Positions 1 to 60,164 of a stretch of DNA of 60,164 bases are shown here, piece after piece. This DNA comes from an uncultured Candidatus Poseidoniales archaeon. Its GTDB lineage: Archaea; Thermoplasmatota; Poseidoniia; Poseidoniales; Thalassarchaeaceae. The translations under genes were made by a program, and so were the position numbers. The stretch is from positions 1-60,164 of the forward strand of contig CAYMRU010000002.1 in NCBI GenBank assembly GCA_964392975.1, in the 5' to 3' direction. Each line of letters opens with the position of its first letter. Within the stretch, counting starts at the first letter, position 1. The notes beneath the pieces are model-generated. The model searched no databases. It saw only the letters and a list, made by a program, of their open reading frames with translations, and had not been told where the DNA came from.

Positions 1-194
1 GAACCGAAGGTATTCCGAATTATCAGATACAGACGATGACGATATACATCAGAGGTGTCTATCTGCCAGGATTCGAGTTAGTTGGAACGATGATGATTAC
101 CACTCTCGCGGCGGCAGCCATAGCAGGCAGGTTCCGTGACGATGAGGGCGATGATTCGGACGAGCCCAGAGAGCTCGATGCTCGTCTGTTCTGA
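1..194 (+). CDS. 3' end of a truncated ORF: C-terminal TM anchor plus acidic tail of a membrane-anchored (probably surface) protein
   Basis: Frame 3 is open from the window edge to TGA at 192-194. It reads ...GFELVGTMMITTLAAAAIAGRFRDDEGDDSDEPRELDARLF*: a hydrophobic helix, then basic residues, then an acidic tail. The complete giant proteins in this window have the same C-terminal layout. Confidence 0.45.
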   Translation, partial: TEGIPNYQIQTMTIYIRGVYLPGFELVGTMMITTLAAAAIAGRFRDDEGDDSDEPRELDARLF

Positions 195-267
195 CCCTAG
201 TCTGAAACATTGATTAGTCAACGGGTTGATAACCGACCTCTGTGACGTGCGCATGTAGGGGAGTTCG

Positions 268-1497
268 ATGAGCGACGGAGGTCTGCTGCAGAAGGCGATA
301 GATCAACAATCTGCAGGCCAGGACGAACCGGTTTTCGTGGCCGATGTTGAATCCACTGATTCCAAGGGTCCCCTTTCCAATCCTCTCAGTTACGGTGCCG
401 GTTTAGCAGTTCTTGGACTCGTAGTTTCACTTGTAGTTTCCAGACCGAGCATCCAGAGCGATTACGCATTCTTGGGGCTCATTCCAATTCTCATGTTTGC
501 CCTCTCATTCTATTTGGTTTGGAATGCAATCGGCAGGAAGCAGACCGCCGCAATTGCCGTAGCATACATCTTACTTGCAGCATCGCCCTATCTGATAATG
601 AGCCTATCAACTGGAGAGATTACCGTTACAGATTCTGAACTATCAGATGATTCCACAACTATCACCTTGACTATAAGGGAATCAGGGGCAATAATGGGTT
701 CCTCAGTCGACTCTGCAGACGTATCAATCACATACGACGGATCCGAAGTATACTCAGAATCCATGGCCTTTTCAATTAACAGAGAGGACGGCTACGGCAA
801 GTATGGGGAAATCGATCTCACTGTAGCAGATTGGTACGATGCAAACGCAGCAGACGACGCAGAATATGTCGTGACCGTAGATGTCGGTACTTCTTCTGAT
901 TCCATGCAACTCCAGTCTCGACACCTACAGAGGACTGTCGATGACGTGAAGGGGGACACTTCTGGTGCCATGGGGACCGGTAACGACTGTGATAGTTCCA
1001 AGGAATCCTGCGTAATCGGAGTCGCCCTCAGGTCGTGGTCTGGGCTAGATGCACTCGGAGACAATCCTCCTGGGTCTCTGCCATATGCGGACTACACGGT
1101 TCAGGCTAACCTGTACTATGGCTCCAGCGTTGTAATCGCTTATCCTCTGGTCACAGTCGTGAACGGGGTCGCTGAGTGGGATTCAGGCAATGGAGAGTAC
1201 GGAGGAGGGAGCGCTCTAGTCGGTGAAGACGGCTCTGAACTACCTCTGCCCGGATCAGTCGAGTCCTTCGAACTTAACACCAAGTATGTCCCCATAGAAG
1301 ATTGGGCAGTGAGTGATTTCGGATGTTATCACTTCATAATCGAAGTCTCACAAACTTCTCCTTGGTCTGACGGATCTATTGTTTCTCACACTTCGTACTA
1401 CGAGTACACAGAGGAGGGAGGCGAGTCAGAACCAGGGGAGCCATCTGACAACCCTACAAATGAGGCATGGACCAAGGTCACCAGTTGCGATGACTAA
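268..1497 (+). CDS. hypothetical membrane protein (about 3 N-terminal TM helices plus an acidic Ser/Thr-rich extracytoplasmic domain)
   Basis: 409-aa ORF. Hydrophobic segments are GAGLAVLGLVVSLVV, FLGLIPILMFALSFYLVW and AIAVAYILLAASPYLIM, followed by an acidic beta-rich region. The composition matches neighbouring genes. No recognisable catalytic motif. Confidence 0.7.
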   Translation: MSDGGLLQKAIDQQSAGQDEPVFVADVESTDSKGPLSNPLSYGAGLAVLGLVVSLVVSRPSIQSDYAFLGLIPILMFALSFYLVWNAIGRKQTAAIAVAYILLAASPYLIMSLSTGEITVTDSELSDDSTTITLTIRESGAIMGSSVDSADVSITYDGSEVYSESMAFSINREDGYGKYGEIDLTVADWYDANAADDAEYVVTVDVGTSSDSMQLQSRHLQRTVDDVKGDTSGAMGTGNDCDSSKESCVIGVALRSWSGLDALGDNPPGSLPYADYTVQANLYYGSSVVIAYPLVTVVNGVAEWDSGNGEYGGGSALVGEDGSELPLPGSVESFELNTKYVPIEDWAVSDFGCYHFIIEVSQTSPWSDGSIVSHTSYYEYTEEGGESEPGEPSDNPTNEAWTKVTSCDD

Positions 1498-3185
1498 TAC
1501 TCGTCCTTCGAATAATCTGAGTCCTCATCCTCTACGATGGCATCCGAGGCTCGCCTGAGCATCGTGGTGCCCGCGATGACCATCGCCACAACTATGGCTG
1601 CAAGTAGAGGCAGCATTGACATAGAGTCATCTTCCTCTGGCTCCGTCCAAGTAGCACCACCAGTGGTCATACTTCCTCCTCCGAAGGCTCCATCTTCAAC
1701 CAGTTGAGTTGGAGTGAGAATCCTGCAGGTCAGCGAAGCCTCTCCAATCTGTGAGTGCCTCCATCCGAATGAAACTTCGACTGATTCTCCCGCTTCAATC
1801 CTCGCTTGCTGGTACCCTCCGATATCTGCCTCGAGACCGGTCTCAGTGACTTCACACGTGAAGTAAAGCAAAGCTGCAGCAGTGCCCCTATTGGCCAATC
1901 CGGCTACAACCGGCATCGATTGACCTCTTGCTTTGGAAGAGGATTCCTCAGGGATTTCCAAAGACTCCCACTCGACAAAAGGAGTTCCTGAATCGAGTAC
2001 AATCGACTCCGACCAGCCTAGATTCACTACTCCTCCACCATAGTTTCCTATGCCGGATGTCTGAGGATTCCAACCCGTCTCGTAAGAGATAATCTCGATG
2101 GTCGCAGACTCGGTCCAGACTGTGCCGTCAGCATAGCCAATCTCCACCACTCTCTCGTTGCCGTTATTGATGTAGGCTGTGCCATTCTCATTGCTGAAAA
2201 TCTCTTGCACAGCCTCCTGGGGGCCTATTCCAGAGATTTTGAGGACCACATACTTGGCATCCATTTGAAGCGACTGGTCTGAGACTCTCCTCTCCCACTT
2301 GTCGATAAGGTCTCCCGAGCCGACCACTCCTTCTCCCCAGAATAATTCGGAGTAAGCCCCTGCCCTGACGTCGTGGTCATCTAGACTCGCCGAGAATGAA
2401 GTCGAGCCCAGTAGATCCAACCTTCCCGAGTCATCGACTATAATCGGGCCGACCCGGTCGAACACCGTGCTATCTGCACTCAGAACCCCGTCAACAATTA
2501 ACTGACCTCCGATTAGTTCAGAGGAGGAGGACTGCATGTGCCCTGCGACGTGCAATTCGAATCCCGAATCCCCCGCACCTTTCATGTTGACAGATTCCAA
2601 ATCAGTGCCAAGGATTGTGTTCACTCCTCCAGCCGCTGTGCTGATGCTGATAGAAGCAATCGAGACCGAACTAGTCGAATATCCAGTTAGGCCAATCCAT
2701 ACATCTCCCGCACCGTCTTCGAAACTGAACGTGTGCGAACTTCCATCAAGATTGATTGAGTCATCACCGATGTGAGCAGCATCACCGTAGTAACTGTCTC
2801 CTTCCATCGCTCTCATCTCTACTTCGAAGGAGCCAGAGATTCCTTCTCCCGGGACTTTGAATCGAGACATGTTCTGCTCATCCCAGTAACCCATGCTGGC
2901 GATGGCAGTAGGCGGTGAGTCTGACCTCAGAGTGGATTGGCTGATGGTCAAATGACCTCCCTGATCGACATGGATGCTGGATCCTAGAGCCATCTCCACG
3001 TTCGCATCATCAATAGTGAGGTGGCCGCCATCAACGATTCTCACCACTCCATCCACCGACTCATCACCGGTCCAAGTCACATCTGCACTGATTACCGTTT
3101 GTGAGTCTTCAGCGAATACCGTACCCGGGACCAACAGGACAGAGGTAATTATCAGCATGGATTGTAGCAGCAGAGCAGTTCGCAT
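1494..3185 (-). CDS. secreted, C-terminally membrane-anchored surface protein (hypothetical)
   Basis: 563-aa ORF. N-terminal signal-like MRTALLLQSMLIITSVLLVPGTVFAEDS, a long Gly/Ser/Asp-rich beta-type region, a C-terminal TM helix LPLLAAIVVAMVIAGTTML, then RRASDAIVEDEDSDYSKDEY. Confidence 0.8.
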   Translation of the reverse strand: MRTALLLQSMLIITSVLLVPGTVFAEDSQTVISADVTWTGDESVDGVVRIVDGGHLTIDDANVEMALGSSIHVDQGGHLTISQSTLRSDSPPTAIASMGYWDEQNMSRFKVPGEGISGSFEVEMRAMEGDSYYGDAAHIGDDSINLDGSSHTFSFEDGAGDVWIGLTGYSTSSVSIASISISTAAGGVNTILGTDLESVNMKGAGDSGFELHVAGHMQSSSSELIGGQLIVDGVLSADSTVFDRVGPIIVDDSGRLDLLGSTSFSASLDDHDVRAGAYSELFWGEGVVGSGDLIDKWERRVSDQSLQMDAKYVVLKISGIGPQEAVQEIFSNENGTAYINNGNERVVEIGYADGTVWTESATIEIISYETGWNPQTSGIGNYGGGVVNLGWSESIVLDSGTPFVEWESLEIPEESSSKARGQSMPVVAGLANRGTAAALLYFTCEVTETGLEADIGGYQQARIEAGESVEVSFGWRHSQIGEASLTCRILTPTQLVEDGAFGGGSMTTGGATWTEPEEDDSMSMLPLLAAIVVAMVIAGTTMLRRASDAIVEDEDSDYSKDEY

Positions 3186-3209
3186 TGGTTACGATTAAAT
3201 GAGAAGGCC

Positions 3210-3953
3210 ATGAATAGTTTTGCCCGCCATTCTTCGGATAGGGTTCATTCGCTGTGCGCTTCTGGCACACCCGTGAGTGTGTCACCGCTCTTCCCTACTT
3301 CCGACTCCGCGGACTTCGCATTGAACATCCTGACAGTGCTGATGATGTACGGGCCATTCTACCTAGCCAATACAGGAGCGATGCTCTTCGGCAAGTGGAT
3401 TCCAGACAAGTTTGGCTTCAGCAGTGTGGTAGTCGACGGTGGTAAAGAATGGAGTGACGGCTACAGAATTCTGGGCGACGGCAAGACGTGGAATGGTTTG
3501 TTCGGAGGAGCCGTGTTCTCAGGTCTGCTGGCGATGTTGGCTCATCATCTTTGGAGTTCTAATTCGCCCCCGGATGCAAGGCCATTTGTCGATCCTACTC
3601 TCTTCAGCGACTCATCCGATTGGTTCTGGATCGGCGGCGAGTGGGGGGCTGCCTTTGTCATGGGCTTCACTCTCGGGCTGGCTTGCATGCTTGGCGACAC
3701 AGCCGGCTCATTCATCAAGCGTCGTCGAGGCCTCAAAAGAGAGGGAGATGAGAGTTCCAAGGCCCCTCTACTGGACACGGTTCCTTTCGCTCTTTCGATA
3801 TTCCTGTTCTCATTCTTACTCTTCGATGGACAGATTCTGACACATGAGCAATTGCATGGAGAGATTATCACATTACTGGTCTTGACTCCAATCATCCATC
3901 GCCTGTTCAATATTCTTGGTTTCCGACTCGGTCTGAAGTCAGTCCCGTACTAG
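3210..3953 (+). CDS. carS: CDP-archaeol synthase (CDP-2,3-bis-O-geranylgeranyl-sn-glycerol synthase, DUF46/CarS family)
   Basis: Family motifs are ILGDGKTWNGLFGG and GDTAGSFIKRRRG, with a polytopic hydrophobic profile. The family is usually about 170-200 aa. The real start may therefore be the in-frame TTG at 3321 (MNILTVLMMYGPFYLANTG...) or ATG at 3342 rather than ATG 3210. Confidence 0.85.
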   Translation: MNSFARHSSDRVHSLCASGTPVSVSPLFPTSDSADFALNILTVLMMYGPFYLANTGAMLFGKWIPDKFGFSSVVVDGGKEWSDGYRILGDGKTWNGLFGGAVFSGLLAMLAHHLWSSNSPPDARPFVDPTLFSDSSDWFWIGGEWGAAFVMGFTLGLACMLGDTAGSFIKRRRGLKREGDESSKAPLLDTVPFALSIFLFSFLLFDGQILTHEQLHGEIITLLVLTPIIHRLFNILGFRLGLKSVPY

Positions 3954-3983
3954 AACTCGCCCCTCGGAATCCATTATCTCCTG

Positions 3984-5270
3984 ATGGCCTCACGCGTACG
4001 TATGGGTCCCATGACAGTCTTGGTTGTCGGGAGCGGAGGAAGAGAGCACGCTCTGTGTATCGGACTTGCCAACAGCCCCTCGGTGGAAGCTGTGCACTGC
4101 TCCCCCGGCAACGCGGGCACGTCGATGGTGGCAACAAACCATGGAGTCTCCACTAGCGATATCGAAGGGATGGTCGCCTTGGCTCTTGAAGTGACTGCCG
4201 ACTTAGTCGTAGTCGGGCCAGAGGCACCACTTGTCAATGGCCTTGCAGACTCACTCAGAGAGGCAGGCGTCTCCTGCTTCGGACCCCATTCCAGTGGAGC
4301 GCGACTAGAAGCCTCAAAACTACACGCAAAGGAAATCATGAGGTCACTGGGCGTTCCCACTGGTAGCCACCTAGTCGTAGATGATAAATCTACGATTTCA
4401 AGCGCACTCGACAGTTTCGAGGCACCTTGGGTGGTTAAGCGAGATGTTCTCGCTGCGGGAAAGGGAGTTACAGTGACCTCTGACAGAGAGGTTGCTGAGA
4501 AGGCGCTGTCGGAAGGAATCGAATTGGACGACTTCGTCCTTCTTGAGGAGCACCTGTTCGGGGAAGAGGCATCCGTCCTAGTAGTAATGGATGAATCGGG
4601 TTACATCTGTCTGCCAGCCAGCCAGGATCACAAGCGAGTCGGAGAGGGCGATACAGGTCCCAACACAGGAGGCATGGGTGCTTATGCTCCCGCGCCGGTG
4701 GTTTCTGACTCCGTGATGCATCGTGTCACTAGTGAGATAGTCGAACCTATGCACCATCATCTGAGGAATCAGGAGACTCCCTATCGCGGCTGCTTGTACG
4801 TGGGGTTGATAATCGACAAGGATGGCTCGCCCGGAGTCATTGAATTCAACGTTAGGTTCGGTGACCCTGAGACACAGGTCACCCTGCCTCTGATTTCTAG
4901 TGACCTGGGTCGACTATTGCTCGCTTGCGCTGAAGGAAGGGTGGTCGATGAGGAATGCGAGTTCCATAGCCTAAGTGCAGCCACGGTCGTACTCGCCTCT
5001 GAAGGATACCCTGCATCTTCTTCTACTGGCAGGGCCATCTCAGGGAGCGAAGTCAGAATAGAGGAGGGAATGACTTCAGCATTCGTTCACTACGCCGGCA
5101 CAGCTCTGGGTGACGATGGACAACTCGTTTCATCGGGTGGAAGGGTACTTTCGGCTACTGGATTGGCCCCTTCGCTTAGCGATTCAGTGGTTGCCGCCTA
5201 TGAGTTGATGGACTGCATTGAGCTTGAAGGATCGCACTTCAGGTCCGACATCGCCTACAGGGCACTCTAG
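3984..5270 (+). CDS. purD: phosphoribosylamine--glycine ligase (GAR synthetase)
   Basis: N-terminus is MTVLVVGSGGREHALC. An ATP-grasp region contains PWVVKRDVLAAGKGV, followed by VIEFNVRFGDPETQ and a C-terminal GGRVLS. An alternative start at ATG 4011 gives the canonical MTVLVVGSGGREHA N-terminus. Confidence 0.95.
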   Translation: MASRVRMGPMTVLVVGSGGREHALCIGLANSPSVEAVHCSPGNAGTSMVATNHGVSTSDIEGMVALALEVTADLVVVGPEAPLVNGLADSLREAGVSCFGPHSSGARLEASKLHAKEIMRSLGVPTGSHLVVDDKSTISSALDSFEAPWVVKRDVLAAGKGVTVTSDREVAEKALSEGIELDDFVLLEEHLFGEEASVLVVMDESGYICLPASQDHKRVGEGDTGPNTGGMGAYAPAPVVSDSVMHRVTSEIVEPMHHHLRNQETPYRGCLYVGLIIDKDGSPGVIEFNVRFGDPETQVTLPLISSDLGRLLLACAEGRVVDEECEFHSLSAATVVLASEGYPASSSTGRAISGSEVRIEEGMTSAFVHYAGTALGDDGQLVSSGGRVLSATGLAPSLSDSVVAAYELMDCIELEGSHFRSDIAYRAL

Positions 5271-5307
5271 CGATTTCTCATGCCCTTCCACGCGACCTGC
5301 ATCAGCG

Positions 5308-5326
5308 AACCATTCTACGAATGGTT
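5308..5326 (+). terminator. perfect 8-bp hairpin (aaccattc-tac-gaatggtt) 38 nt after the purD stop; possible 3'-end or stability element
   Basis: The inverted repeat was read directly from the sequence. It is immediately followed by an AT-rich ttataa at 5325-5330, which could be a TATA-like element for the next gene (ATG 5382). Confidence 0.25.
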
Positions 5327-5381
5327 ATAACAGCCTGTCAAATCGGCGCGACGCTAGCCTACGGGCTGAACACGGTGATTA

Positions 5382-8300
5382 ATGATGAATGAGTATGATA
5401 CCGGCGCTGAATCGGGCCTCTCCCAGACGGGAGTCGCTTCCGTCCCAGCGGTGCTAGTTGCATTACTGGCACTGTTCTTTGGGACCGATTACGTCGCGAA
5501 CGGAGCTATGGAAAATGACGGATATACGCAAGTCCTGATTCTGCCCGTAGTAGCCTCTCTGGCTGCTGGGCTCGGCAGAATCGGTGCCTTCGCTTCCTTC
5601 GGCCAATTCTCCAAGCACAGGAGTACTGTCGTGATTCTAGGTTTCTTCTGTTCCGCAGTGGTTATCTCACTTGCCTACAACCTATTTGAGAGCGTCGGCA
5701 GACTGGGAGCTTTTACTTTCGCCTTTGTTGGCATTGTAACCTACACACTGACTCGATCTGACAGGAGAGAGGAATCCAGTATCTTCCTCTCTGTAGTAGT
5801 CGGATTCCACCTAGCAGTTTCTCATGCTGCAAACTCGGTTCTGAACTCGTCCGAATGGGCAGGTTCGGCACCTGACCTTATTGACGCTGAGAGGGCTGCC
5901 ATAGCATCTGTCTTCTTCGCTTTCTGGGCGACATCCATCGTTGCAGGCATGATTATCACTGCTCTGATGAGGAGCAGTTTGGATTCACCCGGGTCTGGAA
6001 CCTTAGGGACTCATCTGTCTGCTTCCAACAGGGTCCTCATGGTCACGCTATTGGCTATATTATTGGTGCAGACCATCCCGCTAGTTTGGTTGGGGCAACT
6101 ATCCGGAGTACAAGAGTTCGCAGATCACAAGTATCTGGGTTCGATTTGGGCATTCTTCACTACTGCTGTAGTACTCTTCGCCGCCTTCTGTCACTGCGAG
6201 AGATGGCATATGATTGGCGCACTGGTTTCTGTGAATTGGTTACTCTACACTGCAGGACATCTGCAAGAGATTGGAAACGAGTTCCCTAGCTTCCTCTCAG
6301 GCGAGGACACCATGAGTACATTCTCATGGTTCTTCATCGGTTTCTGGCTGAACGTAGCTACAATCATGGTTGCATCGCGCGGCTACTTCGGCGATGTATC
6401 TCCTCGACACGAACCGAGCCAGACACGAATCTGGTGGCAGAACAACTCCTACTCCATCATGGTAGCACTCGCGATTTTCGTCGCATTCGCAGTCAGAACT
6501 GGCTGGAACGTTCTACCGGCGATGAACGCCTCAGCTACGGGCCTGTGGGACATGACCGGAGGTTCGGACCCGTGGTACATGAAGCGAGTAGTCGATTACA
6601 TCGTTGCGGAGAGAAGCCACTACATCTTCGATCATGACAGAGCCTACCCGATGGGGGCCATCAATCCCCGTCCACCACTCTTTTCGTGGTCACTCGCTCT
6701 AGGTGGACTCGGCCTATCTTGGCTGCTGGAGATGCCTGCAGATCAGGCTACTTGGTGGAGCGTCGCTGCCATGCCAGCCGTCTTCGGCTCGCTGATTGTT
6801 CTTCCACTTGCTGCAATCGCAAAGAACATTCACAGCAAGGGCGCCGGAATCCTGACTGCCTGGCTGATAGCCCTCATGCCCGGACATATCTCGCATGCTA
6901 CATTCGGGCTTGCTGACCACGACTCGTTCGCTCTGCTTTTCCTTTCCATGGCATTCTACTACTGGGTCAGAGCAATAGAAAATCTGGGCACAGAGAGGAT
7001 GTTCCAAAATCCGAGCTCAAGTCCGCTGTATCTTCTCGCAGGAATCAGGGAGACTTGGCATAGGAATCCACTAGCTATGTCTTACGCGACCATGTCCGGA
7101 ATCTCATTCTCTACCGTAGCCCTTGGATGGAAGGGATTCGTTTACGGCCCGGGGATTCTGTTTCTGGCCTTCTCAGGACAGATAGTCCTCAATATGTTCC
7201 GCAGGAGGGACAGTTTGCCTCTCACAGCCGCCGCTCTACAGATGCTCCTAACTTGCTTCTTAATCCCATTGCCATTCTACATGTGGCCCGGGCTGAACCT
7301 CGTGTTCGACCCCAGCGGATTCCAGCCGATGTTCTACATCATCGGATTCACACTAGTTCTAGGATGGGTCGCATCATCATTCAGGGACAAGCCATGGCTA
7401 CTGGTTCTAGGAACTGGAGGTTTGATGATTGGAGGTATTCTAGCGATTCTTTATGTCCTACAGGAATTGGAGATCTATAGCGGATGGGACATTCTCTTCA
7501 CTGGAGGATTCTACTTCTCGAAGAACAAGATCTTCGGGACCATCGGAGAGGCTCAGGCCCCAAGCAGAGGAGTTCTGTTCGCATCATACGGGCCCGTGGT
7601 AGCACTGATTGCCGTCGGTTGTGCTTTCGTCTTGATGTGGAGAGGAGCTCGCAGGGAGCGCCAGAGCCATCTACTACTGGGCCTCTGGGTTATTATCGCC
7701 ACCTATATGGCGTGGTCCGCTGGCAGATTCATTTTCAACGCGACTCCCGCAATGGCAGTTGTAGGCGGAATAGGCCTAGCTATGCTCTGGCAAGGTGCAG
7801 ACTTCACTTCCTTCGTCAAGGAATGGCGTCGATCGGGCATTGGCACTCCTAGAACTAGATTCAGATCAGTTTGGCCAGCCACCAAGCGTAATCCGGCCAT
7901 TCCGACGATTCTTGTGATTCTGATGATGGTGGCATCGCAACACGCCACGTACGGAATAGACTCGGGCATCCCAAGAGGTGAGGCATCTGCTTCTGACGTC
8001 GATCAGACAATCCACGACATAGCCCCGGACTTCCTCCGAGCGGAACTTCTTGGGCTCTCAGTACTGAAGAGCGAAGGTTACAACCCAGACTCTCAGATGT
8101 GGTACATGGGCACTTTCGGACCTGGATTCAATAGCGGCTCTTGGAATCTAGCTTACGAATGGCTCTCTGAACAGGATTCTGATGTGAGCTTCAGCGAGAG
8201 ACCAGCCTTCGTATCTTGGTGGGACTATGGATTCCAAGCTCTGGCTCAAGGCCAACATCCTACAGTGGCTGACAACTTCCAGTCCGGAATCCCTCACAGC

Positions 8301-11300
8301 GGAGGGATGCTTCTTTCAAATAGCCAAGAAGACACTCTGTCTCTGTTCATCACAACATTAGCCCAAGGTGACCGGCGCTACAACGACGGCGAAGGATTCA
8401 CGGATGACTTCAGAACTGCTCTCTCTCAGCACATGTCAGAAGAACAACTTGTAGAGTATGACAGCATACTATCTATCGGAGTCAATGATGAGGACTTCGT
8501 CATTAATCGAGCTATGGCCATCGTGGCTACAGACGAACACACCGAACTCTTGCGAGGGTACGCTATCGACGAGGATGGAATTCCCCTGTCCAATGAGATG
8601 TGGAAGGTCCTTATTGGCGGCAATCAGATGGGTAACTCCACAGACAACGAGACAGAGGCTCTGGAGTTATACAACGCAACCAGGCTGAATAACGCCCAGT
8701 TCAAAATGGATACCACGCACTACTTGATTGGTGGCTACAGGTACACAAGTGACCTAATCGAGGACTTCAATGACGTTTCCACTGGACTACACAGGACTAA
8801 TGCGAAACTCGCTTTGAGCCGTGCATTCCTCTCCACTGCCTTCGACATGGATGAGTTGTCAGACATTTATCATGACATCACCGGCCTAGAGTACGAGGTC
8901 CAAGACTACCAAGGTACATTGGGCGAGACAGTAATTCGAAACAACGACATCCGGTATTTCGCAATCGACAACAGACTCTACCCTCTAGGAGGGGCATATT
9001 ATGGAGACTACCAATATCACCGTGGTCAGACCACCGGAATCTTCCACGCACCTACAGGCTTGTCGGGTCTCGATTTGGACGACTATATCACCTCAGTCTA
9101 CGAGACTCAGAGAGGCGATGGCCCAATCATCCCAAGAACCGCTGCAGAGTACGAGGAAGAATATCTGAACGATATCATCCGTCAAAGTTCTGGAGCATCA
9201 TCTGACTCGAATGAAATCATCAGGATGGTCGACATCGACTATCAGCAGCAGGCTGCCTTCTTCGAGACCATGGTTGCAAGATTCTACGTTGGCTACTCGA
9301 CATCCATGCTGGGATTACCGGGCGATGCAGAGCAACCTGCTCCTCACTTCTACATGTCTGGGGCGCCCGGTTCCTACTTGGAGAATGCATATCCTCTTCC
9401 AGGGGCAATGATGAATCACTTTGCTCTAGCCAACTGGTATGACGACGAGCGCTGCGAATTACTAGAAGATGGCAGTAAGGTAGACGAGGATTGTAACGAT
9501 CCCACAATAGGTTCTGCAAATACACAAGTCAAGATCATGAAGTACTACAGCGGTGCAACCTTGGAGGGCACCGTCGAGCTTGAAGGATCCGGACCTATAC
9601 CCAACGCGCGAATCCTGATTGAGCGCGATGCATTCAGCGGCGAAGAGGAAGCCGATGCCAACGGATATGTGGTCGATGCCGATGACAGGACTTACTGGAT
9701 TCCGATTGGATATGCCGATGCTGACGAGAATGGACGATTCTCATTCACAGTGCCAGCAGGCAAGATTCGTGTCTCTGCGTTCATCGGAGAAACGAATCTA
9801 GATGCAGCTAGGTCTTCGATGATGGCCGGCGATGTCGGGCAATTACTGGGTGACATCTTCCAAGAAACTTCCAATGACCGAATCGTGAATCCTATTACCG
9901 GAATTCTAGCCAATGTATCCGGCGCAACGTGGTTGTCTGAAACCATCGTCAACGTCTCAGGTGAAGCAGGACATAGTAACGGCGAGCAAATGGTGTTTGG
10001 AAACATCTCCGTGGAACCATCTCATGCTACTGGGTTGCTAGTTTGGTCGGGGGCCGAATTCTTCGACCAAGAGCCATTGACTGATGTAACGGTAGAGATT
10101 AGACCTTCATCAGAACGTGTTCAAATGGCCCCATACACGACCACTACCTCAAGCGGAATCGTCGAAGGTCGTGACTTGACCTTCGGAGGAATCGGTGAAG
10201 TCACATTCACCGGTGATGGCTCACTGGTTTCACAAGGAGTAGTAACAATCACCGACTTCACAGGTAATCACACCCAAACGATATCGCACAATCACAGCCT
10301 GACTGGAGATGGCCTGTTCTTAGGCAGCGGAACTCTTTCAGGAACTTTGCATGACGATGTGGAATTGGAGGAATGTGTTACCAGTATTATCTCGATAGAG
10401 ATTCAAGACGGAGGGAGTGGATACTCTACCTCTACCAACATTTCCATAGAAGGAGGCAGCGGCTCTGGCGCAACTGCTAGGGCATTCCTGATGGAAGAGA
10501 GTATTTCCGTAATCCAAATCACCAATGGCGGTACCGGTTATCACGTCGATGATATTGACAACATTACTATTTCAATCGAAGATTCTTCTGGTACTGGAGC
10601 TTTGGCCGTGGTCACCGAAATAGGTAATTCAGTTCCGAAGAACTCCTCCGTTTGCATGTTATCGGGAGGGGACTATCTGCTCTCGGGAAGCTTGAATGCA
10701 ACTGGACGATTCACTTCAGATGGGTCCTCATCATTCATTCGGAGTCTGAGTCATGCTACCCTCGTCGGATCTGGAACTTTCGAAGTAGACACTTCGGAGG
10801 AATTAGAGAGCTACGGGACCATTAATGGGACCTTCTCCAAAGTAGAGGGAGAAGGAATCTTCAGCGGACCGATGGTCCAATCTGGAACTTTCCACTTCAT
10901 AGATATAGTGCCCGGGAAATACGATATCACAGTTATCTTCGACGACGAAACCAGAGTCGATTTGGAAGAGTCATTCATCATCCCGTTAATTGGGAATCCC
11001 GAGGTTACCACTGTACGTATTTCCGGCGGCTCAATCAGCGGTTATCTACTCAATTCGACTGGCTCGCCAATAAATGAATCCATCGCCCTGCTCAAAGAAG
11101 GCGCAACCACAGCCGATGCCTCGGAGATTTGCGGCGAGTCAGACTCGACTTCGTGTCTACTGATTCCTGATGCCGATGGATTCTTCGAGTTCGGACCAAT
11201 CATACCCGGGAATTACACCGCTCAGACTGATATCGATGGAGATGGATTCCCTGAGTTATCTGAGGACTACGTGTTCGAACCCGAATCGGACCTTTCGGTC

Positions 11301-14300
11301 GAGTTCCCCTCGCCCGTTCCAGATATGTCAGACCTTACCTTCACACTGGTCGAGAATGGTAATGAAGTGAGGAATCTGGACCTCTCCATGCGACTTAAGA
11401 ACGGTACAGGAGGGCCCACAATCGTAGAATTCGATAATGAATCTGGCCACTATCTGGCTGAGCTTGCTCATGGAATTTGGATCCTGAATTACACCCTTTC
11501 CGACGAAATGCAGCTCTGGGAGCAGATTGAGATCGGCGGGGAAGACATCAGTGCTGAGTACGAGTTTGAAGTCAGTATTCGAATAAGCGGTACAGCATAC
11601 TATGAGGAGAATCTAGAGGCCCAAGAGGGACCAGATGAGGAGAAGGTGCTCGACCATGTCCCAGTCGAATTCCACTGGGATGGATTCAGTACGGCGGCAG
11701 AAACGGATGGAAGCGGGAGATTCTCCGTAGTCCTGCCAGAAGACTCCGTAGTCGATGCCACAGTTCAGCTTGCTGGAGCGATGTTGAATCTGGTTAACGG
11801 CACTAGGTTCACAGTAACTTCGGACGGACCCAGCATAGATGGAGAGGTGAAAGACAACCTGACTCTATTGGCTACTCCGGGATACTCCGTTGCAGGAGTC
11901 GTTAGCATTAATCGAGCCGATAATCCTCTGCAATCGACCTATGGAGGATGGCAGCCAATAGTGGTTGTCGCTGACAACTCTGATACCGAAGTCCGCTGGC
12001 ATGCGGATGTAATGGAGGACGGGCATTTCCAAATGGCCTTGCCAGGAGGCAATTGGTCATTCGACCTTAATGCCGACTGGATTGATTCCACTAGCGCTGA
12101 ACTGCATGTGGATGGCAAGAATGACTCAGTCGAAGTTATCGCCAGACCAATCAACAGCACCGTGTCAGTGACTCTATTTATGGATCACAGCGCCGACAAC
12201 AACGCAACAAATGGAACCGCGGTAACATACCCATTCAACATACTTGATGCATTCAACAACTCCAGAGTGGTCTACAAGGTGAGTGAAGATGGAATTGAGT
12301 GGACCGAAGATGGTCTCGCCGAAATCTCTCTCGAGCCAGGATTCTACCGTATCGACGTCTCTACATCAGACCCCGAGGAGGATTTATTCGGCACTAGGAT
12401 TATGACAGGAAAGACGCGCTTCGATGTAGGCCTACTTGGAGGAGACATAGAGAGATCCCTAGGCTTTGACCCAGAATGGAGAGTCAATATCACCTTCACC
12501 AATGAGAGCGGAGGAATCCTATCTGGGCAGCAAGTTAAGTTGATGAACAAGGAAACAGGTTGGGTGATATCTCATGATACCGATGATAATGGGGCTCTGA
12601 ATGCACACCTTCCGGAGGGAGAATGGATAGTTTCAATCCCTCCGTTTGAAACCTCACAAGGTGTCTGGGAGATTCTGAGAAATCTCATCATCTCTTCTTC
12701 AGACACTGCAGCGAATGACGTCTCACTGTCTACCTCCCAAGTCGCCGAATTTGAACTGTCTCTGTCCGAGGACTACTCCGGCGAATCGCTTGATGGAGTC
12801 TCAGTATCCCTTGAATCGCTAGAAGGCTTGGGCACAATACAAATTAATCCCACAGATGCATCTGGTTCGGTTACTGAAACCATTGCTCCAGGGAATTGGC
12901 AGGTTTCACTCAATATTACTGAGAGCGGCCAGAGGTGGATTATTGAATCCGAGAACTCCACGCTCGCAGCCTCACCAGGAGATAACCCGCGAATGAATCT
13001 TACAGCTAGTAAATATGTGGAATTGAGCGGCAATGTTTTCTGGGACTTCGATGACGATAACTCCTCGGATGTCGGCGAAGGTCTTGAGAATTCATCAGTA
13101 CGGATTGTAGGCCTAAATCACAACTACACGGCCACCACAGACAGTAGTGGCAAATGGTCGCTTTTCGTTCCCGCAGGGACATCATGGGAGATTGAGATTA
13201 CTGCAGATGGCTTCTCTTTCCAGAATGCATCTATCTCAGTCTCAGATGCCCCCGAATCGGTTGATCTCGAAATGTTTGCCCAACCGGTCCTTGTGCAGGG
13301 CACAATATCATACATCGATTCCGAGCAGTTATCATCCATTTCCGAAGGAGTCAATCTCGAATTGATTCCCGTCGAGGGACTGGTTCGAGGGACGATTATT
13401 CCAGAGAAGGAGGTCTCTGATGGCTCCTGGACTGGCAACTGGTCGGCTGAGGTCGAGCCTGGGGATTGGATTCTCAGAGCCACCTACGAGGAAGATAACC
13501 TGATTGCGATGGGACTTGTAGAGGCAGAGGTAGCCGTCGGCTATACTCTCGACCTTGAGATGACCGAGGGTGGTTGGTTCCGATTGGATACTGAATGGTT
13601 GGACTATGATGGCGCCTCTCGAACTCTAGCAGATACGAATCTCGCCGAAGCTGATATCCTAGACGAACCGAATCTAATCATAAACATCGGCTCTGGCATG
13701 GAATGGGTGCAACCCGTGAGTGAAGACGGTTCCATCGAGATGCTGATGATTCCGGGAACCATAGATACATCCAGCGAGTTTGAGGTCTCACAGAGAAATC
13801 TCACAATGTCCTACACGGGTGGACAGGGGGTCACGATTAGACCCGGCCAGGAAGCACCACCGGCCACCCTGTCTCACGTCCGAATAGCGAACCACGAAGT
13901 CTCGATTTACATCACCAACAGTTCGGGAGGAGATCCCGATTATGATGGAGAAGGAGATGATGCCAGAGCCCTAGCGAACTCTGAAGGGGGATTCGACCCA
14001 ATTGAGTTCATACTAACCGTGGATTACCTTGGTCACGAGCCGTTTGATTCATTCAATAGCTTTGGAGAAGTTTCAGGTACAGATTCGAACCTCTGGAAAG
14101 TTGAGATGCACAATGGTTCCGGAGAATGGAACAACAGCGCACAATTTGATTTGGGCCTTGACCACGTGCTAAATTTCACAGACTTACATGTTCGCGTGAC
14201 TCCGGCCAACCAATCTTCTGCTCATTCATTTACCAACGGCCACACAATTCGACTATTTTTAGCATCAACCGAAGACGGCTACATGAAAGACCATGTAGTG

Positions 14301-15113
14301 ACCGTAAAAATCCCTCAGATTCATGGTTTCAAACTCACAGAACCTATGGTGGATGTTTATGGAATCCAGCCTGGAGAGTCTATTTCTACTGGAATACAAA
14401 TTACAAATTCCGGAAATGGAGACGAGCGTTACGAGTTTGAGTTCGATGACTCGGAACTCCCAGAATATTGGGTTCGCACCGGGGCGACTTCACACACCTT
14501 GGGAGCATACGCTTCAACAACTCACAGTGTGTCAGTCACGGCTCCTGCAAACGCTTCTGACGAGGAATTCACAATCTATGTCTTGGTCAGAGATAAGGCG
14601 AATAACACATACCCCGAGATTGAAATTAACATACAGACTTCTATGCCTTCACTCCGAATAGACTCACATCAGAACTACAATGGTGGCGAGGACGCCGAGG
14701 CGGGCCAGACTGCACGGTACAACGTCGTGGTCGTGAACACCGGACTAATCGATGCTCAGCAAGTTCAGTTGAACGGTACCCTGTGCGACTCATACAGTGG
14801 TTGCCCTAGCACTTCCAGTACAGGAGTCACAGGAACCGACACACGTGACATACCCGCCAATTCTGAAGTCGTGTTTAATATCTACTTCAATCTCTCAGAT
14901 ATTAGTCCAGATACCTATTACTTCCACTTTGAGATAAACAACACAGGATTCGATTCTGTCGAGGACTACTCGATTAAAGACATCAAAGTACGCTCACCAC
15001 CCGTCGAAGGCAACTCAGAATGGATAGGATGGCTGTTGGCAGGGATGCTGATTCTAGCCTTACTCATACTGACTAGGAGAGGGGGCAGACGTAGGGGAAC
15101 GGCTCCGTTCTGA
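5382..15113 (+). CDS. aglB: giant AglB/STT3-family oligosaccharyltransferase fusion (extra N-terminal polytopic segment + AglB core + about 1750-aa extracellular beta-domain extension + C-terminal TM anchor)
   Basis: Single uninterrupted 3243-codon ORF.
- AglB core (about aa 353-1480) resembles archaeal AglB: TM1 YSIMVALAIFVAFAV, a first-loop acidic motif GGSDPWY (D396), a second acidic motif GLADHDSF, a multi-TM core, catalytic WWDYG at aa 946-950 (nt 8217-8231), and an AglB-like distal segment QVKIMKYYSGATLEG.
- N-terminal segment: about 350 aa upstream carries roughly 9 additional hydrophobic helices.
- C-terminal extension: repeated CarboxypepD_reg/Ig/CARDB-like signatures (NGRFSFTVPAGKIRVSAF, DGSGRFSVVLPEDS, SSGKWSLFVPAGTSWEIEI, ITNSGNGDERYEF, VVVVNTGLIDAQ).
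- C-terminal anchor: WIGWLLAGMLILALLIL followed by RRGGRRRG. Confidence 0.9.
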   Translation: MMNEYDTGAESGLSQTGVASVPAVLVALLALFFGTDYVANGAMENDGYTQVLILPVVASLAAGLGRIGAFASFGQFSKHRSTVVILGFFCSAVVISLAYNLFESVGRLGAFTFAFVGIVTYTLTRSDRREESSIFLSVVVGFHLAVSHAANSVLNSSEWAGSAPDLIDAERAAIASVFFAFWATSIVAGMIITALMRSSLDSPGSGTLGTHLSASNRVLMVTLLAILLVQTIPLVWLGQLSGVQEFADHKYLGSIWAFFTTAVVLFAAFCHCERWHMIGALVSVNWLLYTAGHLQEIGNEFPSFLSGEDTMSTFSWFFIGFWLNVATIMVASRGYFGDVSPRHEPSQTRIWWQNNSYSIMVALAIFVAFAVRTGWNVLPAMNASATGLWDMTGGSDPWYMKRVVDYIVAERSHYIFDHDRAYPMGAINPRPPLFSWSLALGGLGLSWLLEMPADQATWWSVAAMPAVFGSLIVLPLAAIAKNIHSKGAGILTAWLIALMPGHISHATFGLADHDSFALLFLSMAFYYWVRAIENLGTERMFQNPSSSPLYLLAGIRETWHRNPLAMSYATMSGISFSTVALGWKGFVYGPGILFLAFSGQIVLNMFRRRDSLPLTAAALQMLLTCFLIPLPFYMWPGLNLVFDPSGFQPMFYIIGFTLVLGWVASSFRDKPWLLVLGTGGLMIGGILAILYVLQELEIYSGWDILFTGGFYFSKNKIFGTIGEAQAPSRGVLFASYGPVVALIAVGCAFVLMWRGARRERQSHLLLGLWVIIATYMAWSAGRFIFNATPAMAVVGGIGLAMLWQGADFTSFVKEWRRSGIGTPRTRFRSVWPATKRNPAIPTILVILMMVASQHATYGIDSGIPRGEASASDVDQTIHDIAPDFLRAELLGLSVLKSEGYNPDSQMWYMGTFGPGFNSGSWNLAYEWLSEQDSDVSFSERPAFVSWWDYGFQALAQGQHPTVADNFQSGIPHSGGMLLSNSQEDTLSLFITTLAQGDRRYNDGEGFTDDFRTALSQHMSEEQLVEYDSILSIGVNDEDFVINRAMAIVATDEHTELLRGYAIDEDGIPLSNEMWKVLIGGNQMGNSTDNETEALELYNATRLNNAQFKMDTTHYLIGGYRYTSDLIEDFNDVSTGLHRTNAKLALSRAFLSTAFDMDELSDIYHDITGLEYEVQDYQGTLGETVIRNNDIRYFAIDNRLYPLGGAYYGDYQYHRGQTTGIFHAPTGLSGLDLDDYITSVYETQRGDGPIIPRTAAEYEEEYLNDIIRQSSGASSDSNEIIRMVDIDYQQQAAFFETMVARFYVGYSTSMLGLPGDAEQPAPHFYMSGAPGSYLENAYPLPGAMMNHFALANWYDDERCELLEDGSKVDEDCNDPTIGSANTQVKIMKYYSGATLEGTVELEGSGPIPNARILIERDAFSGEEEADANGYVVDADDRTYWIPIGYADADENGRFSFTVPAGKIRVSAFIGETNLDAARSSMMAGDVGQLLGDIFQETSNDRIVNPITGILANVSGATWLSETIVNVSGEAGHSNGEQMVFGNISVEPSHATGLLVWSGAEFFDQEPLTDVTVEIRPSSERVQMAPYTTTTSSGIVEGRDLTFGGIGEVTFTGDGSLVSQGVVTITDFTGNHTQTISHNHSLTGDGLFLGSGTLSGTLHDDVELEECVTSIISIEIQDGGSGYSTSTNISIEGGSGSGATARAFLMEESISVIQITNGGTGYHVDDIDNITISIEDSSGTGALAVVTEIGNSVPKNSSVCMLSGGDYLLSGSLNATGRFTSDGSSSFIRSLSHATLVGSGTFEVDTSEELESYGTINGTFSKVEGEGIFSGPMVQSGTFHFIDIVPGKYDITVIFDDETRVDLEESFIIPLIGNPEVTTVRISGGSISGYLLNSTGSPINESIALLKEGATTADASEICGESDSTSCLLIPDADGFFEFGPIIPGNYTAQTDIDGDGFPELSEDYVFEPESDLSVEFPSPVPDMSDLTFTLVENGNEVRNLDLSMRLKNGTGGPTIVEFDNESGHYLAELAHGIWILNYTLSDEMQLWEQIEIGGEDISAEYEFEVSIRISGTAYYEENLEAQEGPDEEKVLDHVPVEFHWDGFSTAAETDGSGRFSVVLPEDSVVDATVQLAGAMLNLVNGTRFTVTSDGPSIDGEVKDNLTLLATPGYSVAGVVSINRADNPLQSTYGGWQPIVVVADNSDTEVRWHADVMEDGHFQMALPGGNWSFDLNADWIDSTSAELHVDGKNDSVEVIARPINSTVSVTLFMDHSADNNATNGTAVTYPFNILDAFNNSRVVYKVSEDGIEWTEDGLAEISLEPGFYRIDVSTSDPEEDLFGTRIMTGKTRFDVGLLGGDIERSLGFDPEWRVNITFTNESGGILSGQQVKLMNKETGWVISHDTDDNGALNAHLPEGEWIVSIPPFETSQGVWEILRNLIISSSDTAANDVSLSTSQVAEFELSLSEDYSGESLDGVSVSLESLEGLGTIQINPTDASGSVTETIAPGNWQVSLNITESGQRWIIESENSTLAASPGDNPRMNLTASKYVELSGNVFWDFDDDNSSDVGEGLENSSVRIVGLNHNYTATTDSSGKWSLFVPAGTSWEIEITADGFSFQNASISVSDAPESVDLEMFAQPVLVQGTISYIDSEQLSSISEGVNLELIPVEGLVRGTIIPEKEVSDGSWTGNWSAEVEPGDWILRATYEEDNLIAMGLVEAEVAVGYTLDLEMTEGGWFRLDTEWLDYDGASRTLADTNLAEADILDEPNLIINIGSGMEWVQPVSEDGSIEMLMIPGTIDTSSEFEVSQRNLTMSYTGGQGVTIRPGQEAPPATLSHVRIANHEVSIYITNSSGGDPDYDGEGDDARALANSEGGFDPIEFILTVDYLGHEPFDSFNSFGEVSGTDSNLWKVEMHNGSGEWNNSAQFDLGLDHVLNFTDLHVRVTPANQSSAHSFTNGHTIRLFLASTEDGYMKDHVVTVKIPQIHGFKLTEPMVDVYGIQPGESISTGIQITNSGNGDERYEFEFDDSELPEYWVRTGATSHTLGAYASTTHSVSVTAPANASDEEFTIYVLVRDKANNTYPEIEINIQTSMPSLRIDSHQNYNGGEDAEAGQTARYNVVVVNTGLIDAQQVQLNGTLCDSYSGCPSTSSTGVTGTDTRDIPANSEVVFNIYFNLSDISPDTYYFHFEINNTGFDSVEDYSIKDIKVRSPPVEGNSEWIGWLLAGMLILALLILTRRGGRRRGTAPF

Positions 15114-15159
15114 ACTCTATTCTATATACGAACAGCAACTGATAGTATTCGGTGGTAGC

Positions 15160-16395
15160 ATGCCTGCCTTGGACAAGTTGGAGTTGATGCCCGAGCCAGA
15201 TGATCCCAGGATGATGACGACTGTCGACCGAGATGCCCCCGGTTATCCAGGAGATGCATACGGGCTGTCCGACGAGGCGGCTAGGCAACTGCGTTGGCCG
15301 GCAGCACCATTGAAGGAGATTCTTTGGCCATGGGGGGCCATCACCTTCGCCTTCGGTGCTGCCTTCATGCTACTTATCTGGCCTTTCATCAATGCATATC
15401 TCGCCCCGGTCCTCCCTGAGACCGAATGGGCCTTCGATTCCACAGGTATTCGCGAGCTCCAGGAGTCTGGACTCGATGGAACTGGTGTCCACGTATGCAT
15501 GGTGGATACGGGCATCGACGCAGAACACCCGGATTTCTCCAATCTCTCTTTGGTGGGATTCAGAGACTTCTACGAGGGCCAGCATGACAATATCAGAGAT
15601 GTCGGTGATGATTGGCATGGGACGATGATGGCAGGACTTCTGGTAGCAGATGGCAAGTTCCGTGGCGCAGCGCCAGGGGTAGATCTCTCAGTCGCCTTGG
15701 CCCTCGGGCCCTCTGGAACTTCAGGCCAAGAGGATATGGTGGCCCAGGCTGTACGATGGTGCAGAATTACTCAAGACGCCGACATCATCTCGCTGAGCTT
15801 AGGAACCAATCCCGGTAGCGGTATGACAGAGCAATCGCAGACCGCGAGAGCCGTGGAAGAGGCACTGGAAGCAGGAATATTCGTAGTCGCGGCAGCAGGG
15901 AACAGAGAGCCGGATGAGATGTTCTCAGACGTTTCAGTACCGGCCAATGTAGGAGGGGTTATCGCGGTCGGTTCGATTACCCGAAGCGGAGGAGTTTGGT
16001 CTCAGTCTGCAACCGGTTCAGATGTTGACCCTTACACTCAGCAGAACCGTACATATCCTGATCAGAAACCAGAGGTGTCTGCACCAGGCGTGCTATTGCT
16101 CTCCACCGCTGGGTCGACGTTGGAGCCGCCCTATGCCTATTCATCAGGTACGAGCGACTCTACAGTACTGGTCACAGGCGCCCTATCTATGATACTGCAA
16201 TTGTATGGAGAGGCCCTAGCAGGAGAGGGCGGGAAAATCGGGCCCGATGGGATGGCCATTGTCAAGAGATCTTTGGCCAGCTCCAGCGACAAATCCTCAA
16301 TCAATGGAGTCTCACACGACTCCAAAGGAGGATATGGGTCATTGGATGCAGTTCAATGGGCCGATGACGTGGCTTTCGAACTCAATGCGGCATAA
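15160..16395 (+). CDS. membrane-anchored subtilisin-like serine protease (peptidase S8)
   Basis: Catalytic triad contexts are VCMVDTGIDAEHPDF (Asp), DDWHGTMMAGLL (His) and SSGTSDSTVLVTGA (Ser), with oxyanion Asn in VVAAAGNRE. A single TM helix (AITFAFGAAFMLLIWPFINAYL) follows about 60 cytoplasmic residues. No obvious I9-type propeptide. Confidence 0.9.
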   Translation: MPALDKLELMPEPDDPRMMTTVDRDAPGYPGDAYGLSDEAARQLRWPAAPLKEILWPWGAITFAFGAAFMLLIWPFINAYLAPVLPETEWAFDSTGIRELQESGLDGTGVHVCMVDTGIDAEHPDFSNLSLVGFRDFYEGQHDNIRDVGDDWHGTMMAGLLVADGKFRGAAPGVDLSVALALGPSGTSGQEDMVAQAVRWCRITQDADIISLSLGTNPGSGMTEQSQTARAVEEALEAGIFVVAAAGNREPDEMFSDVSVPANVGGVIAVGSITRSGGVWSQSATGSDVDPYTQQNRTYPDQKPEVSAPGVLLLSTAGSTLEPPYAYSSGTSDSTVLVTGALSMILQLYGEALAGEGGKIGPDGMAIVKRSLASSSDKSSINGVSHDSKGGYGSLDAVQWADDVAFELNAA

Positions 16396-16426
16396 TCGCA
16401 GTATCAACATGACCGGCCAGTATCAC

Positions 16427-16443
16427 TCGAGCCTTCGGCTCGA
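16427..16443 (+). terminator. perfect 7-bp hairpin with a TTCG loop (tcgagcc-ttcg-ggctcga) 32 nt after the S8 protease stop
   Basis: Read directly from the sequence. It is followed at once by tataac (16444-16449), about 40 nt upstream of ATG 16485. This could be a 3'-end element plus a TATA-like box for the next gene. Confidence 0.3.
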
Positions 16444-16484
16444 TATAACCCTATGATTAAATCCGTCAGCGATTCCCACAACGC

Positions 16485-19400
16485 ATGACTGGAGTGCGAC
16501 GTGCTCGAAGTCACTTCCTAGTATTCTTGATGCTCAGCAGTCTATTCGTGGCCCTGATAGGGCCAGCAGCCCCAGTCTCTGCGGATAACGAGACTACGGC
16601 CGGCACAGTTTCCGGAACAGAGACTTGGTCTGGAGTGCATACTCTGACTGGAGATGTCGTGATATCTTCCGGAGCCAAACTCATCATACAGCCCGGGACC
16701 ACAGTGGTCTTCCCTAATGGGACCCATCTCGATGTCCGCGGCAATCTTTGCGCTGGAGTCTTGGCCTGCGGAGCCAACAGTGATGCTGGGACATCCCAGA
16801 AGATCACTTTCCGGTGGTCGGAGCCCGCAAACAATAGCTCGAGAGGGGAGTGCTACGGCATGAGTTATGGCAACCAACAGATATGGGTTGAAGACGCCTC
16901 TTGCTACGAGGGAGTTCTAATCAGAAACACAATCGACCTGTCTCAGACTGGACTTAGATACATCACTATAGATGGGGCTTGGGGGATTCCTTACTACATC
17001 CCCACCGTCTTTCAGTGGAGGTATGGTGCTCTAGTCATTGATGGAGCCAGCCCGGTGTTGAATGAGATTGAATTCACCAACATCAATACAACTAGCGTGC
17101 TGACGACCAATCTAGCGCAACCTCACTTCATCGGTGGAGAGTATGTCGTAGGCACTGATGATTCTAGTGGTGTTCGAGGCTCTGCTGTACAGATTTACAG
17201 TTCTGGAACCCCTGTCACGCCACTAATCCTCGAGTCGCCCAGCCTTATTGGAACCAACGTCGGATGCAGCCGACAGGCGCCAAGCAGACCAGCGGTTTGG
17301 GCCCAAGACACATTCATTGAAATCACCGATGCTGAAGTGGAAACAGGAGATTACGGCATCAGCCTGCGTAATTCAGCCGGTACAGTCAGTAACTCTGAAT
17401 TCGATGTTAATTGCAATGGAATAGACATCAACAGCCGGAAGGCGGTCGGCAACACGGATTACGAGGTCAATATCATCAACAATGAGATAACAACTGGAGA
17501 CGGTGCGCCTATCACAGTATTCCAAGGAGGACTAGCTAATATCATTGCTAATGAGATGGAGGGTGCAGGCGAATCATCCGGCATTGCCATCGAATCCAGT
17601 GAGGTCACTATTCTGAACAATGACATAGGTCCGATTGGAGGTTGGAATGGCCTTTGGATGCTTGGCTCGTTTGATGTAATCGCTGAGAACAACACTATCC
17701 ACGATGTGGCTAGGGAACCTATACGGGCAGGGGAATACGGTAGCAGCGCACCCGCACCTTCGGCATCGAGAATACTCCTTGCAAACAACACCATTTCTAC
17801 CGATGGAACCGGAACATGCAGCCAAACTAGATATGACGACTGGGACGGTGATTTCACCTGCCCCGTCGTCCACGCTTACAGGTCCGGAGTATCGATGTAC
17901 GACAATACCATCAACGCTGCAGGCGATGCAGATGGAATCAGAGCCGTGGGTGCTCTTCTGAATATTCAGAGGAACACCTTCAACGTCGCCGGGACTGGCG
18001 CGATAATGAAACACTACAACGATGGCTATGCCGGCTCTCAGCAGTACGGGACCATGGCATTCTTCTCACACAACACATGGAACGGCGTCGGGATGACCTA
18101 CAATGTCACCAAGAGCTCTGTTACGGTACAGTCCGAGTACATCCCCTCGCCTCCGCCCGATGTGTATCCGGTGCAACTGGTCTGGTCTGACCAAGAGGCA
18201 TGGCCAGCAAATCAGTTCCAGACCTCTATCGTACCTACATTCGTCAAGGAATGCCACAACTGTGCCGATTTTACTCCAATTGGATTCCCACTCTCGGTTG
18301 GTGACGGGATGGGTGTATCTTCGGCCATGGACAACAACTCGACTACGTTCACATTCGCCAATCTCTCCAATCTCGATCGCACAAAAATCCACATCGAAAC
18401 ACAACCTACTCCATATGCTGTCCAGGTTCGAAGGGCTGAGATGGTTCGCTTCCAGACATTGGTCAATGGGGAACGGGTAGAGGACGCCAACGTGCTCATC
18501 GAGGATGCTCTTGGCAACGATCTGTACTCCTTGTATACTGAGGATGATGGCTACACTCCATGGTTCGCTCTGCCCTCGGACTTCCACTTGGACATCAGAG
18601 GACTGGGAGGAGGAGACAACCCGGACGGATTCGCTGATGATCAGTACGAGGACTCATGCAGCGATGGCATCGATAATGATGGCGATCTTACAATCGATAA
18701 CGACGATGCTGACTGCGACTATCTTGCTGGGACTAGGGAACTCTCACGCTACTATTACACCGCATACAGATTCGGATCCGGATTTAACAGAGGAAACTTC
18801 ACCCTTACTGATGCCACTATGCAGGATACAATCAATCTAGTCAATCGAGCCCCAACGGTATATGTCACCCAATCGGATGGCCATTCCTTCCGAAAGGCTG
18901 TCAATCTGACAGGAAGTGCGCATGATGGCAATTTAGTAGGTGTATACGCCACAGATGAACTGGCTCAGTGGGACCAAGGGGGGTATGTTCACGAGGTCCA
19001 GATTAAAGATCCATTCACAAGCCAATGGTCAAGTGCAGGTCTGGCTGTGGACACCAGCGGCATGAGTGAGGGACTGGTCACAAAGACCAATCGTCCTTTC
19101 AGTTCGTGGTACTATGAAATGGATATGAGTAACAGGGAGGAAGGAGATTATGTCTTCGAGATCCGAGCTTTCGACGGGATAGAGTACAGTCCGATTGTTT
19201 ATCGTACGGTTAAGCTGAATGTGCAAGCCCCAACAGTATCGGTTTCTTCCCCGAGCCCATTCTCTACCCATTCAGAAGGCAGCGTCACCTTTGAAGGCAC
19301 AGCTTTCGATCACTACGGATGCCCCGTGGACTGTAGTAAGGATCTCAAAGAGATGTACTTCCACATCCAAGGCCCGAATTTCGACGTAACTACGCCAGCC

Positions 19401-20828
19401 GATGGAGGCGCCGATTGGTCATGGACTTGGGACTTCAGCGGCCTGCCTAGAGAAATCTCCACCTACACATTCACGATATGGGCCTCGGATAGTGACTTCT
19501 GCAGCGGGTACGTGGACGAATGCAATCCTGCCGAACTGACATTGACTATAGACAATTCAAACAGCCAACCATTCATCAGTCTAATTTCTCCGTACGAAGG
19601 TCAGAGATTGTCGGTTTCGACCGAGACGGTATTCGAGGGCGTAGCCAGAGACAACGACGGAAAGGTCTCCAGAGTTGACTTTGAGATTATGGATGTAGCC
19701 AACAATTTCCTTTTGGTAATCTCCGACTCGGTAACCGATTTCGCTCCTAACGGTGCTTGGTCCTTAGAGTGGGACTCAACAGTCCTTCTCCACGACAGGC
19801 AGTACCTAGTCAGGTTCAGATCTTACGATGGCTATGATTACAGTGAATGGGCTGAGGTCACAATCATTGCTGACAATCCGCCTGATGCCGGAAACTCTCA
19901 GCCCACATTCGATTCCTCAGGATGGTCCGATGAGATAGTATTGTTCTGCGAGACAAACTCCCAATCACAGGATAGGTGCACTAAAGCTGAAATCGACCTT
20001 CTACAGTTCTTCGATGATATCGACCCGGGGCAAGAACTCCTTTTGTCTGTCTATGACAGCGACGACACAGATGCCGATGACCATCACAGCATCGTCGTCA
20101 ATGTCGGCGCCGATGGCATCGCAGTGTACAATCCTGTCACTATGTTCTTCTATGACACTGACATGTCCACGTGGACTCTGGAGAACGTAGTCTTCGTTGC
20201 CACTGACACTTTCGGTTCAAAAATCAACTCTAACCCGGTCACCATGTCGGTTGAAGGCATCTTATTCACTATCATCGCGCCAGAGGACACGACCATAGGT
20301 GACAATGAGATTGCAGTTTTCACAGGAGTAGGATTGCCCGGAAAGACTGTCACAGTGACGATTGGTGGTAATAACGTCAACAACACAGTGGTCGGAGAGG
20401 ACTCGACATGGTCTCTTGGCATTCCCGCATCAAGGATTGACGGCAGCGCAATCCCTGTATTCAAGTATACCGGGGAGGAGTTCGATAGTACGGTAATTTC
20501 GGTCTCAGGCTCATCAGAAGGAGGGATGGATTTCGGGTCAATACTCCTAATCGCTATTTTGGCGCTTGTCGTACTTGGCGGTCTCGTTTACTTCTTCGTG
20601 GAATTCGAGGTCGAGGAGGACGAGATGCTAGAGGGTACAGCGGAGGCTCATCAGGATGCAGATGAGCCCGAAGACCCCTACGCTTGGGCGAAGGGTATCG
20701 AATCCGATAATGTGGAGGATGAAACTGAACCCGCGTCCAAACTCCAGAAGCACGATGATCACCCGGGGTGGTTGTGGGATCCCGATATCCAAGAGTGGGT
20801 CCCCGATCCAGAGTATCAACAGTCGTGA
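16485..20828 (+). CDS. large secreted right-handed beta-helix (PbH1/NosD-like) surface protein with Ig-like repeats and a C-terminal TM anchor
   Basis: 1447-aa ORF.
- Signal-like N-terminus: FLVFLMLSSLFVALIGPAAPVSADNE.
- Parallel beta-helix repeats: NNEITTGDGAPITVFQGG.., NEMEGAGESSGIAIESSEVTILNNDIG, NNTIHDV.., NNTISTDG.
- Cys/Asp-rich metal-binding-like motif: CSDGIDNDGDLTIDNDDADCD.
- Three or more Ig-like modules: APTVYVTQSDG.., QAPTVSVSSPSP.., SQPFISLISPYEG...
- TM helix ILLIAILALVVLGGLVYFFV and an acidic Trp-containing tail ...HPGWLWDPDIQEWVPDPEYQQS. Confidence 0.85.
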   Translation: MTGVRRARSHFLVFLMLSSLFVALIGPAAPVSADNETTAGTVSGTETWSGVHTLTGDVVISSGAKLIIQPGTTVVFPNGTHLDVRGNLCAGVLACGANSDAGTSQKITFRWSEPANNSSRGECYGMSYGNQQIWVEDASCYEGVLIRNTIDLSQTGLRYITIDGAWGIPYYIPTVFQWRYGALVIDGASPVLNEIEFTNINTTSVLTTNLAQPHFIGGEYVVGTDDSSGVRGSAVQIYSSGTPVTPLILESPSLIGTNVGCSRQAPSRPAVWAQDTFIEITDAEVETGDYGISLRNSAGTVSNSEFDVNCNGIDINSRKAVGNTDYEVNIINNEITTGDGAPITVFQGGLANIIANEMEGAGESSGIAIESSEVTILNNDIGPIGGWNGLWMLGSFDVIAENNTIHDVAREPIRAGEYGSSAPAPSASRILLANNTISTDGTGTCSQTRYDDWDGDFTCPVVHAYRSGVSMYDNTINAAGDADGIRAVGALLNIQRNTFNVAGTGAIMKHYNDGYAGSQQYGTMAFFSHNTWNGVGMTYNVTKSSVTVQSEYIPSPPPDVYPVQLVWSDQEAWPANQFQTSIVPTFVKECHNCADFTPIGFPLSVGDGMGVSSAMDNNSTTFTFANLSNLDRTKIHIETQPTPYAVQVRRAEMVRFQTLVNGERVEDANVLIEDALGNDLYSLYTEDDGYTPWFALPSDFHLDIRGLGGGDNPDGFADDQYEDSCSDGIDNDGDLTIDNDDADCDYLAGTRELSRYYYTAYRFGSGFNRGNFTLTDATMQDTINLVNRAPTVYVTQSDGHSFRKAVNLTGSAHDGNLVGVYATDELAQWDQGGYVHEVQIKDPFTSQWSSAGLAVDTSGMSEGLVTKTNRPFSSWYYEMDMSNREEGDYVFEIRAFDGIEYSPIVYRTVKLNVQAPTVSVSSPSPFSTHSEGSVTFEGTAFDHYGCPVDCSKDLKEMYFHIQGPNFDVTTPADGGADWSWTWDFSGLPREISTYTFTIWASDSDFCSGYVDECNPAELTLTIDNSNSQPFISLISPYEGQRLSVSTETVFEGVARDNDGKVSRVDFEIMDVANNFLLVISDSVTDFAPNGAWSLEWDSTVLLHDRQYLVRFRSYDGYDYSEWAEVTIIADNPPDAGNSQPTFDSSGWSDEIVLFCETNSQSQDRCTKAEIDLLQFFDDIDPGQELLLSVYDSDDTDADDHHSIVVNVGADGIAVYNPVTMFFYDTDMSTWTLENVVFVATDTFGSKINSNPVTMSVEGILFTIIAPEDTTIGDNEIAVFTGVGLPGKTVTVTIGGNNVNNTVVGEDSTWSLGIPASRIDGSAIPVFKYTGEEFDSTVISVSGSSEGGMDFGSILLIAILALVVLGGLVYFFVEFEVEEDEMLEGTAEAHQDADEPEDPYAWAKGIESDNVEDETEPASKLQKHDDHPGWLWDPDIQEWVPDPEYQQS

Positions 20829-20886
20829 TTCATTTAAGGCGCGCCTCTCACGAAACTTCTTGTGTAGATGATTACGCTCGACAAAT

Positions 20887-23415
20887 ATGACAACCATGGC
20901 AGTTACCCGGCCAGGGGTCCAAGAGCGGATTCTGCTTCATCTCAGGGACTATGTCGATCATACTGATAAGGTCGAGGTCCCGTTCGCGCTCTCTCAGATG
21001 GGGATAGCCAATTCGGTTGCCATAGCACGCTCTAATGTACCCCGTGCAATTGCAGGAATGCGCGAACAGGGCCACCTTATCGAGAGGCAGGCCCACGTTT
21101 CTGGAGTTTCTCGCAAACGTAAGGCGTACTTCCTTACTGAAGAAGGAACTAGAATCGCTGATGATATCTGGGCCAAGGTCAGCACTCAGAAGATTAGGAT
21201 GATTCATCCCGATGGTCGCTCGGAGACAATGGAGTTGGGGCAAGCGCTTGAATCCACGGATCTACCACTTAGGCACGTGGACTTCCTCAGATATCTGGAT
21301 GACACAGGCACTGTCGATCTCTCTGCACTTTCTCCAGAACTAATTGAGAGAGACTTGTCCAAGCACATAGAGAAGCAACTTGTGACTTCACTCAATGATC
21401 TCCCTAGGACAAGACGCTTCTTCGGAAGGGATGATGAGTTGGAAAGCATGGTGAACCTGCTTGAAGATCATTCTAGCTCCATTTTGGTGCCCGGCATAGC
21501 CGGAATCGGCAAGACCGCCTTGGCTGGAAAGCTCCTTGAGAGATTTACACATAGGCGCAACCTTCTCTACCACCGCTGTCAGGACTGGGAAGGGTCGAGA
21601 GCATTCTTTGAGGTAACCTCTGAGTGGTTGTCTGCTCTAGGCTACAATGACCTTTCCGATTACCTAGCCGCAACTCCCGTTCCTCAGGCGACGATGGCGG
21701 TGAATCTGATTCTGGAAGGCCTAAAGGGCACTCCCGCACTAATTGTGGTCGACGATCTCCACAAGGTAGGAGACGAGACCCTGATTTCAGCCCTAAGATC
21801 CCTTACCGTCAGGATTCCCGAGTTGGAAGAAGTGGGCTTGGCGATGTTCTCTAGATCATTCAAGATGGTTGTTCCTGAGTCCGACTCGACAGGTCGCATA
21901 GTCACTCTTGTGATGCCTCTAGAAGGATTGGATCAAGATTCCAGCAGACAGATCCTCACTGCCATGCCAAACATCGACATGACTCAGTTCCTGCACATCT
22001 ATACACTCTCTAGGGGTCACCCACTAGTGCTGGAACTGATTAACAGAGGCAATGTCGGAGAGACATTCCACGCAACACTAGAGGCTTTTGTTGAGCAAGA
22101 GATATTCAGCCGATTATCTGGTCCCGAGAAGAGACTTCTCGGAGCTATTGCCGTATTCAGGGAGCCAATGCCGTTGGAGTCAATCAGCGCTTTGGATGCC
22201 GACACCGAACTCCTTGACAGCCTAGTTGAGAAGGGCCTGGCAAGACAGGCAGACAGCAATCATTACGATGTCCACGACTTGGTCCGGGAATTCCTGACCC
22301 GATCAATGCAAGATTCCCTGCGCCAAGAGTTGCACAGCAACGCGAAGGAATGGTACAGGACTCGTAGAGAGACTGCTGCAGACAGGATAGAGTACATCTA
22401 CCACCTTAACGAGTCTAGCAGCACCGAAGATCTGGCCGAGGTACTTTCCTCCGAGGGACACGGTCTCGTGAAGGCCGGCCACACCGAATTACTCGGTATT
22501 CTCAAATCACTTGAGAGAGAAGGCTTCGATGCCAGAAACTGGTGCATAATCAGAGAACTCAGAGGTGATATCCTGTCCATACAGGGGCGCTGGGACGAGG
22601 CCGAGGCCGAGTACGACGCGGCAATCCAGAATGCCCGCAAGAACACCATGGCCGAAGAACTCTCACGATTACTATCTGCCAGAGCCGACATAGCAGTCAA
22701 ACGCGGCGCAATGGATGATGCATTGGAAATGCACCGCAAGGCGCTAGAGATTCAAATCAAGTTGAGGGACTCCGTGGGGGCTGCACGCTCATACAACAAC
22801 ATGGGTTACATCTTCAGGCGTAGGAGAGATACTAGACACGCCTTGGAGGTCTACGCAAATGTCGAGAAACTACTCGATTCTGAGGGCCATCCAGAATTAT
22901 GCGAAGCCCGAATCAGGATGGCGGCTGCTTATCTTGAGATGGGGGAGCTTGACCGAGCCAGAGAACATGCCATAAGAGCATTTGAGGAGACTGAGGAAGG
23001 GGATTCTGACATCTCTCATGCCAGATCCATGGCGGTTCTCGGTAGGTATTACGCCCGCGTCAAAGAGAATGAACTGGCAATGCAGTATTATTCTGCAGCC
23101 CTAGAAATCCTTTCCGATCAGACCGACCCTCACAGTGCAGTTGAGGTCTCGATGTTATTGGGGCAGGTACTGAGCGATGCAGGCCGCAAAGAAGAGGCAT
23201 CGGAGCAGTACATCGATGCGTTGGTCCTCGCCGAGGCAAATGATTTCAGGATGCTACAGGGAGAGATTCTCGCTCGACTAGGAGAAGTCGAGAGCGATCG
23301 TTCACAGAAGATGGATTACCTACAACGTTCACTCTCGGTTTTCAGAGAATTAGGTGCGGTAGATAGGATGAGGGAAGTCCAGAACTCAGTGCACAGAGCT
23401 GTTATGGGAAATTAG
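20887..23415 (+). CDS. wHTH - NB-ARC/STAND P-loop NTPase - TPR protein (putative signal-transducing regulator)
   Basis: 842-aa ORF.
- N-terminal MarR/TrmB-like winged helix: ILLHLRDY...LSQMGIANSVAIARSNVPRAIAGMREQGHLIERQ...RKRKAYFLTEEG.
- Walker A GIAGIGKT at nt 21493-21516.
- Walker B ALIVVDDLHK.
- NB-ARC-like GxPLxL motif in SRGHPLVLELI.
- A C-terminal third of TPR-like helical repeats: ARSYNNMGYIF, AAAYLEMGELDRAREH, LGRYYARVKENELAMQYY. Confidence 0.85.
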   Translation: MTTMAVTRPGVQERILLHLRDYVDHTDKVEVPFALSQMGIANSVAIARSNVPRAIAGMREQGHLIERQAHVSGVSRKRKAYFLTEEGTRIADDIWAKVSTQKIRMIHPDGRSETMELGQALESTDLPLRHVDFLRYLDDTGTVDLSALSPELIERDLSKHIEKQLVTSLNDLPRTRRFFGRDDELESMVNLLEDHSSSILVPGIAGIGKTALAGKLLERFTHRRNLLYHRCQDWEGSRAFFEVTSEWLSALGYNDLSDYLAATPVPQATMAVNLILEGLKGTPALIVVDDLHKVGDETLISALRSLTVRIPELEEVGLAMFSRSFKMVVPESDSTGRIVTLVMPLEGLDQDSSRQILTAMPNIDMTQFLHIYTLSRGHPLVLELINRGNVGETFHATLEAFVEQEIFSRLSGPEKRLLGAIAVFREPMPLESISALDADTELLDSLVEKGLARQADSNHYDVHDLVREFLTRSMQDSLRQELHSNAKEWYRTRRETAADRIEYIYHLNESSSTEDLAEVLSSEGHGLVKAGHTELLGILKSLEREGFDARNWCIIRELRGDILSIQGRWDEAEAEYDAAIQNARKNTMAEELSRLLSARADIAVKRGAMDDALEMHRKALEIQIKLRDSVGAARSYNNMGYIFRRRRDTRHALEVYANVEKLLDSEGHPELCEARIRMAAAYLEMGELDRAREHAIRAFEETEEGDSDISHARSMAVLGRYYARVKENELAMQYYSAALEILSDQTDPHSAVEVSMLLGQVLSDAGRKEEASEQYIDALVLAEANDFRMLQGEILARLGEVESDRSQKMDYLQRSLSVFRELGAVDRMREVQNSVHRAVMGN

Positions 23416-24257
23416 ATTCTGCTGACCACTCTCTCGGACTCTGACTGACCAAGCCAGTTGCTGAATTCAGGACCGCTCTGAAGAGATATCCCTATACTGC
23501 CCGAGAACCTCTCTCCCATAGCCATCAATACCTCGCTTTCAGCAAGATGCGGGGCATTGTTTTTTTCAGAGAGGTGGCACAAGACAACACTCTCTAGTCG
23601 ATTACTCACAATCTCTGAGAGGGCACCCCCAGTCTGCGTGTTAGACAGGTGACCTCCCCTACCTGAGATTCTGCGTTTGAGGGATTCCGGGTACGGGCCA
23701 CTCATCAGCCTGGTATGATCATAATTCGCCTCTATTGAGATATGGCTGCATCCAGAGAGATGTCGTAGCAAATCCACAGTCAACTCCCCTAGGTCAGTAA
23801 CTACTGCTGCCCGACGTCCATCACCATTGCTCGCAATTACGGCAACGTTGTCAGCATCATCATGAGGCACCGGAATGGGTAGCAGACTGATTTCGTCACT
23901 TACTACAATCCTCTCTAATGTTCCAAAGGTTCTGCACTCGGATATTGGTTCCCAGCCCATCCTATTCGCCGTCTCAAGATTGGAGTGAAGAGAAGCCTCC
24001 CAGTTTCTAGCTGCCCTCAGAGCAGATTTTGAGTGATCAGCGTGATGATGTGTAACAAGTATAGCATCAATCATCGAAGGCTCTACATCGACCATTCGCA
24101 GTCTGACCTCCATCTGCTTGAGAGAGAAGCCACAGTCAATTAGGACATTGGTATCTTCAGACCGGAGTAGGGTGGAGTTCCCAGCGCTCCCTGAGCCTAG
24201 ATGAGTGATTTCCATACCCATGGCGAGCGAGACGACGCCGGACCATCCTTGAACCAA
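23412..24257 (-). CDS. metallo-beta-lactamase-fold hydrolase (YycJ/PhnP/RNase-Z-like)
   Basis: Motifs are MEITHLGSGSAGNSTLL...VLIDCG and the HxHxDH motif VTHHHADHSKS, with later His/Asp ligand contexts (VPHDDADN, CHLSEKNN). The likely true start is ATG 24215 (MEITHLGSG). The stop overlaps the convergent STAND gene by 4 nt. Confidence 0.85.
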   Translation of the reverse strand: MVQGWSGVVSLAMGMEITHLGSGSAGNSTLLRSEDTNVLIDCGFSLKQMEVRLRMVDVEPSMIDAILVTHHHADHSKSALRAARNWEASLHSNLETANRMGWEPISECRTFGTLERIVVSDEISLLPIPVPHDDADNVAVIASNGDGRRAAVVTDLGELTVDLLRHLSGCSHISIEANYDHTRLMSGPYPESLKRRISGRGGHLSNTQTGGALSEIVSNRLESVVLCHLSEKNNAPHLAESEVLMAMGERFSGSIGISLQSGPEFSNWLGQSESERVVSRI

Positions 24258-24400
24258 TCCATTACATTAGTGCACTCAGACCTATTTTCGACCCACGACG
24301 GCTACGCCGTCGACCTATGCACCCGCGGGCGTGTCCGAACGACGCTCCATCATCATGATAAGTCATCCAATGGCGCTGAGTTCATCAATCGGGTGAAACC

Positions 24401-27400
24401 ATGCGCCGCAAGCAGACTGCCTTGCTCATCACATTACTGATTCTGAGTAGCATGGCATTCGTATCTCAAACCCGCCCTCAATCTTCAGTGTCGTCTACGG
24501 ACCCAATTACTGCAGATCGAGGAGGTCCACCAGTAACGGATGAGGATAATGATCGCATACCCGATTTGCACGAGTCGATTTTCGGGGATACGAGATATGT
24601 CGAGACCAGCTCAGGAACAATCTCTGTCAAAGGTCTCGACCCGATGAACTCCACAGATAACATGTCTGACCACGACAGGGACGGCGCTAGCGCCCTACTG
24701 GAGTTCTGCTGGCCCTATACGCTGGATACGTGCTTCGACCGTCTCTCTCTAACGGGAAAGCCACCTCAATTCACCGAGTCTGGACTCAGGGAGTATCTTG
24801 ATCCCCGGGTCTCTGATACAGATGGTGATGGCCTACCCGATGGCTATGAGATACACATGTGCACGGAGGGAGGACTGGGATATCAGAACGCGACAAATGC
24901 TTGGCAGTGCCTGTGGTTCGACCCCCTAGACCCATCAGATTCCGTTGAGGATATAGACAGTTGCGAGGACTTCACTTTTGGATGTGGAGATGGTTTCGAT
25001 GTCAACAGAGACGGTTTCATAGACTTCGGCGAGCGTTATACCAATTCAGAGGAGTACCTGTTCGGAACTCCTGATGACTGGATAACTGAGAGAGACGGCT
25101 TGTGGTGCGCAGGTGAGATTCCCGGCCTAACGAAGGACTCATGCCAGGACACAGTAAGTAGGCCGACAGGAAACGACGGTTGGCTAGGTAGTGACCCGAC
25201 TCATCCTGATTCGGATTATTACGCTTGGTCGGAAATTATTGCAGTCGGTCTTGCAGTACCAGGGGACGGCATCCCTGATGGTTGGGAGGTCTACTACGGC
25301 CTCGATCCACGAAACTCGAGCGATGCGATTGTGGACACAGACTTGGATGGTTGGGATCTCGACCGCGATGGATTCATTGTACCTGATATATCAACTGCCA
25401 CTGTCCATTGGGGGGAAGCATTCAGCAATTACGAGGAATATACGATTCATCACGATGATGGCGCTTGGGTAACTCCCGGACTCAGAGGTGGCGAGTTGCA
25501 TTCTGCTGAATCAGGATACTCGACTTTCGACCAAAGCACAACTCCAGGTCTTGTTGATGGGGCGGTCCATTCTGTGATATCAGATTCTTCTAGAGACAGG
25601 CTACTAATCGGATCTAGATATGGTATCACAGTGATGGATCCCTTCGACGGCAGTTCTGCTATTCATGAATTACCTCCCGGTTTGGAGATGTACACAATGG
25701 AGAGATGGTTGCCCGGAGACTTAGATTTCCTTCTCATCGGAACAAATGTCGGATTCCACTTCGTATCGCTCGACAACGGGATTCCCGACATGAGTACTTT
25801 GTCAGATTCTGAATTGGGTCCGATTAATGAAATTGTAGAATTCGATACAGGGAGCGGCAATTTAGATCTGATAATATTCGGCAACTCCTCATCATGGACT
25901 CTGACTATGAGCATCGTCGAAGATACTGCCGAAATATCCGACCCCGTTTTCAACGAGGCGATGAGTATGATACTATCTGATGCAGACGCAGAGGCTCGGG
26001 ATGCTACTCATGTTCCTATGTTTGGCAGAGGTCCCCTACTATTGGTGGGAACCGACGCCGGACTTATTGCGTGGAATACCACCGACGGTTCGACTTCAAT
26101 CGGAGAGCCTTGGTGGGTATTCGACCGTGAGAACTCGGAGGAGTTCGTTCAGCGTGCGGATTTGCTAAACATCTCAAAATCCGCAATCGTGAATTCACTT
26201 GTCAAGGCCGGACCGCTAGATGCCACTGGACAAGTTGAGGAAGTTTCGGGAGTCTGGGTTGGAACTGCGGGCGGACTCCATCTTCTCAATCTGCAACTGC
26301 TAGTTCAGATGCCACATTCTGCCTTCGATACCGAGCAGATGTATAACCTTGAACGGTGGTCGCAAGGTGCGAACGATATCCGTTCAATCCTGCCAATGGA
26401 TGATATGATCTATCTGGGTTCTAGGGACGGAACATGGTGTCTGGAGGGAGGGTACAATGGAATAATCGGACTATGTCTCAATCAGACCCGAATACCCGGA
26501 CTTGCCACCTCCCTGACCTCTCTTGAACACAGCTCTAGCATCTGGATGTTCGTTGGAATTTCACCAGGCAGGTACATGAACATCATGCCAATCGATCCTA
26601 CTTCGGCAGATTCCGATCTCGATGGAATGCCTGACGGATGGGAGTTCATCTACGGATTGGACCCCACAGATCCCTACGATCGCTATCGCGACGCAGACGC
26701 AGACGGGGTCAGCTACTCATCTGCCGATGGATTCACACTGAACAGAGACTGGTCCAATCTGGATGAGTACAGATTCGTATCTATGAGTGAGGGCGGATTC
26801 AACGGCAGCGATCCAAGAGACAAAGACTCCGATGGCGATGGCCTTACTGACGGGGAGGAGTACTGGGGATGGTTCGCAGAGTCGACCAACTTCGACTGCC
26901 ACTATCTCAATGATGATTACATCTGTGATGAAGAAACCGGAGACATGGCCGAACAGGTCCATCTTGAAGGCTGGCTGGGCTCAGGAGCAGGAGGGGGAAC
27001 CGATGGCCCTACCGACCCCACCAATCCAGATACGGATGGAGATGGCATGCCAGATGGCTGGGAGATGGAGCACCGCAGATGGATAGGCGATACATACAAC
27101 GGCGGCAATCTTTGGACACTAGACCCTCGTGATCCTTCTGATAAGGACGAGGATGCTGATGGAGATGGCTTGAGCAACCTTTGCGAGTATTTGTGGTCGA
27201 ATCTGCTAGTGAATGTACTCCGCGAGGGTTTGCCTACTCATGGAGAGACCTCCGAGGCTGCAAAAAACTGGACCGCCACCGACCCGAATAACATCGATTC
27301 AGACGGAGACTCACTTCCAGACGGGTGGGAGGCCCGCTATACCTGCTCGTGGAGCAAGGACAACTCGGGAATCAATCCCCTAAATGGATCAGACTACCTG

Positions 27401-30109
27401 AATAATCCCGACGGTGATGGCTACGATGTCGATAGGGACGGGATACTCAGTCCCGAAGAGAGCCTAGTAAACTGGTTAGAGTATCATCTCAAGTCCAGTA
27501 TCCTATACGGCGATCAGACAGCTGCTGGAGAGCCATTCCCTGAGAATTTCACCACATCCTTGTGGAACGAAACTTGGATGGACTTCGCAGACGACTCCTT
27601 CGGAGACAGAACCAGCCTAGCTTACAGCAGCCTAGTTAACGGGACAACTCCCATGGATGTGGGATCTGCCAATCCACTATCGGCAGATTCGGACAGGGAT
27701 GGGATGCCGGATGGATGGGAATTCTATTTCGCCAGATGGAGCCTATTCGATCAAGGATGGACGCTGAACCCAGTCGATGAGAGAGATAGAATCGGCGATC
27801 CCGACGGAGATGGAATGAACAACTGGGAGGAGTACAATGTCATCGATTCCAACCTTAGTGAGACTGACGAATTGATTACTGTCCCTCAATTCTATCTGCT
27901 TAGTGTCGGAGGAGAACTTCTAGCCTCTCCTTGGTTGTCCGCTCAATCATCAGCATCGTTCGGCACTTTCCTCAGTGACGAGCAGATTAACAAGACCGGA
28001 AGAACTGCCGACCCAAACAATCCAGATACTGACAATGATGGCCTGCTCGATGGAATCGAGTTGATATTCACTAGGTGGAACTCTACCAATGGAGTCTGGA
28101 CACTAAATCCACTTGTAGCCGGCGACGGCCATTATGACTCGGACCGAGACGGACTCACGGATCTGATTGAACTCAATCTGACTCTGAACAATCCGGCAAA
28201 CGGGGGACTATCGCCGCCCGATGCTCCTAGGATGTGGGAGGAAGCAGAGCAGATAGATTCCGACGAGGCCGAGATTAGGCTAAACAGAATCCTATTCAAC
28301 AAGGAAGGAAGGGCCGAGTTGGCGATTAATCAGTTCCAAGACTGGCAGGATGGAGGCGCCGCCCAGCCAGTGGTAGCGGCTTTGCTAGGAGCCTTAGATC
28401 CGAATGAGGAGGACACCGATCGCGACGGAATGAGTGACGGTTACGAGTACTGGTTCACCGAATGGAACCTCGAGGACAACAGCTGGGAGATGAATCCGCT
28501 TACAGACAGCGATATTCACGCCGATTCTGATGACGACTCTTTCGATTGCAACGGGGATGGATATATTTCCGATTCGGAGTCTTTCGACAATCTGGCTGAG
28601 TACGATGCAAGAGTGTACGGAAAACGAATAGAATCCGGAATGACCCCCAATGATACACGAGTCTCTTACGGGGCTGATGCAGTAAATGCTCAGATGGATG
28701 AGAATGGATTGTCATACGATGCCGCTTTCGCTCAACTCTACGTACAATTCTCCACCAAGAGCCTAGTCTCGGCTGAACGCGCTGGACTGATTAATGAGGT
28801 CGACCCAGATACCTTCAACTACAGCCTAGCCGGAGTCAGTGACCCAACAGATGACGACTCAGACAGGGATGGGATGCCAGATGGATGGGAGTTCTGCTAC
28901 TCGATTTACGGAGAGTTCCTACCTGTAAACGCATATCGCTGGTCGATGAATCCAATCAATCCATTGGACACAAAATACGACCCCGATGCTGACGGGTGGT
29001 ATGACCGCTCTTGGGGCGACATCCCCGCACAGCAGGGTTCATGGGAAGATAGAGAATTCACACCCGCTCCTATGGAGCAACAGATTGGACAAGGATTCCA
29101 AGGACTCTACTTCGGCAACTTGATGGAGTACGAGAACGGAACTCACCCCCTAGACTCAGACTCCGACGATGACTCCATGGCGATGAAGCCGATTATGCAG
29201 AATGGCATCGTCATTGACTACGTGCAAGACACCAATCTGTCCGATGGCAGAGAGGTGTTCAAGTACGGAACCAATCCTCTCGATAACGATACTGATGGCG
29301 ATATGATGCCTGACTTCTACGAGTATTACAGAGGCTGGAACGAGGCCAATGACAACTGGTCCTCGTACCTCAAGATATCAGTTGTATGGCAGCAGATTAC
29401 TGCGACGAATTGGAAACCAGTCAACATTACTGGCAACAGCATCGCTAGACCTGAGTTGGCCTGGACATGGTTCACCCACGATGCCACAGATCCAACAGAT
29501 TCGGGCCAAGACGCCGACAACGACGGGTCTTGGGATTGCTCCAGTGGCAGCTGTACCTACGTCCCATACAATAACTTCCAAGAGTATTATGGAATCGTCA
29601 ATGCATCACTAGCATCTCCATCTCTCGTTCGTGCTGCAGGATTGTACGATTGCTCTGGAAACATTGTGCAGGAATGGTGGCAATTACGCGAATCCCTGCT
29701 AGGTACATGCTCCGGTGCCTCTGCCCTCAGTACGAACTACTTCCGTATGTACAAGGTGAATGATGCGGACATGCTGTATGCACTGATTATTGATGACAAT
29801 GATGTTGATTACTTGAATGTAGATTCCAGTGATGATACCATCTTGGTCAACGGAGCATGGGCCGACGAGTATCAGAGATTCGCGGGAGATCAGTATCACC
29901 TGCCCAACACTGGGCTAGGAGAATATGTCTACGGCTGGTGGCACATAGACATCGATGGAGACCAGATTGCTGACGGTACCGACCCTGCCAATTGGGACAC
30001 CGATGGCGACTGGCTGAACGATTTCTTTGAGATTGAGGATGACATGCTAGATGGAGTAAGAGGAAACAGCGGCTCGCCCATTAGATATGACGACCGCACC
30101 ACTAGTTGA
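24401..30109 (+). CDS. giant secreted protein with many thrombospondin-type-3-like Ca-binding repeats and a central Reg_prop-like beta-propeller
   Basis: 1902-aa ORF.
- Signal-like N-terminus: MRRKQTALLITLLILSSMAFVSQ.
- More than 10 DxDxDG motifs, many extended to DxDxDG[ML]PDGWE: DTDGDGLPDGYE, DSDLDGMPDGWEF, DSDGDGLTDGEE, DTDGDGMPDGWEM, DSDGDSLPDGWE, DSDRDGMPDGWEF (twice), DTDNDGLLDGIE, DTDRDGMSDGYE, DTDGDMMPDFYE, DTDGDWLNDFFE.
- Central region with propeller-blade-like strings: LLIGSRYGITVMD, LLVGTDAGLIAWN, VWVGTAGGLHLLN, IYLGSRDGTWCL.
- No C-terminal TM helix. Confidence 0.9.
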   Translation: MRRKQTALLITLLILSSMAFVSQTRPQSSVSSTDPITADRGGPPVTDEDNDRIPDLHESIFGDTRYVETSSGTISVKGLDPMNSTDNMSDHDRDGASALLEFCWPYTLDTCFDRLSLTGKPPQFTESGLREYLDPRVSDTDGDGLPDGYEIHMCTEGGLGYQNATNAWQCLWFDPLDPSDSVEDIDSCEDFTFGCGDGFDVNRDGFIDFGERYTNSEEYLFGTPDDWITERDGLWCAGEIPGLTKDSCQDTVSRPTGNDGWLGSDPTHPDSDYYAWSEIIAVGLAVPGDGIPDGWEVYYGLDPRNSSDAIVDTDLDGWDLDRDGFIVPDISTATVHWGEAFSNYEEYTIHHDDGAWVTPGLRGGELHSAESGYSTFDQSTTPGLVDGAVHSVISDSSRDRLLIGSRYGITVMDPFDGSSAIHELPPGLEMYTMERWLPGDLDFLLIGTNVGFHFVSLDNGIPDMSTLSDSELGPINEIVEFDTGSGNLDLIIFGNSSSWTLTMSIVEDTAEISDPVFNEAMSMILSDADAEARDATHVPMFGRGPLLLVGTDAGLIAWNTTDGSTSIGEPWWVFDRENSEEFVQRADLLNISKSAIVNSLVKAGPLDATGQVEEVSGVWVGTAGGLHLLNLQLLVQMPHSAFDTEQMYNLERWSQGANDIRSILPMDDMIYLGSRDGTWCLEGGYNGIIGLCLNQTRIPGLATSLTSLEHSSSIWMFVGISPGRYMNIMPIDPTSADSDLDGMPDGWEFIYGLDPTDPYDRYRDADADGVSYSSADGFTLNRDWSNLDEYRFVSMSEGGFNGSDPRDKDSDGDGLTDGEEYWGWFAESTNFDCHYLNDDYICDEETGDMAEQVHLEGWLGSGAGGGTDGPTDPTNPDTDGDGMPDGWEMEHRRWIGDTYNGGNLWTLDPRDPSDKDEDADGDGLSNLCEYLWSNLLVNVLREGLPTHGETSEAAKNWTATDPNNIDSDGDSLPDGWEARYTCSWSKDNSGINPLNGSDYLNNPDGDGYDVDRDGILSPEESLVNWLEYHLKSSILYGDQTAAGEPFPENFTTSLWNETWMDFADDSFGDRTSLAYSSLVNGTTPMDVGSANPLSADSDRDGMPDGWEFYFARWSLFDQGWTLNPVDERDRIGDPDGDGMNNWEEYNVIDSNLSETDELITVPQFYLLSVGGELLASPWLSAQSSASFGTFLSDEQINKTGRTADPNNPDTDNDGLLDGIELIFTRWNSTNGVWTLNPLVAGDGHYDSDRDGLTDLIELNLTLNNPANGGLSPPDAPRMWEEAEQIDSDEAEIRLNRILFNKEGRAELAINQFQDWQDGGAAQPVVAALLGALDPNEEDTDRDGMSDGYEYWFTEWNLEDNSWEMNPLTDSDIHADSDDDSFDCNGDGYISDSESFDNLAEYDARVYGKRIESGMTPNDTRVSYGADAVNAQMDENGLSYDAAFAQLYVQFSTKSLVSAERAGLINEVDPDTFNYSLAGVSDPTDDDSDRDGMPDGWEFCYSIYGEFLPVNAYRWSMNPINPLDTKYDPDADGWYDRSWGDIPAQQGSWEDREFTPAPMEQQIGQGFQGLYFGNLMEYENGTHPLDSDSDDDSMAMKPIMQNGIVIDYVQDTNLSDGREVFKYGTNPLDNDTDGDMMPDFYEYYRGWNEANDNWSSYLKISVVWQQITATNWKPVNITGNSIARPELAWTWFTHDATDPTDSGQDADNDGSWDCSSGSCTYVPYNNFQEYYGIVNASLASPSLVRAAGLYDCSGNIVQEWWQLRESLLGTCSGASALSTNYFRMYKVNDADMLYALIIDDNDVDYLNVDSSDDTILVNGAWADEYQRFAGDQYHLPNTGLGEYVYGWWHIDIDGDQIADGTDPANWDTDGDWLNDFFEIEDDMLDGVRGNSGSPIRYDDRTTS

Positions 30110-30139
30110 GTTCTTGAGCCACGGCTCCCACGCGAGCGC

Positions 30140-30607
30140 ATGGAAGGGGGCAGAGTACCTTCTCCCGAAGAACCAGTTGAGGAGAGGCTGCTGTTCCTGC
30201 AGGAGAACATGGTCAGTTTTGTGAACCAGTTCAGCATGCCAGTAATCGAGGTGTCACTGGTTCTTTCCAAGTACATACGTATTATTCTCGACTCCCTTCT
30301 GGAAGCGGCTGAGAAGGAAGGAGAATCATTGCCTCGAAACATAGTCGAAGCATGGCCGATTGAATCCAATCCAGATGCCCCGGCAATCGACTCGTATCCT
30401 CTGGACATGCTGCTCGGTAACCTTGACGAGGACAGGATGGATATTTTGGACACACTAATCAGAAGCATTCTCAATGAGAGTCGACTTCCGTTCGTTTCCG
30501 TCCTCACACTTCTCAGGCAATGGGAGAGTTTAGCCAGAGCCCAACTAGCCCAAGCTGGATCGCCAGGACATCTCTTTAGCCCGATGGAGTTCCCTGAGGG
30601 ATTCTGA
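30140..30607 (+). CDS. hypothetical acidic cytoplasmic protein
   Basis: 155-aa ORF with protein-like, acidic, helix-rich composition. The overlapping 242-aa minus-strand ORF (29929-30657) is Ser/Arg/Leu-rich and looks like an antisense shadow. Confidence 0.55.
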   Translation: MEGGRVPSPEEPVEERLLFLQENMVSFVNQFSMPVIEVSLVLSKYIRIILDSLLEAAEKEGESLPRNIVEAWPIESNPDAPAIDSYPLDMLLGNLDEDRMDILDTLIRSILNESRLPFVSVLTLLRQWESLARAQLAQAGSPGHLFSPMEFPEGF

Positions 30608-30970
30608 CTAGCCACTTTCAGCCTTAGCAACAATACTGCTGGACACCCACCAGGCATCGGCTATCGACCAGACGAAAAGCACTGGCCACATCACCACAGA
30701 GAGTATCAGCGGGAGTTGAATCAGGAAGCATCCCAGAGCCTTTCGGTGCTGTCGGTTGAAGTGCTGTCCGAGAAAGAGAAACGGAATCAGAGAGAGTACA
30801 ACAGCGACCAGTGGCCGAAGTGCACCCCAAGGTCCAATCCCGCCACTCAACTCATGCCAGATCACACCCAGAGCGCCCATGGCACTACCTGAATCGACCT
30901 CCTCTTCGGAGGCTATGCTGACGACATACTCCTCTGCCATCACTCGCTCCTTGCGCCACAGACGCATCAA
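30608..30970 (-). CDS. small membrane protein, TM2-domain-like
   Basis: 120-aa ORF with two hydrophobic helices. The pattern resembles the TM2 domain (PFLFLGQHFNRQHRKALGCFLIQ ... VLFVWSIADAWWV). Assignment is by eye only. Confidence 0.55.
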   Translation of the reverse strand: MMRLWRKERVMAEEYVVSIASEEEVDSGSAMGALGVIWHELSGGIGPWGALRPLVAVVLSLIPFLFLGQHFNRQHRKALGCFLIQLPLILSVVMWPVLFVWSIADAWWVSSSIVAKAESG

Positions 30971-31026
30971 CCTGACGCCACGATGAGCATAGAAAAGCCG
31001 AACAACACCGCCTCGCTCGCAGAGCC

Positions 31027-32013
31027 GTGTCCGAGGCTAGATTGCTGATTACAGCATTCCCTCCTTTCTCTAATCATGCAACCAATGTCTCTCAGATGGT
31101 GCTGAGAGAGATGAGGAGATTGGGGGCCGACAAGATAGGTGCTGAGATGTGCATCCTCAGCGTTGACCAGAAGGGATCGGATGAAGTCGCACAAAGGATT
31201 CTGAAAGGTGAAGAATTCCAAGGTATCATCCACCTTGGTCTCGCAGCCAATAGGGATAGGATAAACTTGGAGAGAAAGGCCAGAAATCGGATTTCGATGT
31301 CAGAGCCTGACAACTCAGGGCGTTTAGTCCAGTCAGAACTTGCAGTAATCGACGGCCTAGAGAGTCTTGAGACCACAGCCCCGATTCACATTTTGGATGA
31401 GGAGTTCGAACACGATGATTCAGTCGAATGGAGCTCCGACGCTGGAGGTTTTGTTTGCAATGAGACATACTACAAGACGCTGAATGCCCTTCATGCAATT
31501 GAAGACTCCACTACTCCAGCCCTCTTCGTACACCTTCCGCCTGAGGAGTCAATTCCGGTTGATACACAGGCGAAGAAAGTAATGAGAATAGCATCATCGA
31601 TGATTTCGAAGCCGACATACGAAGTAGTCGCAGCCCTGTTGTTTGACGAGAATGGTAGGATTCTGGCTTGCAAGAGGCCTAGCCAAGATGCGTGGGCTGG
31701 TTGGTGGGAGTTCCCAGGAGGCAAAGTGGACGAGGGCGAGTCTGCCACACAAGCCCTCTCTAGGGAGCTTGAGGAGGAAATCGGGATTTCTGTCAGCCCC
31801 GATTATTTGGTCGAGTCTTCGACTTTCGACTACGAAGATCGCACGGTCAGGTTGCAGATCTGGAACTGTGGAGAAATCGAACCGGACTCAGTCATTTTGA
31901 GAGAGCACGATGAATCGAGATGGTTATCGAAGGAAGATCTGATGGAAGTCAAGTGGCTGCCAGCTGATCTTCCTATAATTGCCAGATGGCACAAAGAAGG
32001 CATCCCGAACTAA
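31027..32013 (+). CDS. fusion protein: pyrrolidone-carboxylate (pyroglutamyl) peptidase-like domain + MutT/Nudix hydrolase domain
   Basis: - Peptidase C15 (aa 1 to about 195): LLITAFPPFSNHATN, HLGLAANRDRINLERKARN (Glu), SDAGGFVCNETYYKTL (Cys), ALFVHLP (His).
- Nudix (about aa 197-328): a complete Nudix box GKVDEGESATQALSRELEEEIGI (GX5EX7REUXEEXGU) at nt 31720-31788, preceded by WWEFPGG, which is typical of MutT. Confidence 0.85.
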   Translation: MSEARLLITAFPPFSNHATNVSQMVLREMRRLGADKIGAEMCILSVDQKGSDEVAQRILKGEEFQGIIHLGLAANRDRINLERKARNRISMSEPDNSGRLVQSELAVIDGLESLETTAPIHILDEEFEHDDSVEWSSDAGGFVCNETYYKTLNALHAIEDSTTPALFVHLPPEESIPVDTQAKKVMRIASSMISKPTYEVVAALLFDENGRILACKRPSQDAWAGWWEFPGGKVDEGESATQALSRELEEEIGISVSPDYLVESSTFDYEDRTVRLQIWNCGEIEPDSVILREHDESRWLSKEDLMEVKWLPADLPIIARWHKEGIPN

Positions 32014-32660
32014 TCGTCACTCATAGTCGGATTGCCCCTCTTGTCAAACCATTCCACAGGCTCTCCCTCTTCAGACATCCCGAGGCCGTCACCAATGGCT
32101 CTTGGCACTGAGTCTCTACCTAGATGCCAGGTTGACCTCTCCAACCATTCAGATAGGCCTTGCATACGAATTCTTACAACAATCTCGCCACCCAACGTCC
32201 TGTCGTCTAGCACGAAAGACAACTTCCCCACCATCGATGCCTGTCGAGAGATAGCGAATTCTGTGTAATCTCCATCCAGCCTAATCGACATGGCATCCAA
32301 AGCAGTGTCCAGAATTCTCTGATTGCGAGCAGTTTCAAGCAGTTTGTCCAAGGAATCAACCCCTCCCTCAAGCACTATTTCGCGTCGATTTTTTGGGAAC
32401 TCAGATGAATCGAGTATAGAATCAGTTTCCCATTCAGGAAATAGCCCCCTTATCGATTCGATGACTCGGATAGGATCTTCGTGGGGACGGATAACTGTGG
32501 ATATGCCTATGTCGGCCACGAGACTGCCAGTAGTTGCTGACTCATGAGCACTGCGGCGAGAGACTCCCAGGAGCGCGAATGATTCAAAGATGCGATGAGT
32601 GACAAAGAGCCGTGCCTGAACGCTCGCCGATCCTGAGCCTCGCTCTACTGCTTGCCCCAA
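32010..32660 (-). CDS. UPF0201/COG1931-like putative RNA-binding protein
   Basis: The string ISTVIRPHEDPIRVIESIRGLFPEW resembles the conserved N-terminal (V.PTED..KV...I..LFP) signature of archaeal UPF0201 proteins, which are about 140-150 aa. The true start may be the in-frame GTG at 32519. That would remove the 49-nt divergent overlap with the next gene. Confidence 0.65.
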   Translation of the reverse strand: MGQAVERGSGSASVQARLFVTHRIFESFALLGVSRRSAHESATTGSLVADIGISTVIRPHEDPIRVIESIRGLFPEWETDSILDSSEFPKNRREIVLEGGVDSLDKLLETARNQRILDTALDAMSIRLDGDYTEFAISRQASMVGKLSFVLDDRTLGGEIVVRIRMQGLSEWLERSTWHLGRDSVPRAIGDGLGMSEEGEPVEWFDKRGNPTMSDD

Positions 32661-33337
32661 CTCTGTGTCTAGTGGCCTTGAGGTTGGCCTCTACAGCTCT
32701 GGAAGAGGTCATCTCCGAGGACAACGTCCTGATGTATTCGCTGCATGGGGCAGCGCTTCTAGTGGGCCTAATCATGTTCATGAGATACCGAAAGGTCGAG
32801 AATCACGAGTATCACCGATCGCAGGCCATTCGCAAGCTTTCCAAGTCCTATTCACAAGAAGACAGGGGATTGTGGGAGAAGGCCGATTCAGCCATTGAGA
32901 GACTGGAATCTAGAGCAAAGGCTCCCAAGAAGGGGCGGTCTGCCATGAGGGCTCTGGCCCTCGAAAAAGGCAGCATTGGCTCGATGAATACAGAGAAGAG
33001 AGAGGAGGAGATTCCCGATGAACAAGCAGATGGCGAGCCCCGAAACATGGGTATCAGCACTATTGTCGACGAACAGGCAATTATCGAACCGAAGGGACCC
33101 GGACTGATTAGCAGAATTTCGACTTGGTTTAGCACAAGTCTGGACGACTCAGCCAAGCGCAGAATGGAGAGGAAGTCTTCAAAGTCAAAGGAAACAAAAA
33201 CATCTGATTCCAATGACATGTGGGCTAGCTCTTCACAGTCTAGCCTAGCCCGCGCCGTCTCTTCGTGCCCCGCTTGCGGTGCACTGAACAACTCGGGAAC
33301 AGCATACTGCACATCGTGCGGAGACCTCATGCCATAG
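32612..33337 (+). CDS. hypothetical membrane protein with a Lys/Glu-rich linker and a C-terminal zinc ribbon
   Basis: 241-aa ORF from GTG 32612, with an alternative ATG at 32732. TM helix HGAALLVGLIMFM, a charged low-complexity middle, and a C-terminal CPACGALNNSGTAYCTSCG (CxxC...CxxC). Confidence 0.6.
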   Translation: MPERSPILSLALLLAPTLCLVALRLASTALEEVISEDNVLMYSLHGAALLVGLIMFMRYRKVENHEYHRSQAIRKLSKSYSQEDRGLWEKADSAIERLESRAKAPKKGRSAMRALALEKGSIGSMNTEKREEEIPDEQADGEPRNMGISTIVDEQAIIEPKGPGLISRISTWFSTSLDDSAKRRMERKSSKSKETKTSDSNDMWASSSQSSLARAVSSCPACGALNNSGTAYCTSCGDLMP

Positions 33338-33379
33338 GTGGGGTTGAAAACAGTCGAGTAGGAGCAACGGCCGTCCACC

Positions 33380-34519
33380 ATGTCTGTAAAGAGGGATTAC
33401 TACGAGGTTCTCGGAGTTTCCAGAGATTCTACCGAGTCGGAAATCAAGAGGGCCTTCCGTTCTCTGGCTCGCAAGTATCACCCTGACAAGAACCCCGATG
33501 ACAAGGAGGCAGAGACTAAGTTCAAGGAAGTCCAAGAGGCCTACGCGGTCCTCTGCAACCTCGATGAGCGTCGCAAGTACGACATGTTCGGTCATGATCA
33601 GCCAGGAGGATCGCCCTTCGGACCTAGTGGTTTCCAAGGGGTGAATATTAGCATTGATGACCTCTTCGGAGGCGGTATTGAGAGCATCTTCAGCCAGATT
33701 TTCAGCGGCCGAGGTGTTCGCCGGAGAAGTCGAGGTAAAGACTTGCTATACTCTCACCAAGTTTCGTTCCAAAGCGTCTTTGAGGGATCAGATGAATTCA
33801 TCGAATTCGAGGCACTGAGGTCTTGCGAGGAGTGTAAAGGTACTGGTTCACCGACTCCAGAAGGTGTCAGGGAATGCCCAACATGCGATGGAAGAGGTAG
33901 GATCCAGAGAATTGAGAAGGCCGGATTCTTCACCAAGCAGGTTGTCACCGACTGCTCAACGTGCAAGGGAGAAGGTCGCTTAGTGAACGACCCCTGCAAA
34001 ACATGCGATGGAGAGGGGAGGTCGAAGACAACCAAGCAAGTCACTTTCACCGTACCTCCTGGTGTAACCTCTGGGACACGTCTGAGGATGAGAGGCCATG
34101 GAGAGTCTGCCAGAGGAGGTAGGGGTGAAAACGGAGACTTACACATCCAGATTGAAGTAAATTATCACCCTTGGTTCGAGAGGGACGGACCAGATCTCCT
34201 GATGGCACTTCCCTTGGGTTTCGTGGATCTGGCGCTGGGGACTCAGTTGGAGATTCCGCATCTAGACGGATCCAATCTCAAGATCAAGGTTCCAGCAGGG
34301 TCCAACCCGGGAGATACAATCAATCTGCCAAGGCGCGGACTACCGGATGGCAGAAGGGGCAGAGGGTCAGTCACAGTTCTGCTAAAACTCGATATGCCCA
34401 AGAAAGTCTCTAGATCGCTGAAGAAATCACTAGACTCTCTCAGAGATGAGATAGGCACTGACTTCGATTCACTTGAGGACTCCATCAGGGATGAAGCTAA
34501 TAGAAGGCGCAGGAACTAA
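33380..34519 (+). CDS. dnaJ: molecular chaperone DnaJ (type I Hsp40)
   Basis: J-domain [34 protein letters not shown], a Gly/Phe-rich linker, four CxxCxGxG zinc-finger repeats ([32 protein letters not shown]), and C-terminal substrate-binding domains. Confidence 0.95.
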
Positions 34520-36702
34520 TCCTCACGTGTCACCCAATCCAATGACTTGTTGGGTACAGCAGCCAGGGGTTGCCCTTCAACCAGGCCAGAGAGATGGAAT
34601 CCGATTGATTTAGGCGAACCTTCCAATTCGATTCCGACGAATGTCTTACTCCCTGCAGATAGGGTATCTAGGAAAATCTCACCATCTTGGAACATTCTAC
34701 TAGGAGAGACAGAAGAGATTGCCACGCCCGAGCCTTCGGGGGCGTGAACTCTGATGGCTGCCAGTTCCCAAGGAATCTTTTCCACTCTTATTCCAATCAG
34801 CAGTCCAGAATCAGATTCAGAGACCCTCCACACACAAATCTCGACCCTTTCGGTCAGGTGCCTGATAATCGGACCTCCCCAGTCCTCCACCACAGCCGAC
34901 CACGGACTATCGCCGAGTTGCCTGAGTGAGTGCTCGATTTCCGCTTGATCGACCTCGCTTGAGACAAGGGCCGCAGTCAATCTCTCCCTGAGGCCCCTAA
35001 GTCTCCTCCTTTCATGCTCTTGGATATCTGCATCCAGAGGTGCTCCTCTGAAGATTGCATCGCGATTCCACCAGATTACCATTGCGAGTGGAGCGAGCAG
35101 CAATAGGCCCGCTAGCATATAGAAGCCACGAGCTCTGTGGGACAGGTCTACGAACTCGACCTCTTCAGGGACATAGAGCCCGTTGTAGGGCAAAGAGAAC
35201 CGGTACTCTACCGTATCGTCTTCTCCTTGTCCCATGCCCTCGTCCCAGACGATTCTTAGTGCGTGAACTCCGGGAGGTACGACCATAATTGAACCGTCTG
35301 TGGAATTCACTACCTCTCCAGTCTCCTGATCCAGAGTCATGAGGGTGAAAGAGCCTGGTGAGTCTGTTATTCTCTGGACTCTGACATAGGAGCCATTCTG
35401 CTCGGTAACTGAAAATGCATAGAAATCGGTAGCGTCCGAGTCTCCAATAGTTCCAGTAATTACCGCCGTCCCCAGATTCAGAACTTGCCATCTTGAATCC
35501 ATACTGCCGTGCGCCCAAATTTTATCGGGAGCATCTCCAATCAGATTTCCGTCACTAGGACTCAGTGACCTCAGCATCACTGCCCAAGCCGCGTTGGTGC
35601 CTTGAGTCGTAAATCCGAACTCTACAGATACAGTCTGAGGAGTTGTCTCGAAAACCTCCTCACAACTACTCGCGACCTGAACTCTGGAAGCATCGGCCTG
35701 ATGCAGAGTTATGCTCACTCTTACACCATCTGTGAACATGCAATGAGGCTCTAATTGCATCTTGGAACCCGATTCAATCAGCAACGAATCACCCTGAGAA
35801 TCCGAAGCTGCAATATGCCCGCGGTAGATTAGTGAAGATTCACCTTGGAATTGCATCGGCATCCCATGACTCCATGGATTGGCCAATTCTCCCCCTCCCG
35901 GGGCCTCAATATCGTCATCATAGCGGATAATCTCGAATTCATAAGGTGAGTAACCCGACTCAGACGAATGCACCACTCGGAGCCACAACTCTCCTTCAGC
36001 AGGGTACTCAAAATAATGAGGCATGTCTGCTGATTCGATAGAATCAACCAATGACTTCGATTCTTCTGACCTATGCCAGACCTCTATGGCGGAGGCATTC
36101 GGACCTCTGAGTGAATTCAAGAGTACCACATCTCCTGAATCACCCACAACCATTACGGCGTCCTTGTCAGTCTGCTCCTCAAGTGCACCAACGTAAAGCA
36201 CGCCCTCAGAGAGCATGTCCATTGCAGCGCAGTAATGCAATCTGCAGGGCGAAGAGGTGTTGATGCTCGGGTGGACACCTTGACTCCCAGGGGGAGGAAC
36301 AGTGTCCGGGAGATCCTGATGCTCTGTCCAATCATCCATGTGGCTGAGAATAACATCGATTAGCAGGTCTCCGGCCGCCACACCTTCATCGGCAATTATC
36401 TCCCAAGAGAGATTTCCCTCGACCCAGCCTGACCATTCGACTAGATGAGGGTCCATATGTCTGTACTCAGTCCCGTTGTACCAAAGCACCAATTCCATAC
36501 CTGAACAACTCACATGTAGACAGGTCGTAGAAAACCAAACAGGACCATCGGTCTGGAATTCATCCGACAATACGGTATCTCTTTCATCTTCCTCGGCTAA
36601 TGCCTCGGGGACGGCCAAAGAAGCCATTAGCAGGACCGTAAATGCCCCTGCCCACACCTTCGCCATGCTACCGCGAGGCGCGTCTGCCTTAGAATCCTTC
36701 AA
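34516..36702 (-). CDS. bitopic membrane protein: about 500-aa extracytoplasmic region with PPC-like beta-sandwich signatures, a TM helix, and an about 180-aa cytoplasmic domain (hypothetical)
   Basis: 728-aa ORF. Signal/anchor [25 protein letters not shown], a pre-peptidase-C-terminal-like string [26 protein letters not shown], an internal TM helix [19 protein letters not shown], then a charged helical and beta-rich C-terminal region. Confidence 0.8.
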
Positions 36703-36726
36703 GCGAACCGCGTCAGTGCGAAGCGT

Positions 36727-38511
36727 ATGACCGAGCGTCCATTGGCAAGAGCAGTGGTCGTAAGACAGCGCTTTGCACGGCTGATGCAGTTGGGAGACAG
36801 AAAAGATCCTGCGGGCTGGACTCCCGCACTCGTACTGGGCCCAACAGACCCAGAAGTAGCTACTTCGATTGCACCATTCTCTTCAACAAGGAACTCAGAA
36901 GGATTGCCCGCATCAATTTCGTTGCATACTAGGGAGAATCTGTGCTTACCGTTCGACTCCACTGACTCGTGGGTCGCTACGGAAGGACTGGTATTGCCTC
37001 CAAGCCTCGCGGAATCCGACTCAGGAGAGTTCAGCACAGGAGATCAACTACTTGCCGTATCATGGCAGTCTTTGCACCATGATGAGTTGTTGAAAGATCC
37101 TGAACTACAGCCATCAGTTATCTGTCTAGTTGATGCATTGCAACTCTCGCACAGTCCCGGATCGCTCGTCAGTGCATTGCACAACCTCAGGACCCGATTT
37201 CCGAATTCTCTGCTATGGGCTCCGGGTATCGCAGGCCCGGACAACTGCGCTCTTCTAGCGTGGATGGGCGTGGACCTTTTCGATCTCGCGCGTTCCCACA
37301 GAGCGGCTTCACAAGAGGTAATTTTGACTGAGGACGGCCCAAGGATCCCCGAACAGACCATGGGCGAGTCTTGCGGCATAAGCACTCAGATAGCTGCGTG
37401 GGAGCGAGCCCTAGCCGCCACTAGGTCAGCGATTCGGGATGGCTCCCTGCGCGAACTTGCTGAGCGCCAGAGCACCTCTAGCCCGCGTTCGGTAGAGAGG
37501 CTACGCCGTCACGACTCGATGATGAGGTCTTTCGATGGCGGCAGGGCAGGCCTTGAGAGAGTGGTGGGTCACGAGAGAAAACTGAGGTGTCACACGTATC
37601 AGAGCCGCGATGACCCCCTAATTCATGACTGGAGAGATAGAGTCGCGGATTCACACCTTCCTCCAGAACACCAGAGGGAACTGCTCGTGCTCCTGCCATG
37701 CTCCGCAGTCAAGCCATACAGGACATCCCAGAGCCATCGCAGATTCATCTCCTCGATTCCAAACAATGCAGCCCATCAGGTGATGGTAACTGCCCCGTTA
37801 GGACTGGTTCCGAGGGAATTAGAGGAAATCTGGCCCGCTGCCAATTATGACATTCCCGTCACTGGGGTTTGGGATAATGATGAGATATCCGTAATCAGAA
37901 GCATGCTATTGAGAATGTGCTCTAGAGTCGGATACCGGCGAATCATAAATCACTCAGGAGTGAATTTCAGTATCGAGGGTATTGAAGTAGTCGATACCAG
38001 AAAGGGCGAATCTGCCGGCTCTCAAGAGTCACTGGGCAGGCTTCAAGAGGCAGTAAAGCAGGCAGAGCAAGAACTCGAACTCCGTAGCCCGAAGAAGTCA
38101 CAGAACACATTATCCCAACTAAGGGCCCTCTCGCGCTTCCAGCATGGCACGGATTCTTGGTTGGATGGGGCAGTCTTGAAAGGACGTCCTCCAATCTTCA
38201 CCATAACAAAAGATGGCGAGCAGATTGCGATGTGGAATCCACGCTCCGGCCGTTTCGCGTTCTCAAAAGCCTGCCTCCCGCTGCTACTGCTAGCCGATGC
38301 CCTCCCTAAGGTAGAATTGTCCTCGGGGATTGATTGGAAAGGAGATATCTTCTCGAGTAATGTGACCTCTGCCGAATCCTGTATCAGAATCGGTGATGAG
38401 GTACTGGTGATGCAGGATGGATTACTAATCGGATCGGCAAGAGCAGAGGCTGCTGGTTGGGAGTGGCCAGATGGGGCAGGGCGGCTTGCTAGGAGCCAAC
38501 ACAGGCTTTGA
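36727..38511 (+). CDS. arcS: archaeosine synthase (tRNA-guanine-15 transglycosylase-like, ArcS)
   Basis: Exact ArcS signature PCX3KPYX2SX2H, read as PCSAVKPYRTSQSH at aa 324-337 (nt 37696-37737). TGT-like N-terminal region LLWAPGIAGPDNCALLAWMGVDLFD. C-terminal PUA-like IRIGDEVLVMQDGLLIGSARAE. Confidence 0.88.
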   Translation: MTERPLARAVVVRQRFARLMQLGDRKDPAGWTPALVLGPTDPEVATSIAPFSSTRNSEGLPASISLHTRENLCLPFDSTDSWVATEGLVLPPSLAESDSGEFSTGDQLLAVSWQSLHHDELLKDPELQPSVICLVDALQLSHSPGSLVSALHNLRTRFPNSLLWAPGIAGPDNCALLAWMGVDLFDLARSHRAASQEVILTEDGPRIPEQTMGESCGISTQIAAWERALAATRSAIRDGSLRELAERQSTSSPRSVERLRRHDSMMRSFDGGRAGLERVVGHERKLRCHTYQSRDDPLIHDWRDRVADSHLPPEHQRELLVLLPCSAVKPYRTSQSHRRFISSIPNNAAHQVMVTAPLGLVPRELEEIWPAANYDIPVTGVWDNDEISVIRSMLLRMCSRVGYRRIINHSGVNFSIEGIEVVDTRKGESAGSQESLGRLQEAVKQAEQELELRSPKKSQNTLSQLRALSRFQHGTDSWLDGAVLKGRPPIFTITKDGEQIAMWNPRSGRFAFSKACLPLLLLADALPKVELSSGIDWKGDIFSSNVTSAESCIRIGDEVLVMQDGLLIGSARAEAAGWEWPDGAGRLARSQHRL

Positions 38512-38579
38512 GCAGTCCGTCGGTGCTGCGTAGCGATTAAAGAGGGAGAGCAGGTCGCCCGGTCGCCGAGGTCTAAGAT

Positions 38580-39035
38580 ATGTCGCGCATGCATAGTGGA
38601 GGTAAGGGCAAGAGCGGTTCAACCAGGCCGCACACCTCAGAGGCTCCTGCATGGTCAGCCAACGATAAGGCAGAAATCGAGGAGTTGATTCTGAACCTTG
38701 CCAACGAGGGGCATTCAACAGCCATGATAGGAACTATTCTGCGTGACCACCACGCAGTCCCCAATGTGCGTCTGGTTACAGGAGAGAGGGTTTCGGAGAC
38801 TTTGGCTAGGAATGGCATCTCGGGCAGATATCCAGAGGATTTGATGAATCTGATGAGGAAGGCACTCAACCTGATGGATCATCTCTCATCAAATCCCAAG
38901 GATTTGCATAATCGCAGACAATTGGCTCTTTGTGAATCTAAGATTAGGAGACTGGCAAGATACTACATCGGAACCGGCAGACTCCCACAAGACTGGATCT
39001 ACAAGCAGAATCAGCTCCGACTGATGGTCGAGTGA
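38580..39035 (+). CDS. rps15: 30S ribosomal protein uS15 (archaeal S15P / eukaryotic S13e type)
   Basis: 151 aa. N-terminal MSRMHSGGKGKSGSTRPH is typical of the archaeal/eukaryotic N-terminal extension. The C-terminal S15 fold contains DLHNRRQLALCESKIRRLARYY. Confidence 0.95.
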   Translation: MSRMHSGGKGKSGSTRPHTSEAPAWSANDKAEIEELILNLANEGHSTAMIGTILRDHHAVPNVRLVTGERVSETLARNGISGRYPEDLMNLMRKALNLMDHLSSNPKDLHNRRQLALCESKIRRLARYYIGTGRLPQDWIYKQNQLRLMVE

Positions 39036-39943
39036 TTCGGCGCAGAGGATTTGTACTTCTACTGTGTAGCGGATTCATGCACACGCTTCTGGGAGCAGAA
39101 CCACTCTCCGAGGTCGCCGACCTACTCTCTAAGGCCGCTGACTCGATTCGGACCAGTCCAGCTCCCATTCTGCTGTTGGGCGCCCCATCCCTGCAAGGTG
39201 CTCTTGCTGTAGCACCAATAGAAGCGGCCCTGTTGGATTCTGGCTTGCCATACAGGAGGCGATTCAGACTCGAATCCCCTGCCAAACCTCCTTGGATTCA
39301 CATCCTAGGCCCAGGAGACTACAGTGGCCCTAGATTGTCGAATAATCCCTTCACATTGTCAATATCCGGGATTGTTGTCGATGGCCTCACAGGACATCAG
39401 GGAGATTCCCGAAAAGGGCCGCTCACTGCAGTTGCTCAGGCACATGCTCTAGCAGAGTCCATCTCGCCACAGGGACCTAGGACACGACGTCTCAGGCCAT
39501 GGGCGATTTCAGGGAATTGGCTACACTCTGCATTAGACACTACCTACGACCCTGTATTCACTGCCCTCAGGGACACCTTGGTCGAGGATGGCTCAATCAG
39601 AGTGATTCCTCTGCCTGAGGTACTGCACCCTAATGTCTCTCACAACAGTTGGATTGATGCAGAAGCTTTGGCGGCAGTTTCGTCTAGGTGGGCAAGTCTG
39701 GATTTGGAAGGAAAGGCAAGGGCATTGTCTCATTTGATGCGTCCAGCTCTGTCTCACAGCACTCCCTCAACCGCTAGGATGGAGGAAATCGGTTGGCACT
39801 GTGTAATGGGTCCAGGTTGGTCGACTGATTTGGCTGGGCAAATCGCTGCGGCAGCAGCGTACTGGAAGAACGACACTGCTGCAATCGCAGCGACGAAGGT
39901 AACCGACTCTCTGCTTAGAGAAGGAGTCATTCCTCTATCCTGA
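39032..39943 (+). CDS. hypothetical protein; possible degenerate DHH/RecJ(Cdc45)-like domain
   Basis: 303-aa ORF overlapping the uS15 stop by 4 nt (GTGA), with an alternative ATG at 39077. The segment PILLLGAPSLQGALAVAPIEAALLDSGLPY has the spacing of DHH motif I/II (h.h..H.D.DG..SA..l..aL...G), but the acidic and His residues are replaced. Its position downstream of rps15 matches the RecJ/GAN position recalled for other Euryarchaeota. Confidence 0.7.
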   Translation: MIRRRGFVLLLCSGFMHTLLGAEPLSEVADLLSKAADSIRTSPAPILLLGAPSLQGALAVAPIEAALLDSGLPYRRRFRLESPAKPPWIHILGPGDYSGPRLSNNPFTLSISGIVVDGLTGHQGDSRKGPLTAVAQAHALAESISPQGPRTRRLRPWAISGNWLHSALDTTYDPVFTALRDTLVEDGSIRVIPLPEVLHPNVSHNSWIDAEALAAVSSRWASLDLEGKARALSHLMRPALSHSTPSTARMEEIGWHCVMGPGWSTDLAGQIAAAAAYWKNDTAAIAATKVTDSLLREGVIPLS

Positions 39944-41945
39944 GCATGTTCTCGCAACTAGGACATTCCATTCTCAGAGGTCGCACTTCGGATTCTACAA
40001 CCACCTTTGTGGAACATACTGGGCAGCGTATGCTTGGCCCCTTGGCTCGCTTAGTCATCTTCTGAACCACCTCATTTCTAGGCGATACCAAGGCGACTGG
40101 TAAAACCAGAAACACCGAAGCCAGCGATACTCCGAACACGATTGGCATAGGCATTCCTAGGACATAAATCACTAGAGCCAGACAGCCGAGAGTGACTACG
40201 GTCACCAAAGCAGGAAGACTCGTCCTTTCCTTTGTTACAAACATCGCAAATCCGATTCCCACTGAGAGGAACAGCACCGAAATCATTGCACCGAACAGCG
40301 CACTGTACAATGCGAAGCCGGACGGCTGGTACTCGACTCTGAAGTCCAAGTCGGGATCTAGGTCAGCCTCCTCGATGGTAATCACCTCAAGCACTATCCA
40401 TCTCCTGTGCTTGTATTGGATTTCGTCAGAGGCCACGGCCCCGAGGTCCTCAAACAGAGTCGATTTCAACTCTGCAGTCAATCCTATCCCAGTCCAGTAA
40501 TCATCCTGAGAGGCTCGAACGAAAGTCTCCACCAGTACCTGCCTCGTAGCCTCTCCTGAGTCGTAATTGTACGAAGTGTCGATGGTGATGGTAATCGAAT
40601 CGGCACTGAAGGCCCTAGTAGCACCCATGTCGATAGTAATCTCGCTTGGCCCTAATTCGATTGGATTGACTCCTAGGATTGACTCGACCTCTATGAACAG
40701 GCCATTCGACATGAATGAGCGCAGGTTCGATGCCGAACCAGTCAGGTGGCCTTGCAGAGCCAACAACTCTGAATCATCGACTCTTCCATTGTGTCTGTCA
40801 TCAGAAGGTACCGAGTCGGAATAGGAGTTGAGGTTGCGCCACCAGCTGTTGGAGCCTAGACTCTGATTCCCGATGTTATCCAAACCCCATCGCATCCATT
40901 GGGACATAGAACCGTCGAATCTGATGATTGCCTCCCTTTGTACCTCATATCCGTCCCATACAGCGTTGATTTCCAAATCCAATGTCGATCCGCCTGTTCT
41001 CAAAGGCTCATTGGCCGGGTACCATCCTCCAGTTTCGCCATCATCTTCCCCAATGACGATTTCATGACTCTTGGATTCGGTGATTTGCAGACCATCCTGA
41101 GGACTAAGGTGGAAATCAACGTTAATAGTGCCAGACTCAAATTCCTCAGGCGCCTCCCAGAAGAAGGTGACTTCCACCCCTCCCTCGACTCCTGTCGCAA
41201 TCGGCATCTGGCTGACTTGAGAGCCCTGTACCGAAATTCCACCAGTAGATCCTGACCACATCCTGTCATCAAAGCCAGACTTCAAGACTATGGGTAAGTA
41301 TACCAGATTACCCAAGACGCTGGCATCCTTCATCTCGATATCAACTAGAGGGAAACGCATCGAGATGTGGGCATCATGTGCTTCAGATCCCCAGAGAAAC
41401 CTGACTCCGGCATCATCGTCAGGTTGCGAGAACATCAGGTTCCTTACAGTCAGGGAGATTTGGACCCTGTCTCCATCGTTGACCACACCTGAGCCCACAT
41501 CGACACTGACCTGAAGGGATCCGGAACCAGATAGGAACGGGTTCAGACCTCCATCTCCGTCATAGAAAGAACCACCAATTCTGACCTCAAGGGTCGAGTT
41601 GATGGTTACACCCGCGGCACCCTCGACCTCGTAGGGGATGGTGAAGTCCCAAGTCGAGTTCTCATAGGCACCTTCAGTCCCCCATGTGACTTCCCAAGTG
41701 CCGATTTTGATTTCACTTAGGATTGATGGCGTCACTAATGTAGATTGCGAATCCGAGGAATCACTTTCCAAATCCTCTTGGAAAGGAGTGAGGCCCCCGT
41801 CATCGGCCTCTCCCATCAAGTACAGTCGAAAATCAGTCGAATTGCAGCAGGTGACTTCTCCTTGGGCGGACACTACTAGTGGAGCCGCACTCATCACTAG
41901 CAGTACAGAAACCAGAGTCATCGCACGCAACCGCGCTGCATCCAT
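39927..41945 (-). CDS. secreted/membrane protein with two C-terminal TM helices and a cytoplasmic zinc ribbon (hypothetical)
   Basis: 672-aa ORF. Signal-like MTLVSVLLVMSAAPLVVSAQG, a long beta-rich ectodomain, TM helices YSALFGAMISVLFLSVGIGFAMFV and VTVVTLGCLALVIYVLG...VFLVLPVALV, and a terminal CPVCSTKVVVESEVRPLRMECPSCENMLRIEE. Confidence 0.8.
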   Translation of the reverse strand: MDAARLRAMTLVSVLLVMSAAPLVVSAQGEVTCCNSTDFRLYLMGEADDGGLTPFQEDLESDSSDSQSTLVTPSILSEIKIGTWEVTWGTEGAYENSTWDFTIPYEVEGAAGVTINSTLEVRIGGSFYDGDGGLNPFLSGSGSLQVSVDVGSGVVNDGDRVQISLTVRNLMFSQPDDDAGVRFLWGSEAHDAHISMRFPLVDIEMKDASVLGNLVYLPIVLKSGFDDRMWSGSTGGISVQGSQVSQMPIATGVEGGVEVTFFWEAPEEFESGTINVDFHLSPQDGLQITESKSHEIVIGEDDGETGGWYPANEPLRTGGSTLDLEINAVWDGYEVQREAIIRFDGSMSQWMRWGLDNIGNQSLGSNSWWRNLNSYSDSVPSDDRHNGRVDDSELLALQGHLTGSASNLRSFMSNGLFIEVESILGVNPIELGPSEITIDMGATRAFSADSITITIDTSYNYDSGEATRQVLVETFVRASQDDYWTGIGLTAELKSTLFEDLGAVASDEIQYKHRRWIVLEVITIEEADLDPDLDFRVEYQPSGFALYSALFGAMISVLFLSVGIGFAMFVTKERTSLPALVTVVTLGCLALVIYVLGMPMPIVFGVSLASVFLVLPVALVSPRNEVVQKMTKRAKGPSIRCPVCSTKVVVESEVRPLRMECPSCENMLRIEE

Positions 41946-42030
41946 CGGACCGTGTGGCCAGTCTGCATCCCTTCAATGCGACGCATACTTGGAGTTCTAC
42001 CGGCGGTATTCGTATGAATGCGCGAAATCG

Positions 42031-43740
42031 CTAGGAATGAAGCCATACAAGCGAAGCTGAACCATCCTCTAGGATTGCCTCTAATCTCGCGAAACCCACT
42101 CTCTCTAGTTGATACACCTCTCCAACAGTTAAGTCGAAATCCTCAATCAATCCATCAATAGCATCAATCTCATCTCCTCGAGGAATCTGCAGAACAGCCT
42201 CACGAGCCATACTCGCTGGAATCCACTGGACTATCGGACGGTCATCCGATTTGTCGTAGGACTCTACAGCAGCATTCCTTCCGGAGATGCTGATGTCTGC
42301 GAATTCCTTCAGTCTCAGGCTGCTAGTTCTAGAATCAGAATCCTGAATATAGATAGAATTCTTTACATCCCAGCTCCGCAATCCGGGAATCCCTCCATCA
42401 GGATGCCTAGGTGCCTCGACGATTCCGGCCTTGTGACCTGATAACTTCAATCGGACCGGCGAAGCCACGAAACTACGACGCTGGGTCACCGCATCTATCG
42501 CACTCGAATTCAATGACTCAATGGTCTGCATCGACACTGAGATGTCCTTCTGCGTAACTCCCAGTTCAATCCAGAAGCCCCTTAGAGCCCGAGCGGCGAA
42601 TCCCCTGCGCCTTAGCGATTGAATAGTGGGCAGTCGCAGATCCCCCCAGCCCTCTCGCCCCCCGTCTTCAATTGAAGTTCGCATCGAGGAAGTAGAGAAG
42701 CCCCCGAACTCGTGGACCTTCACTCTACCCCAGTATACAGCCTCGGGGTAATCCCACCCCAGTTTCTCATACAGCAGTGTCTGCTTCCTAGTACTGTCCA
42801 TCAGATCCTTACCTCGCACGATGTGAGTGACGCCTTGCTCATGGTCCTCCACGGCACTTTGGAAATCGAGAAGAGGCCAGACCCGGTATGTTTCACCCAC
42901 CATCGGATGAGGTGTGTGCTGTATCCTCAGAGCAGGCCAGTCCCTCAGGGCCGGGTTCGGTAGCGACATATCTGTCCTGACTCTGACTACCGCTTCACCC
43001 TCGCCCAATGTCCCATCGTTCATCGATTCCCAATCTGCTAGGTTAGAAGATGTATCCTTAGAGCGACAGGGGCAATTCTCCTTCGATTCCCTGTACACTC
43101 TGAATTCATCTGCAGGACATTTACAGGCATAGCAATGCCCTTGTGATATCAGACTCTGTGCATGCTCAAGGTATACGGGCATCCTATCGCTTGCCCTGAG
43201 GATGATATCTGCTGGTCTGCCAGCAAGCCACTCGTACTCATCCTCTATCCATTGGTAAGCAGAGGGAAGAGGAGGTTTGACCCTAGTGTCCGTATCGTCG
43301 AAACGCAAAACGACTTTCCCTTCATACATCTTTGCGTACTCGGAGTTGATTACCACTCCTCGAGAGTGACCAAGAGATAGTGGGCCGTTCGGATTGGGTG
43401 CGAATCTGAGGACTACCGCTGAGGTATCTCCGGGCAATTCCTTCAACCCCTCTGCCTTTCGATGCTTCTCTCTTTCCAGAGCATCCGGGGCAGACTGTTC
43501 AAGTTCAGCCCTGACGGCATCTAATCCATCTGCCTGAGCCAGAGCGTTTGCGGCAGAGACCTCGTATGCGACAATCTCCATCAATCGCTTGGCTTCAGGC
43601 CTGAGATCTGGTTTCTCTGACAACAGTCTGCCTAACACACTACCAGCCTGTCCAGCCCCGTCGTATTCCAAAGCGTTCTGAAGAGCGAACTTTCGTACTG
43701 CGGCTACCACATCGGCACTCCAGCCATCACTTTCGGCCAT
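42031..43740 (-). CDS. gltX: glutamyl-tRNA synthetase, archaeal/eukaryotic type
   Basis: Class I HIGH region is LRFAPNPNGPLSLGHSRG. Also LRFDDTD and VTHIVRGKDL, plus a C-terminal anticodon-binding region. The start is placed at ATG 43740 (MAESDGW...). The ORF track start GTG 43791 would overlap the rnhB stop by 4 nt and add 17 residues (MSERSVKCCTYAVGPVI). Confidence 0.92.
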   Translation of the reverse strand: MAESDGWSADVVAAVRKFALQNALEYDGAGQAGSVLGRLLSEKPDLRPEAKRLMEIVAYEVSAANALAQADGLDAVRAELEQSAPDALEREKHRKAEGLKELPGDTSAVVLRFAPNPNGPLSLGHSRGVVINSEYAKMYEGKVVLRFDDTDTRVKPPLPSAYQWIEDEYEWLAGRPADIILRASDRMPVYLEHAQSLISQGHCYACKCPADEFRVYRESKENCPCRSKDTSSNLADWESMNDGTLGEGEAVVRVRTDMSLPNPALRDWPALRIQHTPHPMVGETYRVWPLLDFQSAVEDHEQGVTHIVRGKDLMDSTRKQTLLYEKLGWDYPEAVYWGRVKVHEFGGFSTSSMRTSIEDGGREGWGDLRLPTIQSLRRRGFAARALRGFWIELGVTQKDISVSMQTIESLNSSAIDAVTQRRSFVASPVRLKLSGHKAGIVEAPRHPDGGIPGLRSWDVKNSIYIQDSDSRTSSLRLKEFADISISGRNAAVESYDKSDDRPIVQWIPASMAREAVLQIPRGDEIDAIDGLIEDFDLTVGEVYQLERVGFARLEAILEDGSASLVWLHS

Positions 43741-43787
43741 GATAACAGGTCCAACCGCGTAAGTGCAGCATTTCACGCTTCGCTCGC

Positions 43788-44522
43788 TCACCAGTCGTCA
43801 AGCATCGTTTGTCGAACGGCCACATCGTCCTCGGACCTAGTGGGCACCGGAGTACCGTGAGCCTGAGACCACAAGTCAGAGACAGTTGACCAGCTCCATC
43901 TCAAGTCCTTGTGAGGGAGATCCCCTGAGACTAGTCTCCTCACGGCCTCTCTGGTGACTGCATCAGAGGGATAGCCAGAGCCAATTGGGTATCCCAATTC
44001 ATCCGCTATCTGAGAAATTGCAGCATCCCTGTTGACCTTGGCCAAGATGCTAGCAGCACCCGCGACGGGATCAATCGAATCCATAGCATGTCTGGAATCA
44101 ATCTCCCAATTCGCCCATTCGGCCCCCAATCTCGCTATTATCCTGTTTGAGAATCTCGCCTCATCAACATCGCACGAATCAACCATCATCATGCCGCTTG
44201 GAACACTCGCAGAACTAGCTCCGATGGCTTCGCAGAACAATTCGACTTCTAGCCTGTTTAGATCGGAGTAAAGACTGTTCGAGTCGATTCTCGAGGGCTG
44301 GCAGACTGCCATTCCGATGCCCCAATCTCTGGACTCTGCCTCCTCACGAATACTCTGTGCAATTTTCTCCCGGTTCTTCGCAGACAATGCCTTTGAGTCT
44401 CTTGCCCCAATGTCTCGTAGAGCGCTGCGGTCGGATTCTGGCACACACAGCGCACAGACAACCAAGGGTCCGATGGCCGGTCCCCTCCCAGCCTCGTCCA
44501 CTCCAATTACTGGACGACTCAT
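43788..44522 (-). CDS. rnhB: ribonuclease HII
   Basis: Motifs are VIGVDEAGRGPAIGPLVVCAL, ARDSKALSAKNRE and VDSCDV, with a C-terminal GSGYPSD. The start ATG overlaps the stop of the upstream 949-aa gene (ATGA). Confidence 0.93.
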   Translation of the reverse strand: MSRPVIGVDEAGRGPAIGPLVVCALCVPESDRSALRDIGARDSKALSAKNREKIAQSIREEAESRDWGIGMAVCQPSRIDSNSLYSDLNRLEVELFCEAIGASSASVPSGMMMVDSCDVDEARFSNRIIARLGAEWANWEIDSRHAMDSIDPVAGAASILAKVNRDAAISQIADELGYPIGSGYPSDAVTREAVRRLVSGDLPHKDLRWSWSTVSDLWSQAHGTPVPTRSEDDVAVRQTMLDDW

Positions 44523-47368
44523 ATCTCTAGGTCGTAGTCGCTCGGGCTATCATCATCTCTGCGTTTCTTGGGTACGACCCTGCGAGTCTCAGCCTCGGCC
44601 GGGTCAAGCATTACGTTGCTAGGATGAGGCAACTCTCCTTCGCTCATCTGATCTGCCATCTCAATCGCCGAGTCGAGGGCCTCATCGGTCTGGAACTTGT
44701 CCAAGACCTCGCTAGCCTGCCCGACTACTTCCTCGCTCGGACCCTGCCGGGGCTTCTCTGCAAGGCCCCCTGACTTCTCTAAGAATTCAGCAGCAAACTC
44801 CCTTGAGGAGACCTTGGGACTGTCGATCAGTTCAGGAGCATTTCCGCCGCCCTCATCAAATTTCGACATCCACTCCTCAGGACTCTCCGTAGTTTTCTCG
44901 ACTACTTGCTTGCTTGCCTGCATAGTCTCATTTCTCCTTTTCAGTGCCAGCACGACTCCTAGGCTTCCAGTAAACACGACAATCGAAATCAGTATGGCTT
45001 CGTGCCAAACCTCAAGCCAGTTAATCACGGATTGCTTGAAGGAGGTACGGCAGCAGGGCGCTGGTTGTACCTCTGGTCCTTCAAGCAGAACCGAGTCCGA
45101 TTCAGTAAACACAATCGACGGATCCCTAATCGATCTAACTTCGACGGTAAGGATTAATTCGGAATCAACAGGAGACTCGCTTGGGACCGTAATCCAAGCC
45201 ACAAACTCCACAGTTCCACCCGGAGGGATATCCATCAACTCGAATGAGCGAGGATTCATGGATCCTGTTCCGCTCGATGCTCCCTCAGGAGCAATTAAGC
45301 CGAATTCGGTGACTAGATTAGAGTCCACGCTCACCACTAGCCCGTCGTCACCGTTGCCCAAGTTGGTAAGCATCCATGAAGATGTGAGATTATTACCTGT
45401 AATCAATTCTGAGGACACAATCTTCGCATCCCATGAGTAAAACTCGCCCACTGTGATGTCCAGATGAAGTTCGTCCGGCATCCACTCCCCAGTCCATAAT
45501 TGGATAGAGAATTCAGCAATCAAGTCAGCATCCGTTGCCTCAGAAACCGTGAATGAAATAACGACTCCACTCATTGACTGGCCCGGGCCAAGTGAAACTG
45601 CACTCTGACTAATATCAACAGAGAGCCATTGAGGTACGCCCACAGATCTCAACTCGAAAGTAGACGACACATCTCCAGTGTTCTCTATTCTGAAATAACC
45701 TAAACATGTCTCTCCGGGTCTTGGATCCTCTGTGCATCCATCGTCCTCCAGAGCTAAGGATCCTCCAGTACGAGGTACCAGACTCACTCTATGAGTGGCA
45801 GTCGAAGAGTCTTCGATAACAGCCGGGTCCCATACTAGGATCTCGAAGTTCAGACTGCCAGGATAACGCTCTGGGGCTTGTACCTGCAATTGGGCTGTAA
45901 CCTGCCCTCCGGGGAGAACAGAGTCCAATTCAGACCGACTCAGGACAATAGCCGCCCAGCCGTCATGTGATATCGAGAGCCCAGCTTCGCCCACTCTAGA
46001 GCCGTTCTCATCAGTCGCGACAATCTCAATGAGGAGATCACGTACTGAATTTCCGAGATTCCTGACATCAACACTGAGTCCAATGACCTCTCCGGGTGAT
46101 ACTGATGCGTTTCCACCTCCGGATACTATTTCCGCTTCGTAGTGGAAACCGTAGCGAAGGGAGAAGTTGAACCAGTCTTGAGATCCGTCGGGTGTTTCAA
46201 GATGCATGCTGAACTGGTGCAGAGAGTTAGCCAATGGAAGGCCACCGACGACTTCTGGCGACATTACAGAGAACTGCACCCATTGAGGAATATCTGAGGG
46301 CGCGGCGAATGAGTACCCATCCGATGGCGACTCGCTGTGATTCCATTCAATCACCCATCCCGAGGGCCCAGAGATGGAAACAACCGCTGAATCATTCACC
46401 TCGGCGTTATTGGTGAAATTGAAGTTCAGTCCTATCATTGAATTTGGATTGATATCAAAAATCGAACCAGATTCAGGCCCGAACCTAACCTCTGACCTCT
46501 CTACCTGCCAGGGATAGGTGTAGTTAGGTGTCTCGTTGAACACTGTTGCTGCTGCTGCCTGCTGCAACTCGAGCGCCCTTTCAGGTGAGATCTGACTGGG
46601 CGCTTCTCTACCGACCGAAGACTCTCCGGTGATTGTAGAGTACATCACACAAGCTGCGAGATAGGTTCCGTCTATCGATGGGTGAGAACCATCGCTAGAG
46701 TATAGCGCGGAGAACGAAGTCCAACCATCGGTGGCATTCTGTCCTGAGTCTTCTACCGCCTCATGTATATGCATGAATGCGAGTCCCACTGGTGAGATGT
46801 ATGTGGGCCGGTCCGCTGTAGTGATGTTCTCATTGTACATCTCATAACCACGTGATACACTCTCTTGCATACTGGAGTAATCGGGGTGCAGCCAATCGCC
46901 TTCCATCCGCCCCCAAGTCATGAACAGGATGGTTTCTCCGCCTTCGGAACGGATTCTTCGATCGAGATAAATCAGTCCTTCCAGACTATCTTGCCAGTAT
47001 TCTGTGTCGATGGACAGCCCCGGGACCTGTGACTGGCCTTGTAGAATCACGTAATCGTACCGTTGTTGCAGGCTAGTGTTCCATGAGTGTCCCGGAGTAT
47101 TCGCCCTCTCTGCGTGCTCGCTGAGTTTCAGGCCTCCGCTAGTGAGGGAAGTTACTTGCGCATCCTCTCCCGAATCTGTCAGTATACTGTCAAGTCTGAC
47201 AGATAGGGAATTGCTCGATGTGTATGAATTGCCCATCATTAGAATGTCGAGGGAACTGTCCTTTGCATCTGCGCTGGCCACAGTTGATGGATTGAGAGGA
47301 GTAGAAGGAGAAAGTAAGGGTAGAATCAGAATCATAATGAGAATCGAGGTCACGATTCTACTGCCCAT
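44519..47368 (-). CDS. large surface protein: N-terminal SGNH/DUF4886-like hydrolase domain + CARDB-like repeats + TM anchor + about 170-aa cytoplasmic tail
   Basis: 949-aa ORF.
- Signal-like N-terminus: IVTSILIMILILPLLSPS.
- SGNH-like blocks: ILMMGNSYTSSN (Ser), YDYVILQGQSQ, SSDGSHPSIDGTYLAACVMY (D..H).
- CARDB-like strings: LSVDVRNLGNSVRD, FRIENTGDVSSTF, WMLTNLGNGDDG.
- TM helix ILISIVVFTGSLGVVLAL and an acidic tail ending DDSPSDYDLEI. Confidence 0.85.
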   Translation of the reverse strand: MGSRIVTSILIMILILPLLSPSTPLNPSTVASADAKDSSLDILMMGNSYTSSNSLSVRLDSILTDSGEDAQVTSLTSGGLKLSEHAERANTPGHSWNTSLQQRYDYVILQGQSQVPGLSIDTEYWQDSLEGLIYLDRRIRSEGGETILFMTWGRMEGDWLHPDYSSMQESVSRGYEMYNENITTADRPTYISPVGLAFMHIHEAVEDSGQNATDGWTSFSALYSSDGSHPSIDGTYLAACVMYSTITGESSVGREAPSQISPERALELQQAAAATVFNETPNYTYPWQVERSEVRFGPESGSIFDINPNSMIGLNFNFTNNAEVNDSAVVSISGPSGWVIEWNHSESPSDGYSFAAPSDIPQWVQFSVMSPEVVGGLPLANSLHQFSMHLETPDGSQDWFNFSLRYGFHYEAEIVSGGGNASVSPGEVIGLSVDVRNLGNSVRDLLIEIVATDENGSRVGEAGLSISHDGWAAIVLSRSELDSVLPGGQVTAQLQVQAPERYPGSLNFEILVWDPAVIEDSSTATHRVSLVPRTGGSLALEDDGCTEDPRPGETCLGYFRIENTGDVSSTFELRSVGVPQWLSVDISQSAVSLGPGQSMSGVVISFTVSEATDADLIAEFSIQLWTGEWMPDELHLDITVGEFYSWDAKIVSSELITGNNLTSSWMLTNLGNGDDGLVVSVDSNLVTEFGLIAPEGASSGTGSMNPRSFELMDIPPGGTVEFVAWITVPSESPVDSELILTVEVRSIRDPSIVFTESDSVLLEGPEVQPAPCCRTSFKQSVINWLEVWHEAILISIVVFTGSLGVVLALKRRNETMQASKQVVEKTTESPEEWMSKFDEGGGNAPELIDSPKVSSREFAAEFLEKSGGLAEKPRQGPSEEVVGQASEVLDKFQTDEALDSAIEMADQMSEGELPHPSNVMLDPAEAETRRVVPKKRRDDDSPSDYDLEI

Positions 47369-47440
47369 ACCACCATCGACAATCTAGAAAGATATCATTT
47401 CTGCCCCCTCTCGTTAAGTTTCTTACGAAGTATTGATGGT

Positions 47441-47647
47441 ATGAGGCGTCATTGGCCAGCCATGGCATCGAAGTGGCCGTTCACCAAGGAACCGGCCGAA
47501 CCACGGCAAGTCACTAATGTGGATAAGCGAAAAATCGTCGAATACGAACGCAAGCCAGATGATTCTTCAAAAAAGAAGATGAAAGACCGCAGTCACTTGG
47601 AGAGCGATTCGTTCAAGCAAGCTATGGATTTGCTCGGAAACGACTGA
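47441..47647 (+). CDS. small Lys-rich hypothetical protein
   Basis: 68-aa ORF that exactly fills the gap between two minus-strand genes. The composition is charged (KRKIVEYERKPDDSSKKKMKDR). No motif recognised; it could be non-coding. Confidence 0.35.
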   Translation: MRRHWPAMASKWPFTKEPAEPRQVTNVDKRKIVEYERKPDDSSKKKMKDRSHLESDSFKQAMDLLGND

Positions 47648-47652
47648 AGAAG

Positions 47653-49401
47653 TCACAGAATTGGGTCGGGAGCGATTCGACTCAGCACTTCCACATCAAA
47701 CTCTCCTGCATTGACTGGAGAACGCAGTCCGAATTTGTTGAGGACCTCTGGAGAGATTTCTCCAAATGATCCAACCTCGACTCCATCAAACATGACCACA
47801 GCTCCTCTTCCATTGATCCACGGGCCTCCAACTGCCTCTACGAGCGAGATCTCATCGATTCCAATCCCTAGATCCCTCAGTAGTGCCTGAGCCACACCCT
47901 TAGCCGATGCAAACCCGCCCCCGACCTCGGCACAAGCCCAAGCAACTCTCGATTGATTCTTGGCGCCCCTTACTACATCGCTGAGTTCGTAGACCTTCTG
48001 AGGCAACTCGTGGTGCCTGTTTGAGGATAGCAACACGAGCAGCGAGGGTAGTATGCTTTGCCGGAGTACGGTATGCTCGACTGAGATTGGATTGGATATC
48101 TTAGCCACCTCTGCGACAGGCTCCCATCGGACTCTATCGAACTGATCCTTCTCATTCGACAGTGTCAGACCCTGAGTCTCTTGTATGCTCAGAGCGCGAA
48201 GGCTAGACCTGATGCGTCTATGTAGATGCGAAGAAACTAGTGGAATAGCATCCAGATGAACCTCTGAGAGCTTCTCAGGCAGGTTGTGATAGCCAAACCC
48301 TATCGCAATGTCCTCTACGATGTCGACGGGGTGCATGATGTCACTCCTCCATCGAGGCATCTCGACTATGTGCTCCTTCTCTCCAATCACGCAATCAGCC
48401 CACTTTTCAGGCTTATTCGAGCCATCGGTGACCGTCCTAGACTCGACTAACGAGCCACCCATCCTGTGAAGAGCCGCTCCAATTTCCTGTTGGCTCAATC
48501 CGACTCCCAGAATCTTACCAATCAACCTCTCAGGCACTCGGTGCTTGACCGAGTCTCCGCGAGGAGTATGCATCTCTTCGCCCGTGTGACTCGTCACCTT
48601 GACACTCTCGACTTTGCCACCCCTCTCATGTAGAGATAGACATACGAGCATCAGGCAAGCCTCACATGCCCTCGAATCCCATCCGGTAACATCGATTAGG
48701 AAGTCTCTGGTCGAGTGGGAGACTGTGGTGTGATCACCGTTGATTATCGGTGGGAATGAGAGGATGTCGTCATTCGCATCCAATATCACAGGATATGAGT
48801 CGAGATTGTCCATCAGAGGAGCGTACTCGACCCCCTTGGGGTGCACTTCAAGAATCTCCTTTATACTCATTCTTTCTTCCATCATCAGAGGTACGAACGA
48901 GTAAGTCTCGGGCACCGTGAGGACTCTGAACGGACCTGTCACAGAAGACAGATCATGAACTCCAATAGATGCTAATGCGCGTTTCCTACCAAGAGTGAGA
49001 TGAAGCTTCTCCTGATGATCCATTAGCGACTGGATGAAAGCCTCGATACCATCCTCATCATCGCCGGTATCGACTCCTCTGACAACGGCTGCCAGTACTA
49101 CTGGTCTGACGTTGCCCAGAGTGGAATCGACGACCATCTCAAGACCACTGGGCTCTATCGGCATCGAGGAATCCAATACCCGACCTTCAGAGAAACTCCT
49201 AGCAGACCGCGCAAGAGATTCGTGGCTCAGCAGGTCAGGCCGATCCGGAAATACTTCGATTTCCACGACGTCCTCGTCGTTGCCCTCGACAGGGCATCCA
49301 ATCTCTGGCAGCCAATCGGACCAAGACTCAGGCGAGTGCCCACATCCATTGATTTTCTGGATATACTCAAGAAGAGAATGCTGCAAGTTCAGAGTCGGCA
49401 T
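47653..49401 (-). CDS. pheT: phenylalanyl-tRNA synthetase beta subunit (archaeal type)
   Basis: 582 aa. The archaeal PheT-like N-terminus is MPTLNLQHSLLEYI...EIEVFPDRPDLLSHESLARSAR. B3/4 and B5-like regions follow, including MPRWRSDIMHPVDIVEDIAIGFGY. The length is typical of archaeal PheT. Confidence 0.9.
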   Translation of the reverse strand: MPTLNLQHSLLEYIQKINGCGHSPESWSDWLPEIGCPVEGNDEDVVEIEVFPDRPDLLSHESLARSARSFSEGRVLDSSMPIEPSGLEMVVDSTLGNVRPVVLAAVVRGVDTGDDEDGIEAFIQSLMDHQEKLHLTLGRKRALASIGVHDLSSVTGPFRVLTVPETYSFVPLMMEERMSIKEILEVHPKGVEYAPLMDNLDSYPVILDANDDILSFPPIINGDHTTVSHSTRDFLIDVTGWDSRACEACLMLVCLSLHERGGKVESVKVTSHTGEEMHTPRGDSVKHRVPERLIGKILGVGLSQQEIGAALHRMGGSLVESRTVTDGSNKPEKWADCVIGEKEHIVEMPRWRSDIMHPVDIVEDIAIGFGYHNLPEKLSEVHLDAIPLVSSHLHRRIRSSLRALSIQETQGLTLSNEKDQFDRVRWEPVAEVAKISNPISVEHTVLRQSILPSLLVLLSSNRHHELPQKVYELSDVVRGAKNQSRVAWACAEVGGGFASAKGVAQALLRDLGIGIDEISLVEAVGGPWINGRGAVVMFDGVEVGSFGEISPEVLNKFGLRSPVNAGEFDVEVLSRIAPDPIL

Positions 49402-49408
49402 GCGAACA

Positions 49409-50953
49409 TCAGTTTCCTAACCACATGGGCAGCGGCCTATCATAGCCGATTAGTCTCAGCCCACTGATTGAAGCCGTATCGTAGTCGAGAGCCCTGAGGT
49501 TCCTACGCGTCAACTTCTCTAGACCATCGATTCCAAGTCCTATCATCCAACCTCTAATTGTGGATTGTAACCATTGCAAACTCTCCTCAAGTCCATTCTC
49601 AGGAGGGGGGGCTACCAGAACCGAGCATCCAGCAGCCACGGAGATGAGGAGGTCCTCGGCCCCGGGAGCCTCGTCCATCTCGATTAGCAGGTGCCGGCCC
49701 TGTCCAGTCAGATTCATCGCCTTTGCTGCTAGCCCTATTCGGGGTAGTGCAGCAGCAGCTCTACTGCCACCGGGGGCGGCCGCATCAACCACAGCACCGT
49801 CAAGATCGAGATCGATAACCAATCTGAACAGATGCTCGACGCGGTCGACTCCGTCACGCAGCAATATCATACTGTCCTCGCTCATTTTGCTAGACAGTGA
49901 GACTAGAATGGCCTCAATCTCAGCATCATCCATAGGAGGAATTCCATCTAGGTCGAGAACTATGCCGGCGCATCCGCTGAGATACGCCGAGCATTCAACG
50001 AGATTCCCCTCGTCAATATGCAGCAAGTCGCACGCCCTCGGAGAGCGTCTGACGAGTGCAGGTTGCTCTGAGGCGACCCCACCCTGCCAGGATTCAGCCG
50101 ACTCGGCCTCGATTAGCCACGGAATTGGGAAAAGCAAACCTCCCTCTTCACTGCCGACGGGCATCAGTAGTGTAAGGGGGTCGAGCGAAGTGTGCTCAGG
50201 CAACCTCTCCGAGGAAGAAGGAATCAGTGCTATACTTTCGAAACCCTCTGCGACCGAAGGCTCAGGGAGTTCGACCGAAGGAACCGGAGAACCTCCCGAG
50301 GGAACTAGCACTAAGGCATCTTCTTCGATAGACAGCCCCATTGGCTCTATGTGATTAGATATATCTGAGAGCTCCTCAGGCTCTATCCCACGCATTGCAG
50401 TACCTTCGCCAGGAGGGGGGCAACTGCCGGCGATGACTATGCTTCCGCCTGACATAACTTGACCGGGCTCGGTTCCTACCGAGCCGAGTATCACTATCGT
50501 GCCTCCAGACATGCCTGATCCGACACCCTTTCCAGCGTGCCCTCGCACAATGAGAGTCCCACCCGACATTCCTGCACCAGCATCATCTCCTACAGACCCC
50601 TGCACGATAATGACGCCACCGCTCATATTGTGGGCGACTCTGTCCGCAGCATCCTTCTCTACTACGATGCGCCCATCACGCTGAAAGGCCCCGAGCATGG
50701 AATCTGCCGAACCCTGCAGGGTGAATGTGCCACCGTTGTTCATGGCCCCAGCGCATTGCCCTAGATCCCCCAATAGAAGCACTCTAGAATCCACCGGAAG
50801 ATGACTCGCTGCACCTATCTCGCCACTCTTGGGCTTTTCATCTCCACCTCTGCCCCAGCCTATCCTGATTAGCAGATCTCTCTCGAGAGCCTCATCTATC
50901 ATCCCGTCCAAATCGCGTGCGAGCTTCATGCTCTTCGCGGTTACCTCGCGCAT
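49409..50953 (-). CDS. glutamate-synthase-related protein: GXGXG (GltB domain 3 / FwdC-like) beta-helix domain followed by a degenerate FMN-domain-like region
   Basis: - GXGXG repeats: GDLGQCAGAMNNGGTFTLQGSADSMLGAFQRDGRIVVEKDAADRVAHNMSGGVIIVQGSVGDDAGAGMSGGTLIVRGHAGKGVGSGMSGGTIVILGSVG..VMSGGSIVIAG.
- The C-terminal roughly 300 aa keeps the spacing of the GltS FMN barrel. DGAVVDAAAPGGSRAAA corresponds to D.I.IDG..GGTGAAP, and LLISVAAGCSVL corresponds to DV.KALALGAD.V. Consensus residues are lost.
- The start is placed at ATG 50953. The 100 extra N-terminal codons of the 614-aa ORF overlap the gap gene antisense and look non-coding. Confidence 0.8.
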   Translation of the reverse strand: MREVTAKSMKLARDLDGMIDEALERDLLIRIGWGRGGDEKPKSGEIGAASHLPVDSRVLLLGDLGQCAGAMNNGGTFTLQGSADSMLGAFQRDGRIVVEKDAADRVAHNMSGGVIIVQGSVGDDAGAGMSGGTLIVRGHAGKGVGSGMSGGTIVILGSVGTEPGQVMSGGSIVIAGSCPPPGEGTAMRGIEPEELSDISNHIEPMGLSIEEDALVLVPSGGSPVPSVELPEPSVAEGFESIALIPSSSERLPEHTSLDPLTLLMPVGSEEGGLLFPIPWLIEAESAESWQGGVASEQPALVRRSPRACDLLHIDEGNLVECSAYLSGCAGIVLDLDGIPPMDDAEIEAILVSLSSKMSEDSMILLRDGVDRVEHLFRLVIDLDLDGAVVDAAAPGGSRAAAALPRIGLAAKAMNLTGQGRHLLIEMDEAPGAEDLLISVAAGCSVLVAPPPENGLEESLQWLQSTIRGWMIGLGIDGLEKLTRRNLRALDYDTASISGLRLIGYDRPLPMWLGN

Positions 50954-51116
50954 GCTCCTCCTTAGCGGACACCATACTACCCGTCTTGACTCTGACGGGC
51001 AAGATACCCAGCAACTCAGGCTTAGACGCCATATTCGGATTCTCGGAGCAAGGGTATGTTGATAGAGGGCAGTCAATGGAGTCGGAGCGCCCGAGGGGGC
51101 GAATGGGGCGCTTTTT

Positions 51117-52151
51117 TTGATCCGAGTGGCGATAAATGGGTTCGGAACAATTGGCAAGAGAGTCGCCGATGCAGTGGATGCACAGGACGACATGGTAGTG
51201 GCCGGAGTCACCAAGACTGGCCCTAGCTTCGGATGCGACTTGGCGGCCCGCAAGGGTTTCCCACTATACTGTACTAACGATGACGCGGACCGGATTGCGG
51301 CCTTCGGAGAAGGTGGCTATGAATGCCAAGGCGGACTGTCAGATTTGCTCGCATCATCCGATGTTGTCGTAGATTGCGCCCCCGGCAAGAGAGGGGCCGA
51401 GAATCTCTCAAAGTACAAAGCAGCAGGAATCAAGCACATTTTCCAAGGAGGGGAGAAGCACGATTTGACCGGTTTGTCCTATACCTCGTGCGCCAATCAC
51501 GAGGCTAATCTAGATGCTGACGGAACTCGAGTTGTCTCGTGCAATACAACCGGGCTTTCACGCACCTTGGTCCCCCTCTTTGAGGCGTGTGGCTCCCTCA
51601 AGGTCGAATGCACGATGATTAGACGCGCAGCCGACCCCGGGGACTCGAGCAAGGGCCCCATCAACGCAATCAAGCCCGTTCTCAAAGTCCCAAGTCACCA
51701 CGGCCCCGATCTGATGACTGTCAAGCCCGAGATAGAGATTAACTCTCTAGCCGTAGCAGTCCCGACCACCATCATGCATGTTCACGCGATTATCGCTGAT
51801 TTGCCAAGCGGTCACGGCATGACTACGGAGTCAATCTTGGAACTCTGGAGAGGAACTCCAAGAGTCTTGTTGATGAGTGGTTCGGGAGACCGCTTGTCCA
51901 CCACGGCCGAGGTCATGGAGATGGCTAGAGACATCGGCAGAAAGTGGGGCGATCTGCATGAGGTATTCGTCTGGGAAGATGGCGTTAGCCTCGTCGGGGA
52001 CAGACTGTACTACTTCCAAGCCATCCATCAGGAAAGTGACGTCATCCCTGAGAACATAGATTGCATCCGTGCTCTGATTGGCTCAGAATCAGATTGGAGA
52101 ACATCGGTTAGCAGAACTGACGATGCGATTTCTAGGTACTATGGGATGTAA
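51117..52151 (+). CDS. gap: glyceraldehyde-3-phosphate dehydrogenase, archaeal type II
   Basis: N-terminus IRVAINGFGTIGKRVADAV and the active-site VVSCNTTGLSR. About 340 aa, as typical for archaeal GAPDH. There is no in-frame ATG after the upstream stop (51063). The start is TTG 51117, or alternatively GTG 51126. Confidence 0.93.
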   Translation: MIRVAINGFGTIGKRVADAVDAQDDMVVAGVTKTGPSFGCDLAARKGFPLYCTNDDADRIAAFGEGGYECQGGLSDLLASSDVVVDCAPGKRGAENLSKYKAAGIKHIFQGGEKHDLTGLSYTSCANHEANLDADGTRVVSCNTTGLSRTLVPLFEACGSLKVECTMIRRAADPGDSSKGPINAIKPVLKVPSHHGPDLMTVKPEIEINSLAVAVPTTIMHVHAIIADLPSGHGMTTESILELWRGTPRVLLMSGSGDRLSTTAEVMEMARDIGRKWGDLHEVFVWEDGVSLVGDRLYYFQAIHQESDVIPENIDCIRALIGSESDWRTSVSRTDDAISRYYGM

Positions 52152-52220
52152 TCCCATAGTGATGCGTAGACCATACATTCAGCATCAATGGTCAAAAAGC
52201 CCCCTTAGACTCGCAGAAAC

Positions 52221-55200
52221 ATGAATGGGTCGCGCTGGGTGCTAGTAATCCTACCCATTCTATTGTTTTCAACAGGAGGAACCGTCCTGACTGAACCACT
52301 GAAATTAGAGGCTCAGTCAGCCGATTCTGGAGTACAATCCCATTCCTATCCGGAATGGAGTAGGGCCAGTCCATCTGAGTCTATTTTTGAGCTTCGTACC
52401 ACCACTGGGCTGCTACAATCACCTTTCGGGCCGTTTGACCCCCTAGTTGACCCTGTGCCCCTAGGTCCAGAGAATCTGTATGACCCATTCGCTCTCGAGC
52501 GCACGGGATTGCTTTTGGTTCAGTCATCAAGCTCCGATATGACTGCAATGCTCAGCTTGCTAGAGGAGTCCGGAATGGAAGTGATAGATTTCATTCCCGA
52601 GTACTCAGTCATTGCCCGGTTGGATTCTGTAAACCATAATCAAGTCGTAGATGAACTGTCTGCGGACGGTTCAATCAGATGGGCCGGAGAGTTACCAATC
52701 GCTTGGAGAGTCTCACCATATTTGTCTACAATCGCCGGTTTACAGGGCCTTAGGGTGGATTTGGACATCACCCCTACCCCAGACCTAGGTAAGGAGGAGT
52801 TACAATCTCTGTCTGAGGACATGGAACTTATCTCCCATAGTCCAGTTGAACGTGCAATCTGCGACTCTCATCTCTGTCAGCCAAAGAACGTCGACTCTGC
52901 GTGGATTCCAATCCTAGCCATGGATGGCAGGATTCTCAGGATTGACCCAGCAGCCCAGTACTCGGTGCATAACTCGAATGCCAGCGTTATCGGCGGCATA
53001 CAAGACGCCCGAACAACTTCGGGACTAGCCCTGAACGGATCGGGAGAAGTCCTCGCAATCTCGGATACCGGTTTGGATGATGACCATGGCGACTTCGGGA
53101 ACCGAATCCGTGCAATATACGATGAGTTCGGTCCCGATAACTCGCACGCCGACTCGAACAGCGGCCACGGGACTCACGTTTCGGCAACTCTGTTAGGTGA
53201 CGGTTCAGGAGACTCCGATTCAGAGGGCATGGTACCCGGGGCGACCTTCCATTTCTATCAACTAGAAGCCGACTCATCAGGGGCCCTTGCTCGCTGGGGC
53301 TCGCTGTATGAGATGTTCAGCCATTCGTGGAATAATAATGCTAGGATTCAGACCAACAGTTGGGGCAACCTGAATCTGGCTGGTGATTACAGTTCTGACT
53401 CGAGATCCGCGGACTCATTCATATCCGATTATCCTCGCTTCCTAGTGCTATTCTCTGCTGGCGACCTAGGTTCGGGCGGAGTCACCCCTCCAGGTACTGC
53501 CAAGAACGTGCTGACCGTGGGGGCATCCACTACTGGTTCTTTTGACAGCACTCCAGAGGGAGTTGTGGCGGGCTTTTCATCAAAAGGAGTAACTAGCGAC
53601 GGGCGAATCAAGCCAGACATTGTTGCTCCTGGAGTGGCAATATGCTCGGCTCGTGCCCAAGAAGCCGTATTGTCTGAGGGCGAATCGTGCTCGAGCTCTA
53701 CTCATGTTGACGGACAGACACCATTGTACATGACACTAAACGGCTCTTCTATGGCTACGCCAGTGGCGGCCGGGGCAGCAACAATGGTCAGACAGTATCT
53801 GCGTGTAGAGAAATCAATCAGTGAGCCCAGATCAGATTTGATTAGAGCCCTAATCATTAACGGAGCAGATGACCTAGGTGCAAGTGACATCCCTAATCCC
53901 TCAGAGGGTTGGGGCCAATTGAATCTCGACAACACTCTGTTCCCGACTAGTTCTGGCCAGGATCTGAATTTGATTTACGACTATTCAAGAGAGCTGCTGC
54001 CAGGCCATTCATTCGTCTACACATTTGACGTCGATGGGAACTACGGCCTAGATGTAACCCTCGTGTGGAACGACCCTGAAGGCTCTGCAGTGGCCAATCA
54101 AAGTGCCTCTCGCCTAGTGAACGATTTAGATCTCAGAGCCGTATCTCCTGACGGCACGACTTACTTCGGAAACCATTTCGCATCTGGTTTCAGCACCCCG
54201 GGCGGTTCTGGGGACCGCTTGAACAACGTTGAGAGAATCCGACTCCCGGCAGGTTCTCAATCAGGTACTTGGTCGATTATCGTAGGTCATGCAGGAGGTT
54301 CTATTCAGGACTTCGCTATGGTGTTCTCTGGCCTAGGCAATGAGATTATCCATCCCGACCTCTCAGTCTTTGCAGGCTCATTGTCGACTTCGATTGACAA
54401 CCCTTTGCAAGGAGATACCATACTAATCGAAGCCGCATGGAAGAATCAGGCAGCAGCAGCTACTGGAACCTATTCGATAGAAGTCGAGGATTTGACATCG
54501 GGCTCAATCATCCACACCTCCTCAAGAGCATCATTGGGAGGTGGATTACTGGATTCCGTCTCCTTCCCTCACTCATTTTCTACCACTGGCACTCACCAGT
54601 TAGAACTCAGGCTGGACTCGACTTCTGTCGTTCAAGAGTTGAACGACGAGTCCTCAGGTTCCGACAACAATCGATACCATATTGAGGTAAATGTCTCTCA
54701 AATTGGAGTCAGGCTTACCCCATTGATGGAGGATGGAAGCCTCCCCTCAAACCCTGCTCAATTGAGCCAAGCGATGACTAGAACACTCGACCCAAGAGAT
54801 TCCAGTTGGCTCAATTTCGACTTAGAAATGAGGAACGAGGGAACATCAGAGATTTCAGTCGGCCTCAGTGTATCTCCAGTTCAACTACTCGGCGATGATG
54901 GGATACTGTACCCTCCACAGGATGAATGGTGGAAACTACTCAATGAGACCGGCCCCTGGACACTCGCCCCCTACGGTCAACCCGGGGATCGCACGGTTGT
55001 GACCTTGAATTTGTCAGATATGGACACCGATCTCAGTAGCGGATCCGAAGCCGTTTATGCCCTCCCTGGGACCTTCGTGTCCGATTTGACTCTGTATGAC
55101 AAAAACGCCCCTACCGTGTCGCATAGCATCAGGCTGAGCGCAGTAGTTCAGCGCGTAGAAGGCCTGTATACTATAGTAGCCGGAACTGGGGATCTTAGCG

Positions 55201-56981
55201 CCGAACCTGGTGACACGGCCGTGTTCACTTTGTCGATAAAGAACACAGGTAACGGGCCAACTCAATATTCAATTTCATGTGAGACCGAGGACAGGTGGAT
55301 AATAACTATCGGAGACAGCGAGTCATCACAAGTCACTCTGGACCCACTAAGCAGACTCCAGTTCCTTCCGATGCCTATCAGAATTAGAGTTCCAGATGCT
55401 ATCGACGGATTCCCTCCTGCCGGCTTCACTCAGAATCTAGAATGCATTACATCCTCTACGAGCGCCCCGTCTCTACAAACCTCGGAGGAGGCTACTTTGT
55501 ATGTGTTGGAGAGCCGAGACTTCTCGGCACAGATTTTCGATTCAGATGGCAATCCTCTAGGCCCTCAAGGATTGGGCGAACCAAGATCTGTAATCAACGA
55601 TGACGTTGTTAGCACAGACTTGGTCGTGGAAAATCAGGGTAACGTCCCCCTAGATTTTACAGTGGAAGCCTTCTCTTCTCTGAACTCATGGCCGGTTCAG
55701 GTAGCACTAGGTCAGAATACCGATTCGGAGGAAATCTCATTTTCCATTGCAGCAGGTTCTCAGGCCACCGTCACCATCTCCACAATTGTGCCTTTCGCTG
55801 CTGATATGGGAGATACCAACACACTCACCATTCGTACTACTCTTTCCAATGGTCCAATAGTGACCTTGAGTTCACTCTTGACAGTTCAGGAAGTGGCCAT
55901 ACTGAGTCTTTCTTGGGATGAGATTCTTGAGACAGCTCTAGGTTCCCCAGGAGTCGGAATGGTCAATCTTCAGAACACAGGGAACGTGGACTTGGATATC
56001 AGCCTGACAATGGGCACACTGCCGGCAGGTTGGTCCGGGGGTTTCCTCTCTGGGAGGCAGTTCACCATGGGGATGAACAGTGAGGCAGCTATCGAAGTGG
56101 TGCTTGACCTTCCTAGCAACCTAGCTGTCGGTTTGCTCGACGATATGGCCACTGTGATTATCGAGGCCCGTACTCCGGCAGGAGAGGTCCTCTTGTACAC
56201 CGTCGAGATGAAGGTCTCAGTATTACCTTCAATTTGGATGGACCTCTCTGCGGATTTCTCAACGATTGAGGATATAGGAGAAGGAGGGACGACGTTTGAA
56301 ATCACTATTTCCAACCTTGGAAATACACAAGGCGACTCGACTATATCTATCTACGCGCCGGAACATTGGGAAGTCGATGTCGAAGCGCCTTCGAGCATAG
56401 GTCCGGGAGAAAGCAGCAACATACCGATTACCGCCACTCCAGACTCGTATGCATCTTCCGGATTAACTACAATAATCATCCAGATTAATTCAACTGCCGG
56501 GAATGAGGATGTTTCCATCACTGACGACTCTCTAGAAATCGGAGTAAGCAAATCTCGAATCTCAGGTCGAGGCGGCCTCGGAGGTCTTCTGGATAGCTTA
56601 GGTCTTCCCGACTGGTCGATGGCTCTAATCGTCCTAGTGATTCTGTCAACTACAGTCGTTTATGGAGTCAGGATGAGAAGAAACTCGTCTGCAATGATGA
56701 GTCCCGATGAGGAACTGATTCCCGAGGGATCAGCCCTACTCTCAGGCTCCCTCTCGGAACGCCGAGCAGCTGCATTGGAGACATCCTCATCCGGAGAGGT
56801 AATGACAGGAGGTGTGTCAAATGAGGAGATTCAGGCAGCAATCGCCCAGTCTTCTCCTTCATCCCTACCTCCAACTCCAGACGGAGCGCCCCCACTGCCT
56901 CTTTCAGGTCTGCCTGAGGGATGGACTATGGAGCAATGGGAATCATACGGCCACCTGTGGTGGGAGCAGAACAAGCCCTGA
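52221..56981 (+). CDS. giant secreted subtilisin-like serine protease (S8) with six or more CARDB-like repeats, a TM anchor and a Trp-rich cytoplasmic tail
   Basis: 1586-aa ORF.
- Signal-like N-terminus: WVLVILPILLFSTGG.
- Catalytic contexts: VLAISDTGLDDDHGDF (Asp), GHGTHVSATLLG (His), LNGSSMATPVAAGAA (Ser).
- Post-catalytic beta-sandwich: LDVTLVWNDPEGS...LVNDLDLRAVSPDG...NNVERIRL.
- CARDB-like strings: IEAAWKNQAAA, LEMRNEGTSEIS, LSIKNTGNGPTQ, LVVENQGNVPLD, VNLQNTGNVDLD, ITISNLGNTQGD.
- TM helix ALIVLVILSTTVVYGV and a tail ending GLPEGWTMEQWESYGHLWWEQNKP. Confidence 0.9.
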   Translation: MNGSRWVLVILPILLFSTGGTVLTEPLKLEAQSADSGVQSHSYPEWSRASPSESIFELRTTTGLLQSPFGPFDPLVDPVPLGPENLYDPFALERTGLLLVQSSSSDMTAMLSLLEESGMEVIDFIPEYSVIARLDSVNHNQVVDELSADGSIRWAGELPIAWRVSPYLSTIAGLQGLRVDLDITPTPDLGKEELQSLSEDMELISHSPVERAICDSHLCQPKNVDSAWIPILAMDGRILRIDPAAQYSVHNSNASVIGGIQDARTTSGLALNGSGEVLAISDTGLDDDHGDFGNRIRAIYDEFGPDNSHADSNSGHGTHVSATLLGDGSGDSDSEGMVPGATFHFYQLEADSSGALARWGSLYEMFSHSWNNNARIQTNSWGNLNLAGDYSSDSRSADSFISDYPRFLVLFSAGDLGSGGVTPPGTAKNVLTVGASTTGSFDSTPEGVVAGFSSKGVTSDGRIKPDIVAPGVAICSARAQEAVLSEGESCSSSTHVDGQTPLYMTLNGSSMATPVAAGAATMVRQYLRVEKSISEPRSDLIRALIINGADDLGASDIPNPSEGWGQLNLDNTLFPTSSGQDLNLIYDYSRELLPGHSFVYTFDVDGNYGLDVTLVWNDPEGSAVANQSASRLVNDLDLRAVSPDGTTYFGNHFASGFSTPGGSGDRLNNVERIRLPAGSQSGTWSIIVGHAGGSIQDFAMVFSGLGNEIIHPDLSVFAGSLSTSIDNPLQGDTILIEAAWKNQAAAATGTYSIEVEDLTSGSIIHTSSRASLGGGLLDSVSFPHSFSTTGTHQLELRLDSTSVVQELNDESSGSDNNRYHIEVNVSQIGVRLTPLMEDGSLPSNPAQLSQAMTRTLDPRDSSWLNFDLEMRNEGTSEISVGLSVSPVQLLGDDGILYPPQDEWWKLLNETGPWTLAPYGQPGDRTVVTLNLSDMDTDLSSGSEAVYALPGTFVSDLTLYDKNAPTVSHSIRLSAVVQRVEGLYTIVAGTGDLSAEPGDTAVFTLSIKNTGNGPTQYSISCETEDRWIITIGDSESSQVTLDPLSRLQFLPMPIRIRVPDAIDGFPPAGFTQNLECITSSTSAPSLQTSEEATLYVLESRDFSAQIFDSDGNPLGPQGLGEPRSVINDDVVSTDLVVENQGNVPLDFTVEAFSSLNSWPVQVALGQNTDSEEISFSIAAGSQATVTISTIVPFAADMGDTNTLTIRTTLSNGPIVTLSSLLTVQEVAILSLSWDEILETALGSPGVGMVNLQNTGNVDLDISLTMGTLPAGWSGGFLSGRQFTMGMNSEAAIEVVLDLPSNLAVGLLDDMATVIIEARTPAGEVLLYTVEMKVSVLPSIWMDLSADFSTIEDIGEGGTTFEITISNLGNTQGDSTISIYAPEHWEVDVEAPSSIGPGESSNIPITATPDSYASSGLTTIIIQINSTAGNEDVSITDDSLEIGVSKSRISGRGGLGGLLDSLGLPDWSMALIVLVILSTTVVYGVRMRRNSSAMMSPDEELIPEGSALLSGSLSERRAAALETSSSGEVMTGGVSNEEIQAAIAQSSPSSLPPTPDGAPPLPLSGLPEGWTMEQWESYGHLWWEQNKP

Positions 56982-57019
56982 TGCGCTTTCCTTATGACTC
57001 GTAGCGCCTCGCCCGGTTC

Positions 57020-57658
57020 GTGTCGGGCTCGATAGTACTGTTCGGACCTCCCGGAGCAGGGAAGGGGACCCAAGCCACTCGCATCGCATCTCTCACGGGC
57101 AAGCCACAGGCATCTACTGGAGACATGCTCAGGGCTGCGGTGACCGCGGGCTCAGATCTGGGGATGGAGGCCAAGGAATTCATGGACGCAGGTCTTTTGG
57201 TTCCCGATGAGGTCATCATAGGTCTGATTTCCGAGAGATTACAAGATCCCGATGCCGAGACGGGCCTGCTCCTAGACGGGTACCCCAGAACCATCGTTCA
57301 GGCAGAGTCGCTCGAGCGCATCGAGTCGGTTGTTGCGGTGATATCGATTGAAGTCCCTGATGATGCCATAGTGCAACGCATAGTGGGTCGCAGGATGGAC
57401 CCAGAAACCGGTCAAATCTATCACATCGAATTCAATCCTCCACCCGAGAATGTAGCGCATCGAGTAGTCCAGCGTAAGGACGACAACGAGGAGACTGTGA
57501 GGAGCAGACTATCTGCATATCACCAGCAGACAGCCCCTCTTGCCGAATGGTATGGCGAGAGAGGAGTTCTGCTGAGAATCGATGGAGACCGAGGCATAAA
57601 TGAAGTAGGAGACTCAATAGAAGCGGCCCTCCTCAAGATGAGTGGTACTGATGCCTAG
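57020..57658 (+). CDS. adk: adenylate kinase (bacterial/eukaryotic-type Adk)
   Basis: P-loop IVLFGPPGAGKGTQA, then STGDMLRAAV and LLDGYPRT. The LID region RRMDPETGQIYHIEFNPP has no Cys4 zinc site. QRKDDNEETVRSRL is also present. GTG start at 57020. Confidence 0.93.
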   Translation: MSGSIVLFGPPGAGKGTQATRIASLTGKPQASTGDMLRAAVTAGSDLGMEAKEFMDAGLLVPDEVIIGLISERLQDPDAETGLLLDGYPRTIVQAESLERIESVVAVISIEVPDDAIVQRIVGRRMDPETGQIYHIEFNPPPENVAHRVVQRKDDNEETVRSRLSAYHQQTAPLAEWYGERGVLLRIDGDRGINEVGDSIEAALLKMSGTDA

Positions 57659-57983
57659 GCGAATAAGAAGGAGCGATTCAAGGCGGAAGGCGAGGGCCTC
57701 AGAGGCCATCGACCACCTATCCTCGATTGTAAACTCACCAGACGACTACGATGAGGAGTCCGTGAACTCTGCAGCCAGAGACATCCTTAGGATAGGCAAG
57801 CGACACGGAGTAAGGCCGGATGCGAACACATCTAGACTAATCTGCCGTGGTTGCAGTTCAGCCCTCATACCCGGACGCTCAGCCACTACTAGGATACGCT
57901 CAGGCACAGTGATAGTGACTTGCAACAAATGCGAAAAAGTCACACGAACAAGCACGGAATCACAAGGAGGCGATTCGGATTAG
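57651..57983 (+). CDS. rnp4: RNase P protein component 4 (Rpp21/Rpr2 family)
   Basis: Basic N-terminal helix MPRRIRRSDSRRKARASEAIDHL and a zinc ribbon RLICRGCSSALIPGRSATTRIRSGTVIVTCNKCEKV. ATG 57651 overlaps the adk stop by 8 nt. The ORF track start is GTG 57642. Confidence 0.85.
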   Translation: MPRRIRRSDSRRKARASEAIDHLSSIVNSPDDYDEESVNSAARDILRIGKRHGVRPDANTSRLICRGCSSALIPGRSATTRIRSGTVIVTCNKCEKVTRTSTESQGGDSD

Positions 57984-58035
57984 CGGACAGGTTCCACGAG
58001 GCATTGTAAAGCGTGCCAAGGACTCATCCTTACCG

Positions 58036-58254
58036 GTGACCGTGAGGATAGGCAAGGAAGGAATGACGGAACAGGTCGTCGTCGAATTGAAGGAGCAATT
58101 GAGCAAGAGGGGACTAGTCAAGGTCAAAGCCAATCGAGGCCTGTTGGCTAACTCTGAGGAGAGGGCGGCTTGCTTCAACCGGCTAGCCGTTGACTCAGAT
58201 GCCATTCTCGCTCACAGCATCGGTAACGTAGCAGTGTTCTGGAACTCACGTTAG
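58036..58254 (+). CDS. YhbY/CRM-domain RNA-binding protein
   Basis: The string VRIGKEGMTEQVVVELKEQLSKRGLVKVK matches the CRS1/YhbY signature (IGK.G.T......I...L...EL.KVK). Similarity appears to continue upstream (VPRGIVKRAKDSSLP) of the first canonical start (GTG 58036), so the N-terminus is uncertain. Confidence 0.7.
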   Translation: MTVRIGKEGMTEQVVVELKEQLSKRGLVKVKANRGLLANSEERAACFNRLAVDSDAILAHSIGNVAVFWNSR

Positions 58255-58285
58255 TAATCCGAACGACCCGCCTTGACATTCCGGA

Positions 58286-59731
58286 ATGCTCACTTATTTA
58301 GAGGGGTTAAGGTTCGCAAAAACCATGGTGACCGAGAGTCAGGTAGTCTTGGCGATTTTCATAGTTTCTTTCGCACTCATTTTGTCAGAAGTTGTACATC
58401 GTACCATAGCCGCTTGGTTCGGTTCGGTTCTGATGCTATTGTATGGCCATTACACTGGTGTCTTCCACCTCCACGAGCAGTACAATGCGGCTGGCGAACT
58501 CGTCAAGACCTACACGCTTGAACACACTATGATAGGGTGGATAGAGTGGGAAGTAATCGGCCTGTTGCTAGGGATGATGATCTTTGCATCAATCCTTGAG
58601 TTATGCGGCTTCTTCGAGTTCGTCGCCATCAAGGCAGCAAAGATGAGCAAGGGTGACCCCTGGAGACTAATCGTTCTGCTTGGAACCTTCACCACACTGC
58701 TCTCTCTGGTCATCGACAACGTCACAGCCATCATTATCATCGCTCCAGTGACATTAAGAATCTGTAACAAACTGGAGATTAATCCAGTCCCCCCGTTACT
58801 AGCAGAGGCAATCCTGTCAGACACCGGCGGAGTGGCATCGATGGTAGGGGACCCGCCAAATGTCATGATAGCCGCTGCAGCTGCAGACGCAAGCCCGGTA
58901 CTGGATGCCTTCTCGTTCAATGGCTTCCTTTTCAGACTTGGAATCCTCACTTTCTTCGCGTGGGTTGCGACTTTGACCTACTTTAGGTGGTATTACAGAG
59001 AATGGTCGGAGCAGAAGCCACCACATGTTGATTTGCTCTTAGAAGAAGATGAGTGGGATGCCATAGAAGACAAGCAACTGATGTACACTACTCTGACAAT
59101 TCTAGGACTTACCGTAATTGCATTCTCTGCCAAGTCCCTTTTCGACCTAGAGATTGAGATCGATGGAATCGCACTGGCAGGTGCTGGCTTCGCTCTAATT
59201 GCAGCTAGGCCGAAGAACGAGGAACTCCGGGAAGGATTCATCAATGACGTAGTCGATAAGGTGGAATGGCAGGCCTTGCTTTTCTTCGCAGGACTATTCT
59301 TACTGGTCGGAGGAATCGGCGATGTCGGATATCTCGACGAAGTCGCCAATTGGATTTTCAACAACTTCGGCGATGACGAGGTGAAGTTGGCAATTGCAAT
59401 CATATGGGTCTCTGCAATAGCCAGTGCCCTGATTGACAACATCCCATTCACGGCTGCAATGATTCCGGTCATTTTCAGTATCACTGAAGCTAGCGGTGGG
59501 GCTCTCAGCCCAGAGCCTCTTCTGTGGGCGCTGGCAATGGGGGCTGGTTTCGGTGGCAATGCCACTCCAATCGGCTCTAGCGCTAACGTCATGACTGTAG
59601 CAATCAGCGAAAGAGGGCCTTACCCAATCACCACCAAGGAATGGGTCAGAGCTGGGCTGCCTGTGATGATCATTACTTGTGTGGTCGCAACCGTGTTCAT
59701 GTTCTTCTTCCACGGCGCCCTGTACTCTTGA
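58286..59731 (+). CDS. ArsB/NhaD-superfamily anion/ion permease
   Basis: 481-aa polytopic ORF. Superfamily strings are LLSLVIDNVTAIIIIAPV, SDTGGVASMVGDPPNVMIA, SALIDNIPFTAAMIPV and GGNATPIGSSANV (duplicated hairpin motifs). An alternative start at ATG 58325 gives MVTESQV.... Confidence 0.85.
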   Translation: MLTYLEGLRFAKTMVTESQVVLAIFIVSFALILSEVVHRTIAAWFGSVLMLLYGHYTGVFHLHEQYNAAGELVKTYTLEHTMIGWIEWEVIGLLLGMMIFASILELCGFFEFVAIKAAKMSKGDPWRLIVLLGTFTTLLSLVIDNVTAIIIIAPVTLRICNKLEINPVPPLLAEAILSDTGGVASMVGDPPNVMIAAAAADASPVLDAFSFNGFLFRLGILTFFAWVATLTYFRWYYREWSEQKPPHVDLLLEEDEWDAIEDKQLMYTTLTILGLTVIAFSAKSLFDLEIEIDGIALAGAGFALIAARPKNEELREGFINDVVDKVEWQALLFFAGLFLLVGGIGDVGYLDEVANWIFNNFGDDEVKLAIAIIWVSAIASALIDNIPFTAAMIPVIFSITEASGGALSPEPLLWALAMGAGFGGNATPIGSSANVMTVAISERGPYPITTKEWVRAGLPVMIITCVVATVFMFFFHGALYS

Positions 59732-59777
59732 ATCGATTAAGCGACACCGTGAAGCCCGAGTACTCCTTGCCCGTATC

Positions 59778-60089
59778 ATGCACGAGTGTGCTATCTGCGG
59801 CTTGGTCTCTACTGAGGCCCCCTGTCCCGCTTGTGGCGACGATGAGGCTTTGAACAGAGTCGATGAATATGAGATTGAACCCAATCCGGCCGGTGAAACG
59901 CAACTCCCATTCGGACTCGATTCTGAACCGCAGTCGGAGTCTACAGATCTCCCATTCGGACTGGAGGATACTCCCGAATCCGAAGAGTCAGAACCATTGG
60001 TATTCGGTATCGAATCATCGCCCTCTCAAGATAATCAGGATTCCATTCTATTCGGACTAGATGAATCACCTTCTACAGAGGGCCGGTAA
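59778..60089 (+). CDS. small zinc-ribbon protein with an acidic tail carrying four FG[LI][DE] repeats
   Basis: The start is taken at ATG 59778 (MHECAICGLVSTEAPCPACG). The longer 136-aa ORF would overlap the permease gene end. CxxC...CxxC is followed by LPFGLD, LPFGLE, LVFGIE and ILFGLD, spaced 15-16 aa apart in a Ser/Glu/Pro-rich context. Confidence 0.6.
   Translation: MHECAICGLVSTEAPCPACGDDEALNRVDEYEIEPNPAGETQLPFGLDSEPQSESTDLPFGLEDTPESEESEPLVFGIESSPSQDNQDSILFGLDESPSTEGR
59904..60062 (+). repeat. four degenerate in-frame repeats of 45-48 nt encoding [LIV]-x-F-G-[LI]-[DE]
   Basis: ctcccattcggactcgat starts at 59904 and ctcccattcggactggag at 59949 (14 nt identical). ttggtattcggtatcgaa lies near 59997, and attctattcggactagat is at 60045-60062. 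Confidence 0.7.
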
Positions 60090-60101
60090 TCCAGACTTCA
60101 C

Positions 60102-60118
60102 CGCCCCCGTAGGGGGCG
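60102..60118 (+). terminator. perfect GC-rich 7-bp hairpin (cgccccc-gta-gggggcg) 13 nt after the stop of the zinc-ribbon gene
   Basis: Read directly from the sequence. It could be a 3'-end element or part of a structured RNA that continues beyond the window edge. Confidence 0.3.
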
Positions 60119-60164
60119 TGTGCACCCCGCTTAGTTCAAATACCAAAGGCAGGTCGCCCACCTG

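Follow-up and report, generated by a model that had tools for sequence, protein, structure and literature searches.

The 60,164-nucleotide stretch of DNA analysed here (the window), from an uncultured Candidatus Poseidoniales archaeon, raises the question of whether a single gene can encode an archaeal oligosaccharyltransferase (OST), AglB, set between two large additional parts, and what those parts might do. An earlier note on this DNA had described an uninterrupted reading frame with an STT3/AglB core between a polytopic N-terminal module (N-module) and a sequon-rich beta extension with a second membrane anchor. We found a single reading frame, split by neither stop codon nor frameshift, and the three-part plan was upheld, with the N-module at aa 1–356, the AglB/STT3 core at aa 357 to about 1390 and the extension at aa ~1391–3210. 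Searches of the window for tRNA genes and Rfam families gave no matches.

5382–15113, + strand: giant AglB gene; unbroken 3243-aa open reading frame with 24 predicted transmembrane (TM) segments (10 + 13 + 1)

The middle third of the protein proved to be a standard STT3/AglB, of 13 predicted helices and with its catalytic motifs intact, laid out as follows. Counts of invariance refer to an alignment of 29 family sequences.

6450–7949, + strand: STT3/AglB transmembrane domain, aa 357–856 (PF02516, TIGR04154, 13 hydrophobic segments)
6567–6569, + strand: D396, first-loop catalytic acidic residue (GGSDPWY), equivalent to human STT3A D49 in the phmmer alignment; invariant in 29/29
6915–6923, + strand: D512-H-D514, second acidic (DxD-type) motif, aligned with STT3A D-N-E; D512 and D514 invariant in 29/29
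7539–7550, + strand: T720-I-G-E723, TIxE motif of external loop 5 (EL5), between hydrophobic segments 9 and 10; T, I and E invariant
7950–9551, + strand: predicted extracellular catalytic domain, aa 857–1390, enlarged by insertions that include an alpha/beta insert at aa ~990–1170
8217–8231, + strand: WWDYG, aa 946–950, sequon Ser/Thr-binding motif; exact, aligned with the WWDYG of STT3A and A. fulgidus AglB-S, 29/29

The Pfam STT3 model (PF02516) matched aa 365–797 (E = 1.6e-15; 58 bits, cut-off 24.5); by profile score, the protein passes the threshold of the STT3 family (GT66). The NCBIfam model TIGR04154, which represents the archaeosortase A-associated archaeal STT3 subfamily, matched aa 359–984 (E = 1.1e-45, 156.3 bits, model positions 2–575 of 831). 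Because this score is far under the model cut-off of 450 bits, we place the giant AglB in a divergent AglB lineage and, as judged from its score, treat it as a relative of that subfamily and not a member. Among PDB sequences, phmmer aligned it with STT3A (7e-9) and with A. fulgidus AglB-L (AfAglB-L; 2.5e-8). Hydropathy, by which the membrane fold was judged, placed 13 segments within aa 355–856 and a soluble region after them, with a basic loop (aa 811–837) before the last core helix. The motifs on which the earlier note had based its assignment were all present where it had put them: DPWY with D396, GLADHDSF (ADHDS at aa 511) and an exact WWDYG, in a region that does score as STT3. TIxE is the EL5 motif of archaeal and eukaryotic OSTs, and the surrounding stretch, FGTIGEAQAP, was identical across all of the sequences printed from the 29-sequence alignment.

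No part of the protein is more conserved than the catalytic domain (aa 857–1390), with an identity to the query of 0.45–0.81 per 100 aa, and AlphaFold2 (AF2) modelled aa ~1000–1110, inside the alpha/beta insert, with a pLDDT of 75–89. A PDB profile search matched this part to the C-terminal domains of short A. fulgidus AglBs (3vu0, 3vgp; E = 2.5e-6) around WWDYG only, and Pfam gave a weak AglB_core-like match at aa 940–983. The DK/MI motif, the third motif of the sequon pocket, was not located by sequence, the PDB profile alignment having reached only ~70 WWDYG-proximal residues; a conserved helix, FFETMVARxYVGY (aa ~1293–1305), is a candidate for it, in a register that yields no clean DK or MI. 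One reading of the core had to be abandoned: the VKIMKYYSGATLEG segment (aa 1383), taken previously for an AglB-like distal element, has no AglB-specific score and instead opens the first transthyretin/CarboxypepD_reg-like domain.

Upstream of the core lie the roughly 350 residues for which "roughly nine" helices had been claimed and left unassigned. The module is real, with about 10 helices by hydropathy and 10 TM helices in the AF2 model.

5382–6449, + strand: N-terminal module, aa 1–356; predicted 10-helix membrane bundle (AF2 pLDDT 79, pTM 0.77)

Its 28 invariant positions include E130, R171, R197, E273, W275, N285, W286 and E296-I-G. Pfam searches with the query and 13 family members assigned no family to this module; its profile found nothing better than E = 0.18 among PDB sequences, and Foldseek comparison of its model with the PDB gave a best E of about 0.4 (0.44), with all TM-scores ≤0.21. 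When the profile was run against 1.84 billion representative proteins, it returned 57 matches, every one a giant of 3146–3228 aa or a shorter piece, and the shorter pieces, where looked up, came from short contigs or were marked partial. The N-module is thus confined to this protein family in the databases searched. Three candidate origins were discarded: hhalign showed no repeat between the two halves of the module, as an internal duplication would leave, and ruled out a copy of the STT3 membrane domain, and an archaeosortase/exosortase-like identity, prompted by the conserved FC(H/R)xE(R/G)WH, found no support.

Downstream of the catalytic domain, the chain continues into a long array of putative beta domains and ends in a membrane anchor.

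9552–15011, + strand: predicted extracellular extension, aa ~1391–3210; diverged prealbumin/transthyretin-like and Ig/CARDB-like beta-sandwich array, acidic and sequon-rich
10383–10631, + strand: lineage-specific 83-aa insert, aa 1668–1750; two copies of a ~40-aa 'I.I..GG.GY...G.GA.A' unit
13074–13265, + strand: best-scoring CarboxypepD_reg domain, aa 2565–2628 (PF13620, E = 7.4e-14; whole protein 52.3 bits, cut-off 32.3)
15018–15110, + strand: C-terminal membrane anchor, aa 3213–3231 (hydropathy 2.04–2.54), and basic cytoplasmic tail, aa 3232–3243, ending APF

We place the start of the array near aa 1391, not 1500, because the first transthyretin/CarboxypepD_reg-like domain begins there (weak match at aa ~1393–1466, E = 0.011; DUF4198 at aa 1387–1459). 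Of the CarboxypepD_reg/Ig/CARDB-like domains originally proposed, CarboxypepD_reg stood, above its cut-off, whereas CARDB fell below its own, together with SpaA, NOMO_5th, DUF4493, DUF11, Big_13 and further CarboxypepD_reg matches. A PDB profile search matched the extension to NOMO2 (9c7v, E = 1e-3), and Foldseek matched it to CnaB-type Gram-positive pilins with E down to 4e-7, from a low-confidence query model and with TM-scores ≤0.4. That model, spanning aa 811–2010, was poor (pLDDT 54.7), and the Foldseek matches serve as domain-level hints only. From these low-TM matches and the weak HMM matches, we infer that the extension probably folds as beta-sandwiches.

The extension is acidic (D+E 16%, K+R 3.8%), and its internal repeats are weak and diverged, with no recent repeat expansion. 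More than 20 N-x-S/T sequons had been claimed for it; we counted 52 in the whole protein and 45 in aa 1501–3210, far over the 17.3 ± 3.7 obtained from shuffles (z = 7.5), a richness that exceeds that of the other large secreted proteins in the window. Conserved asparagine columns are conserved sequons in 27 of 44 cases in the extension and in only 3 of 35 elsewhere in the chain. The 83-aa insert, for which Pfam found no family, occurs among the 29 aligned sequences only in the query and three others (P0001, P0016 and P0020). At the C terminus, the anchor with an Arg-rich stop described before is present, the TM helix being followed by RRGGRRRG, and a TM helix with a basic tail ending in ...APF recurs in 29/29 aligned sequences and in the complete open reading frames of species genomes; more divergent members end in ...(P/R)F. 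This tail was considered as a shared sorting signal and rejected, no other open reading frame in the window ending in ...APF. No PGF stands beside the TM helix and basic tail as in a PGF-CTERM motif (the family ends in ...RRxxAPF or ...(P/R)F), the C-terminal region holds no LPxTG-type sortase signal and Pfam recognised no ligand-binding or lectin domain in the extension.

How far does this plan depart from known OSTs? Like archaeal AglB, represented by AfAglB-L (PDB 3WAJ/5GMY, 868 aa), the giant AglB has a 13-segment STT3 membrane domain, a first-loop Asp and a DxD-type motif; in both, EL5 carries TIxE, and WWDYG lies in the extracellular domain past the last helix. Unlike AfAglB-L, it is ~3.7 times longer, adds the 10-helix N-module, has an extracellular catalytic domain enlarged by insertions, carries no DK/MI recognisable by sequence and adds a beta extension of ~1800 aa that brings a second membrane anchor. 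The last residue of AfAglB-L is 868, and its P1 unit spans 777–868 (bioRxiv 10.1101/2020.08.18.256065). With the eukaryotic OST (STT3A/B, ribophorins, OST48; PDB 6S7O), it shares a catalytic core aligned motif for motif and, in concept, the joining of a catalytic subunit to added membrane helices and to large non-catalytic domains on the lumenal or extracellular side. Its extra parts are, by contrast, fused in one chain and not separate subunits, and comparison by Pfam, PDB profile and Foldseek revealed no homology of the OST accessory subunits to the N-module or the extension.

The extension itself has partial counterparts in several structural proteins. NOMO, of the BOS complex in the ER multipass translocon (9C7V), is likewise a non-cytoplasmic transthyretin/CarboxypepD_reg-like chain with a C-terminal TM helix; unlike the giant AglB, it carries no fused enzyme. 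The NOMO signals are weak (9c7v, E = 1e-3; Pfam NOMO_5th, E = 0.029, below curated cut-offs), and the likeness probably reflects a widespread domain family, support for a specific common ancestry not having been found. The stalks of Gram-positive pilins and MSCRAMM B-repeat proteins (BcpA 3KPT, SpaA, SdrD) resemble it in their tandem CnaB/prealbumin-like domains, as far as a low-confidence model can tell, and differ in that the giant AglB has no sortase signal and is membrane-anchored at both ends. The Haloferax volcanii S-layer glycoprotein is acidic, Ig-like multidomain, heavily N-glycosylated and C-terminally tethered, and the extension is comparable in its acidic Ig-like multidomain character and its C-terminal tether. 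It differs from archaeal S-layer glycoproteins in having no sequence match to them and no PGF-CTERM, ending instead in ...RRxxAPF, and S-layer proteins are not known to be fused to an OST.

The architecture is not peculiar to one genome. More than 120 homologous protein clusters of ~3150–3340 aa align end to end with the giant AglB; each of the best 120 matches listed in the protein search was a giant, and divergent clusters of 3146–3194 aa keep all of the parts. A genome scan found the N-module in 123 species genomes, and the 80 listed were all Poseidoniales, Thermoplasmatota or generically named archaeal metagenome-assembled genomes (MAGs), the nearest to the query being Candidatus Thalassarchaeum. 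Of the loci that offered enough DNA, ~50 have the same unbroken open reading frame, of 3147–3316 codons, in the same gene neighbourhood; in these species genomes, each assembled independently, the three parts are fused and not encoded by separate genes. Across the order, the extension retains 40–53% identity to the query at a near-constant length that varies by a few per cent. These data show that the ~3200-residue three-part architecture is fixed throughout the order Poseidoniales.

Gene order was identical in three divergent loci and conserved for at least 25 kb, including the housekeeping genes CarS and PurD. The nearest neighbour, given here only as context, is a subtilase that lies directly downstream of the giant gene in the three divergent orthologous loci and in a published MAG table.

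15160–16395, + strand: membrane-anchored S8 subtilase (Peptidase_S8, E = 2.8e-37; N-terminal signal-anchor at aa ~54–85)

Existing pipelines annotate the giant gene as an STT3-domain protein. In the MAG SIMO Bin 19-2, the orthologue, a 9538-nt gene (gene 305), is labelled aglB in a supplementary table. The part of the table that covers this MAG's rows has no other COG1287 entry, no further significant GT66 match is among those shown there, and the metatranscriptome coverage of the gene is non-zero, that is, it is transcribed (PMC9723583). On this one MAG's published annotation, the giant AglB is probably the only OST of Poseidoniales. The full-text literature that we searched, which covers papers readable without a subscription, did not connect AglB with either Marine Group II or Poseidoniales and, over that same coverage, held no discussion of the architecture, which the earlier note had not known to be described. 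The gene is therefore already known under an STT3-domain or aglB label, and its fused architecture seems to be undescribed.

We reasoned that this protein is the AglB of Marine Group II (Poseidoniales), probably its sole one, in a fixed fusion with the N-module and a glycosylated structural stalk, a reading to which we assign a probability of about 0.7. The 10 + 13 helices would place the catalytic domain and the entire extension outside the cell and the last helix would return the Arg-rich tail to the cytoplasm, so that aa 857–3212, ~2350 residues, would form one extracellular loop tethered at either end. As in other AglBs, glycan would be transferred from a lipid-linked donor to the sequon Asn; the native protein is presumed, on its conserved motifs and sequons, to be an active AglB with a glycosylated extracellular extension, modified at the protein's own catalytic centre or at that of a neighbour. 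The extension could then stand on the cell surface as a stalk or arch, fixed in length and covered with glycans, acting as a structural spacer of the envelope or as a scaffold that positions the enzyme. In the weakest step of the scheme, the N-module would most likely work as an accessory membrane subunit built into the chain, for handling of the lipid-linked donor or docking to other membrane machinery.

Several other explanations were weighed against this one. One that we consider unlikely, if credible, is that the single chain is a polyprotein, cut for example near aa 1390 into an anchored, glycosylated S-layer-like protein and an AglB of conventional size. The signal-anchored S8 subtilase directly downstream of the giant gene at every locus examined could make such a cut, the boundary at aa ~1391 falls just where the first transthyretin-like domain begins and the extension's own TM anchor would hold the cleaved product on the cell. 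The adjacency of the subtilase is, however, weak as functional evidence, because unrelated housekeeping genes, CarS and PurD among them, are equally conserved in order over at least 25 kb anyway. No conserved cleavage motif was identified, and a split at the gene level was never seen in ~50 genomes, which points to selection keeping the parts physically joined, at any rate in biogenesis. The earlier idea of an "adhesin or S-layer-like scaffold" amounts, in its first half, to a cell-surface protein that binds particles, polymers or other cells, to which fusion with AglB would be incidental. Foldseek matches to pilins and MSCRAMM-type B domains (BcpA 4e-7, SpaA, SdrD) and weak Pfam matches to SpaA, CARDB and DUF11 point in that direction, but the former carry the limits of the low-confidence model noted above and convey a generic fold resemblance only. 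We favour a fixed structural element over a fast-evolving adhesin because the extension keeps 40–53% identity order-wide at constant length and has no recent repeats; tandem repeat expansions, a recognisable (Pfam) ligand-binding or lectin domain and a free end are all missing from this doubly tethered chain. Adhesion is accordingly a distinctly improbable role, and a structural stalk, as far as sequence can indicate, the most likely one.

Less probable again is an inactive scaffold, in which the STT3 domain is dead and the protein purely structural. It would account for the low TIGR04154 score and the unrecognisable DK/MI motif; against it, the motifs that bind metal and acceptor do not vary among 29 sequences, EL5 is identical in those printed, conservation along the protein peaks in the core region and the rows covered for SIMO Bin 19-2 list no COG1287 entry besides the giant gene, so that we hold it to be very unlikely. 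We give almost no credence to an artefact, that is, separate genes run together by chimeric assembly or by an overlooked frameshift. Six loci (L006, L010, L015, L024, L027 and L051) do have a shorter longest open reading frame despite a continuing contig, L051 with masked bases, but ~50 independent assemblies from many studies contain the same unbroken reading frame and the same C-terminal motif, more than 120 clusters align over the full length, some of them on many contigs, and base composition is even along the whole gene.

Beyond the fused AglB with its stalk, a bolder version can be imagined, which we also regard as unlikely and offer as speculation. Here the N-glycosylation enzyme would be built into the envelope, its self-glycosylated, doubly anchored pillar or arch would be a main structural element, serving as or supporting an S-layer equivalent, and the N-module would be a new fold that handles the lipid-linked donor (flipping or recycling), making the protein a single-chain "glycosylation plus envelope" machine.

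Poseidoniales are uncultured and rank among the most abundant archaea of the surface ocean, and to our knowledge almost nothing is known of their cell envelope. The two added parts of their AglB are conserved in layout as strictly as the enzyme itself, which may tie N-glycosylation in this lineage physically to a surface structure on the outer side and to a membrane function on the inner side. The N-module is a candidate new membrane protein family, and its attachment to a well-understood enzyme may offer a handle on its function. The giant AglB widens the size range known for OST catalytic subunits about threefold, and it may be viewed as a natural counterpart, in one chain, of the eukaryotic OST with its many subunits.

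The giant AglB is encoded by one long open reading frame (ORF) of uniform base composition that contains an N-terminal module (aa 1-356), an AglB/STT3 core (aa 357 to ~1390), an extension (aa ~1391-3210) and a C-terminal transmembrane (TM) helix with a tail. The single-ORF, three-part oligosaccharyltransferase (OST) observed in the earlier note was confirmed, and this tripartite architecture is real and fixed throughout an entire archaeal order.

Features of the giant AglB.
5382-15113, + strand: giant AglB ORF, a single uninterrupted frame of 3243 codons
10383-10631, + strand (aa 1668-1750): lineage-specific insert of 83 aa, made of two ~40-aa units, 'I.I..GG.GY...I.I...G.GA.A'
15075-15110, + strand: cytoplasmic tail after the last helix, with an almost invariant ...RRxxAPF end (query and homologues in the fetched loci L001-L083)

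Searching 5.8 billion proteins returned 428 matches to the giant AglB. Among the best 120 of these, nearly all were 3100-3340 aa long (the shorter ones are partial), and many covered 98-100% of the query in the alignment, with identities as low as 42%. For some relatives BLAST coverage was only ~51%, because the 83-aa insert, present in the query's sub-lineage only, breaks the local alignment. Identity to the query, measured per 100 aa, was 0.35-0.47 in the N-terminal module, 0.45-0.84 in the core and 0.32-0.59 in the extension. When one genome per species was scanned, the N-terminal module was present in 123 genomes, and the 80 listed were all Poseidoniales, Thermoplasmatota or generically named archaeal metagenome-assembled genomes (MAGs); the closest to the query in this species-level collection was Candidatus Thalassarchaeum (Marine Group IIb, Poseidoniales), at 78% identity over the module. 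We also looked for a split ORF or for orthologues encoding the parts as separate genes, and found the same intact fusion in ~50 of the fetched loci with enough DNA, where the longest ORF spans 3147-3316 codons and ends in ...RRxxAPF. In six further loci (L006, L010, L015, L024, L027 and L051) the giant ORF is shorter and interrupted though the contig continues. These may be pseudogenes, but the interruptions are probably MAG consensus errors; masked bases are present in L051. Judged by these sequences, the giant AglB is a conserved family and not an artefact.

The core is an AglB and appears to be catalytically intact. Pfam STT3 (PF02516) matched aa 365-797 at 58 bits (cut-off 24.5), NCBIfam TIGR04154 (archaeal STT3) matched aa 359-984 (E = 1.1e-45; 156 bits, far under the subfamily cut-off of 450), and the best matches in a PDB sequence search were human STT3A (7e-9) and A. 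fulgidus AglB-L (2.5e-8). In the PDB sequence alignment, D396 pairs with D49 of STT3A, D512-H-D514 with D-N-E, and WWDYG with WWDYG, which bears out the catalytic motifs (D396 and WWDYG) proposed earlier. The loop joining segments 9 and 10 carries T720-I-G-E723, which corresponds to the TIxE motif; the third pocket motif (DK/MI) was not placed by sequence. The query and 28 full-length relatives show no substitution at D396, D512, D514, T720, I721, E723 or any of the five WWDYG residues, and external loop 5 of the STT3 domain is identical in every aligned sequence printed. By hydropathy, aa 355-856 contain 13 hydrophobic segments, the final one (aa 838-856) preceded by a strongly basic loop. 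Compared with solved AglBs, the extracellular catalytic domain (aa 857 to ~1390) is bigger, and contains an alpha/beta insert at aa ~990-1170 that is well predicted by AF2; as a size yardstick, the last residue of A. fulgidus AglB-L is 868 (bioRxiv 10.1101/2020.08.18.256065).

Ahead of the core, the earlier note had seen extra hydrophobic helices that it could not assign. AF2, using a 13-sequence alignment, modelled this N-terminal module as a confident 10-helix bundle (pLDDT 79, pTM 0.77). Ten helices place the N-terminus on the same (cytoplasmic) side as the beginning of STT3 helix 1; loop charges (6 K/R inside versus 1 outside) agree weakly with a cytoplasmic N-terminus. There are 28 invariant positions, some of them charged residues in or beside helices. 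The module matched no Pfam family and no sequence in the PDB, and Foldseek against the PDB found no relative (best E = 0.44, no TM-score above 0.21). Comparison of its own halves rejected an internal repeat, and comparison with the STT3 membrane domain rejected a copy of that domain. A profile of the module retrieved only 57 of 1.84 billion representative proteins, each of them either a giant of 3146-3228 aa or a shorter piece; the pieces that were looked up came from short contigs or carried a partial flag. The module therefore occurs solely as the N-terminus of the giant-AglB family, to which it is confined. Its proposed role is that of a fused accessory membrane subunit.

From aa ~1391 onward the protein is beta-rich. 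The extension matched prealbumin/transthyretin-like families (CarboxypepD_reg, SpaA, NOMO_5th and DUF4198) and, toward the C-terminus, Ig-like families (Big_13, DUF11, CARDB and choice-of-anchor T), with CarboxypepD_reg the sole family above its cut-off. The VKIMKYYSGATLEG segment, previously read as AglB-like, gave no AglB-specific score and sits at the start of the first transthyretin-like domain. A profile of aa 811-2010 matched NOMO2 weakly (E = 1e-3), and the low-confidence AF2 model of that region resembled CnaB-type pilins in Foldseek (best E 4e-7, no TM-score above 0.4). Internal repeats amount to weak, old similarities between aa ~2000 and 2700, and the composition is acidic (D+E 16%, K+R 3.8%). 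The 83-aa insert, which matched no Pfam family, is limited, among the 29 aligned sequences, to the query and three homologues (P0001, P0016 and P0020); relatives that are otherwise close (79-86% identity) lack it. Different inserts occur in other lineages, immediately ahead of a VKI(L/M)KYYSGA segment.

The sequon richness noted earlier held up: 45 of the 52 N-x-S/T sequons lie within aa 1501-3210, where composition-preserving shuffles predict 17.3 ± 3.7 (z = 7.5), whereas aa 811-1500 contain 3 versus 4.5 expected. Other large secreted proteins of the window gave z-scores of 0.1, -0.9 and 3.1. In homologues the extension has 25-55 sequons versus 5-13 for the remainder of the protein; the counts in more divergent family members are 38-64 and 4-8. 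Sequon positions are conserved too: of 44 extension columns with a conserved Asn, 27 form a sequon in half or more of the sequences, compared with 3 of 35 such columns elsewhere. This pattern reflects selection on glycosylation sites and is no side effect of composition. Sequence matches and models together indicate that the extension, with its conserved sequons, is built of beta-sandwich domains.

The extension terminates in one TM helix (aa 3213-3231) followed by the basic tail. From the helix count of 10 + 13 + 1 we infer a single extracellular loop, aa 857-3212, held to the membrane at each end, and a cytoplasmic location for the Arg-rich tail. More divergent members end in ...(P/R)F, and no other ORF of the window has an ...RRxxAPF-type ending; conservation of the final Phe hints at a signal for recognition or sorting.

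Genes around the giant AglB.
1494-3185, - strand: 563-aa protein bearing a signal peptide and, at its C-terminus, a TM segment
15160-16395, + strand: S8 subtilase with ~50 cytoplasmic residues, then a signal-anchor helix (aa ~54-85)
16485-30109, + strand (metallo-beta-lactamase gene opposite): conserved block after the subtilase, with the same genes in L001-L003

Three divergent loci (L001-L003) share the gene order 563-aa opposite-strand protein (542-573 aa in these loci; no Pfam family), CDP-archaeol synthase (CarS, just upstream of the giant AglB), PurD, giant AglB and S8 subtilase. The presence of CarS identifies the host as an archaeon. The order continues with a secreted beta-helix/Big_7 protein (~1400 aa; 1447 in the window), an AAA_16 and TPR protein (STAND-like, 842 aa), a metallo-beta-lactamase-fold protein and a secreted, sequon-enriched protein of ~1900 aa (1902 in the window; 26 sequons versus 15.5 expected, z = 3.1). 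tRNA and Rfam searches of the whole window returned no feature. Elsewhere, 31027-32013 (+) joins a pyroglutamyl peptidase (Peptidase_C15, aa 5-178) and a NUDIX hydrolase (aa 200-318) in one ORF, an unusual pairing, and 52221-56981 (+) encodes another large surface protease of the window: this secreted S8 subtilase has 1586 aa and a CARDB domain, and shows no sequon enrichment (10 versus 12.9 expected).

The extension would lie outside the cell and be N-glycosylated, plausibly by the very AglB that carries it. Across the order its length hardly changes and its identity to the query is 40-53%, and neither repeat expansion nor a binding module was found; these features favour an envelope stalk or arch of fixed length, tethered at both ends, over a variable adhesin. 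The interpretation in the earlier note is supported in part: the architecture stands, the S-layer-like role is hypothetical, and the adhesin role is disfavoured. The main rival, in which the chain is cleaved after translation to give a conventional AglB and an anchored surface glycoprotein, is unlikely. The adjoining S8 subtilase, predicted to be a membrane-tethered extracellular protease, is directly downstream in every locus examined and could be the processing enzyme, but synteny here is long-range, which makes adjacency weak evidence.

Database labels of family members are 'STT3 domain-containing protein', 'dolichyl-phosphooligosaccharide-protein glycotransferase' or 'hypothetical protein'. 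In the supplementary gene table of PMC9723583, gene 305 of MAG SIMO Bin 19-2 (MGIIb genus O1; 27778-37315, 9538 nt) is annotated 'AglB', with COG1287, GT66 at 9.3e-75 and the seed orthologue MG2_1283 of the 2012 MGII genome, and is flanked by purD and a 'halolysin' S8 peptidase. It is the sole COG1287 entry in that MAG's rows of the table and the sole significant GT66 match among those listed, and its metatranscriptome coverage is non-zero, with a log2 fold change of 2.05 in O1-active samples. Neither PMC9723583 nor any other paper in the literature searched remarks on the size or architecture of the protein, and this architecture has apparently not been described so far. The giant AglB bears on archaeal cell-surface biology and on OST evolution.
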